Assembly: GCA_035288225.1 (NCBI GenBank)
Contig: DATEAT010000052.1
Coordinates: forward strand, 1,560-65,559
Length of the DNA stretch: 64,000 bases
Origin: Anaerolineales bacterium
GTDB taxonomy: Bacteria; Chloroflexota; Anaerolineae; Anaerolineales; RBG-16-64-43
Reading direction: 5' to 3'
Shown: positions 1 to 64,000 of the stretch, piece after piece
Numbering within the stretch: the stretch's first letter is position 1
Layout of the letters: every line of letters begins with the position of its first letter
The notes under the pieces: model-generated
Database searches by the model: none
What the model saw: the letters and a program-made list of their open reading frames with translations, nothing else
What the model was told of the DNA's origin: nothing
Program-made: the position numbers and the translations under genes

Positions 1-1771
1 TCGGTTCCGCCGGGTGGGCCGCCAGATAGTCCTCCAGAAGAGAACGCGCTCCGGGATGGTCGACGTGCACAGCCTCATCATACTCGCCGGCGGCCAGGGG
101 AGGCTCAAAACGCATCGGTCGCCTCACGCCGAAGAGTTCCCAGAATCTGGCCACACCAACCAGCAGGGCGTAGCGATACTCTTGCGTCTTCAAGGCCTGC
201 CACTCAACAATTGAACCCATCGGGCCCGTGACACGTGCCTTATCGCGAATGATTCGATGGATCTGATCTGGATTGCGGTAGCCTATGGGAGAAATAAGGA
301 TCGCATGCCCCATCAAAACTAGGACAAGCAAAGAGATCAGGACCAGCAATCCCCCTTCTTCCCACTTGCCTGCGACCTGACCGACGAAGACGGCACCCGC
401 TAACCCTACCGCGAAGCCTGCTGCAGCCCTCGCCCAGCATCGTTTTCGCCCCGCGTAGGACCGGCTCACATGGCGGAAGATAGCCAACGCCATTGCCATG
501 ATCGGCAAGAAGACGCCAACTCCGTAGTAGGGCATGGCCAGAGAGGTGCGGCCGCGCACCAAGAATTGTATGAACACGGCCGCAAGGAAAGCGGCAGTCA
601 CTGGCCGCGTGAACGTGCCTTTGGGGTTTCGGTAGACCACGATCTCCGGAATTTCGCCGATAGCCACATTTCGCCAGGCCATGGCCTGTAGGTCCTGATA
701 GGCTGTCATAGAGGCGGCCGCTAGGAGCGCCACTGCCAGGATTTGATAGGCCCAATAGAGTACGACGCCGCTCGGCAGTTGGCCAAATCCAATGAAGGCT
801 AGGTTACCGACCAGCGTCCGTCCCAGCGTACCGTCGAACACGTTGAAGTGGATTCCAAAAACGGTCAGCAGCGATGTTGTTAGACCACCATAGAACAAGA
901 ACGACGTCTGCACGAATCGTCCAATCCCGGTCTTCCCGCTGTAGAAAGTCCATAGCCATACCAGGCGGCGCAGGTGCTTCTTCCCCCAGCGCACGAACTG
1001 TGCATCCTCGTCCTTGACGAATTGCAGTCCATTCGACATGGCCTCCAGCCCAGTCAACGCGACCATGCCCTTCATCGAAGCGGTCAGCATGTGGTAGAGA
1101 GCCTGGCTCAAAGTTGGGGTCTGCACGGCTGTCGCTGCAATCTCCGCCGGGACCTTCCGCACCACGGCGGCCACCAGACCGCCGGCCATGAGCACCGTGA
1201 GCAACAAGAAGACCCCCAGAAGCGTGAAGACCACCTGAGCGGATTCGCCACGCCCGCGGATTGTCAGCACCCATGTGACCATGGCCAGGGCGGCGCCGAT
1301 CGTGAAATGCCAAAACCATGGAATGCCATAGGCTCCGGTGATCGACAACAGTTGATCGACACCCGAGAGCGTTGAGACGACGATTGTCAGAACGTAGTCT
1401 TGGATGAGCACGACCGCCACAATCAGACTCAGCGAAGGGCCAAGATAGCGCATGGCGGCGGTAAACGAACCACCGCCTTCGTTGAACACCCCCAAGGAAT
1501 ACATGTATAGCGCGCCAAAAACGAAGTTAGCCAGGGCGATGGCTATCACCGCGACGTAGGCATAACGCTGCAGACCATACGGATGAAGGGCGCTCAACAT
1601 CTCCCCGGAGGCGTAGAAGTAGGAGGTAAAGTAGTCGACGCCAAAGAGCGCGACGGCCGCCAGCAACCCAACCTGCCCCGCACCGTGGACGTGCGCGTCC
1701 GCTTGGCGCTCGCGGGGTGCTGCCTTCCAGGCGATGAAGAAGAATGCAATCAGTAACAATACGGAGAGCAT
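1..1771 (-). CDS. APC-superfamily-like polytopic membrane permease (C-terminal end runs off the window start)
   Basis: Manual translation from ATG at 1771..1769 (MLSVLLLIAFFFIAWK...) stays open for about 590 codons to position 1. It is missing from the supplied ORF track because no stop lies inside the window. It has many hydrophobic spans and a motif like FNEGGGSFTAAMRYLG typical of amino-acid/polyamine/organocation permeases. Confidence 0.6.
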   Translation of the reverse strand, partial: MLSVLLLIAFFFIAWKAAPRERQADAHVHGAGQVGLLAAVALFGVDYFTSYFYASGEMLSALHPYGLQRYAYVAVIAIALANFVFGALYMYSLGVFNEGGGSFTAAMRYLGPSLSLIVAVVLIQDYVLTIVVSTLSGVDQLLSITGAYGIPWFWHFTIGAALAMVTWVLTIRGRGESAQVVFTLLGVFLLLTVLMAGGLVAAVVRKVPAEIAATAVQTPTLSQALYHMLTASMKGMVALTGLEAMSNGLQFVKDEDAQFVRWGKKHLRRLVWLWTFYSGKTGIGRFVQTSFLFYGGLTTSLLTVFGIHFNVFDGTLGRTLVGNLAFIGFGQLPSGVVLYWAYQILAVALLAAASMTAYQDLQAMAWRNVAIGEIPEIVVYRNPKGTFTRPVTAAFLAAVFIQFLVRGRTSLAMPYYGVGVFLPIMAMALAIFRHVSRSYAGRKRCWARAAAGFAVGLAGAVFVGQVAGKWEEGGLLVLISLLVLVLMGHAILISPIGYRNPDQIHRIIRDKARVTGPMGSIVEWQALKTQEYRYALLVGVARFWELFGVRRPMRFEPPLAAGEYDEAVHVDHPGARSLLEDYLAAHPAEP

Positions 1772-1790
1772 GGATGTTGCCTGAGTCCTT

Positions 1791-2882
1791 CTAAGATCGG
1801 GGGGCTGAGGTGTCGAAGGCCGCCTCGAGCAATTCGAGTTGGCTGAGGAGGTACTTGCGGGTGGATGGGCTCAGGCGTGTATCCTGCGCAATCTTGCCCT
1901 GCTCCTCACGCACGGCGCGCACCACAAAGGCCGGCACGAACATGATGCGCCCGGCTGGGATGACCTCGAAGTGGAAGCGACGCATCTCGAGCTGCTGGTC
2001 ATCGAAGAAGGGCAAGGTCAGGCTCAGCCCGCGGTTGAGCTCGCCCGCGCCGGCGCGGTGGCGAATCGTGTCAACGACCTGGCCGGAGTGGTAGCGCGCC
2101 AGAGCACGCCCCTGATTGACCAGTTGCCCGAGCATGCCGTAGCGCTTGCGCCCGTATTCTTCGTCGGCCACGATGTAGGGGGTCAATGCCACGGCCGCAT
2201 GCAGCACAAACAGGTAGCGCTGCATCGAGGCCAGATGCGCCTCGGCCTCCTCCACCGAACCGACCAGCAGCCGTCCCTCATCATCGAAAGCCACCCACTG
2301 CGGCAGGAAGAAGCGCCGCGCCGCGGGCACGTACGGAACGATCAGCTGCCCGCGGCCTTCCTCCGAGCGGCCGTCCTCTACAATGGCATCGGAAGCGGCG
2401 GTGATCGCGGAGTCGGGTTCCAGCTCATCGCGCACCGGCTGGGTTGGGATTTCCTCGCCCTCCAGAACGGTGTACGTGACGCGCCGGCCTTCGGGCAGGA
2501 TGGCATGGATCATCTGGAATGCGCACGCAAAGCGCATCAAACGTGCCGCCGAGGCCAACCCCCGGTCGGGCGACGCCTCTAGGTCCGTCAGGTGTTGGCG
2601 CGCCGAGACTCGCAGGTCGCCGCCCAGAAGCCTCTCGCGCAGCGATCCCACCGTGTGCCGCCGGGCTCCGCCGGGCAGCACCAAGCTAGTGCCGTCGACG
2701 ACCACCCGGTCGGGCAGCGTAAAACGCACGTGCGAGCTGCCCTCGATCAGCCCGGCCGCCAACTGGTTGGCCTGGGCCTCCAGAAATCGCTGGACGATGG
2801 CCGGCTGAGACTCGAACATCGCGCGCGTTTTCGAGTAGGTGCCCTGCAGATATTGTTCGGGATGCGGGTTCACGCCTGCCAC
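1791..2882 (-). CDS. hypothetical protein (363 aa), probably co-transcribed with the downstream permease
   Basis: Uninterrupted 363-aa ORF ending 20 nt upstream of the permease start. I recognised no family motif. The plus-strand ORFs across it are arginine-rich shadows. Confidence 0.6.
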   Translation of the reverse strand: MAGVNPHPEQYLQGTYSKTRAMFESQPAIVQRFLEAQANQLAAGLIEGSSHVRFTLPDRVVVDGTSLVLPGGARRHTVGSLRERLLGGDLRVSARQHLTDLEASPDRGLASAARLMRFACAFQMIHAILPEGRRVTYTVLEGEEIPTQPVRDELEPDSAITAASDAIVEDGRSEEGRGQLIVPYVPAARRFFLPQWVAFDDEGRLLVGSVEEAEAHLASMQRYLFVLHAAVALTPYIVADEEYGRKRYGMLGQLVNQGRALARYHSGQVVDTIRHRAGAGELNRGLSLTLPFFDDQQLEMRRFHFEVIPAGRIMFVPAFVVRAVREEQGKIAQDTRLSPSTRKYLLSQLELLEAAFDTSAPRS

Positions 2883-3006
2883 TCCCCTGGGTACATGTCG
2901 GTGGGCGGCGAAAGTCGCCGCCAGGCAATCGCAGGGCCGGGAACGGCGCCCGGCCCGCGTTGCAAACTGTTATTCTACTCCCAGTCTGCTCACCCCCCAA
3001 TCGCGA

Positions 3007-3492
3007 TTAGGCCCCTCGCCGCGAGCGCCACTCGCGTATCTGCTGGAGGTGCTCGGCTTCGTGCTCGAAGGTGTCGCTGGCGATCCACTTCGATAGAGGC
3101 GCGCCCTCCAACCACGCTAGTTTGTCCGCCTGCTCAAACTCGGCCTGGGTCAGCGCCCGCACGCGGCGAAGTGTTTGCTTTCGCACGGCGACGAAATCCG
3201 CGCGGGCCAAATCCAGCGGGCGGCCCTTGTTCTCGGCATGCCAACGCGCATTCTTCTGATCCATTGTTTCTGCGGCATTCTCGTCCGGGGGCGGCTTGTG
3301 TCCCTCTTTGACATGAAAGAGCAGCGTCACCAATCCAGCTTCCCACAAGGTGAGATGTACCAGGAGATCGCACACAGACCACTCGCCGACCACGCCCGGC
3401 TCGAGCATAGCCTCATCCGAGAGCCCTTCAATCGCCGCCAGGAATGCCTCGCGGCTCCCCTTGAGCGTCTTCAGGATTTCGGTCTTCTTCAT
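3007..3492 (-). CDS. DinB-family (four-helix bundle) protein
   Basis: The ORF spans 3007..3528. The likely start is MKKTEILKTLKGSREAFLAAIEGLSDE at 3492. The pattern WSVCDLLVHL...FEHEAEHLQQI is typical of DinB/DinB_2 metal-binding helices. Confidence 0.65.
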   Translation of the reverse strand: MKKTEILKTLKGSREAFLAAIEGLSDEAMLEPGVVGEWSVCDLLVHLTLWEAGLVTLLFHVKEGHKPPPDENAAETMDQKNARWHAENKGRPLDLARADFVAVRKQTLRRVRALTQAEFEQADKLAWLEGAPLSKWIASDTFEHEAEHLQQIREWRSRRGA

Positions 3493-3509
3493 GCGTCCCT
3501 CCATCAGGA

Positions 3510-6500
3510 CTAGGGTCTCGGGCGCCATTCAAGGCGGCCCTGAAAGTCGAGCAAGCAGACCCGGGTCTGCACCGTGCCGCCGAGCTGGCGTTCCACAGCC
3601 TCGCGGTAGCGTGCAAGCTGGGGCAGGAAATCCGTTTGCATAAGGCGCTCGAGTTCGGATTCAGTCTCGATGCGAGTCGTCTTGAAGTCAACGACCTGCC
3701 AGGCCTGGGGTCCATCCTCGACCAGCATGTCGATGTAGCCGCTCGAGACGCCCTCGCCCTTGGAAACGCTGAAGGGCACCTCATGGTAGCGCCGCGCGCG
3801 CTCGAACGCGGCCCAGTGCGGGTCGCCACGCAGCCGCTCGAGCAGCCGCTCGACGTGCGCGATGTGCTGCCCGGCTTCGGCCTCGTCGAGCACGCCCGCT
3901 TCGCGAACCGCCGCGCCCAGCATCGCCCCAAGGCGCACGTCGCCCTGGAAGCACCCGCGGCGTATGGCCAGGTGCACCAGGTTGCCCACCAGCCTCGCGC
4001 CCTCGCGCGCGTGCGCTGCGAAGATATCCTGCCGCCGTTTGCGGGCGGCCTCCAGGAAGGGCAGTTTGTCGTCGCTGATCTCGAACTCGTGCTCGGGCAC
4101 AACCTGGTAGAGAGGCGTGAGGGCTGCCTCCTCACGCGGCAACGGGTGCACGGAGGCAGGTTGGCGCACCGGCGAGGGGAGGTCGCGCACCGTGCGCAGC
4201 GCAATCAGGCCGCCGGTGTCCGGGAGTCTGAGTACCGGTTCGGTCGCAGCGCCCGCCTCGGAGGCGCTCTCCTCCGGCAGCGCCTCAACGAGCTGCGAGA
4301 ACCACGAGCTGCCGCGCTGCCCGCCTCGGTAGCCGATGACGATCAGCCGCTCCTGGGCGCGCGTAGCGCCGACGTAGAGCAGGCGCTGCTCCTCCGCCTG
4401 CTCCTCCTCGCGTTCCATAGCCTTGGCCAGCCGGTACGACACGGGTTCTTCGTCGGTACGCCGCCCCGGCCGGGCCACAACGCCCAGTTCGCGCGAAAGA
4501 ATGATGCGCGCGTAGTCGTTGGGCGCCTGGCGCGAGGCGTCTGCCAGCACAACGACCGGGAACTCGAGCCCCTTCGCCTTGTGCACGGTCATCAGACGCA
4601 CGGCGCCCTGAGCCTCGCTGGGCGCCTCGCCCTCGCGCGCGCCCGCGGCCTTCAGGGTTTCGATGTAGTCGAGGAAATCCTCGACGCGGGCGATGCCGCT
4701 GGCGTGCGCGTCCTGCAGCAGCTTATCGACGTTGCGCTGCAGGCGCTCGCCGGAGGGCGCCGCGCGCAATGCCGCGCCGAGGCGAGTACTGTCGAGCAAA
4801 TCCTTGAGCAGCTCTGCCACCGAGATGCGGTTGGCCCTCGGCGCAAGCCGATCGAGCGCGGCCCGCGCGCGCTCGGCGCGCGGCCGATCGGTCTCCCCGA
4901 GCGCACTCAGATCGCCCCGCAGCGCGTGCTTGAAGCTCACCGGCTCGCCCTCGGCAATGGGGCGGCGCAACTGGTAGAGGGCGGCGTCGCTCAGGCCGAA
5001 TGCCGGCGAGCGCAACAGCCCGGCCATCGCCAGGTCGTCCCACGGGTTGGCCACCGCCCGCAGCAAGTTGAGCAGGTCGCGGATCTCCGGGCGGTCGTAA
5101 AAGCCTCGCCCGGCGACGGTGACGAAGGGGATGCCGGCATCTTCCAGCGCGCGTTCGAAATCGGGGAAGGAGGTCGAAGCGCGGAAGAGCAGCGCCATGT
5201 CGTCCCACGGCACGCCGGCCCGGGCCAGTTCGCTGAGCCGATGCGCCAGCACCGCGGCTGCCAACCGGCGCGATGCCTCCGCCTCGCCTCCCTCCGCGAA
5301 GATCATTTCGACGAACGGGGGACGCGTCTCGGCGCGGGGTTCAGAGCGCCTGGCCTCCAATCGTTCGTACGGAACCTGGTAGGGACGGCGAGGCAAGGCT
5401 GAACTCATGGCCGGCGCCAGCAGCCCGTTGAGCACGTCCACCAGCCCGGCGTGAGCGCGAAACGTTTCGGCAAGGTGCAACACCTCGCCGCCGGCCTTCG
5501 CGGCTGCCTGTTCGACTTCGACAAAGACCGTCACATCCGCGCCGCGGAAGCGATAGATGGACTGCTTAGCATCGCCAACGACGAACAGCCCGCCGTGCTC
5601 CTCGTCGCGCGAGCCGGAGAGCGCCTCGACGATGCGGCGCTGCCGCGCGTTCGTATCTTGGAATTCATCCACCAGTACGGCACGGATCTCGCCGCGCCAG
5701 CGCCGGCGCACGTCGTCGCGGTCGAGCAGGCGGGCGGCCCCATCTTCCAGGTCATCGAAGTCGAGCGCGTGTTTCTGCTCCCTGGCGCGCCTGTAGAACT
5801 CGGCCGCCTTGGCGAAGAGCGCACGCAGTCCTGGGACGAGCGCGCGAAGCGAGCCCTCTGCATTTTCCAGCGCCTGGACGTCCTTGACCCGACCCAGCCA
5901 GCGCTCCACCTGCGCCTCGTAGCGATCGCGAATCAGGCGCACAAGAGGCTTCGCCTGGCCGGCCTTCCTTCCGACCGTGAGATTGAGGCATTCCTCGCGG
6001 ATGCGCGCCAGGTGCCCCACGGCCTCCGTCAGGCTCGAGCGCGCGAGCGCCTCACCCATGGCATGCCATTCAGCGAGCAACAGCTGCACCTGCTCGTTCA
6101 GCTTCGGGCCAGCGTCGGCCTCCAGCCTGCCCTCTGTCTCCAGCTCCTCCAGCCGCCTGATCGCGTCGACAGCCTCTGAGCCCTCTGCGAATTCGCGCAC
6201 TCTTGCATTCAATGCATCGTCCCAGCGAGCAACGAGGTTTACTCCGTCGAACGCTTCGGCCGACTCGAGCCGAAACCCGATCAGTTTGGCCAGCCCGGCG
6301 CGCAGCTGCATGGGTGTGAATGCGCGCAACACGGGCACGAGATCGGCTTCACCCGAGGCCCAGGTCAGCGCATCCTCCACGGCCTGCGACTTCCAGGCCG
6401 CGGCCAGGCCCTCTTCGAGCACCTCGAATCCCGGGTCGACTGCGGCTTCCACCGGATGGGCGCGGATAATCTCGGCGCACAAGCTGTGAATGGTGCCGAT

Positions 6501-6821
6501 GCGGGCGGTGTCGATATCCGCCTCGATCGCCGCCCAGCGCGCGCGCTCCGTGCCCGAGCGTGCATCGCGCACCCATGCGTTCACGCGAGTGCGGATGCGA
6601 TTGCGCATCTCGCGCGCGGCCTTCTCGGTGAAGGTCACAGCCACGACGGATCGTGGCGCGAGGCCCTCCTCGAGCAGCGAGAGGTAGCGCGCGGTGAGCG
6701 TGCGCGTCTTGCCCGAGCCGGCGCCGGCAATGAGCACCACATCGCGGCCGCGCGCCTCGAGCGCGCTGCGCTGCACGGGTGTCAGGTCGAACGTCTCGAG
6801 AATGGATGCGCGCTTCAGCAT
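3510..6821 (-). CDS. addA: ATP-dependent helicase/nuclease subunit A (UvrD/Rep-type helicase with C-terminal PD-(D/E)XK nuclease)
   Basis: Walker A is IAGAGSGKT near the N-terminus, and UvrD-like motifs (TFTEKAA, VDEFQDT) are present. The C-terminal IDMLVED...VVDFKT is nuclease-like. The likely start MLKRASILETF at 6821 lies 4 nt after the addB stop. Confidence 0.85.
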   Translation of the reverse strand: MLKRASILETFDLTPVQRSALEARGRDVVLIAGAGSGKTRTLTARYLSLLEEGLAPRSVVAVTFTEKAAREMRNRIRTRVNAWVRDARSGTERARWAAIEADIDTARIGTIHSLCAEIIRAHPVEAAVDPGFEVLEEGLAAAWKSQAVEDALTWASGEADLVPVLRAFTPMQLRAGLAKLIGFRLESAEAFDGVNLVARWDDALNARVREFAEGSEAVDAIRRLEELETEGRLEADAGPKLNEQVQLLLAEWHAMGEALARSSLTEAVGHLARIREECLNLTVGRKAGQAKPLVRLIRDRYEAQVERWLGRVKDVQALENAEGSLRALVPGLRALFAKAAEFYRRAREQKHALDFDDLEDGAARLLDRDDVRRRWRGEIRAVLVDEFQDTNARQRRIVEALSGSRDEEHGGLFVVGDAKQSIYRFRGADVTVFVEVEQAAAKAGGEVLHLAETFRAHAGLVDVLNGLLAPAMSSALPRRPYQVPYERLEARRSEPRAETRPPFVEMIFAEGGEAEASRRLAAAVLAHRLSELARAGVPWDDMALLFRASTSFPDFERALEDAGIPFVTVAGRGFYDRPEIRDLLNLLRAVANPWDDLAMAGLLRSPAFGLSDAALYQLRRPIAEGEPVSFKHALRGDLSALGETDRPRAERARAALDRLAPRANRISVAELLKDLLDSTRLGAALRAAPSGERLQRNVDKLLQDAHASGIARVEDFLDYIETLKAAGAREGEAPSEAQGAVRLMTVHKAKGLEFPVVVLADASRQAPNDYARIILSRELGVVARPGRRTDEEPVSYRLAKAMEREEEQAEEQRLLYVGATRAQERLIVIGYRGGQRGSSWFSQLVEALPEESASEAGAATEPVLRLPDTGGLIALRTVRDLPSPVRQPASVHPLPREEAALTPLYQVVPEHEFEISDDKLPFLEAARKRRQDIFAAHAREGARLVGNLVHLAIRRGCFQGDVRLGAMLGAAVREAGVLDEAEAGQHIAHVERLLERLRGDPHWAAFERARRYHEVPFSVSKGEGVSSGYIDMLVEDGPQAWQVVDFKTTRIETESELERLMQTDFLPQLARYREAVERQLGGTVQTRVCLLDFQGRLEWRPRP

Positions 6822-6825
6822 GCGC

Positions 6826-9800
6826 TCACGCGGGCTGATAGCGCCAGCAGAACAGGCGCGCCGGGCAGTACGCCGGACACCCGCCCTCGGGCGGCCTCGG
6901 GCGGAAGTCGCCCTCGCGAATGCCGGCAACGTAATTCCCGATGTAATCGCGGACCAGGTCCGCCGCGCCGTTCACGCCGGCGTAGTGCTTGCCCGCCTCC
7001 GAAACGTAGTTGAGTGCCTCCAACTTGAGCGCGCTGGGTCCGGCCTGGCGTATCTTCCAATAAACGCCCTCGGTCAGCCGGCCCAGCTTCAGCATGCCTT
7101 CGGCCGCAAGCCCGTAAACCGTGATCTGCAGCCGGCGCCCCTCTTCAAGATCGCGCATCTCGAGCCGGCTCGACCCGGTCTTGTAGTCGATCACTCGCAG
7201 CTGGCCCAGCGCGTCCACGTCCACACGGTCGATGACCCCGTGCAACAGAATTTCGCCGGCCTCGGTCTCCAGCCGCAGCGGGTCGCCCTCCATCCCGAAC
7301 TGCGCCTCGAGCCGCGCCGGGCGATATCCGGTCGAGTATGCATGCAACGCATGCAGCGTCTGGCGCAGGTCGTCGAGCAGGCCGGCCCGTTCGGCTTCCC
7401 ATAATGGGGAGCGGCGAAAACCAAGCCGCCGCGGCGCGTCGGCGAAAACTCGTTCGGCCACAGGCTCAAGTGACTCGAGGAGCAGCTCAAGGTTGGAAAC
7501 GTCCATAGCGCTTGCATAAACTTGCTCGAGGATCTCGTGCAGCATCGTCCCCAACTGCGCCGGATCGAATCCTATTTCGGGGTCGGCCAGTTCTTCGAGC
7601 GCGAGCGCCTTCTGGATAAAGAAGTGGAATTTGCAGCCGGCGTAGGTCTCGAGCCGGCCAGGGCTGAAGACGTGCCGCGGGCCGTAGGCCTTGCCCAGCA
7701 CCGGCGCGAGGTCCGCCGTTTGCCCATCGAACTCGCCCTGCGCCTCGCGCGCCAGGCGCGCCTGAAGTATGCGGCGGGCATGTTGTGCTTCGCGCCACTC
7801 GCTGCCGAGTTCCGCGTACTCTTCGGGCAGGTCGCCGCGCAGTAGCGCCTGCGCCAGGAGTTCGGAGCGCGAGGCGGCCTCGGAGAGCGGGAGGCGGCCC
7901 TCGCTGCGCACGCGATGCGGCACGACGCGCACCACCTCGCGCAGCGCGTGCCAGTAGGGCGAGGGCTCCCAGGCCTCGCCTTCCGGCGAGAGGTATGGCC
8001 GCGTGAGTAGCAAGAAGCGCTCGGCGCGCGTGACGGCCTCGTAGAAGACGGTTTGCTGATCGCTGCGCAGGCGCGGCTCGAGCCGCAGGCCGCGCTCGAT
8101 CAACTGCCCACGGTCGCTGTCGGTGAGGAACGGGTCCTCACTCAGCCGCCTGGGGAAGATGCCTTCCGCCACGCCGAGCAGGGCCACGGCCGGGAAGGGC
8201 ACGCCGCGCGCCTGGGTCAGGTCCGCCACGTAGATGCGCGAACCGCGCCAAGCCTCATCGCCCTCGGGCTGGTAGGTGGCAGCACCCACCGCCTCGCGCA
8301 ACTCGTCGATGAATTCGCGATAGGCCACACGCGGCGGGTTGGGCAGCGCCTTTTCGCTGAGCACGAGCGCGTCGAGCACCTGCCGCAGCGCCTCCAGCGC
8401 CGCCAGGTCCCGCTCCGAATTCTCGGGCACGGCGCGCACTTGGCGCTCGACGGCAAATCCTTCGGCGTCGTCGAGCCGCTCGAGCGCCCAGCGTGCATGC
8501 TCGGCGAGCGCCGCCTCCGGCGCGGGGCGAAGGCGCTCGGCCAGCCGTTCGAGCGCCGCGGCCAGGCGCCGCACTTGCCCGCCGGATGGGGCGCGCAGCG
8601 GCGTATCTTCGTCATCCGCGGCTGGAGGCGGCGCGGCATCCGCGAGCAATGCCAGCCCCTCCCGCCACTGGTCGAGACCGCGTATGACCTGTGCCGCGCG
8701 GGCGGCTTCCTCGAGCGGCCAGGCGTCGTCGCGCGCCAATCCGCAACTGCCCAGATCGAAGTACGGGCTGGAGACGACGTTCAGCAGCAACCGCCGCGGC
8801 CATTCGAGCAACGGTAGTTGCAGAAGGTTCAGGATCGAGGCGATGGCCGGGTTGTGTTCGAGCACGTCGCCCTGCACGAAGCGCACCGGCAGGTCGAACT
8901 CGCGCGCGGCCTCGCGCAGGTATGCCTGGTACGGGCGCAGGTCGGGCGCGATGATCGCGCATTCGAAGGGCTTAAGATCATCGCGCTGGAGGCGTGCCTT
9001 GATCCAGCGCAGCGCCTCGCGCGCCTCCAGCGCTTGGGTTTGCGCCTCGAGTAGCGTGACCTCCGCCCCGCCATCGACTTGCGGCGCCTCCGCCGAAAAG
9101 AGGTAACGCTCAAGATGCCCAAGCGCCTTCGGCCGTTGGCCGCCCGGCGTGAGCGTCGCGGGCGAGAGATGCAGGCGTTCGGTGAGGGTGCGGTGTGTGC
9201 GCTCGAACCGCCGGTAGGCGGCGCGACTCATATCCGGCTCGCCGCACAGCGTGATGACCAGCACGCCTACCTGCTGGCCGAGCGCGGTGAGCGCCTCGAG
9301 TTGCAGCGGGCTGAAGGAATCGAACCCGTCCACGATCAGGAGGTCAACAGAACGCAGGAGGCCGGCCTGCCGCTGGAGCGCGCGCACCGCCAGCCAGCCG
9401 GCTCCCTCGCGATCAACCCAGCTCAGGGCCTGCAACCGCTCCTGGTAGACGCGGTAGATGTCGGCCATCTCCTTCAGTCGCGGCGCGGCGTGCCCGAGCG
9501 CCGCCTGAAGCTGCTCGGGGGTCAGCATCGCCCGCTTGAATTCGGCGATGTGCTCGGCCATGGCGCGGATGAATCCCGGCGAGCGCCGGATGGGGGCGTA
9601 GTAGGGAAGGATGCCGTCGGCGTGCAGCGCATCGATCGCTGCGCGCACCATGCGCAGAACGACGGCCTCATCGGCGACCGGGATGAACTGGCCGGCGCGG
9701 GCGAGGATCTCATCGTACAGGCCGCTGAATCTGAGGACGGTAGCGCCGAGTGCGCCCCCGGACTGGGCCAGCCGGCGGCGCAAAGAGGTGGCGCTGGTTC

Positions 9801-9921
9801 GCGTGGGCACAACGACCCAGGCCGAGGCGAGCTTTTTCTTGGCCAGAAGCGATTGCACACGCTCAATGCAGGCGCGGGTTTTGCCCGAGGCGGCGGGGCC
9901 GAGCAGGTACTCGACGGACAT
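6826..9921 (-). CDS. addB: helicase-nuclease subunit B (AddB-type, C-terminal nuclease with Fe-S cysteines)
   Basis: N-terminal Walker A is GPAASGKT. The C-terminus has RVIDYKTG (PD-(D/E)XK) and cysteines AGCKF ... GGCPAYCPARLFCW (C..C-X3-C-X5-C), like the AddB iron-staple. It lies immediately upstream of addA. Confidence 0.8.
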   Translation of the reverse strand: MSVEYLLGPAASGKTRACIERVQSLLAKKKLASAWVVVPTRTSATSLRRRLAQSGGALGATVLRFSGLYDEILARAGQFIPVADEAVVLRMVRAAIDALHADGILPYYAPIRRSPGFIRAMAEHIAEFKRAMLTPEQLQAALGHAAPRLKEMADIYRVYQERLQALSWVDREGAGWLAVRALQRQAGLLRSVDLLIVDGFDSFSPLQLEALTALGQQVGVLVITLCGEPDMSRAAYRRFERTHRTLTERLHLSPATLTPGGQRPKALGHLERYLFSAEAPQVDGGAEVTLLEAQTQALEAREALRWIKARLQRDDLKPFECAIIAPDLRPYQAYLREAAREFDLPVRFVQGDVLEHNPAIASILNLLQLPLLEWPRRLLLNVVSSPYFDLGSCGLARDDAWPLEEAARAAQVIRGLDQWREGLALLADAAPPPAADDEDTPLRAPSGGQVRRLAAALERLAERLRPAPEAALAEHARWALERLDDAEGFAVERQVRAVPENSERDLAALEALRQVLDALVLSEKALPNPPRVAYREFIDELREAVGAATYQPEGDEAWRGSRIYVADLTQARGVPFPAVALLGVAEGIFPRRLSEDPFLTDSDRGQLIERGLRLEPRLRSDQQTVFYEAVTRAERFLLLTRPYLSPEGEAWEPSPYWHALREVVRVVPHRVRSEGRLPLSEAASRSELLAQALLRGDLPEEYAELGSEWREAQHARRILQARLAREAQGEFDGQTADLAPVLGKAYGPRHVFSPGRLETYAGCKFHFFIQKALALEELADPEIGFDPAQLGTMLHEILEQVYASAMDVSNLELLLESLEPVAERVFADAPRRLGFRRSPLWEAERAGLLDDLRQTLHALHAYSTGYRPARLEAQFGMEGDPLRLETEAGEILLHGVIDRVDVDALGQLRVIDYKTGSSRLEMRDLEEGRRLQITVYGLAAEGMLKLGRLTEGVYWKIRQAGPSALKLEALNYVSEAGKHYAGVNGAADLVRDYIGNYVAGIREGDFRPRPPEGGCPAYCPARLFCWRYQPA

Positions 9922-10046
9922 CGAGGGTTAGTGTAGCACAGGCACTTGCGCGCCTGTCGCGCCGCGGGGCCCGCGAGCCAACGCAGCCACCCGGGCAGCA
10001 TGTAACGCACGCGGGACTCGTGCGCATAGCATTCGCGCGCGGTCAA

Positions 10047-10068
10047 GCGTAAGGCGTGCTATGCCCTC
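10047..10068 (+). repeat. intergenic repeat module C ('MLCPL' module), copy 1
   Basis: The sequence gcgtaaggcgtgctatgccctc recurs with 0-3 changes at 23269, 44899, 61060 and 62818. It generates four spurious track ORFs that begin with MLCPL. Confidence 0.8.
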
Positions 10069-10103
10069 TTCCAGATTGGCGGTCGAGGACGACTTGCCGC
10101 GGG

Positions 10104-11009
10104 CTACACGCCCTGCAGCGTCCGGCGCCGTTCGCGCCTTGCCAGACGCTCCTCGCGCGCACCGTCGCCGGCCGGCCGCTGCGCCGCGAGCCACGACGCG
10201 CAGTTCTCGTCGTGGGCCATCATCACATCCGCTGCAAGGATCAACTTGCGCAAGTCCTCCTCCAGCGGATTAGTGATGGCACAGGTCATGCCCGCGCCGA
10301 TGGCCATGGTGAGAAAGGCGCCGTTCAGCATAACCCGGTCCGGCAGGCCGAACGAGATGTTGGATGCCCCACACACGGTGTTGACCCCAAGTTCCTCGCG
10401 CAGGCGGCGCACTAAGGCAAACAGCGAGACGCCGGCGGAAGCAACCGCGCCAATGGGCATGGCCAGCGGGTCGATGAGCACATCCTCGCGCGGGATGCCG
10501 AACGCTTCCGCGCGCGCGACGATCTTCTGTGCCACGGCGAAACGCACGTGTATGTCTTCCGAGATGCCGCCCTCGTCGTTGGCCACGCCGATCACCGCCG
10601 CACCGTGTTTCTTCACCAGCGGCAGCACCGCCTCCAGGCGCTCGCTCTCGCCGGTCACCGAATTGACCAGCGGTTTGCCGCGATAGGCCGCCAACCCAGC
10701 TTCCAACGCTTTGACAACCGATGAGTCGATGGACAGCGGTACGTCGACGGCCTCCTGGATGACGCGGATGGCCTCGGCCAGGATCGCCGGTTCATCGGCC
10801 AGCGGAATGCCCGCGTTGACATCCAGCACCTGCGCCCCGGCTTGCACCTGGGCAATCGCCTCCGCGCGCACGCGCGAGAAATCGCCAGCCGCCATTTCCG
10901 CCGCCAGCCGCGCGCGGTTGGTCGGGTTGATCCGTTCACCGATGATGACGAAGGGCCGCGCAGGGCCAATGCGCACTTCGCGCGCCGGCGAACGAAGAAT
11001 GGTCTCCAT
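10104..11009 (-). CDS. methyl-tetrahydrofolate:corrinoid methyltransferase (pterin-binding, MetH module-2 / AcsE / MtgA-like)
   Basis: The 301-aa protein has IGERINPT, LDVNAG, NSV and GASNISFGLP motifs of the pterin-binding (DHPS-like) barrel. Its ATG overlaps the metF stop (TGATG). Confidence 0.8.
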   Translation of the reverse strand: METILRSPAREVRIGPARPFVIIGERINPTNRARLAAEMAAGDFSRVRAEAIAQVQAGAQVLDVNAGIPLADEPAILAEAIRVIQEAVDVPLSIDSSVVKALEAGLAAYRGKPLVNSVTGESERLEAVLPLVKKHGAAVIGVANDEGGISEDIHVRFAVAQKIVARAEAFGIPREDVLIDPLAMPIGAVASAGVSLFALVRRLREELGVNTVCGASNISFGLPDRVMLNGAFLTMAIGAGMTCAITNPLEEDLRKLILAADVMMAHDENCASWLAAQRPAGDGAREERLARRERRRTLQGV

Positions 11010-11977
11010 CAGGGCACTTTTTCCTCAACTCGCCTCGCCGCCTCGGGCTCCGCCCGTCGCGGGAGCAGGCCGGCCTCTTCGATGATTTCCGCCACCAGCT
11101 CCTCCTGGCGATAGGCCATCACATGCACTCCATGGATGCCGGGCATCTCGCGCAGTTCGCGAATGATCTCGATGCACAGACGTTTGCCCTCCTCGCGCTG
11201 GCGGTCGGCCGGCACGCCGCGCAGTCGGAGCACCGCCTCATCCGGCACCACCACTCCCGGCACGTGGCTGCGCATCCACTCGGCAGCCTTGGCCGAGCGC
11301 AGCGGGCCCACGCCGGCCAGAATATGGACGCGGCGGTCGAGCCCCAAATCGCACACTTCGCGCATGAACTGGCGCATGCGCGCCAGGTCAAAAACATACT
11401 GGGTTTGAATGAAATCGGCCCCGGCTTCTACTTTCTTAGCCAGGTGCTGCGCGCGAAACTCCACCGGCGGCACAAACGGGTTGGCAGCCGCCCCCATGAA
11501 GATGCGCGGCGGCACCTCGAGCGACCGCCCGCTGAGGAAGCGCCCCTTGTCGCGCATCAGGCGCGCCATACGCAGCGCAGCGATCGAATCCAGATCGAAC
11601 ACCGGCTTAGCCTGCGGCTGATCACCAGCCTGGACACCATCGCCGGTGAGGAACAGCACGTTGCGCACGCCCATGGCGGCCGCTCCCAGCAGATCCCCCT
11701 GGATGGCGATGCGATTGCGGTCGCGGCAGCTTACCTGCAGCACGGCCTCGTAGCCGGCCCGTGTGAGCAATGCGCACACGCCAACGCTCGACATGTGGAC
11801 GTTGGCGCCCGAGGCATCGGTGGCATTGATCGCATCGCACACCGAGGCCAGCACCAACGCGCGGTCGTAAACCGCCTGGGCATCGGCGCTGTCGGGCGGG
11901 TTCAGCTCGGCCGTCACCGCGAATCGCCCCGAGTGCAACACGCGCTCGAGCCGGGAGCCGCTCTTCATTCGTTCCAT
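11009..11977 (-). CDS. metF: 5,10-methylenetetrahydrofolate reductase (MetF, MetVF type)
   Basis: The MTHFR-like sequence starts at MERMKSGSRLERVLHSGRFAVTAELNPP (start 11977 inside the longer track ORF 11009..12247). It overlaps the end of the MetV-like gene by 13 nt. Confidence 0.8.
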   Translation of the reverse strand: MERMKSGSRLERVLHSGRFAVTAELNPPDSADAQAVYDRALVLASVCDAINATDASGANVHMSSVGVCALLTRAGYEAVLQVSCRDRNRIAIQGDLLGAAAMGVRNVLFLTGDGVQAGDQPQAKPVFDLDSIAALRMARLMRDKGRFLSGRSLEVPPRIFMGAAANPFVPPVEFRAQHLAKKVEAGADFIQTQYVFDLARMRQFMREVCDLGLDRRVHILAGVGPLRSAKAAEWMRSHVPGVVVPDEAVLRLRGVPADRQREEGKRLCIEIIRELREMPGIHGVHVMAYRQEELVAEIIEEAGLLPRRAEPEAARRVEEKVP

Positions 11978-12420
11978 CCCTGGGGGACCGAATCCGGCAG
12001 GCCGAGCAGATCGTTCAACCAAGCCGAGCGATCCTGCTGCCGGCGATCGAGCGGCGGCAGGATGAGGCGGATTTCGCCGCCGTACTTGGGCATGCGCGCC
12101 GCGCGCTGCCAGGCCTCTGTCCAAATGCACGGCTGGTCGGGAAGGACTTCGCAGCGGCCGTCGGGGCGCACTCCGCCGCACGGCCCGTTGCGCATGTTCT
12201 TGGGGCAGGTCATCGGGCAGGTCATGCCGGTGTTGTGCAACACACACTCACCGCACATGCGGCAATCGAAGACGGCGCCTTTGCCCACCTGCTCGGCAAC
12301 GACCAGAAGCTTCTCGGTCGCCCCGCCGCGGCGCAGCCAGCGCCGCCATGGACGCAGCAAGCGCGTGGTTGCGTCGTAGGCCGTCTCGAGCAGCGCTGGA
12401 TAGTTTTGCAGGAACGACAT
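11965..12420 (-). CDS. methylene-THF reductase C-terminal-domain protein (MetV-like Cys-rich subunit)
   Basis: CRMCGECVLHNTGMTCPMTCPKNMRNGPCGGVRPDGRCEV...PCIW is the characteristic cysteine pattern of MetV / MTHFR_C proteins that partner MetF in anaerobes. Confidence 0.75.
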   Translation of the reverse strand: MSFLQNYPALLETAYDATTRLLRPWRRWLRRGGATEKLLVVAEQVGKGAVFDCRMCGECVLHNTGMTCPMTCPKNMRNGPCGGVRPDGRCEVLPDQPCIWTEAWQRAARMPKYGGEIRLILPPLDRRQQDRSAWLNDLLGLPDSVPQGWNE

Positions 12421-12458
12421 GCGCTCTACCTTTTCCCCTGCCGGTCGTGCAGCGAAGA

Positions 12459-12764
12459 CTATCCGGCCTCTAACCCGCGCTGAGCCACCAAGGCCTGCAG
12501 CCGCGCCTCGGGGTACGCGGCCTCGATCTCCGCCACGAGTTCCGCGGCCACCGATTCAGGTTCCCCTTCGCGGGTCTCGGGGTCGGACGTGCGCCACTCG
12601 GTGAGGTATTCGTCGCTGCCGCTCTTTCCGGCGCGCATCGCCGCCTCGTCGATCGCGTGCTGAAAGCGCTCGGCGAGCGGACGCGATATGCGCGTGCGCC
12701 CGGCGCGCACCCTCACCTGCGCCGGGATTTCGCGCCACGAAACGATTTGTATGACGACGCTCAT
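12459..12764 (-). CDS. 'virulence factor' domain protein (small accessory protein of corrinoid methyltransferase clusters)
   Basis: MSVVIQIVSWREIPAQVRVRAGRTRISRPLAERFQHAIDEAAMRAGKSGSDEYLTEWR matches the pattern of the Virulence_fact family. The start at 12764 overlaps the DUF1638 stop (ATGA-type coupling). Confidence 0.65.
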   Translation of the reverse strand: MSVVIQIVSWREIPAQVRVRAGRTRISRPLAERFQHAIDEAAMRAGKSGSDEYLTEWRTSDPETREGEPESVAAELVAEIEAAYPEARLQALVAQRGLEAG

Positions 12765-13351
12765 GCTTTCATCATCTCCACCAGCCGTGATTCGAGCGCA
12801 CCGTAGCCCACCTGCACCACTTCCAGCGGCAGCCCCAGGGCGCGCGCAGCCCATTCTGCCTTGGCCACCAGCTCCGGCTTGTCCTCCTGCGCCAGATACA
12901 CCACCTTGGTGTAATTGGCGAAGTAGTCCTCGCGCAGCTCCGGGTGGCGAGCGAGACCCAATCGTTCGACCACCAGGTGATCGAACGAGCGCGCCAGGTA
13001 GTCGGTGAGGAAGAACGTGCCCGGCTCGCGGTCCATCATCGTCTGGAACTGTCCATTGGCATACATCTCGTAACAGTGAGGCCCCGCCACACGTTCAACG
13101 CCTTCGGCGGCGAGCAGCGCATCCAGGCGGCCGCCCGTGCCGCAATCGCCGTAAACCACGATGACCCGCTCGAAGTCGGCACGCGCTTCGCGGATGCGCC
13201 GCGCCACGGCCTGCGGGATGCGGTCGGGTGTGTTGTGCAACAAGGACGGCACGGCCAGCACTTCCGCCCGCCAGCCATGTTTGGCGTTGAGGGCCAGCAC
13301 TTCGCGCGCCAATGCGCCACACGCAATCAGGGCAGTTCGCAACTCGACCAC
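12761..13351 (-). CDS. DUF1638-domain protein
   Basis: GTG start at 13351 (VVELRTALIACGALAREV...). LLHNTPDRIP...VIVVYGDCGTGG is the typical DUF1638 pattern. The upstream part of track ORF 12761..13651 overlaps the preceding gene and is rejected. Confidence 0.65.
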   Translation of the reverse strand: MVELRTALIACGALAREVLALNAKHGWRAEVLAVPSLLHNTPDRIPQAVARRIREARADFERVIVVYGDCGTGGRLDALLAAEGVERVAGPHCYEMYANGQFQTMMDREPGTFFLTDYLARSFDHLVVERLGLARHPELREDYFANYTKVVYLAQEDKPELVAKAEWAARALGLPLEVVQVGYGALESRLVEMMKA

Positions 13352-13356
13352 TCCCT

Positions 13357-14244
13357 TTAGAGCAGGCCTTTGGCTGCGAGCGCATTGCGCATGGCTCGCA
13401 AATGGTCTGGTGTGCTTCCGCAGCACGCGCCGATCACGCGCGCGCCGGCCTCGGCGGCCGCGATGGCGTAGCGCGCCATGTCGTCCGGGCCGGCGCCGTA
13501 TACCGGACGCCCGGCGAGGAGGTGCGGCACGCCGGCGTTGGCTTTGGCCACGAGCGTGGCGGCGGGCGCCATCGCCCGCATCTTGGCCACGACCTCGAGA
13601 ATCTCCTCCGGCCCATTGCCGCAGTTGCCCCCCACCGCCACGGCCCCCCATCCGCTCAGGGTCTGCGCCGCGCGCTCGGGCGTCACGCCCATCATCGTCC
13701 GCCCGCGCGTGTCGAACGTCATCGTGGTGATGATCGGGATATCCGCCGACGCGCGTCGCACTCCGTCGAAAGCCGCCCGCATCTCTTCCAGGCTCGACAT
13801 CGTCTCGAGCCAGATCACGTCGACCCCGCCCTCGACCAGCGCCGCCGCCTGCTCGGCGAACCCGGCCACGGCTGCCTCAGGCTCCAATTCGCCGAGAGGC
13901 GCCAGGATGCCGCCGCTGGGGCCAATGTCGCCTGCCACCAGGGCGGCGCCTCCCGCGGCTTCGCGCGCCAAGCGCGCGGCAGCGCGGTTCAGTTCGGCGG
14001 CACGCTCCTGCAAGTTGTGGAGCTGCAGGCGGAAGCGGTTCCCGCCGAATGTGTTGGTCAGGAGGATGCGCGCACCCGCTTGGACGTAAGCCGCGTGAAT
14101 CTCTCCCACGCGATGCGGCTCGTCGACGTTCCATAGTTCAGGGGAATTGCCGAACGCCAGTCCGTTGGCCATCAACATCGTGCCCATCGCACCATCGGCG
14201 AGAATCACCCCTGGCTGCGCTAGCAACTCACTCCAGGTTGTCAT
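13357..14244 (-). CDS. homocysteine S-methyltransferase domain protein (stand-alone MetH module-1-like)
   Basis: ILADGAMGT, LTNTFGGN, GGNCGNGP and IGACCGSTPDHL are present. The zinc-ligand pattern C...CC of the Hcy-binding barrel is intact. AAGGAGG lies 6 nt upstream of the ATG. Confidence 0.8.
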   Translation of the reverse strand: MTTWSELLAQPGVILADGAMGTMLMANGLAFGNSPELWNVDEPHRVGEIHAAYVQAGARILLTNTFGGNRFRLQLHNLQERAAELNRAAARLAREAAGGAALVAGDIGPSGGILAPLGELEPEAAVAGFAEQAAALVEGGVDVIWLETMSSLEEMRAAFDGVRRASADIPIITTMTFDTRGRTMMGVTPERAAQTLSGWGAVAVGGNCGNGPEEILEVVAKMRAMAPAATLVAKANAGVPHLLAGRPVYGAGPDDMARYAIAAAEAGARVIGACCGSTPDHLRAMRNALAAKGLL

Positions 14245-14384
14245 TCGGCCTCCTTGTTAGCGTCGTTGTTTGGCCCGATGTCAATCTCACCGATCGAGGT
14301 GGGTAGCGGAGGCCTATGGTCGGCCCGCCCAAGCACCTGGCCGCCGTCCCGCCTCGTCCGCGCACTCCTGCCGCTGCGGCCACG

Positions 14385-15068
14385 CTAGCCCCCGCGCTTG
14401 AGCGCGACCAGTTTCTTGGCCGTTTCGACCGCGATGGCCGCATCGCGACAGTAGGCGTCGGCCTCGATCTCCTCGGCAAAGGCGGCGTTGAGCGGCGCGC
14501 CCCCGACCAAGACGATCAGGTCGTCGCGCAAACCGGCTTCCTTGAGAGCCTTGATCACCACCCCCATGTAGGGCATGGTCGTGGTCAGCAGCGCGCTCAT
14601 GCCGAAGAGAGTGGGCTTGTGCTCCTTCACCGCGCCGATGAACTTCTCCGCGTCCACGTTGATGCCCAGGTTCACCACCTTGAACCCGGCCCCCTCCATC
14701 ATCATCGCCACCAGGTTCTTGCCGATGTCGTGAATGTCGCCCTTCACCGTCCCGATGACGAGCGTGCCGATCTGCGGCGCACCGGTCTCCACCAGCAACG
14801 GGCGCAGGATTTCCATGCCGGCCTTCATCGACTTGGCGGCCATGAGAACTTCGGGCACGAAGAGCACCCCGTCGCGGAAATCCGCACCTACCACATCCAT
14901 GCCGGCCACGAGCGACCCGGTTAGGACCTCGTAGGGAGTCAGGCCGCGACGTAGCAGTTCCCGCACCGCGGCCGCAACTTCAGCCGCCAGTCCATCATAC
15001 AGGTCGTCCTTGATCTGCAGGACGATCTCCTCAGTCGGCAGCTTGGTCAGATCCAGTTCCTCGCTCAT
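14385..15068 (-). CDS. cobalamin-binding corrinoid protein (B12 cap + Rossmann domains, MtgC/MtbC-like)
   Basis: GTVKGDIHDIGKNLV carries the DxHxxG base-off/His-on motif. The 227-aa length is typical. The start overlaps the activase stop (ATGA). Confidence 0.85.
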   Translation of the reverse strand: MSEELDLTKLPTEEIVLQIKDDLYDGLAAEVAAAVRELLRRGLTPYEVLTGSLVAGMDVVGADFRDGVLFVPEVLMAAKSMKAGMEILRPLLVETGAPQIGTLVIGTVKGDIHDIGKNLVAMMMEGAGFKVVNLGINVDAEKFIGAVKEHKPTLFGMSALLTTTMPYMGVVIKALKEAGLRDDLIVLVGGAPLNAAFAEEIEADAYCRDAAIAVETAKKLVALKRGG

Positions 15069-17167
15069 TCCGCAATCTCCAGGTGGGATGGGTTAGTGTG
15101 GCTTTGCCGCGGCCGCGCCCGTGCGGCGGTTCGCGGGGCAGGAAGCTCGCCCTGCAAATGAGGGAAGGCGTCGCTTGCGTGCGGCATGGCGAGTGCCGCG
15201 ACGAACTGATCTTGAAAGGTGGGCTCGGTGGCCGTCTGCACGTGCTCCACCCAGCTCGCCAGCCGCTCCGCCTCCACTCGCTGCTCGCGGTCCAGCAGGG
15301 CAATGCGCGCTCCGTCGCCCGCCGAATTGCCCACGGCCTGAACGCGCTCCAACTCGCAGTCTGGGATCATGCCCAGGATCATCGCATGGCGCGGGCTGAT
15401 GTAACTGCCAAAGGCCCCGGCCAGCGCGATACGATCGACGTGTGCGACACCCTGATGTTCCATGAGCAGCCGCACGCCGGCATACAGCGCCGCCTTGGCC
15501 AATTGAATCGCGCGGACGTCGCTTTGGGTGACCACGATCGGCGCGCCGGTAGCGGTTTGCGCGGCGTCCGCGAGCACGTAGCGCCCGGTGCGGCCTTCGA
15601 ATTGCACGCGCGGCGAACGCTCGGCGGCCTGTTCGTCGAAGCGGCCGTCGGAGGTGATAATGCCGGCCAGGAACATTTCCGCCACGGCCTCGATGATGCC
15701 GCTGCCGCAGATGCCGGTAGCGCGCGCCTGGCCAGGCACTTCGTCCGCGGCCTGCGGCTCCACCCAGGCCTCATGGCCGATGACCTTGAAGCGCGGCTCG
15801 AGCGTGGCGCGGTCGATGCGCACGCGCTCGATGGCGCCCGGCGCAGCGCGCTGGCCATGGGTGATTTGCGCACCCTCGAATGCCGGCCCGGTCGGGCTTG
15901 AGGCGCACATCATTCGCGTGCGGTTGCCGAGCGAGATCTCGGCGTTGGTCCCCACGTCGATGAGCAGCATCGCTTCATCTTGCTTGTGCGGCGCCTCGGC
16001 CAAAAGGGCCGCCACGTGATCGGCTCCCACATGCCCGGCGATACACGGCAGCACATGCACGCGCGCGCCGCGATGGAACGCCAGCCCCAGGTCGCGCGCC
16101 TTCATGTCGAGCGGTCCGGAGGTAGCCAGCGCGAACGGCGCACCGCCCAGCTCAACCGGGTCGAGGCCGAGCAGCAGGTGATGCATGATGCTGTTGCCCA
16201 CCAGCACGCTGTCGACGATCTCGCCCGCGGTGAAGCCGGCCCGCACGGCGGCCTTCTCGGCCAATTCGTTGATCGCGCGGATGACCGCACGGTGCATACG
16301 CGCCACGCCTTGCGGCTCGCTCATGCCGTACGACACCCGGCTCATCAGGTCTTCGCCGAAGCGCACCTGAGGATTCATCATCGATTCGCTGGCAAGCACG
16401 GCGCCGGTGCGCAAATCGCACAGGTGGGCTGCAATGGTCGTCGATCCTACATCCACCGCCAGGCCGACCAGCCGCTCCACATAACCGGGCTCGATGCGCA
16501 GCACCTCGCGCTCGTCCCACAGGGTGAGGGTCAGCGTGCTTCCGCCGCGGCGCAGCGCCGGTTGCAGGCTGGGCAGCACGGCCGTGTCGAGCACCGGCGA
16601 CGCGATCTGCCATTGTTCACGCAGCGCCTGCTCCACCCTTTGCCAATCCCCGCGATGGTCGCCCAGGCTGGCCGGGGTCACTTCTATATAGATGAGCCGC
16701 ACTGCGGGCTGAATGGTTATCGTGCGCTCGGTGGCCTCTTTGGCGATGACCTGTTTGCGCGCCTGGCTTTCCTCCGGCACGCTGACCAGCACTTCGCCCT
16801 GCACGCGGGCGGCACAGGCCAGCCGTCGGCCGTGTATATCGAATTTGGCCGCGCAGGCGATCTCTTGCGCCTCGGGCGGCGAGAGGTGACGTGCGGCGGA
16901 GGTGAGGCCGTGCTTCTCGTAGCGCCCTTCTTCCACAACGACCTGGCACTTGCCGCAGGTCTGCTTGCCGCCGCAAATCGATTCGAGATCCACCCCCAGT
17001 GAGCGGCAGGCGGTGAGCAGGTCGGTCCCCTCGGCGATGAGCCCGCGCCGCCCAGAAGGCACGAGCACGAGCTGGTGTTCGCGGGTTGAGGTTGGCTTGT
17101 CGGTCACAGTGTCATCCGTCCCATATCGATGGGTATGCGTTGAGGGCCGGGCCTGCCCCTCCCCCAC
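15065..17167 (-). CDS. corrinoid reductive activase (RACo-type: N-terminal 2Fe-2S ferredoxin + ASKHA ATPase domain)
   Basis: The ferredoxin cysteines are CGGKQTCGKCQV...C, followed by a large ASKHA/DUF4445-like body (DVGTNAE, GSGIIEAV). The first start is GTG at 17167. A better-placed GTG at 17107 follows GGACGGA. Confidence 0.8.
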   Translation of the reverse strand: MGEGQARPSTHTHRYGTDDTVTDKPTSTREHQLVLVPSGRRGLIAEGTDLLTACRSLGVDLESICGGKQTCGKCQVVVEEGRYEKHGLTSAARHLSPPEAQEIACAAKFDIHGRRLACAARVQGEVLVSVPEESQARKQVIAKEATERTITIQPAVRLIYIEVTPASLGDHRGDWQRVEQALREQWQIASPVLDTAVLPSLQPALRRGGSTLTLTLWDEREVLRIEPGYVERLVGLAVDVGSTTIAAHLCDLRTGAVLASESMMNPQVRFGEDLMSRVSYGMSEPQGVARMHRAVIRAINELAEKAAVRAGFTAGEIVDSVLVGNSIMHHLLLGLDPVELGGAPFALATSGPLDMKARDLGLAFHRGARVHVLPCIAGHVGADHVAALLAEAPHKQDEAMLLIDVGTNAEISLGNRTRMMCASSPTGPAFEGAQITHGQRAAPGAIERVRIDRATLEPRFKVIGHEAWVEPQAADEVPGQARATGICGSGIIEAVAEMFLAGIITSDGRFDEQAAERSPRVQFEGRTGRYVLADAAQTATGAPIVVTQSDVRAIQLAKAALYAGVRLLMEHQGVAHVDRIALAGAFGSYISPRHAMILGMIPDCELERVQAVGNSAGDGARIALLDREQRVEAERLASWVEHVQTATEPTFQDQFVAALAMPHASDAFPHLQGELPAPRTAARARPRQSHTNPSHLEIAE

Positions 17168-17187
17168 TCACGGCCTCGCGGCATCTG

Positions 17188-18708
17188 TCAGCTGCTCTGG
17201 CCGGCCGCTTCACGTCGCCGCCGTTCAGTGCGCTCACGCCGGGCGGTCGGCGCGGCGCGCGTCCAGCCTTCGGGCGGGCGCGAGTCCCCGGCCACCAGAC
17301 CCGCGAATTTGGCGCGCACGCGCGCCTCGACCTCCGGAGCAAATACCGCCGGGTTGTCGCGGGTCAGGATCTCTTGCACTTTGCGCATCGCGCGCGCCTG
17401 TGAATCCAAGGCGCCGCGCTCGATCCACTGGGCGCGTGCGTCGCGATCCGAAATCTCGGGCAGGAAGGCGGCCGTCTTCATGCGCTCCAATGTGTGCACG
17501 TTGTCCATGAACATGCCCGCCGGCCCCACCTCGCGAATCAGATCGAGCGCCAGGTTGTCCTCGCTGAATTCAAGCCCGCGCTTGGCCCGCTTGGCCATCA
17601 TGAAGATTTCGTCGTCGATGGCCGCCTTGGCATAATCGAATGCCATCAACGCGTCGAGCAACCCGCCGGTATTGAACATATCCACGCCGGCCGCCAGGCC
17701 AAGCGCCAGCGACATGCCGGTCTCGTAGCCAGACTGGGCGTCGTTGAGTTTGGAGTTGGTCAGCCCAATGTAGCCGCCGTTGGGCACATTGTAGAAGCGC
17801 GCCATCTGCGCGTGCCCCACGAAGAGCACGCCGGTCTCGATCGCGCCCGGGGCGTAGGCCCCGCTGCGCATATCGGCCACGGTAGGCAATGTGGCGTAGA
17901 TCGTGGCTTTGCCGGGTCGCACCATTTGCTCGAGAACCGCCGCGGCCAGGAATTCCGCATTGCCCTGGGCCAAAGACCCCAGGAGAGTCAGCGGGGAGGT
18001 GAGCCCGGCGTTAGGAACAATGGTCGGGTAGCACGGCAATCCTTGCTCGGTGTAATAGATGAGCATCTGCGTCGAATCGAAATCCATTGTCAGCGGCGAA
18101 ACCACCGGGCAGTAGTGATGTGTCACGAAAGGATGTGCACGGTAGGCAGCTTCGCTTCCGGCGATGGTGAACGCCAGTTGCAGGATCTTCTCGGTGTCCT
18201 CAGGCGGTCCGCTGCCGCGCACCGGCTTGGCGCAGTTCTTGAGCGCGGCATAGAAGCGGGTAAGGCTGAACATGCCCGCCGGGGCGTCTTCGGCTAGAGT
18301 CGAAATGGAAAAGACGTCGTACCCCGGGAGTTCGTTCACCAGGTGGGCGATGCGCGCCAGGTCTTCCGAGCGCGCGCGTCGTTCCTGCCCGGTCAGCGGG
18401 TCGATAATGTTCGGCGCCGAACTGCCGGTGACCATCACTGGGCTGTCGTCCGGGATCGTCCGGTCGAAGCGCGGATCGCGGCCGCCAAAGGTGAAGGTGG
18501 GCGGGATCGAGGCGCGGAACTCTTCAACCACGGCACGTGGGAAGTGCATGATCTCCGTCCCGGGCTGCGGCCGGCAACCATGCGCAGCAAGAATCTCACG
18601 CGCTTGGGCATTGCGGATGAGCAGCCCCACCTCGTCGAGAATCTCCAGCGAGGCCTCGTGAACGCGTAGCACCTGCTCGCGGCTCAGCAATTCGTAGTGT
18701 TGGGTCAT
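17188..18708 (-). CDS. MttB-superfamily (trimethylamine methyltransferase family) corrinoid-dependent methyltransferase, non-pyrrolysine type
   Basis: The 506-aa protein shows family-wide similarity (LSREQVLRVHEASLEILDEVG..., ...DAQSGYE...). There is no in-frame TAG, so it belongs to the non-Pyl branch that contains quaternary-amine methyltransferases. Confidence 0.85.
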   Translation of the reverse strand: MTQHYELLSREQVLRVHEASLEILDEVGLLIRNAQAREILAAHGCRPQPGTEIMHFPRAVVEEFRASIPPTFTFGGRDPRFDRTIPDDSPVMVTGSSAPNIIDPLTGQERRARSEDLARIAHLVNELPGYDVFSISTLAEDAPAGMFSLTRFYAALKNCAKPVRGSGPPEDTEKILQLAFTIAGSEAAYRAHPFVTHHYCPVVSPLTMDFDSTQMLIYYTEQGLPCYPTIVPNAGLTSPLTLLGSLAQGNAEFLAAAVLEQMVRPGKATIYATLPTVADMRSGAYAPGAIETGVLFVGHAQMARFYNVPNGGYIGLTNSKLNDAQSGYETGMSLALGLAAGVDMFNTGGLLDALMAFDYAKAAIDDEIFMMAKRAKRGLEFSEDNLALDLIREVGPAGMFMDNVHTLERMKTAAFLPEISDRDARAQWIERGALDSQARAMRKVQEILTRDNPAVFAPEVEARVRAKFAGLVAGDSRPPEGWTRAAPTARRERTERRRREAAGQSS

Positions 18709-18759
18709 CGCCTCGTCCCTCTCTCACCGCGCGGAGTGCTCGCCTCCCGCGGCGCAGGT

Positions 18760-19548
18760 CTATAGAGCCAGCGCCGCCGTCTCGGTGACGAATTGAAAAC
18801 GGTCCCCCCGGTAGTGGTCCTCGCCGTGGTCCACCGGCGCGCCCAGAACATCATATGAAAGCCGGCGCTCAAGCATCAGCGGTGCGCTCAACGGCACGAG
18901 CAATTGCTCCGACTCGTACGCGGTGGCCAGCACCGCCTCCAGGCTGAGGCGCGCGCGATGCACATCGACCCCGTAGTGCTCATGCAGCACCTCGTACAAC
19001 GAGTGCTGCTCGAGATCGTATCGCGCCAGGCGCGCAAAGCGCATGATCGGAAGCGTATAGTGCTCGAGCAGCACCGGCTGACCGTTGAGGAATCGCAGCC
19101 GGCGGATGTCGTAGATGGGTGCAAATGCCGGCAGGCGCAGCGCCGCCGCTAGAGCTGCGCCGCACGGCCGCTCCTCAAACGAGACCACCTTCGCTCCCGG
19201 CGTGAAGCCTTGCTCGCGCATGCGTTTGGTGAACGAGACGAGTTGCCCGGCCTGGCGCTCGATCTTGCGGTCGGCGATGTACGTACCGGCACCCTGGCGG
19301 CGCGCGAGCAGCCCCTGCGCCTCGAGCATCTCCAAAGCACGGCGCAACGTCATGCGGTTCACCCCAAGCATCTGGCTCAGATCGCGCTCGGGCGGCAAGC
19401 GATCGCCAGGAGCGAGGCGACCCGAATCGACCCAGGTTAGAAGTCCTTCTGCGATTTGAATGTAGAGAGGCACGCCGGCCACCAGGCGGTTGACCGGTTT
19501 GAGCTGGAGAGGATTGAGCGAGGTGTATTCGGCCTTTGGAGAAGCCAT
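18760..19548 (-). CDS. GntR-family transcriptional regulator, HutC subfamily (wHTH + UTRA)
   Basis: LPPERDLSQMLGVNRMTLRRALEMLEAQGLLARRQGAGTYI is the GntR winged HTH. The C-terminal ~150 aa is UTRA-like. It is the first gene of the operon. Confidence 0.85.
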   Translation of the reverse strand: MASPKAEYTSLNPLQLKPVNRLVAGVPLYIQIAEGLLTWVDSGRLAPGDRLPPERDLSQMLGVNRMTLRRALEMLEAQGLLARRQGAGTYIADRKIERQAGQLVSFTKRMREQGFTPGAKVVSFEERPCGAALAAALRLPAFAPIYDIRRLRFLNGQPVLLEHYTLPIMRFARLARYDLEQHSLYEVLHEHYGVDVHRARLSLEAVLATAYESEQLLVPLSAPLMLERRLSYDVLGAPVDHGEDHYRGDRFQFVTETAALAL

Positions 19549-19576
19549 TTGTGTCTCTTGGAACTAATTGGTCTGG

Positions 19577-19588
19577 TGGTATATACCA
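19577..19588. promoter_or_regulatory. perfect 12-bp palindrome TGGTATATACCA, candidate HutC/GntR operator
   Basis: It matches the HutC-type GT-N-TA-N-AC core. It is embedded in ATTGGTCTGGTGGTATATACCAAT, just downstream of the predicted -10 and 29 nt upstream of the gntR ATG. Confidence 0.55.
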
Positions 19589-19599
19589 ATCTCGGGGAC

Positions 19600-19628
19600 A
19601 GGATAGCATGGGTGGACTTCTGTGTCAA
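19600..19628 (-). promoter_or_regulatory. sigma70-like promoter of the gntR-mttB operon
   Basis: On the minus strand it reads TTGACA - 17 nt - TATCCT. Confidence 0.5.
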
Positions 19629-20078
19629 CTCACTGATCCCGCCCCCTCTCTCGGGCGGCGAGTCGTCGCGTTTCTCCGACGAGCGCGAACTTTGTGTCTT
19701 CGAATCCCGCTGAGCCAGATCGATGGGGCCGCGCTTTTCTCTTCGCCCCTTCGCACTTCGTGCGCATCCACCCTGGTTCTCGCCGGCACGGTTCAACACC
19801 CTGCCGAGGGGCGATCTGCCTCACAGGTTCCCTCTCCGTACGAGTGGTTGAAAGGATTCGAGCGATTCGCACCAGGACGTGGTGGCCTAACCGCGGATGC
19901 GGGCAAAGTGTCCGTAATCGGGTTGCTGATGTGACGGAGGCCGGGGCGCCGACGTTCGAAAGATCGAGGCCGGACCCTCGTACGGAAGGATTCGGGGGGG
20001 CCAATGACCTCGCGGGTGGCTCGGATTGGACCGTTGGGGGTCCCTCGTGCGATGCACGCCCAGAGGCGGCCGCCCGAT

Positions 20079-20122
20079 AACAGAAAGGAGGCCGCAGCCG
20101 AAAAGGTCCGGCTGGAGCCTCC
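20079..20122 (-). terminator. rho-independent terminator after tRNA-Asp
   Basis: On the minus strand, GGAGGC-tc-CAGCCG-gacctttt-CGGCTG-cg-GCCTCC is followed by TTTCTGTT. It starts 9 nt after the tRNA 3' end. Confidence 0.6.
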
Positions 20123-20131
20123 ATTCGTTCG

Positions 20132-20209
20132 TGGCGGGAGCGACGGGATTCGAACCCGCGGTCTCGGCCTTGACAGGGCCGCGTGTTAGGCCAGCTACAC
20201 CACGCCCCC
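20132..20209 (-). tRNA. tRNA-Asp (anticodon GTC), CCA encoded
   Basis: Reverse complement is GGGGGCGTGGTGTAGCTGGCCTAACACGCGGCCCTGTCAAGGCCGAGACCGCGGGTTCGAATCCCGTCGCTCCCGCCA. It has a 7-bp acceptor stem, anticodon loop CTGTCAA and T-loop GGTTCGAATCC. Confidence 0.9.
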
Positions 20210-20220
20210 GAGTGCCGCGC

Positions 20221-20250
20221 ATCATACCATACCCCGCGCTGGGCCGTCAA
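20221..20250 (-). promoter_or_regulatory. promoter of tRNA-Asp
   Basis: On the minus strand it reads TTGACG - 18 nt - (TGG)TATGAT with an extended -10 TG. It ends 11 nt before the mature tRNA 5' end. Confidence 0.55.
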
Positions 20251-20346
20251 TCCAACCTTAGGTACAATCAAGGGGGGCGGCGCAAATTTGCCAGGTGCCG
20301 TCCGCGAGATTCGTTATGATGCCCATGCCAACCGCCCCGTTGCCGC

Positions 20347-21312
20347 ATGTCATCTTCTAACCCAGCCCCCGCCTACCTGCGCCTCGGGCGCAAGACGGCT
20401 CTCGCCGAGCGGGCCAAGCGCGCCCGCGCGCACCTTTCGGCGTGCGACCTATGCCCGCGCAATTGCGGCGCCGATCGCACTCGCGAAGCCGGCACATGCC
20501 GCACCGGACGCGCCGCGCGCATGCTGGCCTACATCCCCAACTTCCACGAAGAGGCGACCATCGTCGGATCGCGCGGCTCGGGCGCGATTCTCTTCGCCGG
20601 CGGCGAATTGCGCAAACCCGGCGCGCCGCTTAACGAACAGCGCCCGATGGCCTTCAGCCATGAAAGCTCAGAGCGCGAGGTAACACCCGCCGAACTGGCA
20701 GCGTGCATGCTTGAGCTGCAAACCGCTGGCTGCCACAACATCAATCTGGTCAACCCCAGCCATGTCGTGGCACAGATCCTCGAGGCCTTGGCAATCGCCG
20801 CCCGCCAAGGTCTGACTGTGCCGCTGGTATACAACTCAAACGGATACGACGCAGCGCAGGCCCTGGCCTTGCTCGAGGGGGTTGTCGACATCTACGCCCC
20901 GGAGATGCGCTTCGGTTATACACGCGAGGCGCGCCGCTTCCTCGACGTGCGCGACTACCCACTTATCAACCGCGCCGCACTGCGTGAGATGCACCGCCAG
21001 GTGGGCGATCTGGTGGTGAGCGATGACGGCTCCGCCATACGCGGGCTGCTTGTGCGCCACGTGGTGCTGCCTAACCGCCTGGCTGGCACATCCTACGTTG
21101 TCCGCTTTCTGGCGCGCCAGATATCACCCCATACGTATCTCCATCTGGTCGACGACTTCCGGCCCACGCGCAGCGCCAAGGGACTTGGCGATTTGTATCG
21201 CAAGATCACGCCGCGCGAATTAGAGAGCGCTAAGACCTTGGCCAGCGAAGCGGGCTTGCATCGGTTCGGACGCATCGCGCACATCGAGCGCGGCCCAACG
21301 ATTGCCGTGTAA
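20347..21312 (+). CDS. PflX-like radical-SAM paralog lacking the CX3CX2C cluster motif (possible non-catalytic partner or decaying duplicate)
   Basis: It aligns along its full length with the downstream gene. It keeps the N-terminal CDLCPRNC...GTC motif. Where the partner has GCNLRCQFCQNH, this copy has GGELRKPGAPLN. Confidence 0.7.
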   Translation: MSSSNPAPAYLRLGRKTALAERAKRARAHLSACDLCPRNCGADRTREAGTCRTGRAARMLAYIPNFHEEATIVGSRGSGAILFAGGELRKPGAPLNEQRPMAFSHESSEREVTPAELAACMLELQTAGCHNINLVNPSHVVAQILEALAIAARQGLTVPLVYNSNGYDAAQALALLEGVVDIYAPEMRFGYTREARRFLDVRDYPLINRAALREMHRQVGDLVVSDDGSAIRGLLVRHVVLPNRLAGTSYVVRFLARQISPHTYLHLVDDFRPTRSAKGLGDLYRKITPRELESAKTLASEAGLHRFGRIAHIERGPTIAV

Positions 21313-21337
21313 GCGGCGCACCGGGCGGCAGCCGCCC

Positions 21338-22240
21338 ATGACCAAAACCCCCGCGTATCTCACTCTGCACCGCTCTGGAGAACTGGGCGCGCGCGCCCGG
21401 GAGGCCGCCGGCCGTCTCACCTCCTGCGATCTGTGCCCGCGCCGCTGCCGGGTGGATCGCACAACGCACGCCGGCACCTGCCGCATCGGGCGCTGGGCGC
21501 GCGTCGCCTCCTTTGCGCCTCACTTCGGCGAGGAAGCCCCTCTCACCGGGCATCATGGCTCGGGCACGATTTTCTTTTCCGGCTGCAACCTGCGCTGCCA
21601 GTTCTGCCAGAACCACACCATCAGCCAGAGCCCCGATGCGCCGGAAGTCGATGCCGGCGAACTGGCCGCGATGATGCTTCACATGCAGGAGCTCGGTTGC
21701 CACAACATCAACCTGGTCTCGCCGAGCCACGTGGTGGCGCAGATACTCGAAGCGGTGCACCTGGCCGCGCACCAGGGGCTGCGCCTCCCGCTGGTCTACA
21801 ACAGTGGCGGATACGATTGCCTCGAGGCGCTGCACCTGCTCGAGGGCGTGATTGATATCTACATGCCGGATATGAAGTATTCCGACGCGCGGGTCGGGCT
21901 GGCTTACTCGCACGCCGCCGATTATCCGGCCGTCAATCGGGGCGCCGTGAAAGAGATGCATCGCCAGGTTGGGGATTTGGTGCTGGATCCCGAGGGCCTG
22001 GCCGTGCGTGGGCTGCTGGTTCGGCATCTTGTCCTACCCAACAATCTGGCGGGGACTCGTCAGATCGCACGCTTTCTCGCGCACTCGATCTCCCGCGCGA
22101 CGTATCTGAACCTGATGGACCAGTACCGCCCGGACTATCGCGCGGGCCAGCACGCCGACATCTGCCGCCCGCTGACCCAGGAAGAGTATGCGCGGGCACG
22201 GTCGGCCGCCGAAGCCGCCGGCCTCACCCGCTTCGCGTGA
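21338..22240 (+). CDS. radical SAM protein (PflX-like, COG1313-type)
   Basis: SGCNLRCQFCQN is the canonical CX3CX2C motif. The N-terminal CDLCPRRC...GTC is an auxiliary Cys motif. The likely start is MTKTPAYLTL at 21338 within track ORF 21302..22240. Confidence 0.8.
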   Translation: MTKTPAYLTLHRSGELGARAREAAGRLTSCDLCPRRCRVDRTTHAGTCRIGRWARVASFAPHFGEEAPLTGHHGSGTIFFSGCNLRCQFCQNHTISQSPDAPEVDAGELAAMMLHMQELGCHNINLVSPSHVVAQILEAVHLAAHQGLRLPLVYNSGGYDCLEALHLLEGVIDIYMPDMKYSDARVGLAYSHAADYPAVNRGAVKEMHRQVGDLVLDPEGLAVRGLLVRHLVLPNNLAGTRQIARFLAHSISRATYLNLMDQYRPDYRAGQHADICRPLTQEEYARARSAAEAAGLTRFA

Positions 22241-22270
22241 TCCCCGCACGCCGGGTGGTCATTCCACACG

Positions 22271-22301
22271 CCCACCGACACTCTCGGTGGGTCGCTCTTT
22301 G
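22271..22301 (+). terminator. possible terminator after the radical-SAM pair
   Basis: CCCACCGA-cactc-TCGGTGGG is followed by TCGCTCTTTGT, which is a weak U-tract. Confidence 0.4.
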
Positions 22302-22399
22302 TAGAGGACCCGGCGCGCGGTAGAATGCCGCGTGCCTAGCGTTCGCAATGCGCCATGTCTCGCGGCACGTAAGACCGGTGAGCGAGGGAATGAGGAACT

Positions 22400-23248
22400 A
22401 TGACCACGAATCCGAAACGGTTGTTGGCCGTGCTGGCCCATCCGGACGACGAAACCTTCGGCACCGGGGGCACGCTGGCCCTTTACGCGCGCTTGGGCGT
22501 GGAAGTGCATCTTGCCTGCGCCACGGCCGGCGAGGTGGGCGAGGCTCCCCCGGACCTCAAAGGCTTTGCCTCGGTCGGCGAGATGCGAAAATCAGAGCTG
22601 CGTTGTGCGGCCCAGACGCTCGGCCTGACCCAGGTGCACTTCCTGGGTTATCGCGATTCGGGAATGCCCGGCTCGCCTGACAATCTCCACCCACAGGCGC
22701 TGGCTGCCGCGCCCCTCGAAAAGGTGGCGCGCGAGGTCGCGGCGCTCATCCGCCGAATCCGCCCGCAAGTTGTGATTACTTTCGACCCGATCGGCGGTTA
22801 TCGGCACCCCGATCACATCGCGATTCATAACGCGACGGTCGCCGCCTTTCGCATCGCCGGCGACGATAAGATCGTGCTCGACGGGCTGCCCGCCTTTGCA
22901 CCGCAGAAGCTGTACTTCCACACCTTTGGGCGCGGCTTCCTGCGCCTGGCCGTGCGATTGCTGCCACTCTTCGGCCGAGACCCACATCATTTCGGCAAGA
23001 ACGGCGATATCGATCTGACCTCATTCGCGGGTGTTGATTTTCCGGTGCACGCCTCGGTATCGATCCGGCGAGTCATGAAGCTCAAAGAAGAAGCCTCCGC
23101 CTGCCATTCCAGCCAGGGCGGCGGACGCATGTTGGGGCCGCTGGCTTTCCTGCAGCGCTGGCTCGCTGCCAGCGAGCACTACATGCGCGCAGTTCCTGCG
23201 CCTGTGCCGGGACGCCGCGAGCGTGATTTGTTCGAGGGCGTGACCTGA
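22400..23248 (+). CDS. PIG-L/LmbE-family N-acetylglucosaminyl deacetylase
   Basis: AHPDDETFGTGGTLA and HPDH motifs of the LmbE family are present. GAGGGAATGAGGA lies upstream of the ATG. Confidence 0.8.
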   Translation: MTTNPKRLLAVLAHPDDETFGTGGTLALYARLGVEVHLACATAGEVGEAPPDLKGFASVGEMRKSELRCAAQTLGLTQVHFLGYRDSGMPGSPDNLHPQALAAAPLEKVAREVAALIRRIRPQVVITFDPIGGYRHPDHIAIHNATVAAFRIAGDDKIVLDGLPAFAPQKLYFHTFGRGFLRLAVRLLPLFGRDPHHFGKNGDIDLTSFAGVDFPVHASVSIRRVMKLKEEASACHSSQGGGRMLGPLAFLQRWLAASEHYMRAVPAPVPGRRERDLFEGVT

Positions 23249-23268
23249 GGCCAAGCGATCATGTGCGA

Positions 23269-23290
23269 GAGGGCATAGCACGCCTTACAC
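23269..23290 (-). repeat. repeat module C, copy 2 (inverted)
   Basis: gagggcatagcacgccttacac is the reverse complement of the module C consensus with 1 change. Confidence 0.75.
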
Positions 23291-23397
23291 TTGGCCGCCC
23301 GCGGACGGCACACGCCCAAATCCCCGCGCACGAAGGATGCGCGCGGCGCAGCCTCGCGAGCTGCTCCGGCGTTTCGGCCATTCCATGCCTCCTCCAT

Positions 23398-23448
23398 GTC
23401 ATTCCGAGGGGCAAAGCCCCGGGAAATCTCGACTGGCGATAGGAGAGA
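23398..23448 (+). repeat. repeat module B (GTCATTCCGAGGGGC-loop-GCCCCGGGAAATCTCGAC...)
   Basis: It shares GTCATTCCGAGGGGC..GCCCCG(A/G)GAA(A/C)TC with 44644 and 44771. In inverted form it matches 57671 and 57841. The copy at 57841 also shares the tail TCTCTCCTATCGC(A/C)AGTCGAGAT. Confidence 0.75.
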
Positions 23449-23481
23449 GGATTGCGGGCAAGGCGTAGCCTCTCCCGCGTA

Positions 23482-23503
23482 GGGGCACGCCATGGCGTGC
23501 CCC
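23482..23503. repeat. repeat module A: perfect 22-bp palindrome GGGGCACGCCATGGCGTGCCCC
   Basis: Identical 22-mers occur at 57724 and 62676, with a degenerate copy at 60906. The flanks (C)TGTTGGGG.../...CCCC(T/C)AC are also conserved. Confidence 0.85.
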
Positions 23504-23654
23504 AACAGGGATGAGGGGAAGATGTCATTGTCGGCCTCGGCGGGTTCCGGGGTGAAGCAATGTTGGAGCGGCGAATTTCGCGACCACGGGGTAATGGGGA
23601 ACAGGAAGTAGGCCGGATCGCGCGCAGCCCACTCGCTCACGCAAGGCGCTCTGG

Positions 23655-23682
23655 TTTCCCGCTAGGTACACGCGGGAATGAC
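23655..23682 (-). repeat. repeat module D (GTCATTCCCGCG-loop-CGGGAA hairpin), inverted copy
   Basis: ttcccgctaggtacacgcgggaatgac is related to the copies at 32807, 32943 and 33036. Confidence 0.7.
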
Positions 23683-23759
23683 GAACATGAGAACACAGAT
23701 CAGAGAGGAACCGCCTGGGGATTGCCGGGCGGCTGTAGCTCATTCACGCGCGGATATCC

Positions 23760-24911
23760 TCACGCGCCGGTCAGAATATGCCGGGCGATGACCATGCGCT
23801 GCACCTCGCTCGTCCCCTCGCCGATGGTCATCAACCGCGCGTCGCGATAGATGCGCTCCACCGGGTACTCCGACGAGTACCCGTAGCCGCCGTGAATCTG
23901 AATCGCATTCCGGCAGACTCGCTCCGCCACCTCGGTGGCGAGCAACTTACCCATGGCCGCCTGTAAGGCGAACGGCTGGGCGCCCTGTTTGAGCCATGCC
24001 GCGCGATAAACCATCAGCCGTGCGGCCTCGATCTCCGTGGCAGCATCGGCCAACATCCACTGGATGGCCTCGAACTCGGCAATTGGACGACCGAAGGCGG
24101 ATCGTTCCTTGGCGTACTTGATTCCCTCTTCGAACGCCGCCTGGGCGAGCCCCACGCCGAGAGCACCGATGCCGATGCGCCCACCGTCAAGTATCTGCAG
24201 CGCCTGCGCCAGTCCGCGGCCAGTTTCGCCGAGCAGGTTCTCCTGCGGCACGCGGACTTCATCGTAGGCGACGGCGTGCGTTGGCGAGCCGTGCAAACCC
24301 ATTTTCTTCTCCGGCGCGGCAATGTTCAACCCGGGAGCATTGGTCGGCACGATGATCATGCTCATCGACCGCGTCCCACCCGCCGGATCGGTGCGCACCA
24401 GGGTCACGATCACATCCGCCACGCTGGCATTGGTCACCCACATCTTGCTGCCCTGGATGACCCATTGCTTTCCATCCAGATGGGCGCGGGTCTTCACGCC
24501 TCCCGCCAAATCGGAGCCGGCGCCGGGCTCGGTGAGCGCGAGCGAGGCCAGGTGCCCTGCTCCAGTGGCGAGCGGCCGAAGCCACTTTTCCTTTTGAGCC
24601 GGCGTGCCGAAGAGCGCCAGCGCGCCGCACCCGAGCCCGTTGTGAGCGGCAATAGAGAGGGCCGTGCTGCCGCAAGCCCTGCCCAACTCTTCGATGGCGA
24701 TCGCGGCACTGACAGCATCAACACCGGAACCGCCGAATTCCTCCGGTACGTTCAATCCTAGCAAGCCCAACGGTCCCATCATGGACACGGCTTCCCAGTT
24801 GAACTCGCCGGTTTCATCCACGTGCCGAGCGCGCGGTTTGACCATTCGCTCGCAGAAGGTGCGGATCGAATCACGCCACATGCGTTGTTCATCGGTGAGG
24901 TTGAAATCCAT
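23760..24911 (-). CDS. acyl-CoA dehydrogenase
   Basis: The protein runs MDFNLTDEQRMWRDSIRTFCE...GGSG...IGEGTSEVQRMVIARHIL, the classic ACAD layout. The start at 24911 lies inside the longer track ORF. Confidence 0.85.
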   Translation of the reverse strand: MDFNLTDEQRMWRDSIRTFCERMVKPRARHVDETGEFNWEAVSMMGPLGLLGLNVPEEFGGSGVDAVSAAIAIEELGRACGSTALSIAAHNGLGCGALALFGTPAQKEKWLRPLATGAGHLASLALTEPGAGSDLAGGVKTRAHLDGKQWVIQGSKMWVTNASVADVIVTLVRTDPAGGTRSMSMIIVPTNAPGLNIAAPEKKMGLHGSPTHAVAYDEVRVPQENLLGETGRGLAQALQILDGGRIGIGALGVGLAQAAFEEGIKYAKERSAFGRPIAEFEAIQWMLADAATEIEAARLMVYRAAWLKQGAQPFALQAAMGKLLATEVAERVCRNAIQIHGGYGYSSEYPVERIYRDARLMTIGEGTSEVQRMVIARHILTGA

Positions 24912-25220
24912 GGCGCCCTCCACAGGCAGATGGGTGGTGACCGCGGCGAGGTGAACCCAAGGCAGAAGTGAGGGTAACGCGCACGCGGCAGAAAGATGGA
25001 GACTTGGGGCGCGGGGTCGGCCCGACTCCCCTCGACGATTGTTGCACCGCGCAGGATTAGGGAGAGCCTGGTGCAGCATGCCGGCCCGTAAGGTTCACGC
25101 CCGCCGGGCCACTCCGTAGTGCGTGGATGATACACCGCGCGCCAGCCCGACGCGAGTCGCACTGAGCCTGTGGCCTCGAGGGGCAGGGCATGGCGCACAA
25201 GCGAGTGACGCGTGACCTCC

Positions 25221-25255
25221 CCAAGAACGCAAACGGCCGCGGGTACTCCGCGGCC
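25221..25255 (-). terminator. possible terminator downstream of the PBP gene
   Basis: An 8-bp GC hairpin GGCCGCGG-agtac-CCGCGGCC (minus-strand reading) is followed by GTTTGCGTTCTT on the minus strand. Confidence 0.45.
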
Positions 25256-25285
25256 GATGAGGTCTGTAGTGCGCGTTCAGCCTGC

Positions 25286-27565
25286 TCAGGGCGTCTCGGT
25301 GACCGGAAGTGTGGGGGTCACCGTCGGCCCGCCGACGGCCGATTCCCACCTGTAGAGTGTCTGCGGTGAACCGTAGAAGTAGATCTCCAGGATGCGACGG
25401 AAGATGGGCGCGGCATACTCCGACCCCTCACCGGCGTTCTCGACAATGACGGCAATGGCGATGTCGGGCTTGTCGGTGCGTTGCAGGAAGGTGTAACCCG
25501 TGAACCAGGCATGTGGCAGGCGCGGCAGGTCTTGCGCCGTTCCGGTCTTGCCCGCCACGGCCGGCCAACCATAAAAGGTGGGCCGCGCCGTTCCGCCTGG
25601 GGCATTAGTCACACCGCGCATGCCCTCCTGAATGACAGCCAGGTTTTCGGCACTGAGCGGAAGCGTGCCGCGAACCTCGGGCGCCAAAGCAAAGACGGGC
25701 TCGTCCTCAGCGTGTTGGATCGACTGCACCAGCTGCGGCCGGTAGAGCGTGCCGCCATTGCCCAGCGCGGCCGCGAAATCCGCCACTTGCAGCGGCGTAA
25801 CTTGCAGCACTTGCCCGATGGCCATGTTCACCGCATCGCCCGCGAGCCACGGCTCACCTTGTTCGGCTTTCCAGGCCGGGTCCGGGATGAACCCCGGTTC
25901 TTCCTCGATGACCCCGATGCCGGTGAGTTTGCCCAGCCCGTACCCGCGCGCCATGTTGGGGATGATCCACGGATCGCGGTTGAAGAGATCCAGCCCGATG
26001 TGCCAGAAGAAAGGATTGCACGATCGAATCAATCCCTGCACCAGGTTGAGCGTTCCGTGCGGCGGCTTCTCCTTCTCCACCGTCCAATCGGTAAGCGTGA
26101 GGCCCGGCAGTTCGCGGAAGTAGCCATCGCACGTGTAGGTGGAAGCCGCGGTATAGGCTCCCGACTGAAGTGCACCACCAATGGTGATGAGCTTGAAGAC
26201 CGAACCCAGCGCATACTGTCCCTGGGCGGCCCGGTTGAGTAGCGGCACGCGCTGGTCGTTGAGAATCTCCGGCAGGAGATACTGGCTGTTGAAGTTTCCC
26301 AGGATGAACAGATTCGAATCGAAGCCCGGGCTGGAGACCATGGCCAGCACTTCGCCCGTATCCCGGCTGAGCACCACTGCGGCGCCGGTGAGATGGCCGA
26401 AGGCGTAGCGTTCGACACGCGCTTGCAGCGATCGGTCGAGGGTGGTGTTGATGTCGTAGGCCGGCTGGCTTTGCCGTTGGGCCAGGGTCGAGAGCACGCG
26501 CCCATCCGCCGCCACCACGTACAATGTGCCCCCGTGCGTCCCGGCCAGGGAGGCCTCACCCCACTGCTCGAGGCCCTGCACGCCCACCAGTTCGTCGCCC
26601 AGGTATCCCTTCGCCAGGTAATCGTCGAGCTGCTCTTTGGGCACCTGCGCCACGTAGCCGATCACGTGCGAGGCGATGCCGCCGCCGTAATAGGTGCGGC
26701 CCTCGTTGCTCGAGATGCGGATGCCGCCCATGCCGCTCAACACGCCGTAGCGCTTGCCCACTTCTTCGCGTGAGACCTCCCCCAAGGGAACATACCAGTC
26801 CGGCAGGGCGTTGGCGTATTTGAGGCGAATGGTCTCGGTATTCATGAGGAGCAGCCGGCTGAGTTCACGCAGCAGGCTTTCTTCATCAACGATTTCGCCC
26901 GGGACGATGCCCAGCGACAGGGTTTCGGATTCGTAGGCCAGCGGGTCGCCATAGCGATCGTAGATCGTGCCGCGTGCAGGGATGTCTGCTTCGAGGACCA
27001 GCCGCCCGCCGCCTTTGAGTTCCGGCAGGATCAACCCGTCATCCCAGACGATGCGCCAGGCATCGCCTTCCATCACCAGCGGCAAGGTCATCTCGCGCGA
27101 GAATTCGCCCGCCATGCCGGAGGTGTAGCTGATGCGCGTGCTGACCTCGGCGTTGGGCGAGTTGACCTGCGTGGCAAGGATTTCGGCGCGCACCTGCGTG
27201 ATCGCTGCTTTGCGGCGGAAATCTTCGTAGCGCGCAGTGAAGTCCTCGGCGCTGATCGCGCTCCGGCTTCCGGCCGAAACCAGGGCATACATGGCATCGA
27301 AGGCGCGCTCGTTCCACGCGGCCAGGAACTGCCCGGCCACCTCGTTGGGATCCTGGCCGGCGATAATCGTCACCTGCGGCGCAGGCAAGCTGGGCGTGGC
27401 CGAGCTGAAGATCGGCACACCGCCGTTGCACGCGGCCAGCGCGCCGGCGGCCGTCAGAAGCGCTACACCGAGCGCCAACGGCTGCAGGCGATGCCGCACG
27501 CGTCGATTGATCGTTAGCGTGGCGATGATGGGCCTCACAGGCGCGGATTGTACCAGCCTGCGCAC
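25286..27565 (-). CDS. class B penicillin-binding protein (transpeptidase) with NTF2-like (MecA_N-type) N-terminal domain; lipoprotein signal
   Basis: SxxK (GSVFKL), SxN (RSCN) and KTG (GKTGTA) motifs are present. The N-terminal FLAAWNERAFDAMYALV...WRIVWDDGLILPEL is NTF2-like. The lipobox is LAAC. Confidence 0.85.
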   Translation of the reverse strand: MRRLVQSAPVRPIIATLTINRRVRHRLQPLALGVALLTAAGALAACNGGVPIFSSATPSLPAPQVTIIAGQDPNEVAGQFLAAWNERAFDAMYALVSAGSRSAISAEDFTARYEDFRRKAAITQVRAEILATQVNSPNAEVSTRISYTSGMAGEFSREMTLPLVMEGDAWRIVWDDGLILPELKGGGRLVLEADIPARGTIYDRYGDPLAYESETLSLGIVPGEIVDEESLLRELSRLLLMNTETIRLKYANALPDWYVPLGEVSREEVGKRYGVLSGMGGIRISSNEGRTYYGGGIASHVIGYVAQVPKEQLDDYLAKGYLGDELVGVQGLEQWGEASLAGTHGGTLYVVAADGRVLSTLAQRQSQPAYDINTTLDRSLQARVERYAFGHLTGAAVVLSRDTGEVLAMVSSPGFDSNLFILGNFNSQYLLPEILNDQRVPLLNRAAQGQYALGSVFKLITIGGALQSGAYTAASTYTCDGYFRELPGLTLTDWTVEKEKPPHGTLNLVQGLIRSCNPFFWHIGLDLFNRDPWIIPNMARGYGLGKLTGIGVIEEEPGFIPDPAWKAEQGEPWLAGDAVNMAIGQVLQVTPLQVADFAAALGNGGTLYRPQLVQSIQHAEDEPVFALAPEVRGTLPLSAENLAVIQEGMRGVTNAPGGTARPTFYGWPAVAGKTGTAQDLPRLPHAWFTGYTFLQRTDKPDIAIAVIVENAGEGSEYAAPIFRRILEIYFYGSPQTLYRWESAVGGPTVTPTLPVTETP

Positions 27566-27616
27566 CCGGACAACAAACCGGCCGCGCTGAGGAGCGCGGC
27601 CGGTTGACCTCTCGCG

Positions 27617-28393
27617 TTACTTGCCGATGACCATACCCGCCGGGTCAATCTCATGCAGCAGTCGGCGCTCCTCCTCAGTCGGCGGGGCGTTAACCTCCAG
27701 CGTATCGGCCACCTGGATCTTGAAACCACTCGCGGCCTGCACCTCGGCCACCGATACGCCCGGATGCGTCGCGCGCAGCCGCAGTTGCTTGGTGCTCTCA
27801 TCGAAATCGAAAACCGCGAGCTGAGTGAGTACCCGGTACGGTCCCGTCCCGGCCGGTAGCCCGGCCCGTTCGCGCGCCCCCGGGCCGTCGATGTACCCAG
27901 GCGTGGTGATGAAGTTGACCCGCTCGACAAAGCGGCGCGTATCCTGGCGAATGATGATCATGGTCCGCTGGGCCAGCGAGCCCACGTCATTGGCGCCCCC
28001 GGAGCCGGGCAAACGCACCTCGGGCGCCTCCCACGGGCCGATGACCGTGGTGTTGAGGTTGCCGTAGCGGTCCATCATCGCCCCGCCCAGGAAACCGAAA
28101 TCCACGTAGCCCGCCTGGCAGGCGCTCATCACGTTGTGCATGCTGGAGGCGGCCGAGGCATGATAGAAGGTCCGCGAATCGCCGACCGAGACCGGCAGGG
28201 TGGGCACACGCGGCCCCACCCCGCCCGCCTCGAAAATGATCACCAGCCCCGGCGCATGCATGCGCTGGGCGAGGATGGCCCCGATCATCGGCAACCCGGT
28301 GCCCACCAGCACCGTGCGCCGGTCCTCCAGCATACGCGCGGCCACGCAGGCCATCAGTTCCATCGCGGTGTATGCAGGTTGGGATGCGGTCAT
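27617..28393 (-). CDS. CoA-transferase subunit B (glutaconate/3-oxoacid CoA-transferase family)
   Basis: MTASQPAYTAMELMACVAARML...EAGGVG...LPGSGGANDV identifies the family. The start at 28393 lies inside the longer track ORF. Confidence 0.75.
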   Translation of the reverse strand: MTASQPAYTAMELMACVAARMLEDRRTVLVGTGLPMIGAILAQRMHAPGLVIIFEAGGVGPRVPTLPVSVGDSRTFYHASAASSMHNVMSACQAGYVDFGFLGGAMMDRYGNLNTTVIGPWEAPEVRLPGSGGANDVGSLAQRTMIIIRQDTRRFVERVNFITTPGYIDGPGARERAGLPAGTGPYRVLTQLAVFDFDESTKQLRLRATHPGVSVAEVQAASGFKIQVADTLEVNAPPTEEERRLLHEIDPAGMVIGK

Positions 28394-28400
28394 GACGGCC

Positions 28401-29417
28401 TCACTTCTTTTGCAGCCAGGGGGCGCGCAGCGGCTGCCGCAGATGCTCGACATCCTCGAGGTAGGCTCGCTTGGTTGCACCGCCGATGTGCTCGAGGTAG
28501 GCAGCGAAGTCGGACATGTTGTAAACGTATCGATCAAGATAGTCGCGCGTGCCTTCCGGCGTCTTCGACACGTCGAGCCACTCGCCGATGTGTTCCTCGT
28601 CGAAGTAGTACAGGTAAGGCATGGTGGTCGGATGCGCTCCGAAGGGCACCTCGCACACGGCATCCACCACATAGAAGGGAATGGCGGTGAGCCACGGCCG
28701 TTCCTGGATGACCTCATGCGCGACGATCTCTTCGGCGGTGATGATGACCCGCCGTGCCGCGCGCGCCAGCTCCCAATCCATGATCAGTATGCCGTCGATC
28801 TGCGCGTTGCCGTACATGTCGCAGCGCGGCACATGGAACACGGCCACGTCCGGGTAGGCGGCCGGGATCAGGCAGACCGGTTTGCCGCTCCACGGGTCGC
28901 GCGCCACTTTGCAGGCACTGTGGGTGAACGTATCGGAGCCGAGCATGTTGCGGGAAGGGATGAATGGGACGCCCAGCATGCCGGCCAAGAAGCGCCACTG
29001 ATACCCGGCATTGGAGATCTCACCGACCACGCGGCACGCGCCGCTCTCCACCGCGCGGCGACTTGCAGGCGAGAGGCCGCGCAGCTCCTGGGCGAAAGCG
29101 TAGGCGACCTCGATGCGATCGACACAGCCCGAACCGATGAGCAGGTCTGCATCGTGCACCGCCGTTTTCCCCGCGAGCACGAGGTGCTGGCGGCGCTGGC
29201 GGATGATCTCATACACCACCGCCATGGCAACGCGGATGTGGCCGAAGCCGCCCATCGCCAGGTAATCGCCATCGTGAACGAATTCGCGCACCGCCTGCGG
29301 CACGCTCATGCGCTTGTCACGCAGCTCGCGCGACTTGTTCTCGAGCACCCAGCGCCGGTTCTCGTCCGGGTCGTGCCAGCCGATGAGTTCGCCCCTCCCT
29401 TGCTCAAGCATCTCCAT
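28401..29417 (-). CDS. CoA-transferase subunit A
   Basis: MEMLEQGRGELIG...DGDYLAMGGFG... identifies the family. It ends 8 nt upstream of the subunit B start. Confidence 0.75.
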   Translation of the reverse strand: MEMLEQGRGELIGWHDPDENRRWVLENKSRELRDKRMSVPQAVREFVHDGDYLAMGGFGHIRVAMAVVYEIIRQRRQHLVLAGKTAVHDADLLIGSGCVDRIEVAYAFAQELRGLSPASRRAVESGACRVVGEISNAGYQWRFLAGMLGVPFIPSRNMLGSDTFTHSACKVARDPWSGKPVCLIPAAYPDVAVFHVPRCDMYGNAQIDGILIMDWELARAARRVIITAEEIVAHEVIQERPWLTAIPFYVVDAVCEVPFGAHPTTMPYLYYFDEEHIGEWLDVSKTPEGTRDYLDRYVYNMSDFAAYLEHIGGATKRAYLEDVEHLRQPLRAPWLQKK

Positions 29418-29651
29418 GGTTTGCCTCTCCCATCGCGGGCCGAACTCCTCGGGGCGCGTGCTGCGCCTCGGCTCCCGCGTAAGCACACCGGCCGCGCCCC
29501 CTTCGTGCGGGCCGCGGCCGGTTAGTCGGTTTGAGGATGAACACCCCCGCGGCAGGCGTGCCACAACCTACCATAGGCGTTGGTGCGCGCATGATGTAGG
29601 GCGAGTCGCGGACTGTCCGTCACTTCTCCCCGCCTGCGTCGTGCCGAGCTC

Positions 29652-32177
29652 TTATCGGCCGGAGAGCGCCTGGAAGTAAACCTGCAGCACGGTCTCGGCC
29701 GGCTTGCCGTGCACCGAAGGCGAGGCGTCGCGCAACCCCACAGCCGGATAGTAGCCCCAGGCGACGAACCCGCTCACCCAATCCCGTGCGGCCGCGTTGG
29801 CCAGCAGCGCCTGATAGGCGTTGGCTTGGACGTTCAGGTTGGGGGCGATGGCAAGCGCCAGTGGCGAGCCGGAGGTCAGCGCCTCCAGCGCCAGACACGC
29901 GCCGCTGGTGTCGTTCGGGCAGCCGCTGGCGCCGCCGTTGGCCGAGGCCCAGGCTGCGGAAATGACAATCGGCTTGCCCAGCGCGCGCAACACGGCCACC
30001 TTGCCATCCAAGAGTGCCCCGGCGGAGGCGGACATCTCCTCCAGGCTGGCCCCATCATTCGCGCCCAGCGGCGACCGCACTTGAACGTAGATCTCATCCA
30101 CCTCGTCCAGGAAGAGCGGCGGCATTTGCAGTTGGTCGGTGAGCAAGAGCTCCACGGCCATCCGCCCGCCGAAGTGATTGCGTAAATCGCGAATCAGCAC
30201 CCGCCAGCGGATCTCGGCGTCCGCCGGTGCCCCGGCGGCGCCCGGCATAGCCGGGACCACCGATGTGCGCGCCACTACCAGTTCTTCCACGCCGGCTTGC
30301 TGCGCGAGATCGGCATAGCCCACCAGGAAAGTGCGGTAGGCGGTGAACCACGCATTCCACCATTCGGTGCTCTTCGGCGCTGCGGCCCACCAATCGCCGA
30401 GCGAACCACTCAGCGGGAGCAGGTCCGGCGCCAGCACGGTGCGCAAGCCGGCCGAGCGCGCCGAGCCGAGCTGCGCCAAGAGGTCCTGCCGCAGCGGCGA
30501 GTTCAATCCAGGCAGATAGACAAGGTCCGGCAGCGGAGTGACCGCGGCCGCATACCACGCAGGGCTGAGCACGAGCGAGTTGAGGCGCAGGCCCACCAGG
30601 TCCACCAAGGTCGGGTCGAACGGGCGGCGCCATGGCGCAGAGGTCAATACCACACCGCTGCGGAAGTCCGGCCGCGCAGCCGGTGACGCGAGGACCAGTG
30701 CCGGCGCGGGGGCATCGCTCCAGGCAACCCAGGCTTGCACCGTGTCGGCCAGCGATTGGGCTTGAGCCGAGGGTGTGAACTGCCGCCCCGCCGGGTTGGC
30801 GCCGGCCGTGGCCGTGTCGTCGGCCACGCCGCAGTCGCCGTTGCGGCAGTAGCGGTACGCCACCGGCCCCGGCCATTCGAGGGGGCTGAACAGCGTGTAA
30901 CTCCAGCGCTGTGGCCCGGCGCTCCACATCGGCACCGGATTCATCCAGATGCCCGGGAAGGGCGCGAATTGTATCGAGACGCTCTCTGTCGTCGGCGTGC
31001 CGGTTGGCACGCTGGCGTCGAAGCTCACCGCACCGCCTGCCGAATGCCAGGTGATCACGCCGTCGGTTTGCAGCACGTCCATCTGCGGCACGTCCAGCTC
31101 GCGCACCACCAGTGCGCTCGTGCCGTCTCGCTCCGCATTCCAGAAACCGTCGCCCAGGCTGAACTTGTAACGCAGGTGGTACCCCACCGGGAGTGAGACC
31201 ACCGCCACCGAGGTTCCGTCCGGCAACGGGGTGAGTGTGAGGGCGCGTGTGGGTTCGATGAGCGAACCTGCGGCCGCGGGCTGGAAGGTGCTGCCCAGCG
31301 AAAGCAGGTTGCCGACCAACCGCACCGGCGCGCCGGCCGGCGTATCGGCCGGCAGGTAGACGTGCAGGGTCACCGACACCCGCGGTGCCGGCACAAGCTG
31401 GACATCGGCCGGAGTCTCCGCGCCGTCGGCCACGATGGCTTCTTGTTGGAACACGCGATAGTTGCCGTCCGGGTCGAAGTAGACCAGCATATGCTTGCCG
31501 GCCGGCACCGAATCGAACTTGTAGGCGCCCGCCGAATCGGTCCAGGTGCGCATGCCCGCCACCGAGACCATCAGGCCGGGAATGGCCAGGCCGGTGGCCT
31601 GGTCGCGCACCAGGCCGTGCACCCGGCCGGAGGGACGCGTGTAGGTTGTGGTCAGCCACCGCGAAATCTGGTCATCGACGGTATTCGCACCGGTCACGAG
31701 GAACAGGCGGTAATCGACGCCTTCGCCGTTGGGCAAAGCCTCCAGCGTTTCGCCCTCACCGCGCAGCGAGTAGCGGTAGAAGACAAGCCGCCCGCGAGGC
31801 AGATCTGCGCGTGCCTCCCACTTACCCTCGCCGATCGCCTCCATCGCGATCACCGTCGAGTTGAGCGCCAAGCTGGTGACTTCATCCAGCAGGTTGAGCA
31901 CAACCTGAGACTCCGAGTCCGTGCCCTCGGGCACCGTGACAATGAAGGTCACTGGCAAGCGGGCGGCGGGGGTGGTGGTGGGAAAGGGATAGCGCGTGGG
32001 TGCCGGACCGCCACCGATCCCGGGAACGCCGCCGCATCCCACCAGCAGCGTTGCAGCAACCGCACCCAGCCCGGCGCGCGTCAGCCATCGCCGGGCCTTC
32101 AGTTGCCAGTGTGTTATTCCAGATCGTTTCATCATCATCCATCCATCGGCGCGGCGCACAGCGCGCGCCTTATTCAA
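29652..32177 (-). CDS. large secreted lipoprotein with beta-sandwich (carbohydrate-binding-like / CarboxypepD_reg-like) modules and a C-terminal TIM-barrel-like domain of unknown specificity
   Basis: It has a signal peptide and lipobox (LLVGCGG). The segment GLVRDQATGLAIPGLMVSV...TDSAGAYKFDSVPAGKH resembles the carboxypeptidase-regulatory fold. Repeated RY(K/S)F...GD segments are present. The functional call is inference only. Confidence 0.6.
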   Translation of the reverse strand: MNKARAVRRADGWMMMKRSGITHWQLKARRWLTRAGLGAVAATLLVGCGGVPGIGGGPAPTRYPFPTTTPAARLPVTFIVTVPEGTDSESQVVLNLLDEVTSLALNSTVIAMEAIGEGKWEARADLPRGRLVFYRYSLRGEGETLEALPNGEGVDYRLFLVTGANTVDDQISRWLTTTYTRPSGRVHGLVRDQATGLAIPGLMVSVAGMRTWTDSAGAYKFDSVPAGKHMLVYFDPDGNYRVFQQEAIVADGAETPADVQLVPAPRVSVTLHVYLPADTPAGAPVRLVGNLLSLGSTFQPAAAGSLIEPTRALTLTPLPDGTSVAVVSLPVGYHLRYKFSLGDGFWNAERDGTSALVVRELDVPQMDVLQTDGVITWHSAGGAVSFDASVPTGTPTTESVSIQFAPFPGIWMNPVPMWSAGPQRWSYTLFSPLEWPGPVAYRYCRNGDCGVADDTATAGANPAGRQFTPSAQAQSLADTVQAWVAWSDAPAPALVLASPAARPDFRSGVVLTSAPWRRPFDPTLVDLVGLRLNSLVLSPAWYAAAVTPLPDLVYLPGLNSPLRQDLLAQLGSARSAGLRTVLAPDLLPLSGSLGDWWAAAPKSTEWWNAWFTAYRTFLVGYADLAQQAGVEELVVARTSVVPAMPGAAGAPADAEIRWRVLIRDLRNHFGGRMAVELLLTDQLQMPPLFLDEVDEIYVQVRSPLGANDGASLEEMSASAGALLDGKVAVLRALGKPIVISAAWASANGGASGCPNDTSGACLALEALTSGSPLALAIAPNLNVQANAYQALLANAAARDWVSGFVAWGYYPAVGLRDASPSVHGKPAETVLQVYFQALSGR

Positions 32178-32267
32178 CGATTGGCTTGTGCGCTTCGAGC
32201 AGTCTGCACCCGACGCACGCGACGCAGGCGGGCTTGCAGGGCGGCGCCCAACGGCGGGCGCCCCGGG

Positions 32268-32495
32268 CTAACGGCTGTCGGCCGCCGCCCGGTCCTCGGC
32301 CTTGTCTTCTGCGGGGGGCTCGAGCATGGGCGCCGGAGGCGGCAGCGACTTGAGAAACTTCATCGTCACCGTTCCGCACTTTGCGCATTTGCCCCGCGCT
32401 GCCGGCCGCCCGTTGCGGGTGTTGAGGTATTCCACCTCCACCATCGGGCGTTGGGCCTTGCAGCGCACGCAATACGCTTGGATTTCCTGGGCCAT
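32268..32495 (-). CDS. DUF5679-like small zinc-ribbon protein
   Basis: MAQEIQAYCVRCKAQRPMVEVEYLNTRNGRPAARGKCAKCGTVTMKFL shows the CxxC...CxxC pattern and length typical of DUF5679. The start at 32495 lies inside the longer track ORF. Confidence 0.65.
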   Translation of the reverse strand: MAQEIQAYCVRCKAQRPMVEVEYLNTRNGRPAARGKCAKCGTVTMKFLKSLPPPAPMLEPPAEDKAEDRAAADSR

Positions 32496-32806
32496 AGGCT
32501 GCTGGCTGGCACTCCCGACGGGATAATAGCACAAATGCCCGGTCGCGCTTGGCTGCATGCGGCACCTCCAGACATCGGCGCGCTTCGGCTGAGGGCTGCA
32601 ACCGGCGTGCCAGCGCATGCTTCAATCCATATTGACGAGGGACGGTAAAGACTGCAACCTCGTTCGGCAAGTCGTACGTTGGCGCAACTATCTATGCGGT
32701 GGTCTTGGGACTTGTCTGGCGCTGGTTCTCCTCCGCGTGGCGGCCCGGCTTGCCTCGCTCGCTCCGCGTCGGGCAAAGACCGTCAAGTCCGCGGCGGGAC
32801 AAGATC

Positions 32807-32834
32807 GTCATCCCCGCGAAAGCGGAGACCCAGG
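32807..32834 (+). repeat. repeat module D, copy (GTCATCCCCGCGAAAGCGGAGACCCAGG)
   Basis: This hairpin module recurs at 32943 (inverted), 33036 and 23655. Confidence 0.75.
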
Positions 32835-32942
32835 ACGAATACGCATGCTACAGGAATGAGACGCGCGAAGAGGTGATACACAAGCGCTTGGCCAATCGCC
32901 GGTCCGGCGCAGCATCCGAGGCTCGGGGTCGGTGATGCGCCC

Positions 32943-32967
32943 GGATTCCCGCTTTCGTGGGAATGAC
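32943..32967 (-). repeat. repeat module D, inverted copy
   Basis: ggattcccgctttcgtgggaatgac is the reverse complement of GTCATTCCCACGAAAGCGGGAATCC. Confidence 0.75.
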
Positions 32968-33035
32968 ATTCGGGGTGTCGACCGAGCGTCATGACCGGCA
33001 CGGAGCGTGGTGCTGGCCGGCCGTTATTTCGGCTC

Positions 33036-33068
33036 GTCATCCCCGCGTGCTCGAAGCGGGGATCCAGG
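33036..33068 (+). repeat. repeat module D, copy (GTCATCCCCGCGtgctcgaaGCGGGGATCCAGG)
   Basis: It has the same termini as the copy at 32807, with a longer loop. Confidence 0.75.
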
Positions 33069-33398
33069 AGGGCAATCGAAGACAAGGCATGAGCCAACCT
33101 CATAGTGCCATTCCCCGACCCCATCAAGAACGCACGGCGTGTGTGTTCCTTTAGCCTGACCCAAACCGCAATCTCGCGCCAGACTTCGCGGCCTGCCCCT
33201 CTTTGCGCCCGCCTCGATCGTAGCGGCCCTGCCCAGCCTTCTCCCTTAGACATTGCATTGGTGCCTTGAAGGCCGCCCAGTTTCGGGGTATCCTCGGGCC
33301 TGCGGTGAGCCGATACGGTCGCGCGGGGTTGTCTCGCGCGATCTCGCATAACGAGGCGGGTCGGCCACAAATCAACTCAGTACTGGAGGAGACGAGAA

Positions 33399-34040
33399 AT
33401 GTCGAGGTTCGCTGTTATTCTTGTGCTTGCCACTGCACTCACGCTGGGATGCAGCCTGACCAGCGGTGCCGCCTCAAGTGGCGGCGATACCAGCATCTTG
33501 TTCCAGGATGATTTCTCCGACACGGGCAGCGGGTGGGATAGCACCACCACCGACAGCGCGTTGACCGACTACGCCAGCGGCGCGTACCGCATCTGGGTCA
33601 ACGACACCAACAGCGATTATTGGGCAAACCCCGGCCTGAGCTTCACCGACGTGCGGATCGAGGTTGAAGCGACCAAAGTCGGCGGGCCGGACGACAACGA
33701 CTTAGGGGTCATCTGCCGCTACCAGGACACCGAGAACTTCTACTTCGCCCTGGTCTCGAGCGATGGCTTTGCCGGCATCGGCAAGACCAAGGCCGGGCAG
33801 CAGACGCTACTGACGGGCGACAACCTCTCGCCGACGGATGCTATCAACAAGGGCAACAGCAAGAACACCATTCGCCTCGACTGCCTGGGCAGTTCGCTCT
33901 CACTGCTGGTCAACGGCACCCAGGTTATCACGGCGACCGACTCCGACTTTGCCAAAGGCGACGTGGGTCTGATGGCGGGGACGTACGATACTCCGGGCAC
34001 CGACATCCAATTCGACAATTTCGTCGTGCGCGCGCCGTAA
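33399..34040 (+). CDS. secreted lipoprotein, function unknown (possible concanavalin/LamG-like fold)
   Basis: It has a signal peptide and lipobox (ALTLGCS). GGAGGAGACGAGAA lies upstream of the ATG. The antisense track ORFs here are shadows. Confidence 0.65.
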   Translation: MSRFAVILVLATALTLGCSLTSGAASSGGDTSILFQDDFSDTGSGWDSTTTDSALTDYASGAYRIWVNDTNSDYWANPGLSFTDVRIEVEATKVGGPDDNDLGVICRYQDTENFYFALVSSDGFAGIGKTKAGQQTLLTGDNLSPTDAINKGNSKNTIRLDCLGSSLSLLVNGTQVITATDSDFAKGDVGLMAGTYDTPGTDIQFDNFVVRAP

Positions 34041-34097
34041 GCCGGCCCGTGCCCTCAGTGCCTTGCAGCGGCGATCGCCGCTCGGCCGTACATCTCA

Positions 34098-34130
34098 CAG
34101 CGCCCGCCTCTGGCGGGCGCTGTCCGTTGC
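34098..34130 (+). terminator. possible terminator after the lipoprotein gene
   Basis: An 11-bp stem CAGCGCCCGCC-tct-GGCGGGCGCTG is followed by TCCGTTGCG, a poor U-tract. Confidence 0.4.
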
Positions 34131-34185
34131 GCGGCGGATATAATCCGGCGTGGCCGCGGATTCTCGCGCGAGGCCCAGGTGAGCG

Positions 34186-35490
34186 ATGCGCGTCTTCTTC
34201 GATACGGTCGGCTGCCGGCTCAACCAAAGCGAGATGGATTCTCTTGCCGCCGAGTTCCACGCTGCGGGCGACGAGATCCTCGCGCGCCCGGCCCAGGCCG
34301 AAGTGGTTGTGCTCAATACCTGCGCCGTGACGCGGGAGGCTGAGCGCGATTCGCGCAGCGCCGCCCGCCGCCTGCATGCTCTGGCGCCTCAGGCACGCCT
34401 CGTGCTCACCGGCTGTTGGGCCACACTCGCGGCGGGCGAAGCGCACGCGTTGCCGGGCGTCAGCCGGGTGGTCGCGAATGCGGGCAAAGCGGCACTGCGC
34501 GAGAGCCTCACCGGGGCGCAAAGAGATGCCCTTATTGGCCGCGCGGCGCCCCCCGCTCCGCGCCGGCGCACGCGCGCCTTCCTTAAAGTGCAGGACGGCT
34601 GCGACAACTGCTGCACCTTCTGCGTCACGCGTCTGGCGCGCGGCGCCAGCCGCAGCCGGCCCCTGCTCGATGTCCTGGCGGACGCGCGCGAGCTGCATGC
34701 CCGCGGCGCCCAAGAGATCGTGCTCACCGGTGTCCAGCTCGGCGCGTACGGCCGGGAATGGGGGCGCGGACCGGCGCTGGAGGGCCTGTTGCGCGCGTTA
34801 CTCGAGCATACGGAGGTGCCCCGCCTGCGCCTGTCATCGCTCGAGCCATGGGACCTGGCCGCCTCTTTCTTTGAACTGTGGGCCAATCCGCGGCTATGCC
34901 CGCATCTTCATCTTCCGCTGCAATCCGGCGCCTCGGGCACGCTGCGCCGCATGGGCCGGCGCATCACGCCCGAGGGGTACGCCCGAATGGTCGAGGGTGC
35001 GCGGCGGGCCATCCCCGATGTAGCCATCACGACCGACGTGATCGTCGGCTTCCCGGGTGAGAGCCGCCTCGAGTTTGAAGAGAGCCTGCGCCTGGTTGAG
35101 GAAATGCGATTCGCCGACGTGCATGCCTTTCGGTTTTCGCCGCGCGCGGGCACCGCCGCAGCCCGCTTCGGCGATCGCCCGGTACCCAACCAGGTGCGCG
35201 CGCGCATGGCCATGCTGCGCGAGGTCACTCAGGCCTCGTCCGAGGCCTTTCGCAGCGCGCTGCTCGGGCGGACCCTGCCCGTGTTGTGGGAACGTGAGCC
35301 CCACTCCACCCCCAACGGCCTGCAATGGCACGGGCTGACCCACAATTTCCAGCGCGTGCAATGCGCGGCGCGAGCCGGCCTGGCTAACCGCATCCTCCCG
35401 ACCCGCCTCGCCGCGCTGGAGAACGGCGTCTTTCTCAGCCTCCCCGCCACAGACTCGAGCGAGCCAACCGTTTGTCAGGACGGACCATGA
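34186..35490 (+). CDS. mtaB: radical-SAM methylthiotransferase, MtaB-like (tRNA ms2t6A)
   Basis: The N-terminal UPF0004 domain shows GCRLNQSE and NTCAVT. The radical SAM motif is GCDNCCTFC. A TRAM-like C-terminus is present. Confidence 0.75.
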   Translation: MRVFFDTVGCRLNQSEMDSLAAEFHAAGDEILARPAQAEVVVLNTCAVTREAERDSRSAARRLHALAPQARLVLTGCWATLAAGEAHALPGVSRVVANAGKAALRESLTGAQRDALIGRAAPPAPRRRTRAFLKVQDGCDNCCTFCVTRLARGASRSRPLLDVLADARELHARGAQEIVLTGVQLGAYGREWGRGPALEGLLRALLEHTEVPRLRLSSLEPWDLAASFFELWANPRLCPHLHLPLQSGASGTLRRMGRRITPEGYARMVEGARRAIPDVAITTDVIVGFPGESRLEFEESLRLVEEMRFADVHAFRFSPRAGTAAARFGDRPVPNQVRARMAMLREVTQASSEAFRSALLGRTLPVLWEREPHSTPNGLQWHGLTHNFQRVQCAARAGLANRILPTRLAALENGVFLSLPATDSSEPTVCQDGP

Positions 35491-35840
35491 ACTCCCATCC
35501 CGAGTGCCTCTTCTGCAAGATCGTGACTCGCGCCGCGCCGGCGCAGATCATCTATCACGACGAATGGGTCACCGCCTTCCGCGACATCCACCCCGCGGCC
35601 CCGGTTCACGTACTGATCGTCCCCAACCGTCACGTGACGGGGTTGAACGAGCTGGGCGAGGCGGGCGCCGACCTCGCCGCGCGGTTGCTGCTGGCTGCCG
35701 CGGATGTCGCCCGCCGGGAGGGCGTGCACGAGAGCGGGTACCGCGTGATCATCAACACCGGCGCCGACTCCGGACAAATCGTCCTCCATCTACACCTGCA
35801 TCTCATCGGCGGCCAGCACATGCGCTACCCGATCGGCTGA
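35487..35840 (+). CDS. HIT-family (histidine triad) protein
   Basis: HLHLHLIGG is the histidine triad. The ATG at 35487 overlaps the mtaB stop (ATGA). Confidence 0.85.
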   Translation: MNSHPECLFCKIVTRAAPAQIIYHDEWVTAFRDIHPAAPVHVLIVPNRHVTGLNELGEAGADLAARLLLAAADVARREGVHESGYRVIINTGADSGQIVLHLHLHLIGGQHMRYPIG

Positions 35841-35913
35841 GCCTGCCAGCCTCCCACCCCGCCCAGGCGGTATAATCGCCGGCGATCTCGCAGAAAGGAC
35901 CTTGGCCACCTGA

Positions 35914-36471
35914 ATGATCGACGTCAACGATTTGCGCAAAGGGGTTACCTTCGAGTTGGACGGGCACCTGTACAAAGTTCTCGAATACTCGCACAACAAG
36001 CCCGGCCGCGGCAATGCCACTATTCGCACCCGCGTGCGCGATCTGCGCACCGGCGGCACGATGGACCGCACCTTCCAATCCGGCGATCGCGTGCAGGACA
36101 TCCGCCTCGACCACCACATGGCCTCCTTCCTGTACGCCGACGATAACTTCCTGTACTTCATGGACAGCCAGACCTACGAGCAATCGCCCATCGCCCGGGC
36201 GGTGATCGGCGAGGGACAAGGCTTCATTAAGGAAGGGCTGGAAGTCAAGCTCACCTTCTTCAACGGCGAACACCTGGATGTCGAACTGCCGGCCTCGGTC
36301 GACCTGAAGGTGGTCCAGGCCGACGCGGGGGTGAGGGGCGATACCGCAACCGGGGCCACCAAGTTGGTGACCACCGAAACAGGCCTCAAGGTGTCGGTCC
36401 CGTTGTTCGTCAACGCCGGTGATTCGATCCGGGTGGACACTCGCAACGGGGCCTACCTGACCCGCGTGTGA
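35914..36471 (+). CDS. efp: elongation factor P
   Basis: MIDVNDLRKGVTFELDGHLYKVLEYSHNKPGRGNATIRTRVRDLRTG is the canonical EF-P N-terminus. The length is 185 aa. Confidence 0.95.
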   Translation: MIDVNDLRKGVTFELDGHLYKVLEYSHNKPGRGNATIRTRVRDLRTGGTMDRTFQSGDRVQDIRLDHHMASFLYADDNFLYFMDSQTYEQSPIARAVIGEGQGFIKEGLEVKLTFFNGEHLDVELPASVDLKVVQADAGVRGDTATGATKLVTTETGLKVSVPLFVNAGDSIRVDTRNGAYLTRV

Positions 36472-36537
36472 CTGCCGGGAACGGCCCAGGCGGACAGCTG
36501 AGGCCCACGAAGGCCGCACGAGCCAACCCTCTACGCG

Positions 36538-36879
36538 ATGCGCACCCCTGCCGGCACTGAATGCCGTTACTACTTCGAGGACTACTTCCGCGGCCGCGAG
36601 CGGCGCGAGTGCCGCCTGCTGCCGGCCGCGTCGGCTCATGAATGGCGCCCGGAATTGTGCGGCCGCTGCCCGGTGCCGCGCATTCTGCTGGCGAATGCCT
36701 GCCCGAATCTCGTGCTCGCGGCCGGCGTGCGCACGACCTGGCTGGGCCTGGGGCGCCGCATGGAAATCACCGCCCGTTGCCGCAAGAGCGGTGACGCGGT
36801 GCGCGAACCGGAAATCGGTTGCGGCCAATGTCACCTCGAATTCGAGAAGATGCGCCTGGGGCCGGACTCCCACCCATGA
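36538..36879 (+). CDS. cysteine-rich hypothetical protein (113 aa)
   Basis: It has eight Cys including CGRC and CGQC pairs. It ends in an ATGA overlap with the next gene. Confidence 0.5.
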   Translation: MRTPAGTECRYYFEDYFRGRERRECRLLPAASAHEWRPELCGRCPVPRILLANACPNLVLAAGVRTTWLGLGRRMEITARCRKSGDAVREPEIGCGQCHLEFEKMRLGPDSHP

Positions 36880-38060
36880 TCTCGACGCTGCTGTGCGACC
36901 TGGACAACACGCTGCTGGCCAACGATATGCGGCGCTTCATCAGGGCGTACCTGGCGCTGCTGGGCGAGCACTTGGCGGCCTTCGCCGAACCGGAAGGGAT
37001 GGTCGCAGCGCTCATGGCGGGTACGCAAGCCATGCTGGCCAATGAGCGCCCCGAGCAATCGCTGCGCCAGGTGTTCGACGAGGTCTTCTACCCTTCGCTG
37101 CACCTCGACCCCCAGGCCGTGCGCGGGGCCATCGAAGACTTCTACGTGCGGCACTTTCCAGAGCTGCGCCTTCAGACCCAACCCGTGGCCATGGCTCCCG
37201 AGCTGGTCCGCATGGCCTTCGAGCGCAAGTGGAAGGTGGCGGTGGTGACCAACCCGCTCTTTCCACGCACCGCCATCGAGCAACGCCTGGATTGGGCGGG
37301 CCTTTCGCCGCAGGCCAACCCCTTCGATCTGATCACCTCTTACGAGGAGTCGCACTTCGCCAAGCCGCATCCCGAGTACTTTGCTGAGGCCTTGGCCCTC
37401 CTGGGCTCGCAGCCGGAAGAAACACTGCTCGTGGGCGACGACCTGGAGATGGACATCCGCCCGGCGCAGCGCCTCGGGCTGCGCACGTTCTGGGTGACCG
37501 GTGAAACGCACCGCAGCGGCGACGGGAGGCTGAGTGCCGGCTCGCTGGCCGATTTGTATCAGGCGCTGCTCGAAGACGCGGACAAGTGCGGGCAGATCAA
37601 CCCGCCCGACCCGATGGCGCTGCCGCACGTGCTGCGGGGTCATCTGGGCGCGGTGCTCACCGCTTTTGCCGAGTTGACGGGTTGGTCCATTGGTCCGCTC
37701 GATGCCGGTTGGGGACCCACCGAGATTGCCTGCCACCTGCGCGATGTCGAACGCGAGATTACCCAGCCGCGCATCGAAATGCTCACCGGCGGCGAGAATC
37801 CGTTCCTTCCGGCGGTCGAATCCGACCTGTGGGCCGAACAGCGTAGCTATCGGGCGCAAAACGGCCCGGCCGCACTGCAGGCGTTTGTCGAGGCGCGCAA
37901 CCGGACGGTGGACCTGCTGCTCGGCCTGCCGCCGCAGGCCTGGCAGCGACCCGGGCGGCACGCCATCTTCGGCCCGACCACCTTGGCCGAGCAGGTCTCG
38001 TTTATCGCCCGCCACGATATGATGCATCTGGATCAGATGCACGCGCGGCCGGCGTATTGA
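36876..38060 (+). CDS. HAD-superfamily hydrolase fused to a C-terminal DinB-like domain
   Basis: HAD motif I is LLCDLDNTLL and motif IV is LLVGDDLEMD. The C-terminal ~170 aa (CHLRDVERE...ARHDMMHLDQ) resembles the DinB His-triad helices. Confidence 0.7.
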   Translation: MISTLLCDLDNTLLANDMRRFIRAYLALLGEHLAAFAEPEGMVAALMAGTQAMLANERPEQSLRQVFDEVFYPSLHLDPQAVRGAIEDFYVRHFPELRLQTQPVAMAPELVRMAFERKWKVAVVTNPLFPRTAIEQRLDWAGLSPQANPFDLITSYEESHFAKPHPEYFAEALALLGSQPEETLLVGDDLEMDIRPAQRLGLRTFWVTGETHRSGDGRLSAGSLADLYQALLEDADKCGQINPPDPMALPHVLRGHLGAVLTAFAELTGWSIGPLDAGWGPTEIACHLRDVEREITQPRIEMLTGGENPFLPAVESDLWAEQRSYRAQNGPAALQAFVEARNRTVDLLLGLPPQAWQRPGRHAIFGPTTLAEQVSFIARHDMMHLDQMHARPAY

Positions 38061-38096
38061 GCCGAACCCGCCGCCTGACGCCCCGCGAAGTGCCGC

Positions 38097-38124
38097 TTGC
38101 CCTGTATCAGTGCTATGCTATAAT
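38097..38124 (+). promoter_or_regulatory. promoter of the amino-acid ABC transporter operon
   Basis: It reads TTGCCC - 16 nt - (TGC)TATAAT, an extended -10, about 113 nt upstream of the ATG. Confidence 0.55.
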
Positions 38125-38236
38125 CCTTCAAACCCCATTGAACTGACCTCTGGAGGGAGGTGAGTCCTCAGCGCAATCACAGCGTCGATTCCGTATCGCC
38201 AGCGTATGCATCTGACCTTTGTGAGGGAGGAAGAGA

Positions 38237-39094
38237 ATGAAACGCCTGATCCGGATTACGACCGCGCTCCTCGCACTCAGCCTGATGGTGGCTGCCTGCC
38301 AGACCGCGGCTCCCACCGCGGCGCCTGATCTCCTGGCCGATGTCTTATCGCGTGGTATCTTGCGCGTCTCGACCGATCCCAACTATGCGCCGCAGTCATT
38401 TCTCAACGACCAGGGCCAGCTCGACGGCTTCGATGTCGATGTGGCCAAGGAAGTCGCCAAGCGCCTGGGGGTCACCGTCGAGTTTGTAACTCCCGACTGG
38501 GATACCATCACCGCCGGCCACTGGGGCGACCGCTGGGACATCTCCATCGGCTCGATGACGCCTACCGAAGAACGTGCCCAGGTCCTGTCGTTCACCGAAC
38601 CTTACTACTATTCGCCCGCACAGTTCGCCGTGCTCAACAGTTCGACCTTGGCCACGGTGCAAGAGCTCAACGGCAAATCGATCTGCGCTGCGGCCGCCAC
38701 CACCTATGAATCCTACTTGCAGAACAATGGCAGCCTGAGCCTGATTGGGGAAAGCATCATCTACCAGGTGACCGGGGCCCAGGTCGTCACCTACCCCACC
38801 GACCAGGAGTGCGCGCAGGCGTGGGCTTCTGGCCGCATGGATTTCGAGGCCTGGCTGACCAACTCCACGACCATTTTTGGCGCGCAAGAGGGCGGCATCC
38901 AGGTCAAGAAACTCGGCGACCCGGTGTACTACGAGGCGCTGGCGGTGGCTATCGACAAGTCGGCCAGCAAGGATCCCGCCTCCCTGGTGGCCAAGCTGAG
39001 CGAAATCATCACGGCCATGCGCAATGACGGCACCCTTACCGCTCTTTCGATGAAGTGGTACAAGGTCGATCTTGCCCGCAAAGTTGGACAGTGA
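38237..39094 (+). CDS. amino-acid ABC transporter substrate-binding lipoprotein (family 3 SBP)
   Basis: The signal and lipobox are LMVAACQ. LRVSTDPNYAPQSF...GFDVDVAKE is typical of polar amino-acid binding proteins. Confidence 0.85.
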   Translation: MKRLIRITTALLALSLMVAACQTAAPTAAPDLLADVLSRGILRVSTDPNYAPQSFLNDQGQLDGFDVDVAKEVAKRLGVTVEFVTPDWDTITAGHWGDRWDISIGSMTPTEERAQVLSFTEPYYYSPAQFAVLNSSTLATVQELNGKSICAAAATTYESYLQNNGSLSLIGESIIYQVTGAQVVTYPTDQECAQAWASGRMDFEAWLTNSTTIFGAQEGGIQVKKLGDPVYYEALAVAIDKSASKDPASLVAKLSEIITAMRNDGTLTALSMKWYKVDLARKVGQ

Positions 39095-39198
39095 CCCTGT
39101 CTTACCGACGAACCGCATAGCCTTTCCAGGAGCCGGGTTTACCTCCCGGCTCCTGGACCATCCCCCGCTGCTGATCGCTCCCGTGGGCCCAGCCAACA

Positions 39199-40461
39199 AT
39201 GGACAACTCAACTGATCCTGCACTTGAAGGTCAGAAGGTCGAAAAGCAGGTAGCCGAGCACGTACGAAGGCGCGCCGCGCGGTTTTCGGCCGGCAACTTC
39301 GGCTCGTGGGTCGTACTGCTCCTGGCATTGGCCGGATTGATGAGCGCCATCCGCCTCGACTTGAGCTTCATGCTCAAGTGGGTGCCGTTCATCGCCGGCT
39401 ACACCACCATCACCTCGGTGCTGGTGCCGATGGGCATCCTGTTGCTGGGCACGGCGGCCATCGGCTTTCCGGCCCGCCGCTGGATGGCCGTCGGCGCGAC
39501 CCTGCTGCTCGGCTTCACTTCCGTGTGGATGTTGGTGGGCGGCGTGGTCTTGCTCACCACGCCCAACACCATCCTGGGAGTGAATGCCGAAAGCGCAGCA
39601 GTTCTGGGCCGCGCGGATTCCGCAAGGCGATTGATCGTGGCCGGCGTGCTGATGCTGGCCGGCGCGGGTCTGGCTTACATCGCACGCGGCGAACCCAAGC
39701 GGCGGCGGCGCATCATGCTGCCGCTGCTGGTGCTGGGCGGCATAGTCTTCGTCGTCGGCCTGGGCTCGCAGTCTCTGTCGGTGAACACCTCGTTTCACCC
39801 GCTGCTCTCGGTGCCCATCCCCTTCGTTGAAGGCGTGGGCCTGACCATCGGCATCTCACTGCTTTCAATCCTATTCGCCATGGGCCTGGCGCTGGTGGGC
39901 GCGTTGGGGCGGCTCTCGCGTTTCCCTCCCTTTTACGCCCTGGCTACCTTTTACATCTCACTTATCCGCGGCACGCCGCTGGTGGTGCAGATCTTCTTCG
40001 TCTTCCTCGCGTTGCCGCAGATCGGCCAGGCTCTGCACGTCACCTGGCTGACGTGGGACCCGGTGCCCTCGGGCATCTTCGCCCTGTCGCTCAACTACGG
40101 CGCCTACATGACCGAGATCTTCCGCGCCGGGATACAGTCTATCGGCAAGGGGCAGACCGAGGCCGCCTATGCCTTGGGCATGACCGGACGCCAGACCATG
40201 CAGCGCGTGATCCTGCCCCAGGCGGTGCGGCTGATCATCCCGCCGGTCGGCAATGAGTTCATCGCCATGCTCAAGGATTCATCGCTGGTCTACATCATGG
40301 GTGTGTGGGAGGTTCTCTTCCGCGCCCAAAAGATCGGCCGGCAGTACTTCCACAGCATGGAAACCTTGTTCGTGGCGGCCGTCTTCTATTGGATGCTGAC
40401 CATGGTTTTCTCGGCCTTCCAGGAACGCCTGGAGCGGCGCATGGCGCGAGGCGAACGATGA
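39199..40461 (+). CDS. amino-acid ABC transporter permease with ~200-aa N-terminal membrane extension
   Basis: The C-terminal half has the His/Glu/Gln/Arg-type permease signature ([11 protein letters not shown]...EAAYALGM). The N-terminal half adds about five extra hydrophobic helices. Confidence 0.8.
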
Positions 40462-41216
40462 GCGAACCCGTTATTCACGTCCGCAATCTGCATAAGTTCT
40501 TCGGGCGGCTGCACGTGCTGCGCGACGTCTCGTTCGACGTGTACCCGCGCGAGGTGGTGGTGATCATCGGGCGCAGCGGATCGGGCAAATCCACCTTGCT
40601 GCGCTGCCTCAACTGCCTGGAGGAACCCTCCTCGGGCGAGATCACCGTCGACGGAATCCGCGTTTGCGCCGAGAACGGGCACGTGGCGCGCGAATTCCGG
40701 GATGCCGTGCGCGACATTCGACTGCGCACGGGAATGGTCTTTCAGGATTTCAACCTGTTCCCCCATCTGACCGCGCTCGAGAACGTGACCGAAGCCCCGA
40801 TCACGGTCAAGAACCGCCCCCGCGAACAGGCGGCGCGCGTCGGCGAGACGCTTCTCGAAAAAGTGGGGTTGCTCTCCAAGCGTGACGAGTACCCCTCCCG
40901 CCTTTCGGGCGGGCAGAAGCAGCGCGTGGCGATCGCCCGCGCACTGGCCATGGAACCCAAGGTGATGCTCTTCGACGAGCCCACCTCGGCCCTCGACCCG
41001 GAACTCATCGGCGAGGTGCTCGACGTGATGAAAAACCTGGCGAGCGAAGGCACGACCATGATCGTCGTCTCGCACGAAATGGGCTTTGCGCGCGACGTGG
41101 CGGACCGGGTGGTGTACATGGATCAGGGCGTTTTTGTGGAAGACGGGCCGCCTGAACAGATCTTCTCCAAGCCGACCGACCCGCGCACCGCGCGCTTCCT
41201 GCAGAAAGTCCACTGA
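40458..41216 (+). CDS. amino-acid ABC transporter ATP-binding protein
   Basis: Walker A is GRSGSGKST, the signature is LSGGQKQR and Walker B is [11 protein letters not shown]. The start overlaps the permease stop (ATGA). Confidence 0.9.
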
Positions 41217-41230
41217 GAGCGCTGCGTGCT

Positions 41231-41267
41231 GCAAACAAAGACTCCGCCGCGAAATCTGCGGCGGAGT
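41231..41267 (-). terminator. terminator of tRNA-Leu (hairpin also closes the convergent ABC operon)
   Basis: A 10-bp stem ACTCCGCCGC-agatttc-GCGGCGGAGT is followed by CTTTGTTTGC on the minus strand. Confidence 0.6.
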
Positions 41268-41269
41268 TG

Positions 41270-41351
41270 TGCGCTGGGGGGGAGTTGAACCCCCACGCCT
41301 TGCGGCACATGGCCCTCAACCATGCCTGTCTGCCAGTTCCAGCACCAGCGC
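41270..41351 (-). tRNA. tRNA-Leu (anticodon GAG), long variable arm, CCA not encoded
   Basis: Reverse complement is GCGCTGGTGCTGGAACTGGCAGACAGGCATGGTTGAGGGCCATGTGCCGCAAGGCGTGGGGGTTCAACTCCCCCCCAGCGCA. The acceptor stem is GCGCTGG/CCAGCGC and the anticodon loop is TTGAGGG. Confidence 0.85.
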
Positions 41352-41369
41352 GCGAGGGTGTGCGTGTGA

Positions 41370-41397
41370 ATTATATCTGGGCCTCCGGGGCTGTCAA
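41370..41397 (-). promoter_or_regulatory. consensus sigma70 promoter of tRNA-Leu
   Basis: On the minus strand it reads TTGACA - 16 nt - TATAAT, ending 18 nt before the tRNA 5' end. Confidence 0.65.
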
Positions 41398-41519
41398 CCG
41401 CAGGTGACGGCCCGCGCGCAATCTGCACTGCACGTGCCGCGTCGGGTCGCGAGCCGGCGGTGTTCTCAATTGTGCTATCATCCAGGCCAACTTCTCCCAA
41501 TTTCGACGAGGTGTGCGTG

Positions 41520-42536
41520 ATGAAGATTGCACTCGACGCCATGGGCTCCGACCGCCATCCTCGCCCGGATGTGGAGGGCGGGCTGGCAGCCGCACGCGAA
41601 TACGGCGTAGAGGTTTTGCTGGTGGGCAATGAAAGCGCGCTGGGGGCGGTGCTCGACGAGTTGCGCCCCGGGGCGGCACCCGTTCGCATCGTCCATGCAC
41701 CCGACGTCTTGACCATGGAAGACAAAGGGCTGGCGCTGGCGCTCAAAGCCAAGCGCAAGGAGGCGCGTAACTCGATGGCAGTGGGCATCGATTTGGTGCG
41801 CTCGGGCGAAGCCCAGGCCTTCGTCACCGCGGGCAACACCGGTGCCGCGGCTGCGGTGGCCTACTTCCGTATGGGGACTCTGCCCGGCGTGGAGCGCCCC
41901 GCCCTGGCGCCGGTCTTCCCGACCAAGCGCGGCAGCTGCGTTGTGCTGGATATCGGCGCCAACCCGGACTGCAAACCCGAGAATCTGTTGCAGTTTGCCA
42001 TCATGGGCGTCATATACGCCGAACGCGTGCGCGGAGTGCCTCAGCCGCGAGTGGGCTTGCTCTCCAACGGCGAAGAGGCGGGCAAAGGCAACCAGCTGAT
42101 CAAGGATACCTACCCGCTGCTGGCGGCCTCCGGGCTCAATTTCGTCGGCAACCTCGAGCCCAAAGAGCTCATCGCCGGCGAGGCGGACGTGGTGGTGACC
42201 GACGGGTTCTCCGGCAACATCCTGCTCAAATCCTCCGAAGCCGTGGCGAAGCTCATCCTCGAACTCATGCGTGAACGCATTCAAGCGGCTCCGCCGTGGG
42301 TCAAACTGGGCGGGCTGCTGGTCAAACCGACCGTAAGCGGAATTCGCAAGATGCTCGATCCGACCGAGGAAGGCGCCGCGCCCCTCTTGGGCGTGGACGG
42401 GCTGGTGTTCATCGGCCATGGGCGCTCCGACGCTTACGCCATCAAGAACGCGGTGCGCGTGGCACGTCTGTCCGTCGAGGCGGGCGTGCTCGAGGCGCTG
42501 CGCCGCGGCATCGCGGCTGCGGCATCCGCCGCATGA
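41520..42536 (+). CDS. plsX: phosphate acyltransferase PlsX
   Basis: MKIALDAMGSDRHP...DGFSGNILLK matches PlsX. The start at 41520 lies inside the longer track ORF. Confidence 0.9.
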   Translation: MKIALDAMGSDRHPRPDVEGGLAAAREYGVEVLLVGNESALGAVLDELRPGAAPVRIVHAPDVLTMEDKGLALALKAKRKEARNSMAVGIDLVRSGEAQAFVTAGNTGAAAAVAYFRMGTLPGVERPALAPVFPTKRGSCVVLDIGANPDCKPENLLQFAIMGVIYAERVRGVPQPRVGLLSNGEEAGKGNQLIKDTYPLLAASGLNFVGNLEPKELIAGEADVVVTDGFSGNILLKSSEAVAKLILELMRERIQAAPPWVKLGGLLVKPTVSGIRKMLDPTEEGAAPLLGVDGLVFIGHGRSDAYAIKNAVRVARLSVEAGVLEALRRGIAAAASAA

Positions 42537-42544
42537 GGCGCGCG

Positions 42545-43807
42545 ATGTCTGATCCCTCCTCCGCTTCGCGGGTTGTCATCACCGGCCTGGGGGCCATTAC
42601 CGCCCTCGGGCTGGACGTGCCTCAACTCTGGGAAGGCCTGCTGGCCGGGCGGTCCGGCATTGGCCGCATCACGCAATTCGATGCCAGCGGCCTGCCCTGC
42701 CAGATTGCCGGTGAGATCAAAGGCTTCGACCCGAGCGTCTATATCGAACCGAAGGAAGTGAGGCGCATGGCGCGCGTCTCACAGATCGCCGTGGCCTCGG
42801 CCCACCAAGCCCTGCGCGACGCCGGAGTGGCCTGGCCGCTGGAGAACGGCGAGCGCGCCGGAATCGTTTTCGGCACGGCGGTCGGCGGGCTCGATCGCAT
42901 CGACGACGAGATACAGGTGCTGCGCACGCGCGGGTTGGCGCGCGTCAGCCCGTACGCCGCGCCCTCCGGCCTGCCCAACATGCCGACCTTCCATATCACG
43001 GAGACCATCGGCGCGCTGGGGCCCAACCTGACCATCACCACTGCCTGCGCCACCGGAACGCAAACGGTCGGCGAGGGCTTCGAGTGGATTCGCCGCGGAC
43101 GCGCCGACCTGGTTTTGGCCGGCGGCTGCGACGCCTTCGTGCGCGACTTCGCAATCGCCGGGTTCTGCGCCATGCGCGCCTTGCCCATCCACTACAACGA
43201 CTCGCCCGAGCTTGCCTCGCGGCCGTTCGACAAGGACCGCGAAGGTTTTGTCTTTTCGGAGGGCGCGGCCGCCCTCGTGCTCGAACGCCTCGACCACGCG
43301 CGGGCCCGCGGGGCGCGCATTTACGCCGAGATCGTCGGCCAGGCCTCGTCCTCCGACGCGTACCATCTCGCGATCCCACGTCCGGATGCCGCCGGCGCGG
43401 TGCGCACCATGCGCTGGGCGCTCGCGGACGCCGGTGTGCCACCCGAGGCGGTGGATTACATCAACGCCCACGGCACCTCCACCGAGGCCAACGATCAAAC
43501 CGAGACGCTGGCCATCAAGACCTTGTTCGGCGAACATGCGCGGCACCTGGCGGTCAGCTCGACCAAATCGATGATCGGCCACGCCATGGGCGCGGCGGGA
43601 GCCATCGAAGCGCTGGTCTGCGCGCTCTCCCTGCACACCGGTCACATCCATCCCACCATCAACTACACCACGCCCGACCCGCAATGCGAGCTGGATGTGG
43701 TGCCCAATCGCGCGCGGGAGGCCTCGCCGCGGGTGGTGATGTCCAACTCGTTCGGCCTGGGCGGGCAAAATGCTTGCCTCGTCCTGCGCCGCTGGGAGTC
43801 CACATGA
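42545..43807 (+). CDS. fabF: beta-ketoacyl-ACP synthase II
   Basis: The protein starts VVITGLGAITALG. The active-site context is TACATG, and the histidines are HGTST and GHAMGAAG. An alternative ATG at 42533 overlaps the plsX stop. Confidence 0.9.
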   Translation: MSDPSSASRVVITGLGAITALGLDVPQLWEGLLAGRSGIGRITQFDASGLPCQIAGEIKGFDPSVYIEPKEVRRMARVSQIAVASAHQALRDAGVAWPLENGERAGIVFGTAVGGLDRIDDEIQVLRTRGLARVSPYAAPSGLPNMPTFHITETIGALGPNLTITTACATGTQTVGEGFEWIRRGRADLVLAGGCDAFVRDFAIAGFCAMRALPIHYNDSPELASRPFDKDREGFVFSEGAAALVLERLDHARARGARIYAEIVGQASSSDAYHLAIPRPDAAGAVRTMRWALADAGVPPEAVDYINAHGTSTEANDQTETLAIKTLFGEHARHLAVSSTKSMIGHAMGAAGAIEALVCALSLHTGHIHPTINYTTPDPQCELDVVPNRAREASPRVVMSNSFGLGGQNACLVLRRWEST

Positions 43808-44487
43808 AACTGGTCACCAACGCACCCCTCATCAAACGCAATGCGCGCATTGGCGTGGTCGCTCATCTGAGCGGGCTGGCGGTGCTCATCGCCGGCATGG
43901 TGGTCACGTTTCTCATGCCCACGCGCAGCGACCTCTCGCTGCTGGCCCTCATGACCGGGTTCGTGCTGGCCAATGTGGGCATCTTCTTCACCAACCGCTG
44001 GGGTCGCCGCCCGCGGCCCGACGAGGCGCTCGACGCCGCGCTCAAGGGCCTCGACGACCAGTACCTGCTCGTCCACTATCGCCTGGGCACGCCCCATGCG
44101 CTCATCGGGCCCTCAGGGCTCGTGGCGCTGGTGCCCAAGTTCCAGGGCGGCCAGATCCGCTACGAAGGCAACAAGTGGCGCCACGCAGGCGTGACCTGGA
44201 TGCGCCGCTTCTTCGCTCAGGAATCGCTCGGCAACCCGTCCCTTGAGGCCGAGGCCGAAGTGGCCGGGCTGACCGGCAAGTTGCGCAAGATCCTGCCCGG
44301 CGAGGAGCTCCCGCCGATTAAGTCCGTCATTGTCTTCACCGCGGCCGAGGGGAAAGTGGATGCGGAGGGCTCGCCCACTCCGGCGATGCACGCCGAGAAG
44401 CTCAAGGAGTATGTGCGGCGAATGCCGCGATCGGCCACACTGCGTCCGGAGCAAGTCGCCAAGGTCCTGGCCGCGATCGGTGAGTAG
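43804..44487 (+). CDS. NERD-like domain membrane protein
   Basis: The ATG overlaps the fabF stop (ATGA). Two N-terminal TM helices are followed by YLLVHYRLGTPHALIGPSGLVALVPKF, resembling the NERD core. The family assignment is tentative. Confidence 0.55.
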   Translation: MKLVTNAPLIKRNARIGVVAHLSGLAVLIAGMVVTFLMPTRSDLSLLALMTGFVLANVGIFFTNRWGRRPRPDEALDAALKGLDDQYLLVHYRLGTPHALIGPSGLVALVPKFQGGQIRYEGNKWRHAGVTWMRRFFAQESLGNPSLEAEAEVAGLTGKLRKILPGEELPPIKSVIVFTAAEGKVDAEGSPTPAMHAEKLKEYVRRMPRSATLRPEQVAKVLAAIGE

Positions 44488-44598
44488 CCTCCGCGCCGAC
44501 GACCCATCGGACCGATACTGAAGAGGACATTGCACGCGTTTCGCATGCCCGCGCCAGCAAGTCCTGCGCATGCCATGCCGCGCACGCTCGACAGTAAG

Positions 44599-44635
44599 AC
44601 CAGCGCACCCTCTCGGGTGCGCTGGTTCGTGTATT
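44599..44635 (+). terminator. possible terminator after the fabF-NERD unit
   Basis: A perfect 12-bp stem ACCAGCGCACCC-tctc-GGGTGCGCTGGT is followed by TCGTGTATT. Confidence 0.45.
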
Positions 44636-44643
44636 GAGAGATT

Positions 44644-44674
44644 GTCATTCCGAGGGGCAGTGCCCCGAGAACTC
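44644..44674 (+). repeat. repeat module B copy
   Basis: The sequence is gtcattccgaggggcagtgccccgagaactc. Confidence 0.7.
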
Positions 44675-44770
44675 CCGGCTCCTGCGTCACGCCGTCATGA
44701 TGTCGGAGGCCGGCAACTCACGCCACGCCGCGGGCGCGCCATAGCGTGGCCCACCAAGGGGAGCCTGTGG

Positions 44771-44796
44771 GTCATTCCGAGGGGGTCGCAACCCTG
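44771..44796 (+). repeat. repeat module B copy (variant loop)
   Basis: The sequence is gtcattccgagggggtcgcaaccctg. Confidence 0.6.
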
Positions 44797-44898
44797 ACCG
44801 GCTCTCGCCTGCAGACGCGGCCTGCAACCCATCGGCCACACACCCTCTGCGTCGCGCGTGCGCGGGCCTCCGTGCGCATGCCATCCGCAACCAGGTAA

Positions 44899-44920
44899 TC
44901 GCAAGGCATGCTATGCCCTC
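44899..44920 (+). repeat. repeat module C, copy 3
   Basis: The sequence is tcgcaaggcatgctatgccctc. Confidence 0.7.
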
Positions 44921-44949
44921 TCCCCACAAGAGCCTTAGCGGTCAACGCC

Positions 44950-45747
44950 CTAAGCCGGCTTGAACGCGCGCAGCGTCAGGCTGAAGAGTTCAACCTCCCC
45001 ATCGTGGTGCCACGCCTCGCGCGAGGTCACCTCAATCGGCGCGAACCCGGCGTCGCGGATGGCCCCCAAGTACTCGCCCTCAGTCAGCGCGCCGGATACG
45101 CAACCCGCCCAACTGGCCAAGTCGCGCCGCTGCGCTTCGGGCAGCGGTCGATCGGAGACGATATCCGAGAGCGAGAGCCACCCGCCCGGGCGCAGCACGC
45201 GGAAGGCTTCGCGGAAGACGGCCGCCTTGTCGGGCGCCAGGTTGATGACGCAGTTGGAGAGGATCACATCCACCGAGTGTGCCTCCACCGGCAGGGCTTC
45301 GATGTACCCTTGACGGAATTCAACGTGCCGGTCGAGGCCCAGCCGTTGGGCGTTGGCGCGCGCGAGCTCAAGCATCTCCGGCGTCATATCGACCCCGATG
45401 ACTCGCCCCGTCGCGCCCCCTTCGGGCGCAACCGCACGCGCGGCAAGGAAGGCATCGTAACCCCCGCCACTTCCCAGGTCGAGCACCACCTGCCCCGGGC
45501 GCAACGCGGCAATGGCGGTGGGGCTGCCGCATCCCCAGGATGCCAGGACGGGAGCAGCCTCGCCCTGGGCGAGGTTGGCTTCGCTGGTCACGGCCCCCGC
45601 CCCGCAGCAGGCATTGCCCGCGCTCCCGGCTCCACAGCCGCAGCCGCTCGCAGAACTCAGCTCCGCCGCCTCGCGCGCACTGCGGGCGTAATGCTCGCGC
45701 ACTGCGGCGTGAGTGGCCTGGCCCTCTTTCTCAACGATCTCACTCAT
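44950..45747 (-). CDS. arsM: arsenite S-adenosylmethionine methyltransferase-like protein
   Basis: The SAM motif is VLDLGSGGG. Conserved cysteine contexts are GCGCG, WGCGSP and SNCVINL. The start at 45747 overlaps the arsR stop. Confidence 0.7.
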
Positions 45748-46100
45748 CTCGCGACCTCCAAATTCAATTTCACCGCCGGACGCGGTGGACAACAGATTTG
45801 CGACCAGCCCTTGGATAGGCGTTGCATCTCATCGGCGAACCACGCCATGGCTTGAGCATCCAGGCAGTAGCACGTGGCCGGGCCTTCCACCTCGCCGGTC
45901 ACCCAGCCGGCCTGGCGCAACACCTTGAGGTGTTGGCTGACCGTGGATTGCGCCAGCCCGCTGAACTGCACCAAGTCGCCGGTGATGCATTGCGGGTTGG
46001 CGACCATGTAGCGCAGCAGGCGAAGCCGCAGCGGGTTGCCCAGTGCACGCGCCATGCGCACCAGCCGTGCCTCATCCGATTTCAAACGCACGTCCTTCAT
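45744..46100 (-). CDS. arsR: ArsR/SmtB-family metalloregulator
   Basis: [13 protein letters not shown]...[26 protein letters not shown] is the ArsR wHTH. Confidence 0.85.
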
Positions 46101-46112
46101 TGGCCTCGCCTC

Positions 46113-46134
46113 TATATCGTAATTATACGATATA
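46113..46134. promoter_or_regulatory. inverted repeat TATATCGTA-ATTA-TACGATATA, candidate ArsR operator
   Basis: The 9-bp perfect arms overlap the -10 of the arsR promoter. Confidence 0.55.
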
Positions 46135-46149
46135 TAGCCGGAAAGTCAA
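46122..46149 (-). promoter_or_regulatory. arsR-arsM promoter
   Basis: On the minus strand it reads TTGACT - 16 nt - TATAAT. Confidence 0.6.
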
Positions 46150-46170
46150 GGGGCCGCGAGGCCCCTTGAC
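46140..46170 (-). terminator. terminator after the SPFH-HTH gene
   Basis: An 11-bp perfect stem GTCAAGGGGCC-tcgc-GGCCCCTTGAC is followed by TTTCC. The 3' arm doubles as the arsR -35. Confidence 0.55.
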
Positions 46171-46189
46171 CGTGGGTTGCGTGGAGCGG

Positions 46190-47221
46190 TTACTTCTTCA
46201 GATACTCTTCGAGCGCGGCCTTGGCAATGCGGTAGGTCGTCCCGATCTTCTTGGCCTTGAGCTCGCCGGCGGTGATCAGTGCAAGCACATCTTCTTCGCC
46301 CACCTTGAGCAGCCCGGCTGCGTCCGAAACCGTCATCACATCCGGCATGGCTCCCGCCGCGCCACCGGCGGCGCCGGCCGCCCCACCCTGTAGTGCCTGG
46401 CCCATCACCTGGCCGATCGACATGCCGGCTCCGATGCCGGCGGTAAGCCCGGCCCCGCCCTGCGGGTTGCGCGCCGCTTCGCGCATCGCATCGGCTGCCT
46501 GCAACTGAGTGTAGGTGCCCATGTCGAGCATGCCCATCGCCCGCAATTCTTCGGCGCTCTTCTCCGAGGGCTTGAGGTTTTCGATGTAGAAGGTCTTCAG
46601 CGTCAGGCCCACTGCGCGGAAGTCGTCCTGTCCCTTGGCGCGCACGCCGGCGCCGAGCTCCTCGGTCAGCCCGATGAGTTCCGGCACCGACTTCTTGGCA
46701 CCCACCTCGCCGAGCATGTCTTGCAGCTTCGAGAGCAGGATGGCGCGCAGCCGGCCCTGGATCTCACTCGTGGCATAGGCGCCGGTGGCGCCCACGATTT
46801 GGGTGACGAACTGCTGCGGGTCGTGGACCTGGTAGGAGTAAGAGCCGAAGCCCTGCATCAGCGCCACGCCCAGGCCCATGCCGGGGTTGCGCACGATGAT
46901 CGGCTGAGGGGTGCCCCATTTCTCGTTGGTGAACTCGCGCAACGAGACGAAGTACACCTCGGCGGTGAACGGCGTGCGCTCGTTGAAGGCTTTGCCGATC
47001 AGGTCGATCAGATACGGAATGTTGGCAGTGGAAATGGTGTGCCGCCCGGCGAGGAAGACATCCAGCGCCTTGCCGTCGCGGAAGAACACCGCCGCCTGCG
47101 ACTCGCGCACGATCACCTGCGAGCCGATGCGGAAATCGCCGAACCCGGTCTCGGGAAAGCGATGGACGATCTCATCCTTCATTTCGTTCGGGTATTCGAT
47201 AACATCGAAGATTCTAGCCAT
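46190..47221 (-). CDS. SPFH/band-7 domain protein (YdjI / 'virion core protein'-like) with Gly/Ala-rich linker and C-terminal excisionase-type HTH
   Basis: The N-terminus MARIFDVIEYPNEMKDEIVHRFPE...QAAVFFRDGK is typical of the COG4260 SPFH family. The C-terminal MTVSDAAGLLKVGEEDVLALITAGELKAKKIGTTYRIAKAALEEYL matches the excisionase/MerR-like HTH pattern. Confidence 0.75.
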   Translation of the reverse strand: MARIFDVIEYPNEMKDEIVHRFPETGFGDFRIGSQVIVRESQAAVFFRDGKALDVFLAGRHTISTANIPYLIDLIGKAFNERTPFTAEVYFVSLREFTNEKWGTPQPIIVRNPGMGLGVALMQGFGSYSYQVHDPQQFVTQIVGATGAYATSEIQGRLRAILLSKLQDMLGEVGAKKSVPELIGLTEELGAGVRAKGQDDFRAVGLTLKTFYIENLKPSEKSAEELRAMGMLDMGTYTQLQAADAMREAARNPQGGAGLTAGIGAGMSIGQVMGQALQGGAAGAAGGAAGAMPDVMTVSDAAGLLKVGEEDVLALITAGELKAKKIGTTYRIAKAALEEYLKK

Positions 47222-47293
47222 GTGTTTCTCTCCGTGATGCTGAGCGGCGCCTGAACGGGCGGCGCGCTGTGGCGGATGGCGCCTGGCCGGCCG

Positions 47294-47812
47294 TTAGCCG
47301 GAGGTCAGGATCACCTCGCCCCGGCGGTCGAACAGATCGATGCATTCCTGGGCCAAGGCCGTCAGATTGCGAACGGCCGCCGGCAGCCCCTCGCCCCCGA
47401 TGGAGGAGGCCACGTTGTCGACCGCACCGGAGACCAGGGCCACCTTGTCGAGCAGCGTGCTGTCGTATTGATACAGCTTGTCGAGCTCGGCCTCGTTCAC
47501 CTTGACCGCATCGAAGAAACCCGAGTAGCCATAGGCCGCATGGCGCACACGATCGACGAGCGCGCGCAGCTTCATGACAGAGGCTTCCAGGTCGTCGAGC
47601 GACTCGATCTGCCCTTGGGCCACGAGCTGGCGCTGCAGTTCCGAAATGCGCGACCACTGCTCCTCATAGCGGCTGGCCACCGTCGTGCGCAGCAGCTTAT
47701 CGGCATCGCGCCGGTTCGAGCGCTCGACGTAGCCCTTGAAACCAGGGATCACGGCGACGATCTTCTCGAAGAAGTTGCGGGCGCCCTTGATTTTAGAAAC
47801 GAGATCAGTCAT
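47294..47812 (-). CDS. hypothetical helical protein (172 aa), first gene of the SPFH operon
   Basis: It is a clean ORF with AAGGAGATGAAGC upstream of the ATG. I recognised no family. Confidence 0.6.
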   Translation of the reverse strand: MTDLVSKIKGARNFFEKIVAVIPGFKGYVERSNRRDADKLLRTTVASRYEEQWSRISELQRQLVAQGQIESLDDLEASVMKLRALVDRVRHAAYGYSGFFDAVKVNEAELDKLYQYDSTLLDKVALVSGAVDNVASSIGGEGLPAAVRNLTALAQECIDLFDRRGEVILTSG

Positions 47813-47867
47813 GCTTCATCTCCTTGCCATGTGGCCCGGCGCCACGGCGGCGCAGGTCGTGTAGGCA

Positions 47868-47895
47868 ATTATATGGCAGTCGCGGTGAAGCGCAA
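47868..47895 (-). promoter_or_regulatory. promoter of the 172-aa/SPFH operon
   Basis: On the minus strand it reads TTGCGC - 16 nt - TATAAT. Confidence 0.5.
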
Positions 47896-47967
47896 CCCAT
47901 GTGTGCCTTCCCGGCCGCTTCCACAGAGGATATACGCTTCGGCCGCGGAGGGGTTGCACGCGCTGGC

Positions 47968-48267
47968 TTACAGCAGCCGGTCGCCCACCATGGCCAGCAT
48001 CACCAGCGCCAAGTAGACATGGGAGAATTTGTGGACGCGCCGGGCAAGTGCGCGCTCCGCCGTGCGGCGCAGGCCCCACGCCAAACGCAAGAAGTAAGCT
48101 CCCAGTACGAGCGCGAGCAGCACATACAAGCCCCCCAGCAGACCGAGCGCGGCCGGGACCAGCGTCATGGCCGCCATCTGCAGGCTATAGAGCCACACCT
48201 GGCGTGCCGGAGAGACTCCTCCGCCTTGGCTCCGTTGCTCAAGAGGCGCAGATGACCGGCGCGGATT
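47968..48267 (-). pseudogene. C-terminal remnant of a UbiA-family prenyltransferase (heme O synthase CtaB/CyoE-like)
   Basis: ...PARQVWLYSLQMAAMTLVPAALGLLGGLYVLLALVLGAYFLRLAWGLRR...HKFSHVYLALVMLAMVGD resembles only the last two TM helices of CtaB. An in-frame stop lies at 48270..48268, and there is no upstream continuation in any frame. Confidence 0.45.
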
Positions 48268-48410
48268 TCAGATGAGTATTCGGCCAACTCCGGCGCAGTC
48301 TATCTTTTTGTACTGAGGGTGTCAACGAGGGCAACGCCGAGCTGTTCGGACATGGCCCTTCCTGTCCGAACTCGAAAACTCGCCATCGGATGATGCGCGG
48401 GCGACGAAGG

Positions 48411-49571
48411 TTATGGCGCGGGTTGGGGAAGCTCGCCGCCGCACGCGGATCGGTAGTAGGCGGCCTCAATGTCGTAGTTGGCGAGGGCGAATTCGTGCGC
48501 CGCCTGGCTGATCTCGGCCGCCTTGCGCATCTGGGCGACAAGCCCAGGGTAGCCCCATTCGCGCGGCAGGACCATCAGCGGATCTTCCACCTCGCGCTCC
48601 TTGTCGTTCAGAGGAATCCAATTGAACATAAGTGGGCCGCGCGCGCTGAAGGTGAAGGCCAGGCGGTAGCCAGCCTCTCGCACGAGCCGTGCGGCAGGTG
48701 TCGTGAAGTTGCCGCCCGGCCAGACAAACGCCACCGGCAAACGCCCGAAATGCTTCTCGAGAATTGGAAGCGGGCCGAAGATCTCGTTGTGGACGTACTC
48801 ATCGGAGGAATTCGGATGGATCGTCAGGTTGTGCTCATAGCCATGGGCCTGAAACTCGACCCGTCCCGTCGCCGCCAACGCCTCGGCCCGTTGCCACAAT
48901 CCCTCACGTCGGTCCGTGTCGCCGATCGGCCAGGCCATCGACATGGTCCAGTTGTTGGCGATCATGACCGGCATCATGTGGTCCTCGACCGTGCCGGCAT
49001 TGCGGTCATCGACGATCCACACCATCGACAGGCGCGGGATGGAGGCGTTGCTTTCGAGGAAGTCGGCGGCCTGGGTCATGGTGACCGTGGTAAAGCCCAG
49101 CTGGTTAGCCCAGTAGACGCTGGCCTGCAAGTCTTCCACCGGCGTAGTGGTATCGCCCGGCCCGCGGTTGCCGGCGGAGCTCACCCCATGGAAAGCCACC
49201 GGCACGATGAGCGTTCCGGGTGCGCTGCGGGCCGGATCCCACCGCGCGCGCAAGTAAACGCAGGTGTTGGCGATATACCCGGCCGGCTGCACGCCGCGCA
49301 ACAAGCGTGATGTGGTGAAGGTGGTGAGAACCGGCGGAGTCGCGCTTGGCGTCGGCACCGCGGTGGGCCGGGGCGTAGCTGTGGAAGTGGGAACGGCGCT
49401 CGGGGTGGGCGATGCGCGGGTGGCCGTCAAGGTGGCGGGGTGTGCCAGGGTCTCCGTTGCGGGCCCGCTCGCGCCGGGCCGGCCGCAGCCTGCGATGAGC
49501 GCGCCGACGAGAATGGCGACGCTGAACGAAGTGGGCAGAGCCCGAGGAGAAGCTATTCGCCGCGTCCCCAT
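48411..49571 (-). CDS. polysaccharide deacetylase (NodB-homology) lipoprotein
   Basis: The start at 49571 is MGTRRIASP...LIAGCG (lipobox), followed by a Pro/Thr-rich linker. The NodB-like segments are VPVAFHGVS, IVDDRNAG, FQAHGYEH and FVWPGGN. Confidence 0.7.
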   Translation of the reverse strand: MGTRRIASPRALPTSFSVAILVGALIAGCGRPGASGPATETLAHPATLTATRASPTPSAVPTSTATPRPTAVPTPSATPPVLTTFTTSRLLRGVQPAGYIANTCVYLRARWDPARSAPGTLIVPVAFHGVSSAGNRGPGDTTTPVEDLQASVYWANQLGFTTVTMTQAADFLESNASIPRLSMVWIVDDRNAGTVEDHMMPVMIANNWTMSMAWPIGDTDRREGLWQRAEALAATGRVEFQAHGYEHNLTIHPNSSDEYVHNEIFGPLPILEKHFGRLPVAFVWPGGNFTTPAARLVREAGYRLAFTFSARGPLMFNWIPLNDKEREVEDPLMVLPREWGYPGLVAQMRKAAEISQAAHEFALANYDIEAAYYRSACGGELPQPAP

Positions 49572-49957
49572 CGGCGCACCGCAGGCAAGAACAGCAGCAC
49601 GAGCACGGCGGCGGCCATGAGGGTGACCACCCACAGATGCAAGAGCGAGAGCAACCCCAGGATGAGTGTCACCGGCCAGCCCCACTTGTTGCGCATCCAC
49701 AACCCCAACGTGGCGCCCCACCACGAGGTGCCGACAATCACGAGCGGCCAGTCGAACGCGGCGGGAGAAAGACCCGCTGCGGCAACCAGCGTGACCCATA
49801 GTTCCTGCCCCCCAACCGCGAAGGGCACACTGCCCGTCAGGCGAGTGGCCAATCCTTGCCAAGCCATCCACATGCCGGCTACAAACCCAAGAATCACAAT
49901 GGCCACCAGGCTGAGGGTCGGGCGTTCGCGGCTGGCGACGGCCTGCGTCGGTGTCAT
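49553..49957 (-). CDS. small integral membrane protein (4 predicted TM helices)
   Basis: It is a 134-aa hydrophobic ORF that overlaps the deacetylase start by 19 nt. Confidence 0.5.
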   Translation of the reverse strand: MTPTQAVASRERPTLSLVAIVILGFVAGMWMAWQGLATRLTGSVPFAVGGQELWVTLVAAAGLSPAAFDWPLVIVGTSWWGATLGLWMRNKWGWPVTLILGLLSLLHLWVVTLMAAAVLVLLFLPAVRRWGRGE

Positions 49958-50043
49958 GGCCCACCTCGTGCGGAAGAGAGTGCCGCTGGGAATCTCATAA
50001 CCTGCCTCGGGTTCCGGGCTGGCCGGCCATTCCGCGATTTGGA

Positions 50044-51204
50044 TTAGTACAAGAACATCGGCTTACCAACAACCGTTTTCACTTTCGGGCGGTATTCCTT
50101 CTCGTCGTAGAATTCCTTCACGTCCACTTGGCGCTTTCCCTGAATGGCCGTGTCGACGGGCACGGTGGTGAAGCAGCCCTTCTGCACGGCCACCATGCGC
50201 CCGAAATTGCCCTGCGCCATTTGCTGCATCGCCAGGTTGCCGTACGAGATGGCGACCATGCGGTCGAGAGAGTCGGGCGGCCCTGCGCGCATCAGGTAGG
50301 CCAGTGTCTGGTTTAAGAATTCGAGGCCGGTCAGCTTCTTGAGCGCTTCGCTCGTCATCGGACCGATGCCGCCCAGCTTCTTGTGACCGAACGCGTCCTC
50401 CTGGCCGGCTTCGACGATCTCGCCCCCCAGCATGCTTGCCCCTTCGGAAACGACCACCACGGCATAGCGGCTGGGGTTGCGTTGCCGGTCCGCCACGACC
50501 ATCGGCGCCAGGCGCTGGACGTCGAACGGCACTTCGCTGATGAGTGCGCGGTCAGCATCCGCCAGATAAGCGGCGATGAGGGCCGTCTCGCCGCTGTTGC
50601 GCCCAAAGAGCTCCACCATCAGCACCCGCTCGTGACTTCCGCTTGGCGTGCGCAATGCATGAATGAATTCAACACTGCGCGAGACGGCCGTGCTAAACCC
50701 GATGCAGTAGTCGGTGCCGTAGACGTCGTTGTCCATCGTCTTGGGGATTGCCACGACCTTGACGCCTTCCTTGTGCAGCCGGGCCGCAAACGAAAGCGTA
50801 TCGTCGCCGCCAATCGGGATCAATGCATCCACCTTGAGATGGGAAAGCACGCGCAGCGTGTGGTCGGTGCAGTCCACGGTGGTCTTGCCCTCCTCGAGCG
50901 GATACTGGCTCTTGAGGAATTCGGGCAGGTCCTTGGGTTTGACCTTCTGCGGGTTGGTGCGCGAGGTGTGCAGGAAGGTTCCCCCGTCGCGATCGACCGT
51001 GCGGACCGTTTCGCGCGTGAGGGGCAGCACCAGCCCCGTGTTGGTGTGCGAGTCAGCCGCCGGGTTGTAATGAAGAAGACCACCCCACCCACGGCGGACC
51101 CCCAAAACGTCCCAGCCCATCTCCTCGGCCGCCAGCACCACGGCCTTGATGGCGACATTCAACCCCGGGACATCGCCTCCACCGGTAAGAATGCCAATGC
51201 GCAT
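50044..51204 (-). CDS. pfp: phosphofructokinase, sequence signature of the PPi-dependent type
   Basis: The N-terminus is [23 protein letters not shown] (Asp instead of the ATP-type Gly) and IPKTMDND (Lys) are the two diagnostic substitutions. Confidence 0.8.
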
Positions 51205-51352
51205 GAGAGTCCTCCTCGAATGAATGGAAGATGGCGGCTGCGAGGCACGCGCGAATGCGTCGTGATTATACCTGGCAGAGGCAGCCTATCGCAGCCGCGC
51301 GAAGAACTCCCCTTGCGGGGAGTGGGCGCATCCTGGATTCTCGGCAACCGAG

Positions 51353-54300
51353 CTACTGGACTCGCCAGGGAGAGATCTCGATCGAATCCGGCCCCAGCAA
51401 CTCGCGCAGGCGCAATTCAAGTTCGGCGCCGAACCCGGTGGTTTCGTTTGGAAACTCGACCCGCCATGCCCGGCTGCCCTCGTAAACATTCAGCGCAAAG
51501 TGATCCTGACCCGGGTAGCTGGCCAACAAACCATGCACGTGCCGCAGGCGGCGAACGTCACGTGGGCGGTCGCCCGTCTCGCGCAGAGTAATGGTGATCA
51601 TGCGCGGCGTGGCCGGCGCGGGGCCCGGGCGAAGCGCGGGCGCCGGGGCCAGCAGCGGCGCGCCGGCCAGCATCGCGGCTTCAACGTTTGCTACGGCCAG
51701 CACGGTGCCAGAGGCGTGGACGACCGGAGTCCGCGAGGCAGAGGGTGAGGCGAGGCCCTCCGCGACTGTGCCGGGCAGGGCCTCAACCAACGGTTCAGGC
51801 GGCGGGGCGTTGTCCCAGTCGGGATCCGGTTCGCCCGTAGGGTCCATCGCCGCCCCGGCTGGCTCAAGCGTCGCGCTGGGTGCAGCGACGGGCACGGCCG
51901 GTGGCGATGGGAGTGTTGCACGACCCGCCGGACGCATTAGTTTGACCGATCCGCTCGGCGTGAGTTCGGGGGAGATCGCGTCGGCCAACACGCGCGGCGT
52001 GGTTCCGACGTACTCCGCTTTACCCTCGACCAGCGCGATGGCATTCGTTTTCAGCCAGCCTTTGACCTTGTTCCATAAGTTCGGAAAGACCGTGATTTCG
52101 ATCGCCCCCTGCAGATCCTCCAATGTCACAAAGGCCATCGGCTTGCCCGTTCGTGTCTGGTGTCCGCGGATATGGGTGACCAGGCCGGCCACCCGCACCG
52201 GCTGTCCATTCAGTTCCTCGCTCCATTCCGCAGAGAAATGCGTAACCGCCTGCTGCAACTGCACCAGGTAAGGCGAGAGCGGATGATCGCTGATATACAG
52301 CCCCAAGAGCTCGCGCTCCCACTCGAGCACCGTGCGCTGCGGCACCGGGTTGCGCGACGGCTGGAGCTGCAGAACCTCGATCGGACCGCTGGGCCCGGCG
52401 GCAAACAGACTCAACTGGCCGCTTTCCGCTGCACGGAAGTGCTGGGCTGAGACCGAGAGCAATTGGTCGAGCGCGTCCAGCAGAGAGAGGCGATCGCCCA
52501 ATGCATCCAGTGCGCCGACGCGGATGAGCGATTCCAGCGCGCGTCGCCCAACCCGCCGCAAGTCGACCCGCCGCGCGAAGTCGTCCACGCCCGTAAATGC
52601 CCGCTCCGATCCGCGCGCTTCGATGATCGCTAGCACCGGGCCTTCGCCGACGTTCTTGACCCCCCCCAACCCAAAGCGAATAGCCGTCGGGCTGCCCGGG
52701 CGCTCTTCAATTGAGAAATCCCATTGGCCGTGATTGATGTCCGGAGGCAGAACGTCGATGCCCATACGCCGGCAATCGGCAATGTAAAGGGCCACCTTCT
52801 CGCTGTCGCCGCGGTTTACGCACAACAGCGCGGTCATGAATTCCACGGGGAAGTGCGCTTTAAGATAGGCCGTCTGGACGCAGATCACGCCGTAGTCGGC
52901 GGCATGGGCCTTGTTGAACCCATAGCGCGCGAAACCTTCCCAGTCGTCATAGATGGCCTGGGCGGTTGCGCGCGGAATGCTGCGCTGCTCACAGCCTGCC
53001 ACAAACCGCTGGCGGTGGGCTTGCAGGGACTCGGCCTTCTTCTTGGCCACGGCCTTGCGCAGGTCGTCGGCTTCGCTCGGTTTGTAGCCGGCCATCTCGA
53101 TCGCCGCGCGCATCAATTGCTCTTGGTAGATCGGGATGCCGTAGGTTTCGCGCAAGATCGGTTCGAGCGCCGGGTGCCGGTATTCGATTTTCTCCTCGCC
53201 GTGCATGCGGCGGATGTAGGTTGGAATGAAATCAATCGGGCCCGGGCGGTAGAGGGCGATCATGGCAATGACGTTGTCGAGCCCGGTCGGCTTCATCTCC
53301 ATCAAGTAGCGGCGAATGCCCGACCCTTCAACCTGGAACACGCCCGCCACCTCCCCGCGTCCGAGGAGTTCGTAGATCGCTGGATCGTCGGTGGGGATGC
53401 AGTCGAGATTGAGGTCAATGCCCTGGCGTTCGCTGATCAGCGCACAGGCGCGCTGCATCAGCGTGAGGGTGGCCAGGCCGAGGAAATCCACTTTGAGCAG
53501 CCCTAGTTGTTCGAGGACTTGCATCTCGAACTGGGTCACCACGGTGATCGGGCCTTCCTCCAGGCTGCCGTGAGTCGGGCGATGAAGCGGCAGGTACTCC
53601 ACGAGCGGGCGGTCGGCAATCACCACACCGGCGGCATGCGTGCCGGCGTTGCGCACCACGCCCTCCAGCTTGGCCGCCGTATCCACCAGGTTGCGGACGT
53701 AGTCGGTCTTCTGGTACAGCTCCTTCAGCGCCGCCACGTCCTCCAACGCCTCACCCAGCGAGACCGGCTTGCCCGGGATGGCCGGGATCAGCTTCGCGAT
53801 CTTGTCGACCTCCGACAGCGGGATGTCGAGCACGCGCCCGACGTCGCGCACAGCGGCGCGCGCGGCCATCGTGCCGAAGGTGATGATCTGTGCGACCTTG
53901 TCGTGCCCGTAGCGATCGGCCGCGTATTGCAGCACACGCGCCCGCTGATCGTCCTGGAAGTCGAGGTCGATATCGGGCATCGAGACGCGCCCCGGGTTGA
54001 GGAAGCGCTCGAAGATCAACCCGTGCTCGATAGGATCGACCAGAGTAATACTCAGCGCGTAGGCCACCAGCGAGCCGGCCGCCGAACCGCGCGCGTTATA
54101 CCAAATGCCCTGCTCCCGAGCGAAGCGGCATAAGTCCCACACAATAAGGAAGTAGGTGTCGAAGCCCATGGTGTGGATGATGTCGAGTTCGTAGGCCAGC
54201 CGCTCGCCAAAGGCGGGCTCGTCCGCTCGTGCCCCGAAGCGTCCGCGCAGGCCCTGGTCGCACAAGGCGCGCAGATAACTGGCCGGCGTGAGATCCGCGG

Positions 54301-55162
54301 GCACGGGGAAGGATGGCAGGTGATAGCCCTTGAACGAAAGGTCCACCTGGCAGCGCTCGGCAATGAGCTGCGTCTGATGGACCGCCTGCGGGACCTCTGC
54401 GAAGAGGCGCAGCATTTCCTCCTCGCTGCGCATGAAGTAGCTGCCGTCGGACATGCGCATGCGGTTGGGCTCGGTGACCAAAGCGCCCGTTTGGATGCAG
54501 AGCAGGATGTCGTGGGCGGCGCTATCTTCGGGCATCACGTAATGCACATCATTGGTGGCCACCAGCTTCGCCTGGTAGCGCGGGGCCAGTTCCACCAGGC
54601 GCCGGTTGACCGCGTGCAGCTCGGGGATCTCGTGATGCTGCAGCTCGAGGAAGAACCTATCGCGCCCGAAGACTTCGAAATACCAATCCAGCAGGCGTGA
54701 GGCTTCGCTATCGCGGCCGTCATTCAGCGCGCGCGGCACCTCGGCCGCCAGGCAGCCGGAGGTGCAAATCAGACCCTCAGAATGCGACGCGAGGAAGTCG
54801 TGGTCGATGCGGGGTTTGTAGTAGAAGCCCTCGAGTTGTGCCGCGGTGGCAATCTGGAGGAGATTGCGGTAGCCGGTATCGTTTTCGGCCAGGAGCAGCA
54901 GATGGAAGGGATCGCGGTCGATGCGTGAGTCCCTCTCGGTCATCCCGCGGGTGGCAAGGTAGGCCTCCACCCCGATGACCGGACGGACTCCCGCGGCAGT
55001 GGCGGCGTTGAAGAACTCCACCACGCCAAACAGCGTGCCGTGGTCGGTGAGTGCCAGCGCGGGCATTCCAAGTTCCTTGGCCCGCGCCACCAGGCGCTTA
55101 ACCTTGCCTTGCCCATCGAGCAGTGAATACTCAGAATGCACGTGCAGATGGACAAAGGACAT
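51353..55162 (-). CDS. dnaE: DNA polymerase III alpha subunit with ~230-aa C-terminal extension
   Basis: The PHP domain starts MSFVHLHVHSEYSLLDG, followed by a polymerase core and an OB domain. A Pro/Ala-rich linker and a terminal ~85-aa module follow. Confidence 0.9.
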   Translation of the reverse strand: MSFVHLHVHSEYSLLDGQGKVKRLVARAKELGMPALALTDHGTLFGVVEFFNAATAAGVRPVIGVEAYLATRGMTERDSRIDRDPFHLLLLAENDTGYRNLLQIATAAQLEGFYYKPRIDHDFLASHSEGLICTSGCLAAEVPRALNDGRDSEASRLLDWYFEVFGRDRFFLELQHHEIPELHAVNRRLVELAPRYQAKLVATNDVHYVMPEDSAAHDILLCIQTGALVTEPNRMRMSDGSYFMRSEEEMLRLFAEVPQAVHQTQLIAERCQVDLSFKGYHLPSFPVPADLTPASYLRALCDQGLRGRFGARADEPAFGERLAYELDIIHTMGFDTYFLIVWDLCRFAREQGIWYNARGSAAGSLVAYALSITLVDPIEHGLIFERFLNPGRVSMPDIDLDFQDDQRARVLQYAADRYGHDKVAQIITFGTMAARAAVRDVGRVLDIPLSEVDKIAKLIPAIPGKPVSLGEALEDVAALKELYQKTDYVRNLVDTAAKLEGVVRNAGTHAAGVVIADRPLVEYLPLHRPTHGSLEEGPITVVTQFEMQVLEQLGLLKVDFLGLATLTLMQRACALISERQGIDLNLDCIPTDDPAIYELLGRGEVAGVFQVEGSGIRRYLMEMKPTGLDNVIAMIALYRPGPIDFIPTYIRRMHGEEKIEYRHPALEPILRETYGIPIYQEQLMRAAIEMAGYKPSEADDLRKAVAKKKAESLQAHRQRFVAGCEQRSIPRATAQAIYDDWEGFARYGFNKAHAADYGVICVQTAYLKAHFPVEFMTALLCVNRGDSEKVALYIADCRRMGIDVLPPDINHGQWDFSIEERPGSPTAIRFGLGGVKNVGEGPVLAIIEARGSERAFTGVDDFARRVDLRRVGRRALESLIRVGALDALGDRLSLLDALDQLLSVSAQHFRAAESGQLSLFAAGPSGPIEVLQLQPSRNPVPQRTVLEWERELLGLYISDHPLSPYLVQLQQAVTHFSAEWSEELNGQPVRVAGLVTHIRGHQTRTGKPMAFVTLEDLQGAIEITVFPNLWNKVKGWLKTNAIALVEGKAEYVGTTPRVLADAISPELTPSGSVKLMRPAGRATLPSPPAVPVAAPSATLEPAGAAMDPTGEPDPDWDNAPPPEPLVEALPGTVAEGLASPSASRTPVVHASGTVLAVANVEAAMLAGAPLLAPAPALRPGPAPATPRMITITLRETGDRPRDVRRLRHVHGLLASYPGQDHFALNVYEGSRAWRVEFPNETTGFGAELELRLRELLGPDSIEISPWRVQ

Positions 55163-55632
55163 CGCCGCGACACCACCCGTTCATGAATTATCGATGAGAG
55201 GGGAACAGATTGCGATTATAGCATACGGCCCGGGTGAATTACTGAACGATTCACCGACGATGGCGAGAGAGGCGGTCGTTCGACAGACGGCTTGCACAAG
55301 AGCGGGTGCGAGAGCCAACGCTCCGCGGCGGTAGAAGCCATTCCTTCGCGCCCTCAGTGACCCACGTGGCCCATGGTGCCGCCGCACTCGCATCCGAGCG
55401 CATCGTAGACAGCGCCCCAGCTGTGGGGGTAGGTGGTGCTGGGCTGCAGGGAAAGTGCGCTTCGGGGTTGCCAGTGGCGAGATGTGGCGCTGCCGCATGT
55501 TGGCAAGAGTGCAACCGAGGGTCGTGGATCGCCGACGACACAAGCCGAGGGCGCACACGGTTCGAGGCTCACTGAAGGGCCAGGGCCCGATCGGGCGAAG
55601 GCGCGGCAAGCGGCGTGTGGCCGACTCGCGAC

Positions 55633-57492
<1,860 letters not shown>

Positions 57493-57670
57493 GTTCTTTT
57501 CACATTCGCCGCCGGCGCCGGTGCGGAACCCTCCTGGCCGGCGTGTGGGACACAGCAAGGACCCCGGACTGGTGCGGCCGGGGTCGCTGCGCAGAGAGGG
57601 AGCTATGTTATCAGACATTCGGGCCTGGTGGAAGGGGTGCAGCGCCCCGAGCTTCCGCCCATCGCCCGCC

Positions 57671-57705
57671 GAGATTCCTCGCGGCCGTGGGCCGCTCGGA
57701 ATGAC
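57671..57705 (-). repeat. repeat module B, inverted copy
   Basis: The sequence is gagattcctcgcggccgtgggccgctcggaatgac. Confidence 0.65.
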
Positions 57706-57723
57706 GGGGGAGCAGCTCTTGTT

Positions 57724-57745
57724 GGGGCACGCCATGGCGTGCCCC
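57724..57745. repeat. repeat module A (perfect 22-bp palindrome)
   Basis: The sequence is ggggcacgccatggcgtgcccc, identical to the copies at 23482 and 62676. Confidence 0.85.
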
Positions 57746-57840
57746 CACGGTTATTGCAGGGAGGGCCGGGCCGCGCTTCGGCACGCCACGACGCGGCAAC
57801 CTCGGTCACAACATGCGACTCTCCTTCTGCAATTGCAGCT

Positions 57841-57892
57841 TCTCTCCTATCGCAAGTCGAGATTCCTCGGGCGCCGCGCACCCTCGGAACGA
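57841..57892 (-). repeat. repeat module B, inverted long copy
   Basis: tctctcctatcgcaagtcgagattcctcgggcgccgcgcaccctcggaacgac aligns with the reverse complement of 23398..23448. Confidence 0.7.
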
Positions 57893-57929
57893 CGGATGTG
57901 CGTGGTTATAATGATGCGTCGAGGTAAAC

Positions 57930-59390
57930 ATGGGTTTCCGACGAGGGATTCGGTTTCATCGTGAGCGCGGCCTGCCGCCGCTCGTGCTCGGCCTGATTGG
58001 GTTTGCCGTCGGCTTCGCCGCGATCTCGCTGCTGCTCGCGCCGCGCGTTGTGGCAGTTCGCCCGGCGGCCGACGAGGCGGCGGGCGCCTTTGCCCCATTC
58101 ACGATTCGCTTCTCGGTCCCCATGGACGAAGACAGCGTGGAAGCCAACCTGCACCTTTCGCCAGAGGTGAGCACCTCCGCGCGCTGGGATGGAACCACAC
58201 TTCAACTTGTGCCCGCCGCCCCGTGGCCCACGGACAGCGACGTGCGCATCTCGCTCGCCCTTGGCGCGCGCTCGCAGAATGGCTTGCCCCTCCTGCGGTC
58301 GCACCAGTGGCATTTCTCAACCGCAGGTCTGCGTGTGCTGTATCTCCAGCACACGGCCGAGATCTATGAAATCGTGGTCCAACCCCTGGAGGGTGAAGCG
58401 GGCCGCGCCCTCATCCAGAGCCCGTTGCCGATCCTCGAGTACGACGTCAGTCCAAGCGGCACCTTTCTCGTGTACAGCGTCGGGGCCTCGGATACTCAAT
58501 CGGACCTGTGGTACCTCGCGTTGGATGGATCGGCACCTCATAGGCTGCTCAATTGTGAGGGGGATCAGTGCCGCAACCCGGCCATTGCCGGCGACGGTCG
58601 CCGACTGGCCTACGACCGAGCGGTACTCGCGCCGAGTGTGGGCGGCATCGTCAGCGCACAGCGCCCGCGGGTTTGGATCCTCGACCTGCAGGATGGGAGC
58701 GCCCGTCCTGTGGGCGACGCCGCGCATTCCACCCGCGCCCCGGTATGGGGTCCGCAAGGCTGGCTGGCCTACTATGATGGCGACCAAGAGACCACTGTCG
58801 TCGACGATTTGCGCGGCGGTAAGACCTACGTGCCGAATGCCTCGGGCGAAGTCGGGGTGTGGACGCCGGACGGCGCGCACCTGATCTTCCCGGAGATCCG
58901 CATCGTCGACGAGCATCTGGCAGCGACGCCCACCCTCGCGATCGTACCCTCCACCTCGGCCACGCCCGACCTTGGCACGCACAGCGACACAATAGAACAG
59001 TTCTACAGTCACCTGATCTACGTCACTCTGGCCACCAATGAGAGCACCGACCTTTCGAGTTCACCATTGGTTGAGGATGCCAACGTGGCCATATCGCCGG
59101 AAGGCGACCACCTAGCATTTGGGCGCAAATATCTCGACGCTGAACACTGGTCGCCGGGGCGCCAGTTGTGGGTGATGAATCTCGACGGGACGCAGGCGCG
59201 GCAGCTTACATACGCCCCAGCCTTCAACGCCTCCTCGATCCGCTGGAGCCCAGACGGCTCACTCCTGCTCTTCATGCGCTTCGACCAGACGCACGTCTCG
59301 CTGCCGCCGGAGGTGTGGGTAACGACGGCCACCGGCGAGAATCCGCGACAACTGGCGACTGGAGCATACCTGCCACGATGGTTGCCATAG
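57930..59390 (+). CDS. membrane-anchored protein with Ig-like (SbsA-type) domain and TolB-like PD40 beta-propeller repeats
   Basis: It has an N-terminal TM anchor. [28 protein letters not shown] is Ig-like. Repeated P(A/E)(I/W)SPDG(S/R)xLA(F/Y) motifs are present. Confidence 0.7.
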
Positions 59391-59887
59391 GCGACAGGCT
59401 GCCCGATATTGAGCTAAGGGATCTGCACGGCGAGCCGCATATGCTCGCCGCCGCCGATGGCCACGTCAAGGTGATCATCCTGTGGTCCGCGGAGTGCCCG
59501 GCGGTGCGCCTGGTCGAGCCGCGACTCGCGTCTCTGCAGCGGGGATGGCCGGCGGTTGTCAGCGTACTGTTCGTGGCCCCCAACGCCAATGAGCCGCGCG
59601 AAATGTTGCAGGACGCGGCGCGGGCGCACAGCATCGAACCGCTGCTTGTGGATGACGGTGGGCGAGTGGCCGATCGGCTTGGGGGGACAGCCACGCCGCA
59701 GGCGATGGTGATCGACGGCGAAGGTTGCCTGCGCTACCGCGGTGCTGTGGACGACAGCACGATGAGGCAGCGAGAGCCCACCCGCCACTTTCTCGCGGAT
59801 GCGGTCATGGCCGTCTTGGCGGGCGGTTCGCCCGAACCGGCCGAGACGCCGACATACGGGTGCGTGATTGTGCGGGAGATTAGCTAG
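59378..59887 (+). CDS. thioredoxin-fold (redoxin/TlpA-like) protein with monothiol CPAV site
   Basis: The start at 59378 is [28 protein letters not shown] sits where WCxxC is expected. It overlaps the preceding gene by 13 nt. Confidence 0.6.
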   Translation: MVAIGDRLPDIELRDLHGEPHMLAAADGHVKVIILWSAECPAVRLVEPRLASLQRGWPAVVSVLFVAPNANEPREMLQDAARAHSIEPLLVDDGGRVADRLGGTATPQAMVIDGEGCLRYRGAVDDSTMRQREPTRHFLADAVMAVLAGGSPEPAETPTYGCVIVREIS

Positions 59888-60030
59888 GCGTCGGCAAGTT
59901 GGCGGTCTCTTCGGTTACATCTTCGAGGACCGCAATTGGGGCTCCCCCAGCATCTGAGGTGCAACAAACTGCTCGGGCGCAACATGCGCCCGCGCGGCGA
60001 CACACGTGCCAAGCCCAATTCGCCTCGCTC

Positions 60031-60801
60031 TCAGGCGCCCTGCGGTTCGTCCAGCCTTGCGTATGTGCGCATGATCATGCGCAGCGTAATCCGCACCCGC
60101 CTCTCGCCGCGAGCCTCACGCTCCAGCTCTCGAGCGCGGGCGAGCAACCTATCCGGAAGGATGACCCAATCCTCCATGTTGGCGGCGACGTAGACTGTCA
60201 TCTCCTCCACGGAATCCCACAAATAAGCAAAGGGGAAGGTTGCCTGGTCAATGCGGCGGAACAGCCCGCCGCGCTCGACCGCATGCATGGCCGCGTCCGC
60301 CGCGCGATCATCGACCGTATTCGGGCTGTCATCCACTCGCCCGGCGCGCGCTACCCGACCGGACCCCACGATCTCGAGCGGCCAGCGTGCCGCGACGGGA
60401 CGCACATCCACCAGCATCCCATTCGGCGCGAGGGCCGTCCAGATCCGCTCCAGGGCATGCACCATGCCCTCGTGGCGTATTCATCACAGAGACCATGCCA
60501 GAATCGCCCGGTCGAACTTCGCATGCCGCATCGGGAGATGTTCGGCGTCGGCCTGCACGAAGTGCAGCCGCTCACGCCATTCCGCAGGGCACCCGTTGCG
60601 CGCCGCGCTCAGGCGCTCAAGATTTGGATCGATGGCCACGGCGGACCGGGTTGCGTGCGCGTAGCGCCAGGTCAGCCGTCCTTCCCCACAGCCCACCTCA
60701 AGCACACGCGCGCCCGAGAGACCGCCGATCTGATGCAGGAACCGTGTCTCATTCCCGTGGGGATCGCGCTCGAGCGGCATCTGCCTCTCCTCCATTGTCA
60801 T
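60031..60801 (-). pseudogene. class I SAM-dependent methyltransferase interrupted by in-frame TGA TGA
   Basis: Track ORFs 60484..60801 (VLEVGCGEGRLT ... FDRAILAWSL*) and 60031..60465 (MVHALERIWTALAPNGMLVDV...) are in the same frame. They are separated only by TGATGA plus five sense codons. Confidence 0.55.
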
Positions 60802-60905
60802 TGCGCAAAGCCAAGCGCATCATACCCTCAAACCCGCGGTCAGAGAGGCGCCTTCACTGTCAACACGAAAGGTAAGTGTTCCGATCTCGCCAGGCGCTGG
60901 ATGGC

Positions 60906-60927
60906 GGGGCACGCCATGACGTGCAGC
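60906..60927. repeat. repeat module A, degenerate copy
   Basis: The sequence is ggggcacgccatgacgtgcagc. Confidence 0.55.
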
Positions 60928-61059
60928 AACAAGGGCTGCTCGTCCGTCACTCTGAAGGCAAACAGGCCGAGAGTCCTCTCGGCCTGCGTCCACGTCGCGC
61001 CCTCACATAGCATTCATTCGTGCGCGGGACCCGTGCGAATACCCGACCCACACGGTCGG

Positions 61060-61079
61060 GCGTAAGGCGTGCTGCCCTC
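61060..61079 (+). repeat. repeat module C, copy 4 (2-nt deletion)
   Basis: The sequence is gcgtaaggcgtgctgccctc. Confidence 0.65.
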
Positions 61080-61117
61080 ATCCTGATGTGCTTCATCTCC
61101 CGGCCAACCGCACGCTC

Positions 61118-62602
61118 TCAGTGCCCGCTTCCCGGGCCTGCTATTCCTTGGAAGATATCCGGCGCCTCCGGCCCGTCAACCAGCAGGAAGCCGAGCAGTC
61201 CTCGTTCCAGGCGCGAGAGGGCATGATCCACCAGAAGGAACCTGCCCGGCACCTGCACCTTGAATTCCACCATAGTCGCGCCGCCGGGTGGCACGAGCGT
61301 GGTCTGAACGTCGGTGAGCGGCTTGGCGGTGAGCGAGGCTTGGTCGTACACGCGATCGAAGATTTCGCCGATCACGTGGAACGACGACACTTTGTTCGGC
61401 CCGCCCACGCCGAAAAAGATGCGCACGGTCTCGCCCACGCTCGCCTTTAGCGGGTGTTCGGTCGTGAGCCCGCCCACCGCACCGTTGAGCAGGTAGTACT
61501 CGGGCGCCTCATCCAGCAGCTTCTCAGTCGAAAAGGTCAAGCGGCCTTTGCTGCCGAAGGGCTCCGCAGTATAGAAGTCGCCTTGCATCACGTAGTATTC
61601 TCGGTCCACGGCGGGCAGCCCGCCCGGCGGCTCGACCAGGATGAGCCCATACATGCCGTTGGCGATGTGATGCGCCACCATGGGCGTGGCGCAGTGGTAG
61701 ACGTACAGCCCCGCGTTGAGCGCCTTGAAGGTGAAGCTGGTTTCGCCTCCGGGCTGAGTCTGGGTGGCCACCGCCCCGCCGCCCGGCCCGGTCACCGCGT
61801 GGAAGTCGACCGAATGCAGCATCGTGCTGCTGGAGGCGTTCTTGAGATGGACCTCTACCGTATCGCCCTGGCGCACGCGCACGAAGGGGCCGGGCACTTT
61901 GCCGTTGAAAGTCCAGAACGAATAGCTTGCCCCATCGGCGAGGCGCCCGACCAGCTCGACAGTCTCCAGGTCGAGGCGCAGCGACTGTGCGCTTCGACCG
62001 CCGATCGGCGCGGGCAGATCGGCTGGGTCGCGCACGACGCTGATGGCCTGGGGTTCGTCCCCCGCCGTCCCGCCGCCCTCGCCCACAACGAACGTGCCCT
62101 CCATCCCGGCCGCGCGATGGCCGGGGACGGTACAGTAGTACGCTAAGTCGCCGGACTCTTCGGCGCGGAAGGTCACTGTTATCGAGGCGCCTTTACCTTG
62201 CACCCTAGCCGAAGCCACACCCAGTTCCTGAATGGCCACATCGTGTTCGGCGCCTTCGCCGCTGATCAAGGTAATCTCGACCACCTCGCCCGGGCGCGCC
62301 CGGAGCGTAGGATTGATCGAGCCCTCAATGCCCGGGCTGCGGCCGATGAACACCATGCGCCCCTCAGCCAGCCCGGATTCGAGGACGAAGCGCAGCGTGG
62401 CCTCGCTCGCAGCCTCGGTTATCACATCTGCGTTCGGCATCGTGCCCGGGTCCGTCGCCGAATTGTCCTCGGCGGTCGCTGCCGCGAAGGTGGGGATCGG
62501 TGTGGGCGCTGCATCCACTGCTCCCGGTGAGGCGCACCCGGCCAGCATGCCTGCAGCGATCAGCAGGGTAACGATCGTCGCGATCTGGCGTCTAGTCGTC
62601 AC
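61118..62602 (-). CDS. nirK: copper-containing nitrite reductase with additional N-terminal cupredoxin domain; lipoprotein
   Basis: The lipobox is MLAGC. The N-terminal cupredoxin shows YYCTVPGHRAAGM. The NirK core has HSVDFHAVTGPGGG (T2 Cu His) and YVYHCATPMVAHHIANGMYG (T1 Cu Cys-His-Met). Confidence 0.8.
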   Translation of the reverse strand: MTTRRQIATIVTLLIAAGMLAGCASPGAVDAAPTPIPTFAAATAEDNSATDPGTMPNADVITEAASEATLRFVLESGLAEGRMVFIGRSPGIEGSINPTLRARPGEVVEITLISGEGAEHDVAIQELGVASARVQGKGASITVTFRAEESGDLAYYCTVPGHRAAGMEGTFVVGEGGGTAGDEPQAISVVRDPADLPAPIGGRSAQSLRLDLETVELVGRLADGASYSFWTFNGKVPGPFVRVRQGDTVEVHLKNASSSTMLHSVDFHAVTGPGGGAVATQTQPGGETSFTFKALNAGLYVYHCATPMVAHHIANGMYGLILVEPPGGLPAVDREYYVMQGDFYTAEPFGSKGRLTFSTEKLLDEAPEYYLLNGAVGGLTTEHPLKASVGETVRIFFGVGGPNKVSSFHVIGEIFDRVYDQASLTAKPLTDVQTTLVPPGGATMVEFKVQVPGRFLLVDHALSRLERGLLGFLLVDGPEAPDIFQGIAGPGSGH

Positions 62603-62675
62603 TCGTTCTCTCCTCGTGTGATGGTTGACGAATCGGCCTGCCGCTCCTCGGAATGCCGGGAAAGCGGTCCTTGTT

Positions 62676-62697
62676 GGGGCACGCCATGGCGTGCCCC
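62676..62697. repeat. repeat module A (perfect 22-bp palindrome)
   Basis: The sequence is ggggcacgccatggcgtgcccc. Confidence 0.85.
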
Positions 62698-62817
62698 TAC
62701 TGTAATTGCGACGAGTCCCCCACTGCTCTCTCTCGCCCGGCTGCGCGTCAACTCGCGTTCCCCTCTTACGCTCCTCCCAACGCGGCTACAGCGCGCCTGC
62801 CACTCCCACGCGGGCAA

Positions 62818-62839
62818 GCGTAAGGCATGCTGTGCCCTC
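62818..62839 (+). repeat. repeat module C, copy 5
   Basis: The sequence is gcgtaaggcatgctgtgccctc. Confidence 0.7.
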
Positions 62840-62887
62840 TCCATGATCGGCGCAGGTACCTCGACGCATTGACCGCGGCCGGGCAGA

Positions 62888-63907
62888 TCATGTCACGCCC
62901 GCTTCACGCCGGGCACGCACCAGGCGCGCGGTCAGAAGAGGGACCACGTCGTTCCAATCGCCAACGATCCCATAGTCGCAATCCGCGAAGATCGGCGCCT
63001 GCGGGTCGGAGTTCACCGCGAGGATCAACCCGGCGCGCCGCAACCCGAACAGATGGTACGGCTTGCCGCTGATGCCTATTGCCACGTACAGCTTGGGCCC
63101 ATAGGCATGACCGGTTAACCCGATCTGGGTCTGGCGGGGCAGCCAGCCTTCGTCCACCACCTTGCGTGTGGCGCCCAGACCGGCGCCCAGCACGCGCGCC
63201 AATTCATCCAACGACGGGAGATTCTGCCGCCCGCCGATGCCCATCCCCACCCCGACAATAACTTGGCTGCGTTCCAGGTCGAGGACGGTGTACTCACTCG
63301 GCTGGTGATCGCGCACACGCGTACGCTTGGCCGGCAGATGGCCGACGTCCAGGTGGATGATCTCGACCATGTGCGAGCCATCCGGCGGCCAGGGTTCCAC
63401 TGCGCCCGGGCGAAGCGTGGCCATGACCGGCACTGTTCGAGAAAGGATGGGGGCGATCAGGCTGCCGGCAAAGGCCGGCTTTAGCTGCACGATGCGCGAT
63501 TGCTCGTCGACCTCCAGGCCCAGGCAATCGCCGGTCAGGCCGATCTCCAGCCGCGCCGCAACGCGCGGGGCGAGGTCGCGGCCGCTCGAGGTCGAAGCCA
63601 ATAACACCAGGTATGGTCGGCGCGCGCGAATGGCGGCGGCCAGGATGTGCGTGTGCTGCTCGAGCGAGAACTCACCCAGCGGCTCGGCATCCGCGACGTA
63701 GACAACCTCGGCACCGTGACGCGCGGCAAGCGAAGCCAGCGGAGCCACCTCATGCCCGATGAGCACGCAGGCCACCGGCCCGCCCAGGCGGGTTGCGACA
63801 CGCCGCGCTTCGGCCAGCATCTCGAACGTGACCGGGCGCAGCGTGCCCTGGTGCACCTCAGCCACAACCCACACCGCGCGGTCGGCCGAGCGCGCAGCAT
63901 GCGCCAT
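62888..63907 (-). CDS. etfA: electron transfer flavoprotein alpha subunit (EtfA/FixB); reading frame stays open upstream to the window end
   Basis: AVWVVAEVHQGTLRPVTFEMLAEARRV is the N-terminal domain. The C-terminal FAD-binding region shows VAIGISGKPYHLFG and IFADCDYGIVGD. An ATG at 63907 is a candidate start, but no stop lies between it and position 64000. Confidence 0.8.
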   Translation of the reverse strand: MAHAARSADRAVWVVAEVHQGTLRPVTFEMLAEARRVATRLGGPVACVLIGHEVAPLASLAARHGAEVVYVADAEPLGEFSLEQHTHILAAAIRARRPYLVLLASTSSGRDLAPRVAARLEIGLTGDCLGLEVDEQSRIVQLKPAFAGSLIAPILSRTVPVMATLRPGAVEPWPPDGSHMVEIIHLDVGHLPAKRTRVRDHQPSEYTVLDLERSQVIVGVGMGIGGRQNLPSLDELARVLGAGLGATRKVVDEGWLPRQTQIGLTGHAYGPKLYVAIGISGKPYHLFGLRRAGLILAVNSDPQAPIFADCDYGIVGDWNDVVPLLTARLVRARREAGVT

Positions 63908-64000
63908 CGGCGGCGCCTCACTGGCCGTGGCCCGCCATCGGCCAAACAGCCCCTCGGCCAGGAGATCGCGCACCGTCGCATCCACCACCCCCTGCGCGCC

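Follow-up and report, generated by a model that had tools for sequence, protein, structure and literature searches.

The main question raised by this locus is whether ten adjacent genes of an uncultured Anaerolineales bacterium constitute one operon and, if so, whether their products could route a methyl group from a methylated amine into methionine as well as into the C1 pool of folate. The analysis covers a stretch of 64 kb of genomic DNA, hereinafter referred to as the window.

Operon structure and gene content

The ten genes are co-directional and occupy positions 10104-19548 on the minus strand. The genes, together with the upstream regulatory sites and the longest spacer, are listed below in the order of transcription.

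19600-19628, minus strand: promoter-like site, sigma-70-like, TTGACA with a 17-nt spacer and a TG-extended TATCCT (10/12 matches)
19567-19590, no strand assigned: putative HutC/GntR operator, a palindrome within the inverted repeat ATTGGT...ACCAAT
18760-19548, minus strand: gntR, HutC-subfamily regulator with a GntR HTH and a UTRA effector domain, 262 aa (Pfam UTRA 2e-36, GntR 4.7e-22)
17188-18708, minus strand: MttB-superfamily methyltransferase without pyrrolysine, 506 aa, the donor-specific B module (PF06253, E 3.8e-90)
15065-17107, minus strand: RACo/RamA-type ATP-dependent corrinoid-protein reductive activase, 680 aa (Fer2, RACo_linker, RACo_middle, and RACo_C_ter; [2Fe-2S] and ASKHA)
14385-15068, minus strand: corrinoid protein, 227 aa, the C module (B12-binding_2 and B12-binding, PF02607 and PF02310; cap and Rossmann domains)
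14245-14384, minus strand: GC-rich spacer of 140 nt between the corrinoid and homocysteine-methyltransferase genes
13357-14244, minus strand: Zn-dependent homocysteine S-methyltransferase module, 295 aa, the E module (S-methyl_trans PF02574, 6.1e-68)
12761-13342, minus strand: DUF1638 protein, 193 aa, TTG start, accessory factor of split methionine synthase (Pfam PF07796)
12459-12764, minus strand: Virulence_fact (VirF) protein, 101 aa (Pfam PF13769)
11965-12420, minus strand: MetV, MTHFR C-terminal type, 151 aa, 8 Cys (DUF5981/MTHFR_C, PF12225)
11009-11968, minus strand: MetF methylenetetrahydrofolate reductase, 319 aa (MTHFR PF02219)
10104-11009, minus strand: pterin-binding methyl-THF:corrinoid methyltransferase, 301 aa, the D module (Pterin_bind PF00809)

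The Pfam profile searches return every expected family and reproduce all ten predicted domain assignments, and both the gene order and the domain content stand as first read. Analysis of the junctions agrees with the arrangement described in the original prediction, namely ten minus-strand genes with short gaps, ATGA/TGATG overlaps, and a spacer of approximately 140 nt. The ATGA overlaps are found at three junctions (RACo/corrinoid, DUF1638/VirF, and MetV/MetF), the MetF/pterin methyltransferase junction is TGATG, and the remaining intergenic gaps are 51, 80, 140, 14, and 38 nt long; the overlapping junctions suggest translational coupling and favor a single operon.

The cysteine motif of the activase (CX5CX2C...C) is intact; an alternative start of this gene at 17167 gives a product of 700 aa and is less likely, the homologs being 663-680 aa long. 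The corrinoid protein carries DIHDIG at residues 111-116, which corresponds to the His-on DxHxxG motif, and the homocysteine module contains exactly three cysteines (C208, C274, and C275), constituting the Zn-ligand triad. The pterin methyltransferase scores 340.8 bits against NCBIfam NF005719, exceeding the cutoff of 259, and has MeTr and the MetH folate domain as its best PDB matches. The Cys-rich MetV precedes MetF and is translationally coupled to it by the ATGA overlap, in accordance with the MetVF-type pattern. Invariant residues C8, C67, H89, and C90 are present in the DUF1638 protein, whose 193-aa sequence is identical to database protein P0241. The PF13769 domain is fused N-terminally to RACo in Terrarubrum, and in Ca. 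Leptofilum the PF13769 gene adjoins the genes for RACo and the corrinoid protein; this protein is probably a partner of the activase. All tested features of the MtgBCDE type are thus present: the corrinoid protein, MtgD, MtgE, the PF06253 methyltransferase, and a RACo-like activase with DUF1638.

Promoter and putative operator

The right end given for the locus in the original prediction, 19628, is the first base of the TTGACA-17-TATCCT promoter-like site, which is kept in the close relatives L007, L008, L023, and L026. The perfect palindrome TGGTATATACCA (19577-19588) lies 12-23 nt downstream of the -10 box and ahead of the gntR start codon. It has a single exact copy in the 64 kb, where the chance expectation is 0.15 matches at two or fewer mismatches. 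The TGGTnTAnACCA site occurs once per locus, approximately 40 nt upstream of gntR, in L001-L010, L014, L015, L023, L026, L033-L035, L039, and L040, and a degenerate form of it is found upstream of gntR in L031/L032; the position of the palindrome is conserved even in divergent relatives.

The regulator combines an N-terminal GntR winged HTH (PF00392) with a C-terminal UTRA domain (PF07702), as is characteristic of the HutC subfamily, and its best NCBIfam matches are PhnF, PhnR, and HutC, all of them under cutoff. The palindrome near its own promoter fits the GT-n-TA-n-AC operator type of this subfamily and is considered a putative operator. Control of the operon by a GntR/HutC-type regulator, as originally proposed, is supported by the domains, the single promoter, and the positionally conserved palindrome.

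Conservation of the operon and comparison with known systems

The operon order recurs in at least five lineages (L031/L032, L033, L035, L039, and L040), with MttB identity of 69-76%; since the identical order is observed in independent contigs, it is not a chance juxtaposition.

[quoted passage not shown] In Ruegeria pomeroyi, a single system both demethylates glycine betaine and acts as a split methionine synthase; besides a shared corrinoid protein, it comprises an MttB-family protein, a homocysteine module, a pterin methyltransferase that works in both directions, MetF2, DUF1638, and an activase resembling RamA (Mausz et al., 2025, PNAS, PMC12478193). Knock-outs demonstrated a dual role in both species: in R. 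pomeroyi for MtgC and MtgD (PMC12478193), and in P. inhibens for MtgC and MtgB1 (bioRxiv 10.64898/2025.12.19.695462). All nine structural genes are found in Sinorhizobium meliloti within approximately 18 kb, on both strands.

The locus has in common with all three bacteria the PF06253 methyltransferase, corrinoid protein, pterin methyltransferase, homocysteine module, activase, DUF1638, and a dedicated MetF; with S. meliloti it also shares PF13769 and MetV, the VirF-MetV-MetF-pterin methyltransferase order being equal in both. The eight proteins other than the B module share 47-65% identity with their S. meliloti counterparts (bmt, B12-binding, DUF1638, virulence factor, MTHFR_C, MTHFR, methyl-THF methyltransferase, and ASKHA), with values of 65% for the corrinoid protein, 63% for MetF, 56% for the pterin methyltransferase, 50% for both RACo and MetV, and 47% for both the homocysteine module (versus bmt) and DUF1638. 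The B module, in contrast, is non-orthologous: its identity to the S. meliloti MttB is only 26%, and that S. meliloti protein shares 45% identity with MtgB of Desulfitobacterium hafniense and keeps Y97/R312/H348. The host also differs (Anaerolineales of the Chloroflexota versus Pseudomonadota), and the genes, dispersed in Ruegeria and Phaeobacter, constitute here one HutC-headed operon. The ten-gene operon is real, as evidenced by its gene content, motifs, promoter/operator, and syntenic conservation, and eight of its components are orthologous to the alphaproteobacterial set.

The relay from the B module via the corrinoid protein to the pterin methyltransferase, together with a RamA-type activase, is shared with the D. 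hafniense MtgB/MtgC/MtgA system (2QNE, 9YCE; PMC13080624), which lacks the homocysteine module, DUF1638, PF13769, and MetVF, all present in the window. Non-pyrrolysine MttB-superfamily proteins with a shared corrinoid protein and a THF methyltransferase are likewise known from Eubacterium limosum, namely the quaternary-amine methyltransferases MtpB, MtcB, MtyB, and MthB. Some orthologs of the MttB homolog described here have a kinase gene as neighbor (a choline-kinase/APH gene in L031, a PfkB gene in L013 and in L024), recalling the pairing of the kinase MthK with MthB in E. limosum. The same four modules (Hcy-binding, pterin-binding, B12 cap, and B12 domain) make up classical MetH, as seen from partial matches to TIGR02082; here, however, they reside on separate polypeptides, with an extra methyl-donor module, and the AdoMet-dependent reactivation domain of MetH is absent, RACo and DUF1638 (with PF13769) being present instead.

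The MttB-family module and its candidate substrate

No stop codon interrupts the gene for the MttB homolog, and the position of pyrrolysine in the Methanosarcina MttB (X of 7XCL) is occupied by Leu, as it is in the D. hafniense MtgB, in agreement with the original description of a non-pyrrolysine protein with no in-frame TAG. A pyrrolysine-type trimethylamine methyltransferase was rejected as its identity (no in-frame stop; TIGR02369 330 bits versus a cutoff of 525). The best PDB match is MtgB of D. hafniense (228 bits). Four MtgB residues were shown to bind glycine betaine, and the Arg equivalent to R312 is reported to be conserved in MtcB, MtpB, MtyB, and MthB (PMC13080624). In our alignment, these residues (Y97/R312/H348/F356) are replaced by S/G/N/L, so that Gly occupies the position of the reportedly conserved Arg. 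The S/G/N/L signature is invariant among 119 members of the clade and is found otherwise only in the nearest sister clusters; a second alignment with the S. meliloti MttB added confirms the replacement, the S. meliloti protein keeping Y/R/H. A D. hafniense-type MtgB was also rejected, both the aromatic pair Y97/F356 (S, L) and the basic pair R312/H348 (G, N) being replaced. Judging from these residues, the MttB module probably belongs to an uncharacterised clade; its Gly differs from the Arg reported for MtpB, MtcB, MtyB, and MthB. Placement inside a characterised substrate clade would have spoken against the original prediction, but neither the pocket differences from MtgB nor the identity of 33% to it gives any sign of this.

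Gene context in the relatives points to a substrate from the glycine betaine/choline network: a DMGDH-like DAO-FAO_M-GCV_T gene is present in at least 10 orthologous loci, and L021 encodes DAO and ETF alongside a GbcA-like Rieske oxygenase. Our best guess is glycine betaine or a related betaine/choline derivative, despite a pocket unlike that of MtgB; glycine betaine itself has somewhat less than an even chance of being the substrate. As the original prediction held, the sequence alone gives neither the substrate of the MttB homolog nor the effector of the HutC regulator.

Proposed mechanism and alternative interpretations

We consider it likely that the locus is a single HutC-repressed operon and encodes a complete modular cobalamin methyl-transfer system of the MtgBCDE type, combining amine demethylation with a split methionine synthase; we infer every catalytic step and the dual role from the homologs. 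The MttB-family enzyme would transfer one methyl group from a methylated amine to Co(I) of the small corrinoid protein. From methyl-Co(III), the pterin methyltransferase may pass it to tetrahydrofolate, with MetVF oxidizing methyl-THF to methylene-THF for C1 metabolism, or the Zn-dependent homocysteine module may use it for methionine. As the D module is probably reversible, MetVF with D, C, and E would also serve as a split methionine synthase when the methylated amine is absent. Restoring Co(I) following oxidative inactivation would fall to the RACo-type activase together with DUF1638 and the PF13769 protein, and the HutC regulator would bind the palindrome just past the -10 box until released by its ligand.

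The predicted routing of the methyl group, to methionine on the one hand and to the C1 pool of folate on the other, is supported by the domain content, promoter/operator, synteny, and the Ruegeria/Phaeobacter precedent. The notion of two alternative methyl acceptors needs revision in one respect: both routes stand, but the homocysteine module, corrinoid protein, pterin methyltransferase, RACo, and DUF1638 jointly correspond to a split methionine synthase (PMC5764234), and therefore the pterin methyltransferase probably runs in both directions.

The locus might instead serve essentially for anabolism, as a split methionine synthase supplied with a dedicated MTHFR and reactivation factors; MttB would then be only an auxiliary methyl donor for methionine or a recent passenger, with no significant catabolic flux to the C1 pool. 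No transporter or downstream demethylase genes were found near the operon within the 64-kb window, as this explanation would have it, but gntR-mttB heads the operon in every relative, the more distant orthologous loci L014 and L015 retain gntR-mttB-corrinoid-pterin methyltransferase without the homocysteine module, and DMGDH-like catabolic genes adjoin the operon in relatives; we regard it as unlikely. It is awkward for the MtgBCDE-type reading that a housekeeping methionine synthase would be under a catabolic-type repressor, a difficulty that a MetH or MetE elsewhere in the genome would remove; neither was found within the 64-kb window.

The 140-nt spacer raises the question of two separate transcripts, one inducible and covering gntR-mttB-RACo-corrinoid, the other constitutive, starting from the spacer and covering hcyMT-DUF1638-VirF-metV-metF-pterin methyltransferase, by analogy with Ruegeria, where MtgE is constitutive and MtgBCD are induced (PMC12478193). 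A TTGACA hexamer is located in the spacer approximately 40 nt upstream of hcyMT, and the gap at the same junction is likewise long in L040 (155 nt). An Rfam search of the spacer gave no match. Nevertheless, the promoter scan gives no acceptable -10 element in the spacer; the spacer is unconserved, measuring 70 nt in L007 and shrinking to 2-3 nt or to an overlap of the genes in L031, L033, L035, and L039; and the first half encodes the corrinoid protein and activase that the second half needs. Such a division is improbable, to about the same extent as the anabolic explanation. Less credible still is that the S-methyl_trans protein is a direct, corrinoid-independent BHMT making methionine from glycine betaine without the corrinoid protein. 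Its top NCBIfam match is indeed NF005718, betaine--homocysteine S-methyltransferase (337.8 bits versus a cutoff of 338), and the S. meliloti homolog is annotated as bmt; however, Mausz et al. reinterpret this family, with the S. meliloti bmt and P. inhibens PGA1_c13370, as MtgE of the split synthase and report the glycine-betaine-binding residues as kept only in the SAR11-type Bhmt (PMC12478193), and in P. inhibens this gene shows cofitness with those for the corrinoid and pterin proteins (PMC5764234).

Concerning novelty, an identical ten-gene operon was not found described, although its functional inventory has been published and an equivalent set is co-localised in S. meliloti. The MtgBCDE-type system is therefore a new example rather than a new kind, the same design having been shown in marine bacteria in 2025; what differs here is the Anaerolineales host, the fusion into one HutC-controlled operon, and the MttB module from a probably uncharacterised clade.

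Gene content and organization of the operon

Ten open reading frames on the minus strand between 10104 and 19548 make up the operon, as proposed in the original prediction; every domain listed there was recovered by Pfam searches (Table). The same ten genes are called in public contigs with an identical MttB protein.

Table. Operon products in gene order: Pfam content; size; identity to the S. meliloti homolog
Regulator: GntR + UTRA; 262 aa
MttB homolog: MTTB (E 3.8e-90); 506 aa; about 26–27% (to S. meliloti MttB)
RACo activase: Fer2 + RACo_linker + RACo_middle + RACo_C_ter; 680/700 aa; 50%
Corrinoid protein: B12-binding_2 + B12-binding; 227 aa; 65%
Homocysteine module: S-methyl_trans; 295 aa; 47%
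DUF1638 protein: DUF1638; 193 aa; 47%
PF13769 protein: Virulence_fact; 101 aa; 48%
MetV: DUF5981/MTHFR_C; 151 aa; 50%
MetF: MTHFR; 319 aa; 63%
Pterin methyltransferase: Pterin_bind; 301 aa; 56%

The overlaps claimed for the gene borders are present (ATGA three times, TGATG once); intergenic gaps measure 51, 80, 140, 14, and 38 nt, and good Shine-Dalgarno sequences precede most genes. The mttB frame is unbroken, in agreement with the predicted absence of an in-frame TAG, and encodes Leu at the pyrrolysine position of Methanosarcina MttB. The corrinoid protein has an intact DIHDIG motif, the activase carries a plant-type [2Fe-2S] motif, the homocysteine module contains exactly three Cys residues (C208, C274, and C275), and MetV contains eight. 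The features discussed below are as follows.

3510–6929, minus: 1139-aa ORF after addB, presumably AddA
6826–9921, minus: AddB (PDDEXK_1, C-terminal Cys cluster), separated from the operon by a 182-nt gap
12459–12764, minus: PF13769 protein
12761–13342, minus: DUF1638 protein
14245–14384: 140-nt spacer between the corrinoid and homocysteine methyltransferase genes, GC-rich, with a strong fold (-53.5 kcal/mol)
19577–19588: perfect 12-bp palindrome TGGTATATACCA
19630–20271: 213-aa ORF, probably spurious, overlapping tRNA-Asp
20132–20209, minus: tRNA-Asp(GTC), with its own promoter-like site at 20221–20250

The addB gene and the presumed addA (3510–9921) lie on the same strand as the operon and appear to be unrelated to it. 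The rest of the window encodes housekeeping functions (AddAB, DnaE, BipA, PFK, EF-P, PlsX/FabF, ETF, and two tRNAs), and neither MetH, MetE, nor an additional MttB homolog was found among the annotated neighbors within the 64 kb. The approximately 500 nt between tRNA-Asp and the operon promoter (19629–20131) contain no convincing gene or Rfam match.

Conservation in related genomes

The nearest relatives are metagenome-assembled genomes (MAGs) labeled Anaerolineales, Anaerolineae, or Chloroflexota. Among the related loci compared with the window (L numbers), the ten-gene order is present in near-identical strains (L001–L008, L025, and L026) and in five further lineages whose MttB proteins are 69–76% identical. 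The order is the same as in the window in L031 and L032, a gene for an EamA transporter is inserted behind mttB in L033, L035, and L040, and L039 has gained both the EamA gene and an AhpC gene. More distant orthologs (57–66% identical), some of them from Verrucomicrobiota and Spirochaetota MAGs, retain smaller gene sets, e.g., gntR-mttB-corrinoid-pterinMT in L014 and L015 and mttB-corrinoid-RACo...hcyMT in L020. In the long-read MAG contig CAVQIA010000004.1 (L026), the mttB and metF matches (10360–11307 and 17116–17691) are partial at approximately 90–95% identity, which points to pseudogenes or to frameshifts caused by misassembly.

Putative regulatory elements

Position 19628, the right end assigned to the operon in the original prediction, is the first base of a promoter-like TTGACA-17-TATCCT sequence with a TG extension. 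The palindrome TGGTATATACCA is located 12–23 nt downstream of the -10 box and is nested in a longer inverted repeat, ATTGGT...ACCAAT. It occurs in a single copy in the window, where 0.15 matches with up to two mismatches are expected by chance. The corresponding site, TGGTnTAnACCA, is found once per locus, constantly approximately 40 nt upstream of gntR, and is kept even where the GntR proteins are only 58–61% identical (L009, L014, L015, L033, L035, L039, and L040). Judged by sequence, it has the classic half-site arrangement of HutC-type regulators at a repressor position, and we consider it a putative operator. A wider regulon was considered and rejected: the sole other near-match in the window (56970, two mismatches) falls within the BipA gene, and in the relatives the motif is located upstream of gntR only, with none before the neighboring transporter genes.

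Other modes of control received no support. Rfam scans, covering the whole window at gathering thresholds and 9900–20300 in permissive mode, matched tRNA-Asp only and revealed no cobalamin or SAM riboswitch. No convincing promoter was found within the operon, the 140-nt spacer included, and this spacer has no conserved element: it is variable or missing in relatives, differs in length, and is conserved among near-identical strains only. In L040, this junction holds an unrelated 155-nt spacer that includes a direct repeat. No convincing intrinsic terminator was detected within the operon or past the pterin methyltransferase gene, the 182-nt gap before addB being merely GC-rich and structured.

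Relation to split methionine synthases

Direct precedent for this operon comes from studies of Phaeobacter and Ruegeria. Fitness profiling of Phaeobacter inhibens demonstrated that methionine is formed by a three-part B12-dependent synthase, whose domains (PF02574, PF00809, and PF02607/PF02310) reside on separate proteins and whose function also depends on DUF1638 and RamA-like ferredoxin/DUF4445 proteins (Price et al., 2018, PMC5764234). Knock-outs in Ruegeria pomeroyi revealed a double role of the corrinoid protein MtgC and the pterin methyltransferase MtgD, both being required to make methionine and to grow on glycine betaine. N-osmolytes induce PF06253 proteins (MtgB), RamA, DUF1638, and a second MetF (MetF2), and the protein formerly named Bhmt in S. 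meliloti corresponds to the homocysteine module MtgE (Mausz et al., 2025, PMC12478193). The phenotypes of P. inhibens MtgB1 and MtgC were confirmed in a preprint of 2025 (bioRxiv 10.64898/2025.12.19.695462). The methyl-transfer mechanism put forward in the original prediction is well supported and matches a system published in 2025.

A co-localized counterpart was observed in S. meliloti, where approximately 18 kb encode bmt, a 'trimethylamine methyltransferase family protein,' a cobalamin-binding protein, DUF1638, and an ASKHA protein, together with a 'virulence factor'-MTHFR_C-MTHFR-methyl-THF cobalamin methyltransferase series that follows the order of the window. Since the identities to these homologs are 47–65% for all components except MttB (Table), the window encodes the S. 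meliloti-type machine with another donor module. The S. meliloti record CP090106.1 (L036, from PLSDB) is labeled 'Sinorhizobium meliloti plasmid pSymB' but looks like a mislabeled chromosome, as it is 3.72 Mb long and bears bmt and the methionine-synthase-related cluster. An assignment to the Wood-Ljungdahl pathway (AcsE/AcsV) was rejected, since the pterin methyltransferase and the activase score 137 and 401, respectively, against CODH/ACS-specific NCBIfam cutoffs of 370 and 800.

The donor module and its substrate

The closest solved structure to the window MttB homolog is MtgB of Desulfitobacterium hafniense (228 bits, 33% identity); lower scores were obtained for pyrrolysine-containing MttB (158 bits) and for 4YYC from S. 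meliloti (145 bits). Mutational analysis and a structure with bound ligand have defined the glycine betaine site of MtgB: cation-pi contacts come from Y97 and F356, and the carboxylate is gripped by R312 and H348, the former reportedly also being conserved in MtcB, MtpB, MthB, and MtyB (Picking et al., 2026, PMC13080624). At positions Y97, R312, H348, and F356 the window protein has Ser, Gly, Asn, and Leu (SGNL), an outcome reproduced in a second alignment; the 119 clade members with at least 67% identity all carry these residues without exception. The pocket has further gained an Asp at the position of MtgB Q354, and the GGYIGL loop contains a Tyr. In the second alignment, the MttB protein co-localized with the S. 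meliloti cluster is 45% identical to MtgB and retains Y97, R312, and H348, and is thus a true MtgB-type enzyme. When 50%-identity cluster representatives were searched exhaustively, the best 150 matches included 130 full-length proteins (at least 440 aa). Among these 130, no protein outside this clade and the sister clusters nearest to it, down to approximately 40% identity, carried the SGNL residues, and Y-R-H-aromatic signatures mark a separate group. The clade is abundant and comprises over 100 90%-identity clusters at or above 67% identity. With its glycine betaine-binding residues replaced and its pocket altered, the window protein falls outside MtgB in the strict sense, and homology gives no substrate assignment, just as the original prediction held that the substrate is not readable from the sequence.

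The window itself contains no substrate-indicating neighbors, and the available clues come from relatives. In at least 10 loci, the operon or the mttB ortholog is adjoined by a protein of approximately 810 aa with the DAO-FAO_M-GCV_T architecture of dimethylglycine/sarcosine dehydrogenases. In L021, a GbcA-like Rieske oxygenase (407 bits, with a cutoff of 670) flanks the ortholog on one side, and ETF beta and alpha accompany a DAO oxidoreductase on the other. These neighbors favor glycine betaine or a close relative, and glycine betaine itself is a serious candidate, at slightly less than even chances. Other neighbors would be compatible with a substrate that is phosphorylated or a phosphonate, by likeness to the phosphocholine-specific MthB with its kinase MthK: a choline-kinase/APH protein lies near the mttB ortholog in L031, and PfkB kinases in L013 and L024. 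Directly upstream of gntR, three loci (L035 1–4663, L039 2715–8583, and L040 2573–8499) share a same-strand block encoding a PotD/PhnS-like ABC transporter, a YitT-family membrane protein, and a PF01663 phosphodiesterase. The top NCBIfam matches of the block and of the EamA insert, all sub-threshold, share a phosphonate theme (PhnS, PhnT2, and phn_DUF6), the EamA protein matching a 'phosphonate utilization associated' membrane protein; both block and EamA gene are absent from the window. We tentatively raise the rather unlikely combination that the SGNL clade acts on a substrate new to the MttB superfamily, which may be a methylated amine without the carboxylate that Arg/His hold in MtgB-type enzymes (e.g., choline) or, as hinted by the kinase, PF01663, and PhnS/PhnT2/phn_DUF6-like neighbors, a phosphorylated or phosphonate analog, and that the operon would then be the sole methionine synthase in these Anaerolineales.

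Accessory proteins

On the Terrarubrum flagellatum plasmid NZ_CP091854.1 (L037 10589–12871), PF13769 is fused N-terminally to a complete RACo activase in a 760-aa protein (Virulence_fact-Fer2-RACo_linker-RACo_middle-RACo_C_ter). Such Rosetta-stone evidence indicates that the misnamed PF13769 probably works with the corrinoid reductive activase. A separate corrinoid methyltransferase cluster on a 2.68-Mb contig of Candidatus Leptofilum sp. (L041 515–10309) encodes Pterin_bind, creatininase, a URO-D-type methyltransferase, a B12-binding protein, RACo, a Pyr_redox_2 protein, and two tandem PF13769 proteins, with neither MetF nor a homocysteine module. Hence, PF13769 accompanies RACo and the corrinoid protein, and the two loci together tie it to corrinoid activation rather than to MTHFR.

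In the DUF1638 protein, Cys8, Cys67, and His89-Cys90 are invariant across 36 homologs, which also share conserved YGDCGTGG and GPHCYEMY motifs; this pattern suggests a metal or cofactor site. Structure-based assignment of function was tried for both proteins. AlphaFold modeled both with confidence (PF13769, pLDDT 93.8; DUF1638, pLDDT 88.7), and neither model had an informative PDB match; that of DUF1638 is a generic alpha/beta fold with weak matches only. PDB sequence searches with both were empty.

Biological significance

The finding is real, and the type of system was already published in 2025; new here are the phylum, the full consolidation under one HutC-controlled operon, and an uncharacterized MttB clade as the donor module. 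The recently discovered link between methylated-amine demethylation and methionine synthesis, previously known from marine and rhizobial Pseudomonadota only, is extended to Chloroflexota, a phylum abundant in soil, sediment, and groundwater. The presence of all components in a single compact operon is convenient for heterologous reconstitution, and the remodeled pocket makes the SGNL clade a defined target for substrate discovery. The locus also adds comparative evidence that the 'virulence factor' family is part of the corrinoid reactivation machinery. If the operon were indeed the sole methionine synthase and served a new amine, methionine supply in these bacteria would be transcriptionally coupled to amine availability.

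Follow-up and report, generated by a model that had tools for sequence, protein, structure and literature searches.

In the 64,000-nucleotide stretch of DNA analyzed here (the window), which derives from a soil or groundwater Chloroflexota bacterium, a gene for a stand-alone homocysteine-binding (Hcy) module lies next to a gene for a stand-alone corrinoid protein. This arrangement raises the question of whether the two proteins are partners in a disaggregated, cobalamin-dependent methionine synthase, and from which donor the methyl group would come. A preliminary description had answered that the locus suggests a corrinoid-dependent route from a methylamine or betaine directly to methionine. 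That idea is essentially right but not new, since both the split MetH and the MtgBCDE system have already been published, and the locus is an example of that system (Price 2018; Mausz 2025). Judging from sequence features and gene context, we consider it likely that the 295-residue protein is the homocysteine-binding, MtgE-type module of a modular corrinoid methyltransferase system, and that the 227-residue protein is its shared B12 carrier of the MtgC type.

Organization of the operon

The locus is a minus-strand operon of ten genes in the order GntR regulator, MttB-family protein, RACo/RamA-like activase, corrinoid protein, Hcy module, DUF1638 protein, PF13769 protein, MetV, MetF and pterin-binding module (Table 1). 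The operon is tight, with stop and start codons overlapping at four junctions; the activase stop codon overlaps the start of the corrinoid gene as ATGA, the ATG of the PF13769 gene overlaps the DUF1638 stop codon, and the MetF start overlaps the MetV stop. Two starts call for comment: the activase start codon is ambiguous (17167 or about 17107), and the DUF1638 ORF, as read from the sequence, begins with TTG after AGGGAG.

Table 1. Coordinates of the operon genes and of candidate regulatory elements in the window
Feature	Position	Strand	Basis or remark
Promoter-like site TTGACA-17 nt-TATCCT, upstream of the regulator gene	19600..19628	-	Consensus match only, 10/12 with TG extension
Perfect palindrome TGGTATATACCA, between the promoter-like site and the GntR start	19577..19588	.	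Candidate GntR/HutC-type operator
GntR-family regulator with UTRA effector domain, 262 aa	18760..19548	-	PF00392 + PF07702; first gene of the conserved cluster in relatives
MttB-superfamily (non-pyrrolysine) substrate:corrinoid methyltransferase, distinct subfamily, 506 aa	17188..18708	-	PF06253, E 3.8e-90
RACo/RamA-like ATP-dependent reductive activase of corrinoid proteins	15065..17167	-	PF00111, PF17650, PF17651, PF14574
Stand-alone corrinoid (B12) carrier, MtgC-like, 227 aa	14385..15068	-	PF02607 + PF02310
Hcy module, MtgE/Bmt-like, 295 aa, zinc triad C208/C274/C275	13357..14244	-	PF02574, motifs, 47% identity with S. meliloti Bmt
DUF1638 protein, 193 aa, B12-reactivation accessory	12761..13342	-	PF07796, E 8e-30
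Small PF13769 ("virulence factor") protein, 101 aa	12459..12764	-	PF13769, E 3.5e-25
MetV-like Cys-rich protein, MTHFR C-terminal domain family, 151 aa	11965..12420	-	PF12225, E 3e-26
Methylenetetrahydrofolate reductase, MetF2-like, 319 aa	11009..11968	-	PF02219, E 1e-35
Pterin-binding methyl-THF:corrinoid methyltransferase, MtgD/MtgA-like, 301 aa	10104..11009	-	PF00809

The gene content bears out three earlier statements: that the B12, pterin and reactivation functions reside on separate polypeptides of one operon, that these modules sit inside an operon with an MttB-family gene, and that a RACo-type activase takes the place of an AdoMet-binding domain. The activase comprises 2Fe-2S ferredoxin, RACo linker, middle and ASKHA domains, and scores 401 bits with the AcsV-type NCBIfam model, under the model cut-off. 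The pterin-binding module reaches 340.8 bits with NF005719, above the cut-off of 259. Neither the AdoMet reactivation domain (PF02965) nor metH or metE was found among the window ORFs scanned (all those of at least about 170 residues and the two small genes of the operon). Two long ORFs considered as metH or metE encode DnaE (1275 aa) and a penicillin-binding protein (759 aa). The DUF1638, PF13769 and MetV genes had been overlooked in the preliminary description; the PF13769 gene is always paired with MetV/MetF.

Upstream of the regulator gene, the promoter-like site may function as a promoter, and the palindrome TGGTATATACCA is a predicted operator for the GntR/HutC-type regulator. The palindrome has its sole exact copy in the window here, the chance expectation being 0.15 copies at up to two mismatches, and about 20 related loci have it, with at most two changes, 40–100 bp ahead of their GntR gene. 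Related RNA sequence was found in three metatranscriptomes only, as assembled contigs at about 90–95% identity. Contigs from a sediment metatranscriptome, belonging to a relative about 93% identical, cover positions 10453–18966, with one contig bridging the DUF1638, Hcy and corrinoid genes, and depth is close to zero above 19383. As assembled contigs of relatives, which may contain DNA, these data lend weak support to co-transcription of the operon.

The 295-residue protein has the fold and zinc site of an Hcy module

The fold of the Hcy protein is settled by its match to solved MetH Hcy modules. A single full-length PF02574 domain occupies residues 15–289 (Pfam, E 6e-68), and the top match among solved structures is the Hcy module of Thermotoga MetH (1q7m, E 1.6e-54, 189 bits). 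The ORF starts with ATG, 4 nt downstream of an AAGGAGG Shine–Dalgarno sequence. Within the motifs G205-G-N-C208-G and G272-A-C274-C275-G-S lie the only cysteines of the protein, which are exactly the zinc triad: C208, C274 and C275 line up with GINCS and GGCCG in the T. maritima module, and with the zinc ligands C217, C299 and C300 of human betaine–homocysteine methyltransferase (BHMT). The protein is thus, as had been claimed, a MetH module-1 barrel on its own with the zinc pattern intact.

The best-scoring model is NF005718 of NCBIfam, "betaine--homocysteine S-methyltransferase" of the S. meliloti type; the protein obtains 337.8 bits (cut-off 338) over profile positions 6–297 of 337, so that the C-terminal tail of the family is missing. 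On the metH model TIGR02082 the protein obtains 151 bits (cut-off 1011). A homocysteine methyltransferase dependent on S-methylmethionine or AdoMet (MmuM/YagD/YitJ type), unrelated to the corrinoid protein, would share the PF02574 fold and the zinc triad, and the Hcy protein and MetF are each similar to one half of the bifunctional YitJ-type model NF006396 (279 and 208 bits). We nevertheless regard this assignment as highly improbable: the protein obtains only 106 bits on NF007020, the MmuM model (cut-off 215), and 60 bits with 5dml, an MmuM structure, as opposed to 338 bits on the Bmt/MtgE model and 189 bits with the MetH module of T. maritima, and its synteny with the corrinoid and DUF1638 genes is conserved.

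The NF005718 score also favors a second alternative, in which the protein is a true, cofactor-independent betaine (or DMSP):homocysteine methyltransferase (BHMT/Bmt) that takes the onium methyl group at its zinc site and has only regulation in common with its corrinoid neighbor. For comparison with BHMT we used what we take to be the human sequence, which agrees in length and in eight landmark residues. In this alignment the homocysteine ligands are retained (D17 and E147, corresponding to BHMT D26 and E159). The Hcy protein has S33, G67 and T148 in place of the betaine-binding residues W44, Y77 and Y160, and it lacks both the loop specific to BHMT and the C-terminal oligomerization arm, all of which argues against direct use of betaine.

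The corrinoid carrier and conservation of its pairing with the Hcy gene

The 227-residue protein consists of a B12-binding cap (PF02607) and a B12-binding domain (PF02310), with the motifs D111-x-H113-x-x-G116 (His-on), S158-x-L and G189-G. Corrinoid proteins of methyltransferase systems match it better (1y80, 202 bits; MttC, 149 bits) than the B12 domains of MetH do (about 113 bits). The 140 nt that separate the corrinoid and Hcy genes gave no promoter or terminator in a consensus scan, and a riboswitch or other RNA element in this gap or elsewhere in the operon was discarded, as an Rfam search of the whole window returned tRNA-Asp only. In more distant relatives the gap measures only about 20–40 nt, so it is not a conserved element.

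The ten-gene order is kept in about 20 Anaerolineae loci, down to roughly 57% identity of the Hcy protein, and the seven genes counted as core (MttB, RACo, corrinoid, Hcy, DUF1638, MetF and pterin) are all present in 20 loci; the core also occurs in one Acidobacteriota metagenome-assembled genome (MAG). Among the informative related loci, the Hcy gene is immediately preceded by the corrinoid gene in 37 of 72 and immediately followed by DUF1638 in 36 of 76. The adjacency in 37 of 72 loci, together with the 20 loci with a complete core, shows that the corrinoid–Hcy arrangement is not due to chance.

These relatives bear on the BHMT/Bmt alternative from both sides. In a neighbor-joining tree the Hcy protein falls inside the family clade with corrinoid-linked genes, and throughout the clade that holds the window protein the Hcy gene is placed between the corrinoid and DUF1638 genes, which argues against a merely regulatory association. 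For about half of the related Hcy genes, no corrinoid gene is close by. An example, 63% identical and from a Gaiellaceae MAG (L055), follows an OpuAC/ABC (OpuA-type) betaine transporter near a DMGDH-like gene, with no corrinoid gene within 10 kb, as would befit a true BHMT/Bmt.

The MttB-family protein and the methyl donor

The closest solved relative of the window MttB is the glycine betaine methyltransferase MtgB of D. hafniense (2qne/9yce; 228 bits, 33% identity), in which four betaine contacts have been defined by mutagenesis and by the 9YCE structure (PMC13080624). In two independent alignments these contacts, Y97, R312, H348 and F356, correspond to S, G, N and L in the window protein, which thus also lacks the R312 arginine conserved in all characterized quaternary-amine enzymes of the MttB family. 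The absence of this arginine counts against the reading preferred here. The protein is a member of the MttB family but, by these residues, not of the MtgB type. Inferring the substrate by comparison with the active site of the D. hafniense enzyme was discarded as an approach, since with all four residues different the test is negative rather than informative. Genes near related loci provide a hint, in that 10 loci have a DMGDH-like gene and 8 an EamA transporter, and glycine betaine is our best guess for the methyl donor, albeit with an atypical binding site.

The subfamily is not strictly coupled to the Hcy module: such coupling is ruled out by GntR–MttB–corrinoid–pterin loci that have no Hcy gene (L090, L091) and by solitary MttB genes. 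At the other extreme, four loci from Rokubacteria/Methylomirabilota (L033, L048, L057, L059) contain a bare MttB–corrinoid–Hcy triad, whose MttB belongs to the same subfamily as that of the window and whose flanks, out to 10 kb, lack the pterin, MetF, RACo and DUF1638 genes. It is conceivable, if doubtful, that this subfamily in Anaerolineae and Rokubacteria/Methylomirabilota uses a donor new to the superfamily, and that it combines with the corrinoid and Hcy proteins into an "X:homocysteine methyltransferase" that depends on B12 but not on folate; the Rokubacteria triad would be the minimal form of this enzyme system.

Comparison with characterized systems

Split MetH was established genetically in Phaeobacter inhibens, in which the Hcy, B12, pterin, RamA-like and DUF1638 genes (PGA1_c13370, c13350, c16040, RamA-like c15200 and DUF1638 c13340) are all needed for methionine prototrophy (10.1101/192971). 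Genomes with this kind of system usually have neither metH nor metE. MtgBCDE has been described as combining betaine demethylation with methionine synthesis (Mausz 2025), with Roseobacter genes SPO2108/2134, SPO2160, SPO1863 and SPO1884 in Ruegeria pomeroyi, where mutation of mtgC or mtgD abolishes methionine synthesis as well as betaine use; in the same work S. meliloti Bmt was reinterpreted as the Hcy module (MtgE) of the corrinoid system (PMC12478193). The window shares with the Roseobacter system the MttB-family, corrinoid, pterin, Hcy, RamA-like and DUF1638 proteins and the MetF paralogue, all on separate modules, and also the proposal of one corrinoid carrier common to demethylation and methionine synthesis. 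In Roseobacters the genes are scattered and mtgE is separately regulated, whereas in the Chloroflexota window they form one operon, with an MttB from a different subfamily.

With S. meliloti proteins as a proxy for those of Roseobacters in sequence comparison, counterparts of the nine non-regulatory genes are found within about 18 kb in the bmt (SMc04325) region. Apart from MttB, identities range from 46 to 65%: 65% for the corrinoid protein ("cobalamin-binding protein"), 63% for MetF (the MTHFR next to mtgD), 56% for the pterin module ("methyltetrahydrofolate cobalamin methyltransferase"), 50% for the activase (ASKHA protein) and for MetV, 48% for DUF1638 and PF13769, and 47% for Hcy. The PF13769–MetV–MetF–pterin order is identical to that of the window, although in S. 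meliloti unrelated genes on both strands lie between those of the system. The S. meliloti MttB differs in being 45% identical to D. hafniense MtgB, with Y97, R312 and H348 kept, and only 26% identical to the window MttB, and Bmt has about 40 more C-terminal residues than the window Hcy protein.

The glycine betaine:THF system MtgB/MtgC/MtgA of D. hafniense likewise combines an MttB-family MT1, a corrinoid protein, a pterin-binding MT2 and a RamA-type activase, but is without an Hcy module. Canonical MetH (E. coli, Thermotoga, Thermus) has homologous Hcy, pterin and B12 modules, and the chemistry predicted for the window, methyl transfer from methyl-Co(III) to a zinc-activated homocysteine thiolate, would be the same. 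It is a single polypeptide with an AdoMet-dependent PF02965 domain (lacking in Thermotoga), in contrast to three ORFs in the window. BHMT of the human/SAR11 type shares the PF02574 barrel, the Cys3 zinc site and the two homocysteine ligands, and the net reaction may match (betaine + homocysteine to dimethylglycine + methionine); BHMT binds betaine itself, whereas the window system would use a separate MttB via B12.

An earlier suggestion that the locus is a functional analogue of BHMT with a different cofactor logic holds in part: the comparison is apt, both in the model score and in the reinterpretation of Bmt as MtgE, but the difference in cofactor logic is challenged by the MtgE orthologue of P. 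inhibens. This protein, Bmt, when purified, produced methionine from betaine or DMSP in vitro, without cobalamin or THF (PMC12366255), a result that keeps the cofactor-independent BHMT/Bmt alternative alive. In vivo, Bmt alone does not suffice in P. inhibens on ordinary media, since methionine synthesis there also requires the B12, pterin, RamA-like and DUF1638 genes (10.1101/192971). According to the summary given in PMC12478193, a S. meliloti bmt mutant provided with methionine still catabolizes betaine. Together with the residue replacements and the synteny described above, these findings leave direct methyl transfer from betaine or DMSP at the zinc site of the window protein improbable.

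Proposed methyl flow

Under the preferred reading, in which the Hcy and corrinoid proteins are the MtgE- and MtgC-type components of one system, the Co(I) carrier would be methylated by the MttB-family enzyme from an environmental quaternary amine, with glycine betaine the best guess, or alternatively by the pterin-binding module with 5-methyl-THF. The methyl-Co(III) carrier would then be unloaded by one of two acceptor routes: (i) the pterin module would transfer the methyl group to THF, with MetVF oxidizing methyl-THF for C1 catabolism, or (ii) the zinc-dependent Hcy module would pass it to homocysteine, yielding methionine. Carrier oxidized to Co(II) would be rescued by the RACo/RamA-like ATP-dependent activase and DUF1638, not by an AdoMet domain, and the GntR/UTRA regulator, with its conserved palindromic site, would control the operon. 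For this organism the sequences establish domain content, motifs, gene order, conservation and orthology to genetically proven systems, while the methyl-transfer steps and the methyl donor are inferred; carrier loaded by MttB may feed methionine synthesis directly.

Direct flux from MttB via the corrinoid protein to homocysteine is plausible from the gene set. The emphasis of the preliminary description was stronger, namely that the operon serves mainly as a dedicated, folate-independent path along which an environmental methylated amine is converted straight to methionine. In favor of this, mttB and the Hcy gene share one operon here, while mtgE is located elsewhere in most Proteobacteria (PMC12478193), bare triads exist in Rokubacteria/Methylomirabilota, and a methyl-Co(III) carrier is chemically identical regardless of the enzyme that loaded it. 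However, the THF route requires the pterin module and MetVF, and genes for both are present in the operon, so that the main flux is probably to tetrahydrofolate. The MttB subfamily moreover occurs without an Hcy gene or alone, the recurring adjacent DMGDH-like gene favors catabolism for carbon and energy, and P. inhibens mtgE is down-regulated with betaine (10.64898/2025.12.19.695462). On balance, we consider a mainly folate-independent role unlikely.

Implications

Relative to the published MtgBCDE system, what differs is that the Hcy gene is co-operonic with MttB, and that this MttB belongs to a separate subfamily without the four glycine betaine contacts. The divergent subfamily may have a new substrate specificity. 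The locus is the most compact form seen so far, with all components in one operon, and this compactness makes it a convenient single-fragment construct for reconstitution and for testing the conversion of a methylated amine to methionine via B12. For annotation, proteins of about 300 residues with a PF02574 domain that are named "betaine--homocysteine S-methyltransferase" or "methionine synthase I" and lie beside corrinoid genes should be read as MtgE-type modules. Finally, the locus extends the link between betaine-type demethylation and methionine from marine Proteobacteria to Chloroflexota of soil, sediment and groundwater and, as judged by synteny, to Acidobacteriota and Rokubacteria.

Organization of the operon

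The Hcy and corrinoid genes belong to a ten-gene cluster on the minus strand, with overlapping stop and start codons at four junctions (table). The B12, pterin and RACo-type reactivation functions are encoded by separate ORFs of this cluster, in line with the preliminary description, which was correct for the genes that it listed and overlooked those for DUF1638, PF13769 and MetV. A promoter-like site lies 5' of the regulator gene, and between the two is a perfect palindrome, TGGTATATACCA. About 20 related loci also have this palindrome ahead of their GntR gene, which makes it a candidate operator. In sediment metatranscriptomes, contigs of a relative (~93% identical) span 10453-18966 at even depth, one of them joining the DUF1638, Hcy and corrinoid genes, and lend weak support to co-transcription of the cluster. 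Searches of the 64-kb window revealed no riboswitch, metH or metE.

Features of the operon and its surroundings
Feature	Coordinates	Strand
GntR/UTRA regulator	18760-19548	-
MttB-family methyltransferase	17188-18708	-
RACo/RamA-like activase with 2Fe-2S domain	15065-17167	-
Corrinoid protein	14385-15068	-
Hcy module	13357-14244	-
DUF1638	12761-13342	-
Small PF13769 protein	12459-12764	-
MetV-like protein	11965-12420	-
MTHFR	11009-11968	-
Pterin-binding methyl-THF:corrinoid methyltransferase	10104-11009	-
Promoter-like site	19628-19600	
Palindrome (candidate operator)	19577-19588	
tRNA-Asp	20132-20209	
Tandem gene 1	20347-21312	+
Tandem gene 2	21302-22240	+
AddA/AddB-type helicase-nuclease pair	3510-9921	-
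Low-G+C region	1-1790	

Next to the operon on its downstream side is the AddA/AddB-type pair (UvrD helicase and PD-(D/E)XK; AddB N-terminal domain and PD-(D/E)XK). Upstream, just past tRNA-Asp, are two mutually similar genes of ~315 aa each, the first lacking a hit in a Pfam search and the second with a weak radical-SAM match. In the first 1,790 nucleotides, G+C is lower (0.59) and the AT skew strong (0.17), and this region contains no convincing ORF or Rfam match.

Hcy module and corrinoid protein

The 295-aa protein, whose gene has a strong Shine-Dalgarno sequence, is a single full-length PF02574 homocysteine S-methyltransferase domain (E 6e-68), and its only three cysteines fall in GGNCG (C208) and GACCGS (C274/C275); the earlier reading of this ORF as an Hcy barrel alone with intact zinc motifs was thus accurate, coordinates included. 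Its best solved-structure match is the Hcy module of Thermotoga MetH (1q7m, E 1.6e-54), with whose GINCS and GGCCG motifs these cysteines align, as they do with human BHMT C217/C299/C300. The BHMT alignment also shows that D17 and E147, the homocysteine ligands, are retained, whereas W44, Y77 and Y160, which bind betaine in the human enzyme, are replaced by S33, G67 and T148, and judged by sequence the donor site resembles that of MetH, not BHMT. An MmuM/YagD-type activity is unlikely, as the protein scores 106 bits on that model, whose cut-off is 215.

A direct, BHMT-type activity of the protein is compatible with its sequence, though less likely. Purified Phaeobacter inhibens Bmt converts betaine or DMSP to methionine without B12 or THF (Narvaez-Barragan et al., PMC12366255), and in a Gaiellaceae MAG (locus L055, 4078-10879) the genes of an OpuA-type glycine betaine ABC transporter (ATPase, permease and OpuAC binding protein) are directly followed by a 63%-identical Hcy gene, with a DMGDH-like gene nearby and no corrinoid gene within 10 kb; L046 and L056 are similar. 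At loci of this type the Hcy protein may truly act as a direct BHMT.

The adjoining gene encodes, as previously described, a stand-alone corrinoid protein, of 227 aa, with a B12 cap, a B12-binding domain and the motifs DxHxxG, SxL and GG. Its match scores (1y80, 202 bits; MttC, 149 bits; MetH B12 domains, ~113 bits) place it nearer methylotrophic corrinoid proteins than MetH B12 domains, in agreement with Mausz et al., for whom the system is more than a MetH split into pieces.

Conservation among relatives

Anaerolineae MAGs and 'Chloroflexi bacterium RBG_16_64_43' encode proteins with 95-98% identity to the Hcy protein; the host lineage is uncultured Chloroflexota (Anaerolineae), and its DNA is present in soil, sediment and groundwater metagenomes. 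We surveyed 80 genome loci encoding Hcy-protein relatives and, starting from MttB, 38 metagenome loci. Among the 80, the full gene order is held across Anaerolineae down to ~57% identity, and the RACo-to-pterin core also occurs in one Acidobacteriota MAG. The corrinoid gene is immediately upstream of the Hcy gene at 37 of 72 informative loci and DUF1638 immediately downstream at 36 of 76, and 20 loci have all seven core genes counted (MttB, RACo, corrinoid, Hcy, DUF1638, MetF, pterin). In an NJ tree, corrinoid-linked and solitary Hcy genes form largely distinct clades, the window falling in the linked one.

MttB subfamily and methyl donor

The window MttB belongs to a subfamily (also L005, L033, L037 and L085-L105 of the surveyed loci) found in Anaerolineae and Rokubacteria/Methylomirabilota, whose members share 57-98% identity with each other and ~26-33% with MtgB-type proteins. 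A DMGDH-like (dimethylglycine/sarcosine dehydrogenase-like) gene (DAO, FAO_M and GCV_T; ~808 aa) lies within the cluster, at its edge or next to a gene of this MttB subfamily at 10 loci (L037, 3892-6318; L005, L007, L014, L016, L085, L086, L088, L093, L103), and at 8 loci an EamA-family transporter gene separates mttB from the RACo gene; both genes are absent from the window. This context hints at glycine betaine as the methyl donor. The window MttB is, however, only 33% identical to Desulfitobacterium hafniense MtgB and, like its subfamily, has S, G, N and L at Y97, R312, H348 and F356. These glycine betaine contacts of MtgB were established through mutagenesis and a structure with bound ligand (PMC13080624), and R312 is reportedly shared by every characterised MttB-family member. 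The MttBs of Sinorhizobium meliloti, L012, L032 and L042, unlike that of the window, keep Y, R and H. Glycine betaine is therefore a tentative assignment.

Proposed route to methionine

By homology, the Co(I) carrier would most likely receive its methyl group from one of two sources, a quaternary amine through MttB or methyl-THF through the pterin module. Methyl-Co(III) would be unloaded either to THF, for C1 catabolism through MetVF oxidation, or to homocysteine that the 295-aa protein holds and activates with zinc, and RACo and DUF1638 would repair Co(II) carrier. The carrier is likely shared between routes. A dedicated, folate-independent pathway from MttB through the carrier to methionine is possible: mttB and the Hcy gene are co-operonic, and Rokubacteria/Methylomirabilota MAGs (L033, L048, L057, L059; ~7700-10900 each) contain a bare MttB-corrinoid-Hcy triad, with no RACo, DUF1638, pterin or MetF gene found within 10 kb. 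Against such dedication, the window operon also carries a complete THF branch, and among the 38 metagenome loci this MttB subfamily is also found by itself or in a GntR-MttB-corrinoid-pterin arrangement that lacks Hcy.

Relation to published systems

In P. inhibens, fitness genetics assigned methionine synthesis to three separate proteins (PF02574, B12-binding, pterin-binding), with B12 reactivation also needing a RamA-like DUF4445 protein and a DUF1638 protein (Price et al., 10.1101/192971). In Ruegeria pomeroyi, methionine synthesis depends on MtgC (corrinoid) and MtgD (pterin), and so does the demethylation of glycine betaine by the MttB-family MtgB; the same study observed induction of a MetF paralogue, introduced the name MtgE for the Hcy module and reread S. 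meliloti 'Bmt/BHMT' as MtgE (Mausz et al., PMC12478193). The S. meliloti region around bmt (SMc04325) has counterparts of all nine non-regulatory operon genes at 46-65% identity, except MttB (26-27%), and the same PF13769-MetV-MetF-pterin order. The PF13769 protein, whose family name ('virulence factor') is uninformative, is always encoded just before MetV-MetF, in the window as in S. meliloti, and may assist the MetVF reductase.

Given these results and counterparts, the preliminary proposal of a disaggregated MetH that, with RACo and MttB, forms a B12-based BHMT analogue is largely right, but is essentially the published MtgBCDE model. In marine Proteobacteria, mtgE usually lies elsewhere (PMC12478193) and is down-regulated on betaine (P. 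inhibens, 10.64898/2025.12.19.695462), whereas in the window the Hcy gene and all else share one operon. The locus is an unusually compact example of the MtgBCDE/split-MetH system, with a divergent MttB, in Chloroflexota, a phylum without an earlier description of it.

Follow-up and report, generated by a model that had tools for sequence, protein, structure and literature searches.

The first gene of a tandem pair in the window, a 64,000-nucleotide stretch of an Anaerolineales genome, probably encodes a functional pseudo-radical-SAM paralog of a PflX-like enzyme, whose cluster has been lost and which goes back to one duplication in the ancestor of two genera; we give this reading a probability of roughly 0.7. 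Selection keeps the Cys-less gene in both genera, even after deletion of the active copy, indicating a working protein rather than a dying gene. That the upstream copy is a functional protein without radical chemistry is, taken by itself, very probable.

Architecture of the tandem pair and its cluster site

The Cys-less paralog (the upstream copy; 20347..21312, forward strand) starts at an ATG and encodes 321 residues plus stop in the list of open reading frames. The catalytic radical SAM paralog (the downstream copy; 21338..22240, forward strand) appears in the same list with 300 residues plus stop and carries the PF04055 domain. Its open reading frame could start at a TTG at 21302, giving 312 residues, or at the ATG at 21338, which is conserved across orthologs and yields the 300-residue protein. 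The 25-nt spacer between the two genes (21313..21337, forward strand) contains nothing terminator-like in a terminator scan. A terminator-like hairpin, identified purely as a consensus match, lies 30 nt past the catalytic gene (22270..22292, forward strand); it has a 9-pair stem with 6 G-C pairs followed by CGCTCTTTGT, and is likely the end of a two-gene unit. The next gene encodes a PIG-L/LmbE-like deacetylase (22400..23248, forward strand; PF02585). Synteny analysis showed that it is a constant downstream neighbor in both genera, also in lineages devoid of the catalytic copy, and that it is a neighbor solely within this bacterial family, as it was not found beside canonical members from other bacterial families; its functional link to the pair is only putative.

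BLASTP aligned the two proteins with 53% identity over 300 columns (E 1e-104), in agreement with the end-to-end alignment of 321 and ~300 residues given in the preliminary description. The segments listed there as shared, namely CDLCPR(N/R)C, GCHNINLV, PLVYNS(N/G)GYD, LLEGV(V/I)DIY and GLLVRH(V/L)VLPN, were all found in both copies, and the upstream reading frame is indeed intact, with neither a stop nor a frameshift. The upstream copy aligns at ~50-55% identity, across ≥93% of its length, with proteins labeled “putative pyruvate formate lyase activating enzyme” by JGI. By this homology, together with the N-terminal Cys motif, it is assigned to the PflX-like family (K04070 / COG1313), of which the downstream copy is a canonical member.

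At the cluster site, the downstream copy reads GCNLRCQFCQNH, in which C83, C87 and C90 form the radical-SAM motif CNLRCQFC (CX3CX2C; 21584..21607, forward strand). The upstream copy reads GGELRKPGAPLN (GGELRKPGA) at the same site, and the three cysteine columns of a 119-sequence alignment hold G86, K90 and A93, exactly the exchange of three Cys for G, K and A noticed beforehand. As defined by alignment, the replacement loop FAGGELRKPGAPLNEQR (residues 83-99; 20593..20643, forward strand) sits in place of the CX3CX2C loop; it includes the conserved GGELRKPGAPLNEQR, and the loop segment is 5 codons longer than that of the downstream copy. It is followed by a linker (residues 100-108; 20644..20670, forward strand) that varies among orthologs, the model having pLDDT <50 at residues 99-106. 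A hidden frameshift was considered and rejected: neither alternative frame of the loop gives CX3CX2C, and when the DNA of the two copies is aligned, they differ by substitution and by 15 nt in length. A sequencing artefact, named in the preliminary description as a possible refutation, does not account for the loss either, since the same Cys-less sequence occurs in independent assemblies (JGI, NCBI, ENA, Logan). An alignment of Cys-less and canonical sequences revealed no conserved alternative Cys near the upstream loop.

The N-terminal CX2CX3C...C motif of the upstream copy (C33, C36, C40 and C51; 20443..20499, forward strand) is invariant throughout the 119-sequence alignment of Cys-less and canonical family proteins, and the same invariant columns are occupied in the catalytic copy by C30, C33, C37 and C48 (21425..21481, forward strand). 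The conservation of these four cysteines suggests that they bind a metal or a cluster in the upstream protein.

Beyond the cluster loop, we compared the copies at the 128 positions that are conserved at ≥90% in the canonical family. The upstream copies have changed 47 of them and the downstream copies 9; the downstream copy of the pair keeps 119. The changes in the upstream copies concentrate at the cluster loop and at the motifs PHxGEE, SPSH, YNTGGYD, YMPDMKY and NLMDQY, which fall at strand ends of the predicted barrel and would therefore cluster in space, as judged from secondary-structure positions. The β4 motif, for example, has degenerated by alignment from the canonical YMPDMKY to YAPEMRF (20893..20913, forward strand): the canonical M184, D186, K188 and Y189, each ≥96% conserved, are A/E/R/F in this genus and A/D/L/V in the second, and G165, Q270 and N266 are likewise changed in the upstream copies. 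The family profile aligns the YMPDMKY motif with ...VMLDLK... of PFL-AE, the match being weak for that domain alone, so that the equivalence of PDMK and LDLK rests on a weak profile alignment in addition to the fold match. The upstream copy keeps the family-wide motifs GSxGSG, GCHNINL, EMHRQVGDL and RGLLVRH, and carries a C-terminal extension relative to the canonical family.

The AlphaFold2 model of the upstream copy (pLDDT 88.5, pTM 0.89) adopts a partial (β/α)6 TIM-barrel of the radical SAM type; that of the downstream copy has a pLDDT of 95.5. Structural similarity search of the upstream model using Foldseek revealed PFL-AE as the best match in the PDB (3cb8, E 2e-7, TM 0.53/0.68), and the top ~40 PDB matches are all radical SAM enzymes. 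By sequence, neither protein matched any PDB entry, and the family profile reached only PFL-AE, with an E-value of 0.085. The downstream copy scores 31.1 bits against PF04055 (Radical_SAM; cut-off 29.5), 20 and 17 bits against TIGR02493 (PFLA) and TIGR02494 (PFLE_PFLC) with cut-offs of 232 and 174, and 33 bits against the AmmeMemoRadiSam model TIGR04337, the last over the N-terminal part only (cut-off 220). The upstream copy matched none of these, nor any other Pfam or NCBIfam model at E ≤ 0.01. It thus has the barrel fold of a competent radical SAM enzyme, but lacks CX3CX2C and lies below the PF04055 threshold, and cannot be counted as one.

Radical SAM enzymes without CX3CX2C do exist, such as ThiC, Dph2 and HmdB, and the upstream protein retains the barrel along with four invariant N-terminal cysteines. 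It might accordingly still cleave SAM with a cluster held by other ligands, for instance the N-terminal Cys4. However, canonical enzymes possess this Cys4 besides CX3CX2C, which marks it as an auxiliary site, and four Cys ligands would leave no free iron for SAM. In addition, the residues aligned with D129 and K131 of PFL-AE and other motif residues at the strand ends are changed, differently in each genus, and the vicinity of the loop offers no other conserved Cys. We consider such a non-canonical enzyme very improbable. Instead, the motif changes suggest that SAM binding has been lost and that reductive cleavage of SAM by the upstream protein would not be possible.

Origin of the Cys-less gene and selection on it

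The Cys-less gene is intact in four species of genus g1 (G000, G003, G004, G005), in three species of genus g2 (G006, G009, G012) and, in independently assembled metagenomes, in about 12 protein clusters (P0001-P0010, P0062, P0069, P0271, P0272). Its orthologs within the genus and in metagenomes are 73-93% identical, and the open reading frames, of 321-342 residues, are undisrupted in all of the more than 15 lineages seen. When the motif columns were left out of the tree calculation, all of the Cys-less copies grouped in a single clade with a support of 100/98, which places the origin of the clade before the split of the two genera.

Substitution rates point to constraint on both genes: dN/dS (NG86) lies at 0.10-0.21 in the upstream gene and at 0.10-0.24 in its catalytic neighbor. 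Purifying selection on the Cys-less gene is significant by Fisher tests (p 1e-10 to 1e-43), and in a comparison of 36 genome pairs the protein identity of one copy parallels that of the other. Within the replacement loop FAGGELRKPGAPLNEQR, 13 of the 17 codons vary synonymously and a single amino-acid change is seen, across 7 lineages that go down to 73% overall identity.

The preliminary description had left open a very recent inactivation. A decaying duplicate that is still open by chance would fit the disappearance of the defining catalytic motif, the lack of any Pfam or NCBIfam match and the low model confidence in the loop region. However, the clade is older than two genera and its frame is intact in more than 15 lineages; dN/dS stays at 0.10-0.28 when all comparisons are taken together, with p down to 1e-43, and the codons of the loop change synonymously while its amino acids stay conserved. 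A pseudogene or recent inactivation can therefore be practically dismissed. The two checks proposed at the outset both came out on the side of retention: the Cys-less copy recurs with an active neighbor in two genera (9 lineages), and its dN/dS of 0.10-0.21 matches that of the catalytic neighbor.

Between g1 and g2, the replacement loops show no sequence relationship, and lineage L125 conserves the g2 version only poorly, so that the loop may have no role common to both genera. This bears on the idea that the Cys-less paralog is the protein substrate of its twin, or a competitive mimic thereof, presenting the Gly-rich loop GGELRKPGAP to the active site. Protein loops are the targets of PFL-AE-type enzymes, and within the genus the loop is strongly conserved and followed by a flexible linker. 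Nevertheless, an unrelated loop in the second genus, the persistence of the protein without its twin and the absence of a glycyl-radical-like motif make a substrate or decoy role a pure speculation of very low probability.

Elsewhere, the canonical family comprises thousands of members in many phyla, and at 80 sampled loci there is no tandem duplicate and no Cys-less form. Among the best 150 representatives at 50% identity, there are a few full-length proteins without the motif, for which the tree forces at least 4 changes. Each of these motif-less proteins is a singleton that lies on a short contig without a paralog beside it, and a search for close Cys-less relatives of one of them, P0124, found none. 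Recurrent conserved Cys-less clades elsewhere in the family are thus not supported, and conservation is shown only for the clade of g1 and g2.

Relation to the catalytic twin

The two genes form a tight same-strand tandem with 25-100 nt between them in 9 lineages of two genera, which corresponds to 9 of the 12 lineages with enough flanking DNA, and the upstream-downstream order is the same on contigs L116, L118, L119 and L127. In the three lineages G006, L125 and L126, the catalytic gene is gone and the Cys-less gene is directly followed by the PIG-L gene. G006 and L126 share a common remnant of the first codons of the catalytic gene, and their deletion is older than a divergence of dS 0.40. 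No other PflX-like gene was found in G006, a 96%-complete metagenome-assembled genome in which a second copy could be missed. The dN/dS between these orphans is 0.205-0.28, slightly above the 0.13-0.17 of paired copies, so that selection may have relaxed somewhat once the twin was gone. Tajima-type tests for faster evolution of the G006 copy are not significant (p 0.07-0.85).

These lineages bear on whether the Cys-less protein is an obligate non-catalytic subunit, with no role of its own, that forms a heteromer to activate, stabilize or target its catalytic twin. Such a subunit would be consistent with the tight tandem in 9 lineages, the lack of a terminator-like site between the genes, the near-equal rates at which the two copies evolve and a downstream copy that is a fully standard enzyme. 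Yet three lineages have lost the catalytic gene and keep the Cys-less one intact at a dN/dS of 0.20-0.28, a loss that in G006 and L126 predates their divergence and that leaves G006 without another PflX-like gene. In addition, PFL-AE, the closest solved fold, is monomeric. As the Cys-less gene persists under selection in the twin-less lineages and G006 has no other PflX-like gene, an obligate partnership is unlikely, and an obligate heteromer with the twin remains a doubtful reading. The proposal of a retained non-catalytic paralog thus stands, and its extension to a partner or scaffold only in part, given a tight unit in 9 lineages but three that lost the twin and kept the Cys-less gene under selection. 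We see an even chance that the role of the upstream copy is independent of, or loosely coupled to, the twin.

Altogether, we favor the pseudo-radical-SAM paralog and propose the following course. A single duplication would have occurred before the two genera, which belong to an uncultured Chloroflexota family, split from their shared ancestor, and the upstream copy would then have lost the three [4Fe-4S] ligands and many family-invariant residues, with the barrel and the N-terminal Cys site staying in place. The resulting protein may act in binding, regulation or scaffolding through the barrel face that it has kept and through its N-terminal Cys4 site. As a guess, it works in the same process as the catalytic enzyme, the twin not being strictly needed.

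Comparison with known systems and meaning for the family

Compared to canonical PflX-like proteins (K04070 / COG1313), the upstream copy shares ~50% full-length identity, the predicted barrel, the N-terminal CX2CX3C...C and the family motifs. It differs in the missing CX3CX2C, the 47 of 128 changed positions, a loop longer by 5 residues, the C-terminal extension and a score below the PF04055 threshold. PflA of E. coli, the pyruvate formate-lyase activating enzyme (PFL-AE; PDB 3CB8 / 3C8F), is the best structural match to the upstream model, and its cluster loop and LDLK align with the family profile; however, identity is only ~12% and the downstream copy stays far below the PFLA and PFLE_PFLC cut-offs.

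Pseudo-rSAM proteins of the NCBIfam TIGR04150 kind are encoded beside an active radical SAM/SPASM enzyme. Like them, the upstream copy is a full-length, conserved, cluster-less radical-SAM homolog next to an active paralog, and the Cys-less clade joins this already known kind. Unlike them, it falls in the PFL-AE-like branch, lacks SPASM and RRE domains as well as a nearby precursor peptide, keeps the N-terminal Cys4 and, in some lineages, has survived the loss of its active twin. The TIGR04150 model (pseudo_rSAM_GG) matched neither the pair in the NCBIfam scan nor anything in the whole genome.

Catalytically dead paralogs also serve as partners in the trypanosomatid AdoMetDC prozyme and in eukaryotic Dph2 for Dph1, which are shown heteromers. 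The present pair has in common with them a duplicate that lacks catalytic residues and is selected alongside the active copy. It differs in that a heteromer is here a hypothetical one, and in that the lineages devoid of the active gene speak against a partnership of the obligate kind.

The searches gave no hint of a substrate for the PflX-like family, in line with the initial statement on this point: no literature, no solved structure by sequence and no conserved gene neighbor was found. Searches of the literature on PflX / COG1313 radical SAM proteins, radical SAM pseudoenzymes, non-catalytic CX3CX2C and AmmeMemoRadiSam yielded nothing relevant, and no neighbor family occurs in more than 7 of 80 canonical loci from many phyla. 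A role as activase of glycyl-radical enzymes was rejected, as PF01228 is absent from 14 of 25 related genomes that have a PflX-like gene. The only glycyl-radical enzyme of the present genome has its own dedicated ferredoxin-type activase two genes away. The annotation “putative pyruvate formate lyase activating enzyme” is wrong for both genes, which serves as a warning for annotation.

Cluster-binding cysteines are the defining feature of radical SAM enzymes, and a full-length relative that lacks these and is nevertheless kept by selection must use the same fold for something else. For peptide-modifying SPASM enzymes, pseudo-rSAM proteins are already familiar; the PFL-activase-like PflX branch, with its thousands of proteins, was not known to have any. 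The present clade is a clean case, with one origin, two genera, measured selection and a natural twin-deletion experiment, which shows that the dead copy is no mere appendage of the live one. More tentatively, and in our view rather unlikely, the PflX-like scaffold might have a second, radical-free job carried by the Cys4 metal site and the barrel face, in which the Cys-less clade specialized and toward which the sporadic cluster-less family members P0124, P0177, P0184 and P0208 moved independently in parallel. If so, the Cys-less protein could reveal what the PflX-like family binds. In any case, whatever ligand or partner it binds would point directly to what the family as a whole does.

The tandem pair and its replaced cluster loop

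The Cys-less paralog (positions 20347-21312) is an ORF of 321 residues, followed on the same strand by the radical-SAM paralog (positions 21338-22240), which has 300 residues from the ATG conserved in its orthologs, or 312 residues from an alternative upstream TTG at position 21302. The two proteins share 53% identity over their whole length (E-value 1e-104). The downstream protein possesses the motif CNLRCQFC and reaches the threshold of the Pfam Radical_SAM model; the upstream protein matched no Pfam or NCBIfam model and reads GGELRKPGA at the place of the cluster motif. In an alignment of 119 sequences, its three cysteine columns are occupied by Gly86, Lys90 and Ala93, and the replaced segment is five codons longer than in the downstream copy. 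A hidden frameshift was rejected, as neither alternative frame restores the cluster motif. The preliminary description of tandem paralogs, the upstream one lacking the cluster cysteines, is therefore accurate in every detail. The host genome is a MAG of 2.85 Mb with a completeness of 95%, and the nearest homologs carry source names that point to uncultured, Anaerolineae-like Chloroflexota.

The AlphaFold2 model of the upstream protein (pLDDT 88.5, pTM 0.89) adopts a radical-SAM partial TIM barrel, and the downstream model (pLDDT 95.5) shares this topology. Structural similarity search with the upstream model gave pyruvate formate-lyase activating enzyme (PFL-AE, PDB 3cb8) as the top PDB match, followed exclusively by other radical SAM enzymes. 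Canonical family members, which carry CX3CX2C, share 128 positions with a conservation of 90% or more; of these, the downstream copies keep 119 and the upstream copies 81. The 47 positions that differ fall mainly in the cluster loop (C86, N87, C90, C93, Q94 and N95), PHxGEE directly before strand 1, YNTGGYD, YMPDMKY (YAPEMRF in the window's genus and FATDMLV in a second genus), L239 in strand 5, NLMDQY and, in the second genus only, SPSH after strand 2. Judging from the secondary structure of the model, these motifs would sit at the C-terminal strand ends of the barrel, the usual active-site face. The family profile aligns YMPDMK to VMLDLK of PFL-AE, which is weak as sequence evidence and consistent with the fold match. 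By contrast to the changed motifs, the four N-terminal cysteines (CX2CX3C...C) are invariant in all 119 sequences, and the GSxGSG loop, GCHNINL, most of EMHRQVGDL and RGLLVRH.VLP are also kept throughout.

The segment that takes the place of the cluster loop, FAGGELRKPGAPLNEQR, is under strong constraint: synonymous differences affect 13 of its 17 codons in seven lineages whose overall identity goes as low as 73%, with a single amino-acid change. The next nine residues vary among orthologs, and the model shows them as disordered. In the second genus, the loop has been replaced by an unrelated sequence, GQPLVFRSTTELPRP..., and a variable insert comes after it.

Single origin and selection

Across 61 related genomes, the tandem pair, with its Cys-less upstream copy intact, turned up in three other members of the window's genus (the species G003, G005 and G004, at 93, 92 and 84% amino-acid identity) and in two genomes of the second genus (G009 and G012) of the same family; G006 of the second genus has the Cys-less copy alone. 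A 5.8-billion-protein collection added roughly twelve more clusters of Cys-less orthologs (from JGI, NCBI, ENA and Logan assemblies), down to 73% identity, and three of their contigs, L116, L118 and L119, share the order RACo-MttB-GntR / Cys-less - radical SAM - PIG-L - acyl-CoA dehydrogenase. In a maximum-likelihood tree with the motif columns removed, the Cys-less copies form one clade (support 100/98), indicating that the cysteines were lost once, before the split of the two genera. The pair adjoins a GntR-MttB corrinoid operon in the window's genus, and the pair or orphan sits downstream of NADH-dehydrogenase (nuo-like) genes on contigs L125 and L127 of the second genus; synteny between the genera is limited to the downstream side (PIG-L, acyl-CoA dehydrogenase).

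Selection on the upstream gene is as strong as on the downstream one, with Nei-Gojobori dN/dS of 0.10-0.21 versus 0.10-0.24 for the same genome pairs; the non-synonymous deficit is highly significant (Fisher p from 1e-10 to 1e-43), and the two protein identities track each other over 36 genome pairs. With intact copies across two genera in one old clade, the suggested very recent inactivation is excluded, as are neutral evolution, further disruptions and a restoration of the cysteines upon resequencing; at these dN/dS values, a pseudogene is highly improbable. The upstream gene thus encodes a functional, conserved, cluster-less paralog.

Gene organization and loss of the catalytic gene

The two genes are separated by 25 nt, in which a scan found no terminator-like site. 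A 9-bp hairpin with a T-rich tail lies 30 nt after the downstream gene, and a PIG-L/LmbE-like gene follows the downstream gene at a distance of 160 nt. This PIG-L gene, at position 22400, is preceded by GCGGTAGAATG (positions 22316-22327), which is conserved in both genera and is probably its own promoter. GCGGTAGAATG contains a -10-like TAGAAT and stands out from otherwise diverged intergenic DNA in the window, G006, L125 and L126. Altogether, the arrangement looks like a bicistronic unit followed by a separate PIG-L unit. The opposite strand carries, 140 nt ahead of the Cys-less gene, a tRNA-Asp(GTC) gene (positions 20132-20209), into which a promoter-like site (positions 20250-20221, reverse strand) points.

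The tight operon favours a process shared by both proteins. It would also fit an obligate partnership, in which the upstream protein would work only with its twin. However, three lineages have deleted the catalytic gene and kept the Cys-less one. In G006, PIG-L directly follows the Cys-less gene after a spacer of ~280 nt in which the start of the catalytic gene's coding sequence survives (MRASDFTP..., where G012 has MRAQDFVP...). This arrangement recurs on two metagenome contigs from the G006 sub-lineage, L126 (at 86% identity) and L125 (at 69%). As G006 and L126 have one remnant in common, the deletion is older than their split (dS 0.40). The remnants lie at about 6456-6752 of the G006 locus (L031, contig C9; MRASDFTPG) and at 664-872 of L126 (MGTNDFAPG); in G006, the remnant codons are fused in frame to an ORF running into the PIG-L gene. 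Since that split, the Cys-less gene has evolved with an omega of 0.205 (p 1e-12), compared to 0.26-0.28 against L125, and a relative-rate test found no significant acceleration of the G006 copy. Such selection after the deletion indicates that the protein's function does not need an adjacent catalytic twin. No other PflX-like gene was found in the G006 MAG (96% complete), where the function probably needs no such twin anywhere in the genome. An obligate partnership is therefore doubtful.

Family context and role

The label that the source databases give, "putative pyruvate formate lyase activating enzyme", is a name only, because scores against curated activase models fall far below the cut-offs, a glycyl-radical enzyme is absent from 14 of the 25 related genomes that carry a PflX-like gene, and the single such enzyme of the window's genome is accompanied by a ferredoxin-type activase of its own, encoded two genes downstream. 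This enzyme (811 residues, PFL-like plus Gly_radical) is encoded in locus L120 (G000:C39:24000-35651; features at 4368-6803 and 8168-9088), clustered with a C69-peptidase-like gene, the radical SAM activase and a PNPOx-like gene, with ABC transporter genes adjoining. The AmmeMemoRadiSam model gave only a weak match, 33 bits where 220 are required. We found neither literature nor solved structures on the PflX-like family, and 80 canonical loci from many phyla showed neither a tandem nor a Cys-less copy, nor a conserved neighbour.

Cluster-less radical-SAM homologs next to active twins are already a recognised kind, as in NCBIfam TIGR04150 (pseudo_rSAM_GG), although the present pair does not match that model. 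The motif is missing from a few full-length proteins in a set of 150 PflX-like representatives, each of them a singleton on a short contig with no paralog next to it; the tree requires at least four changes, which hints that cluster-less forms might have arisen repeatedly. P0124, P0177, P0184 and P0208 have no CX3CX2C, P0142 retains two cysteines and P0147 reads CX3CX2R (loci L121-L124); most also lack the Lys of YMPDMK. P0124 is present in two samples, and no close Cys-less kin of it was found. For the clade studied here, the present analysis contributes a tree with a single origin, evidence of selection on the loop itself, a comparison with the catalytic copy and the lineages in which that copy was deleted.

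We infer that the Cys-less protein is incapable of reductive SAM cleavage; a non-canonical catalyst is improbable, and a substrate or decoy equally so. Instead, it may act as a binding, regulatory or scaffold protein, using the barrel face that it has retained together with its N-terminal Cys4 site, and might serve one common process with its twin. Of the earlier proposal of a non-catalytic paralog retained as partner or scaffold, selection and the single clade support the non-catalytic, retained part, whereas an obligate heteromer is hard to reconcile with the orphan lineages. We put at roughly one half the probability that its role is independent of, or loosely coupled to, the catalytic twin. 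The Cys-less paralog is chiefly of value as a way into a large, uncharacterised family of radical-SAM proteins.
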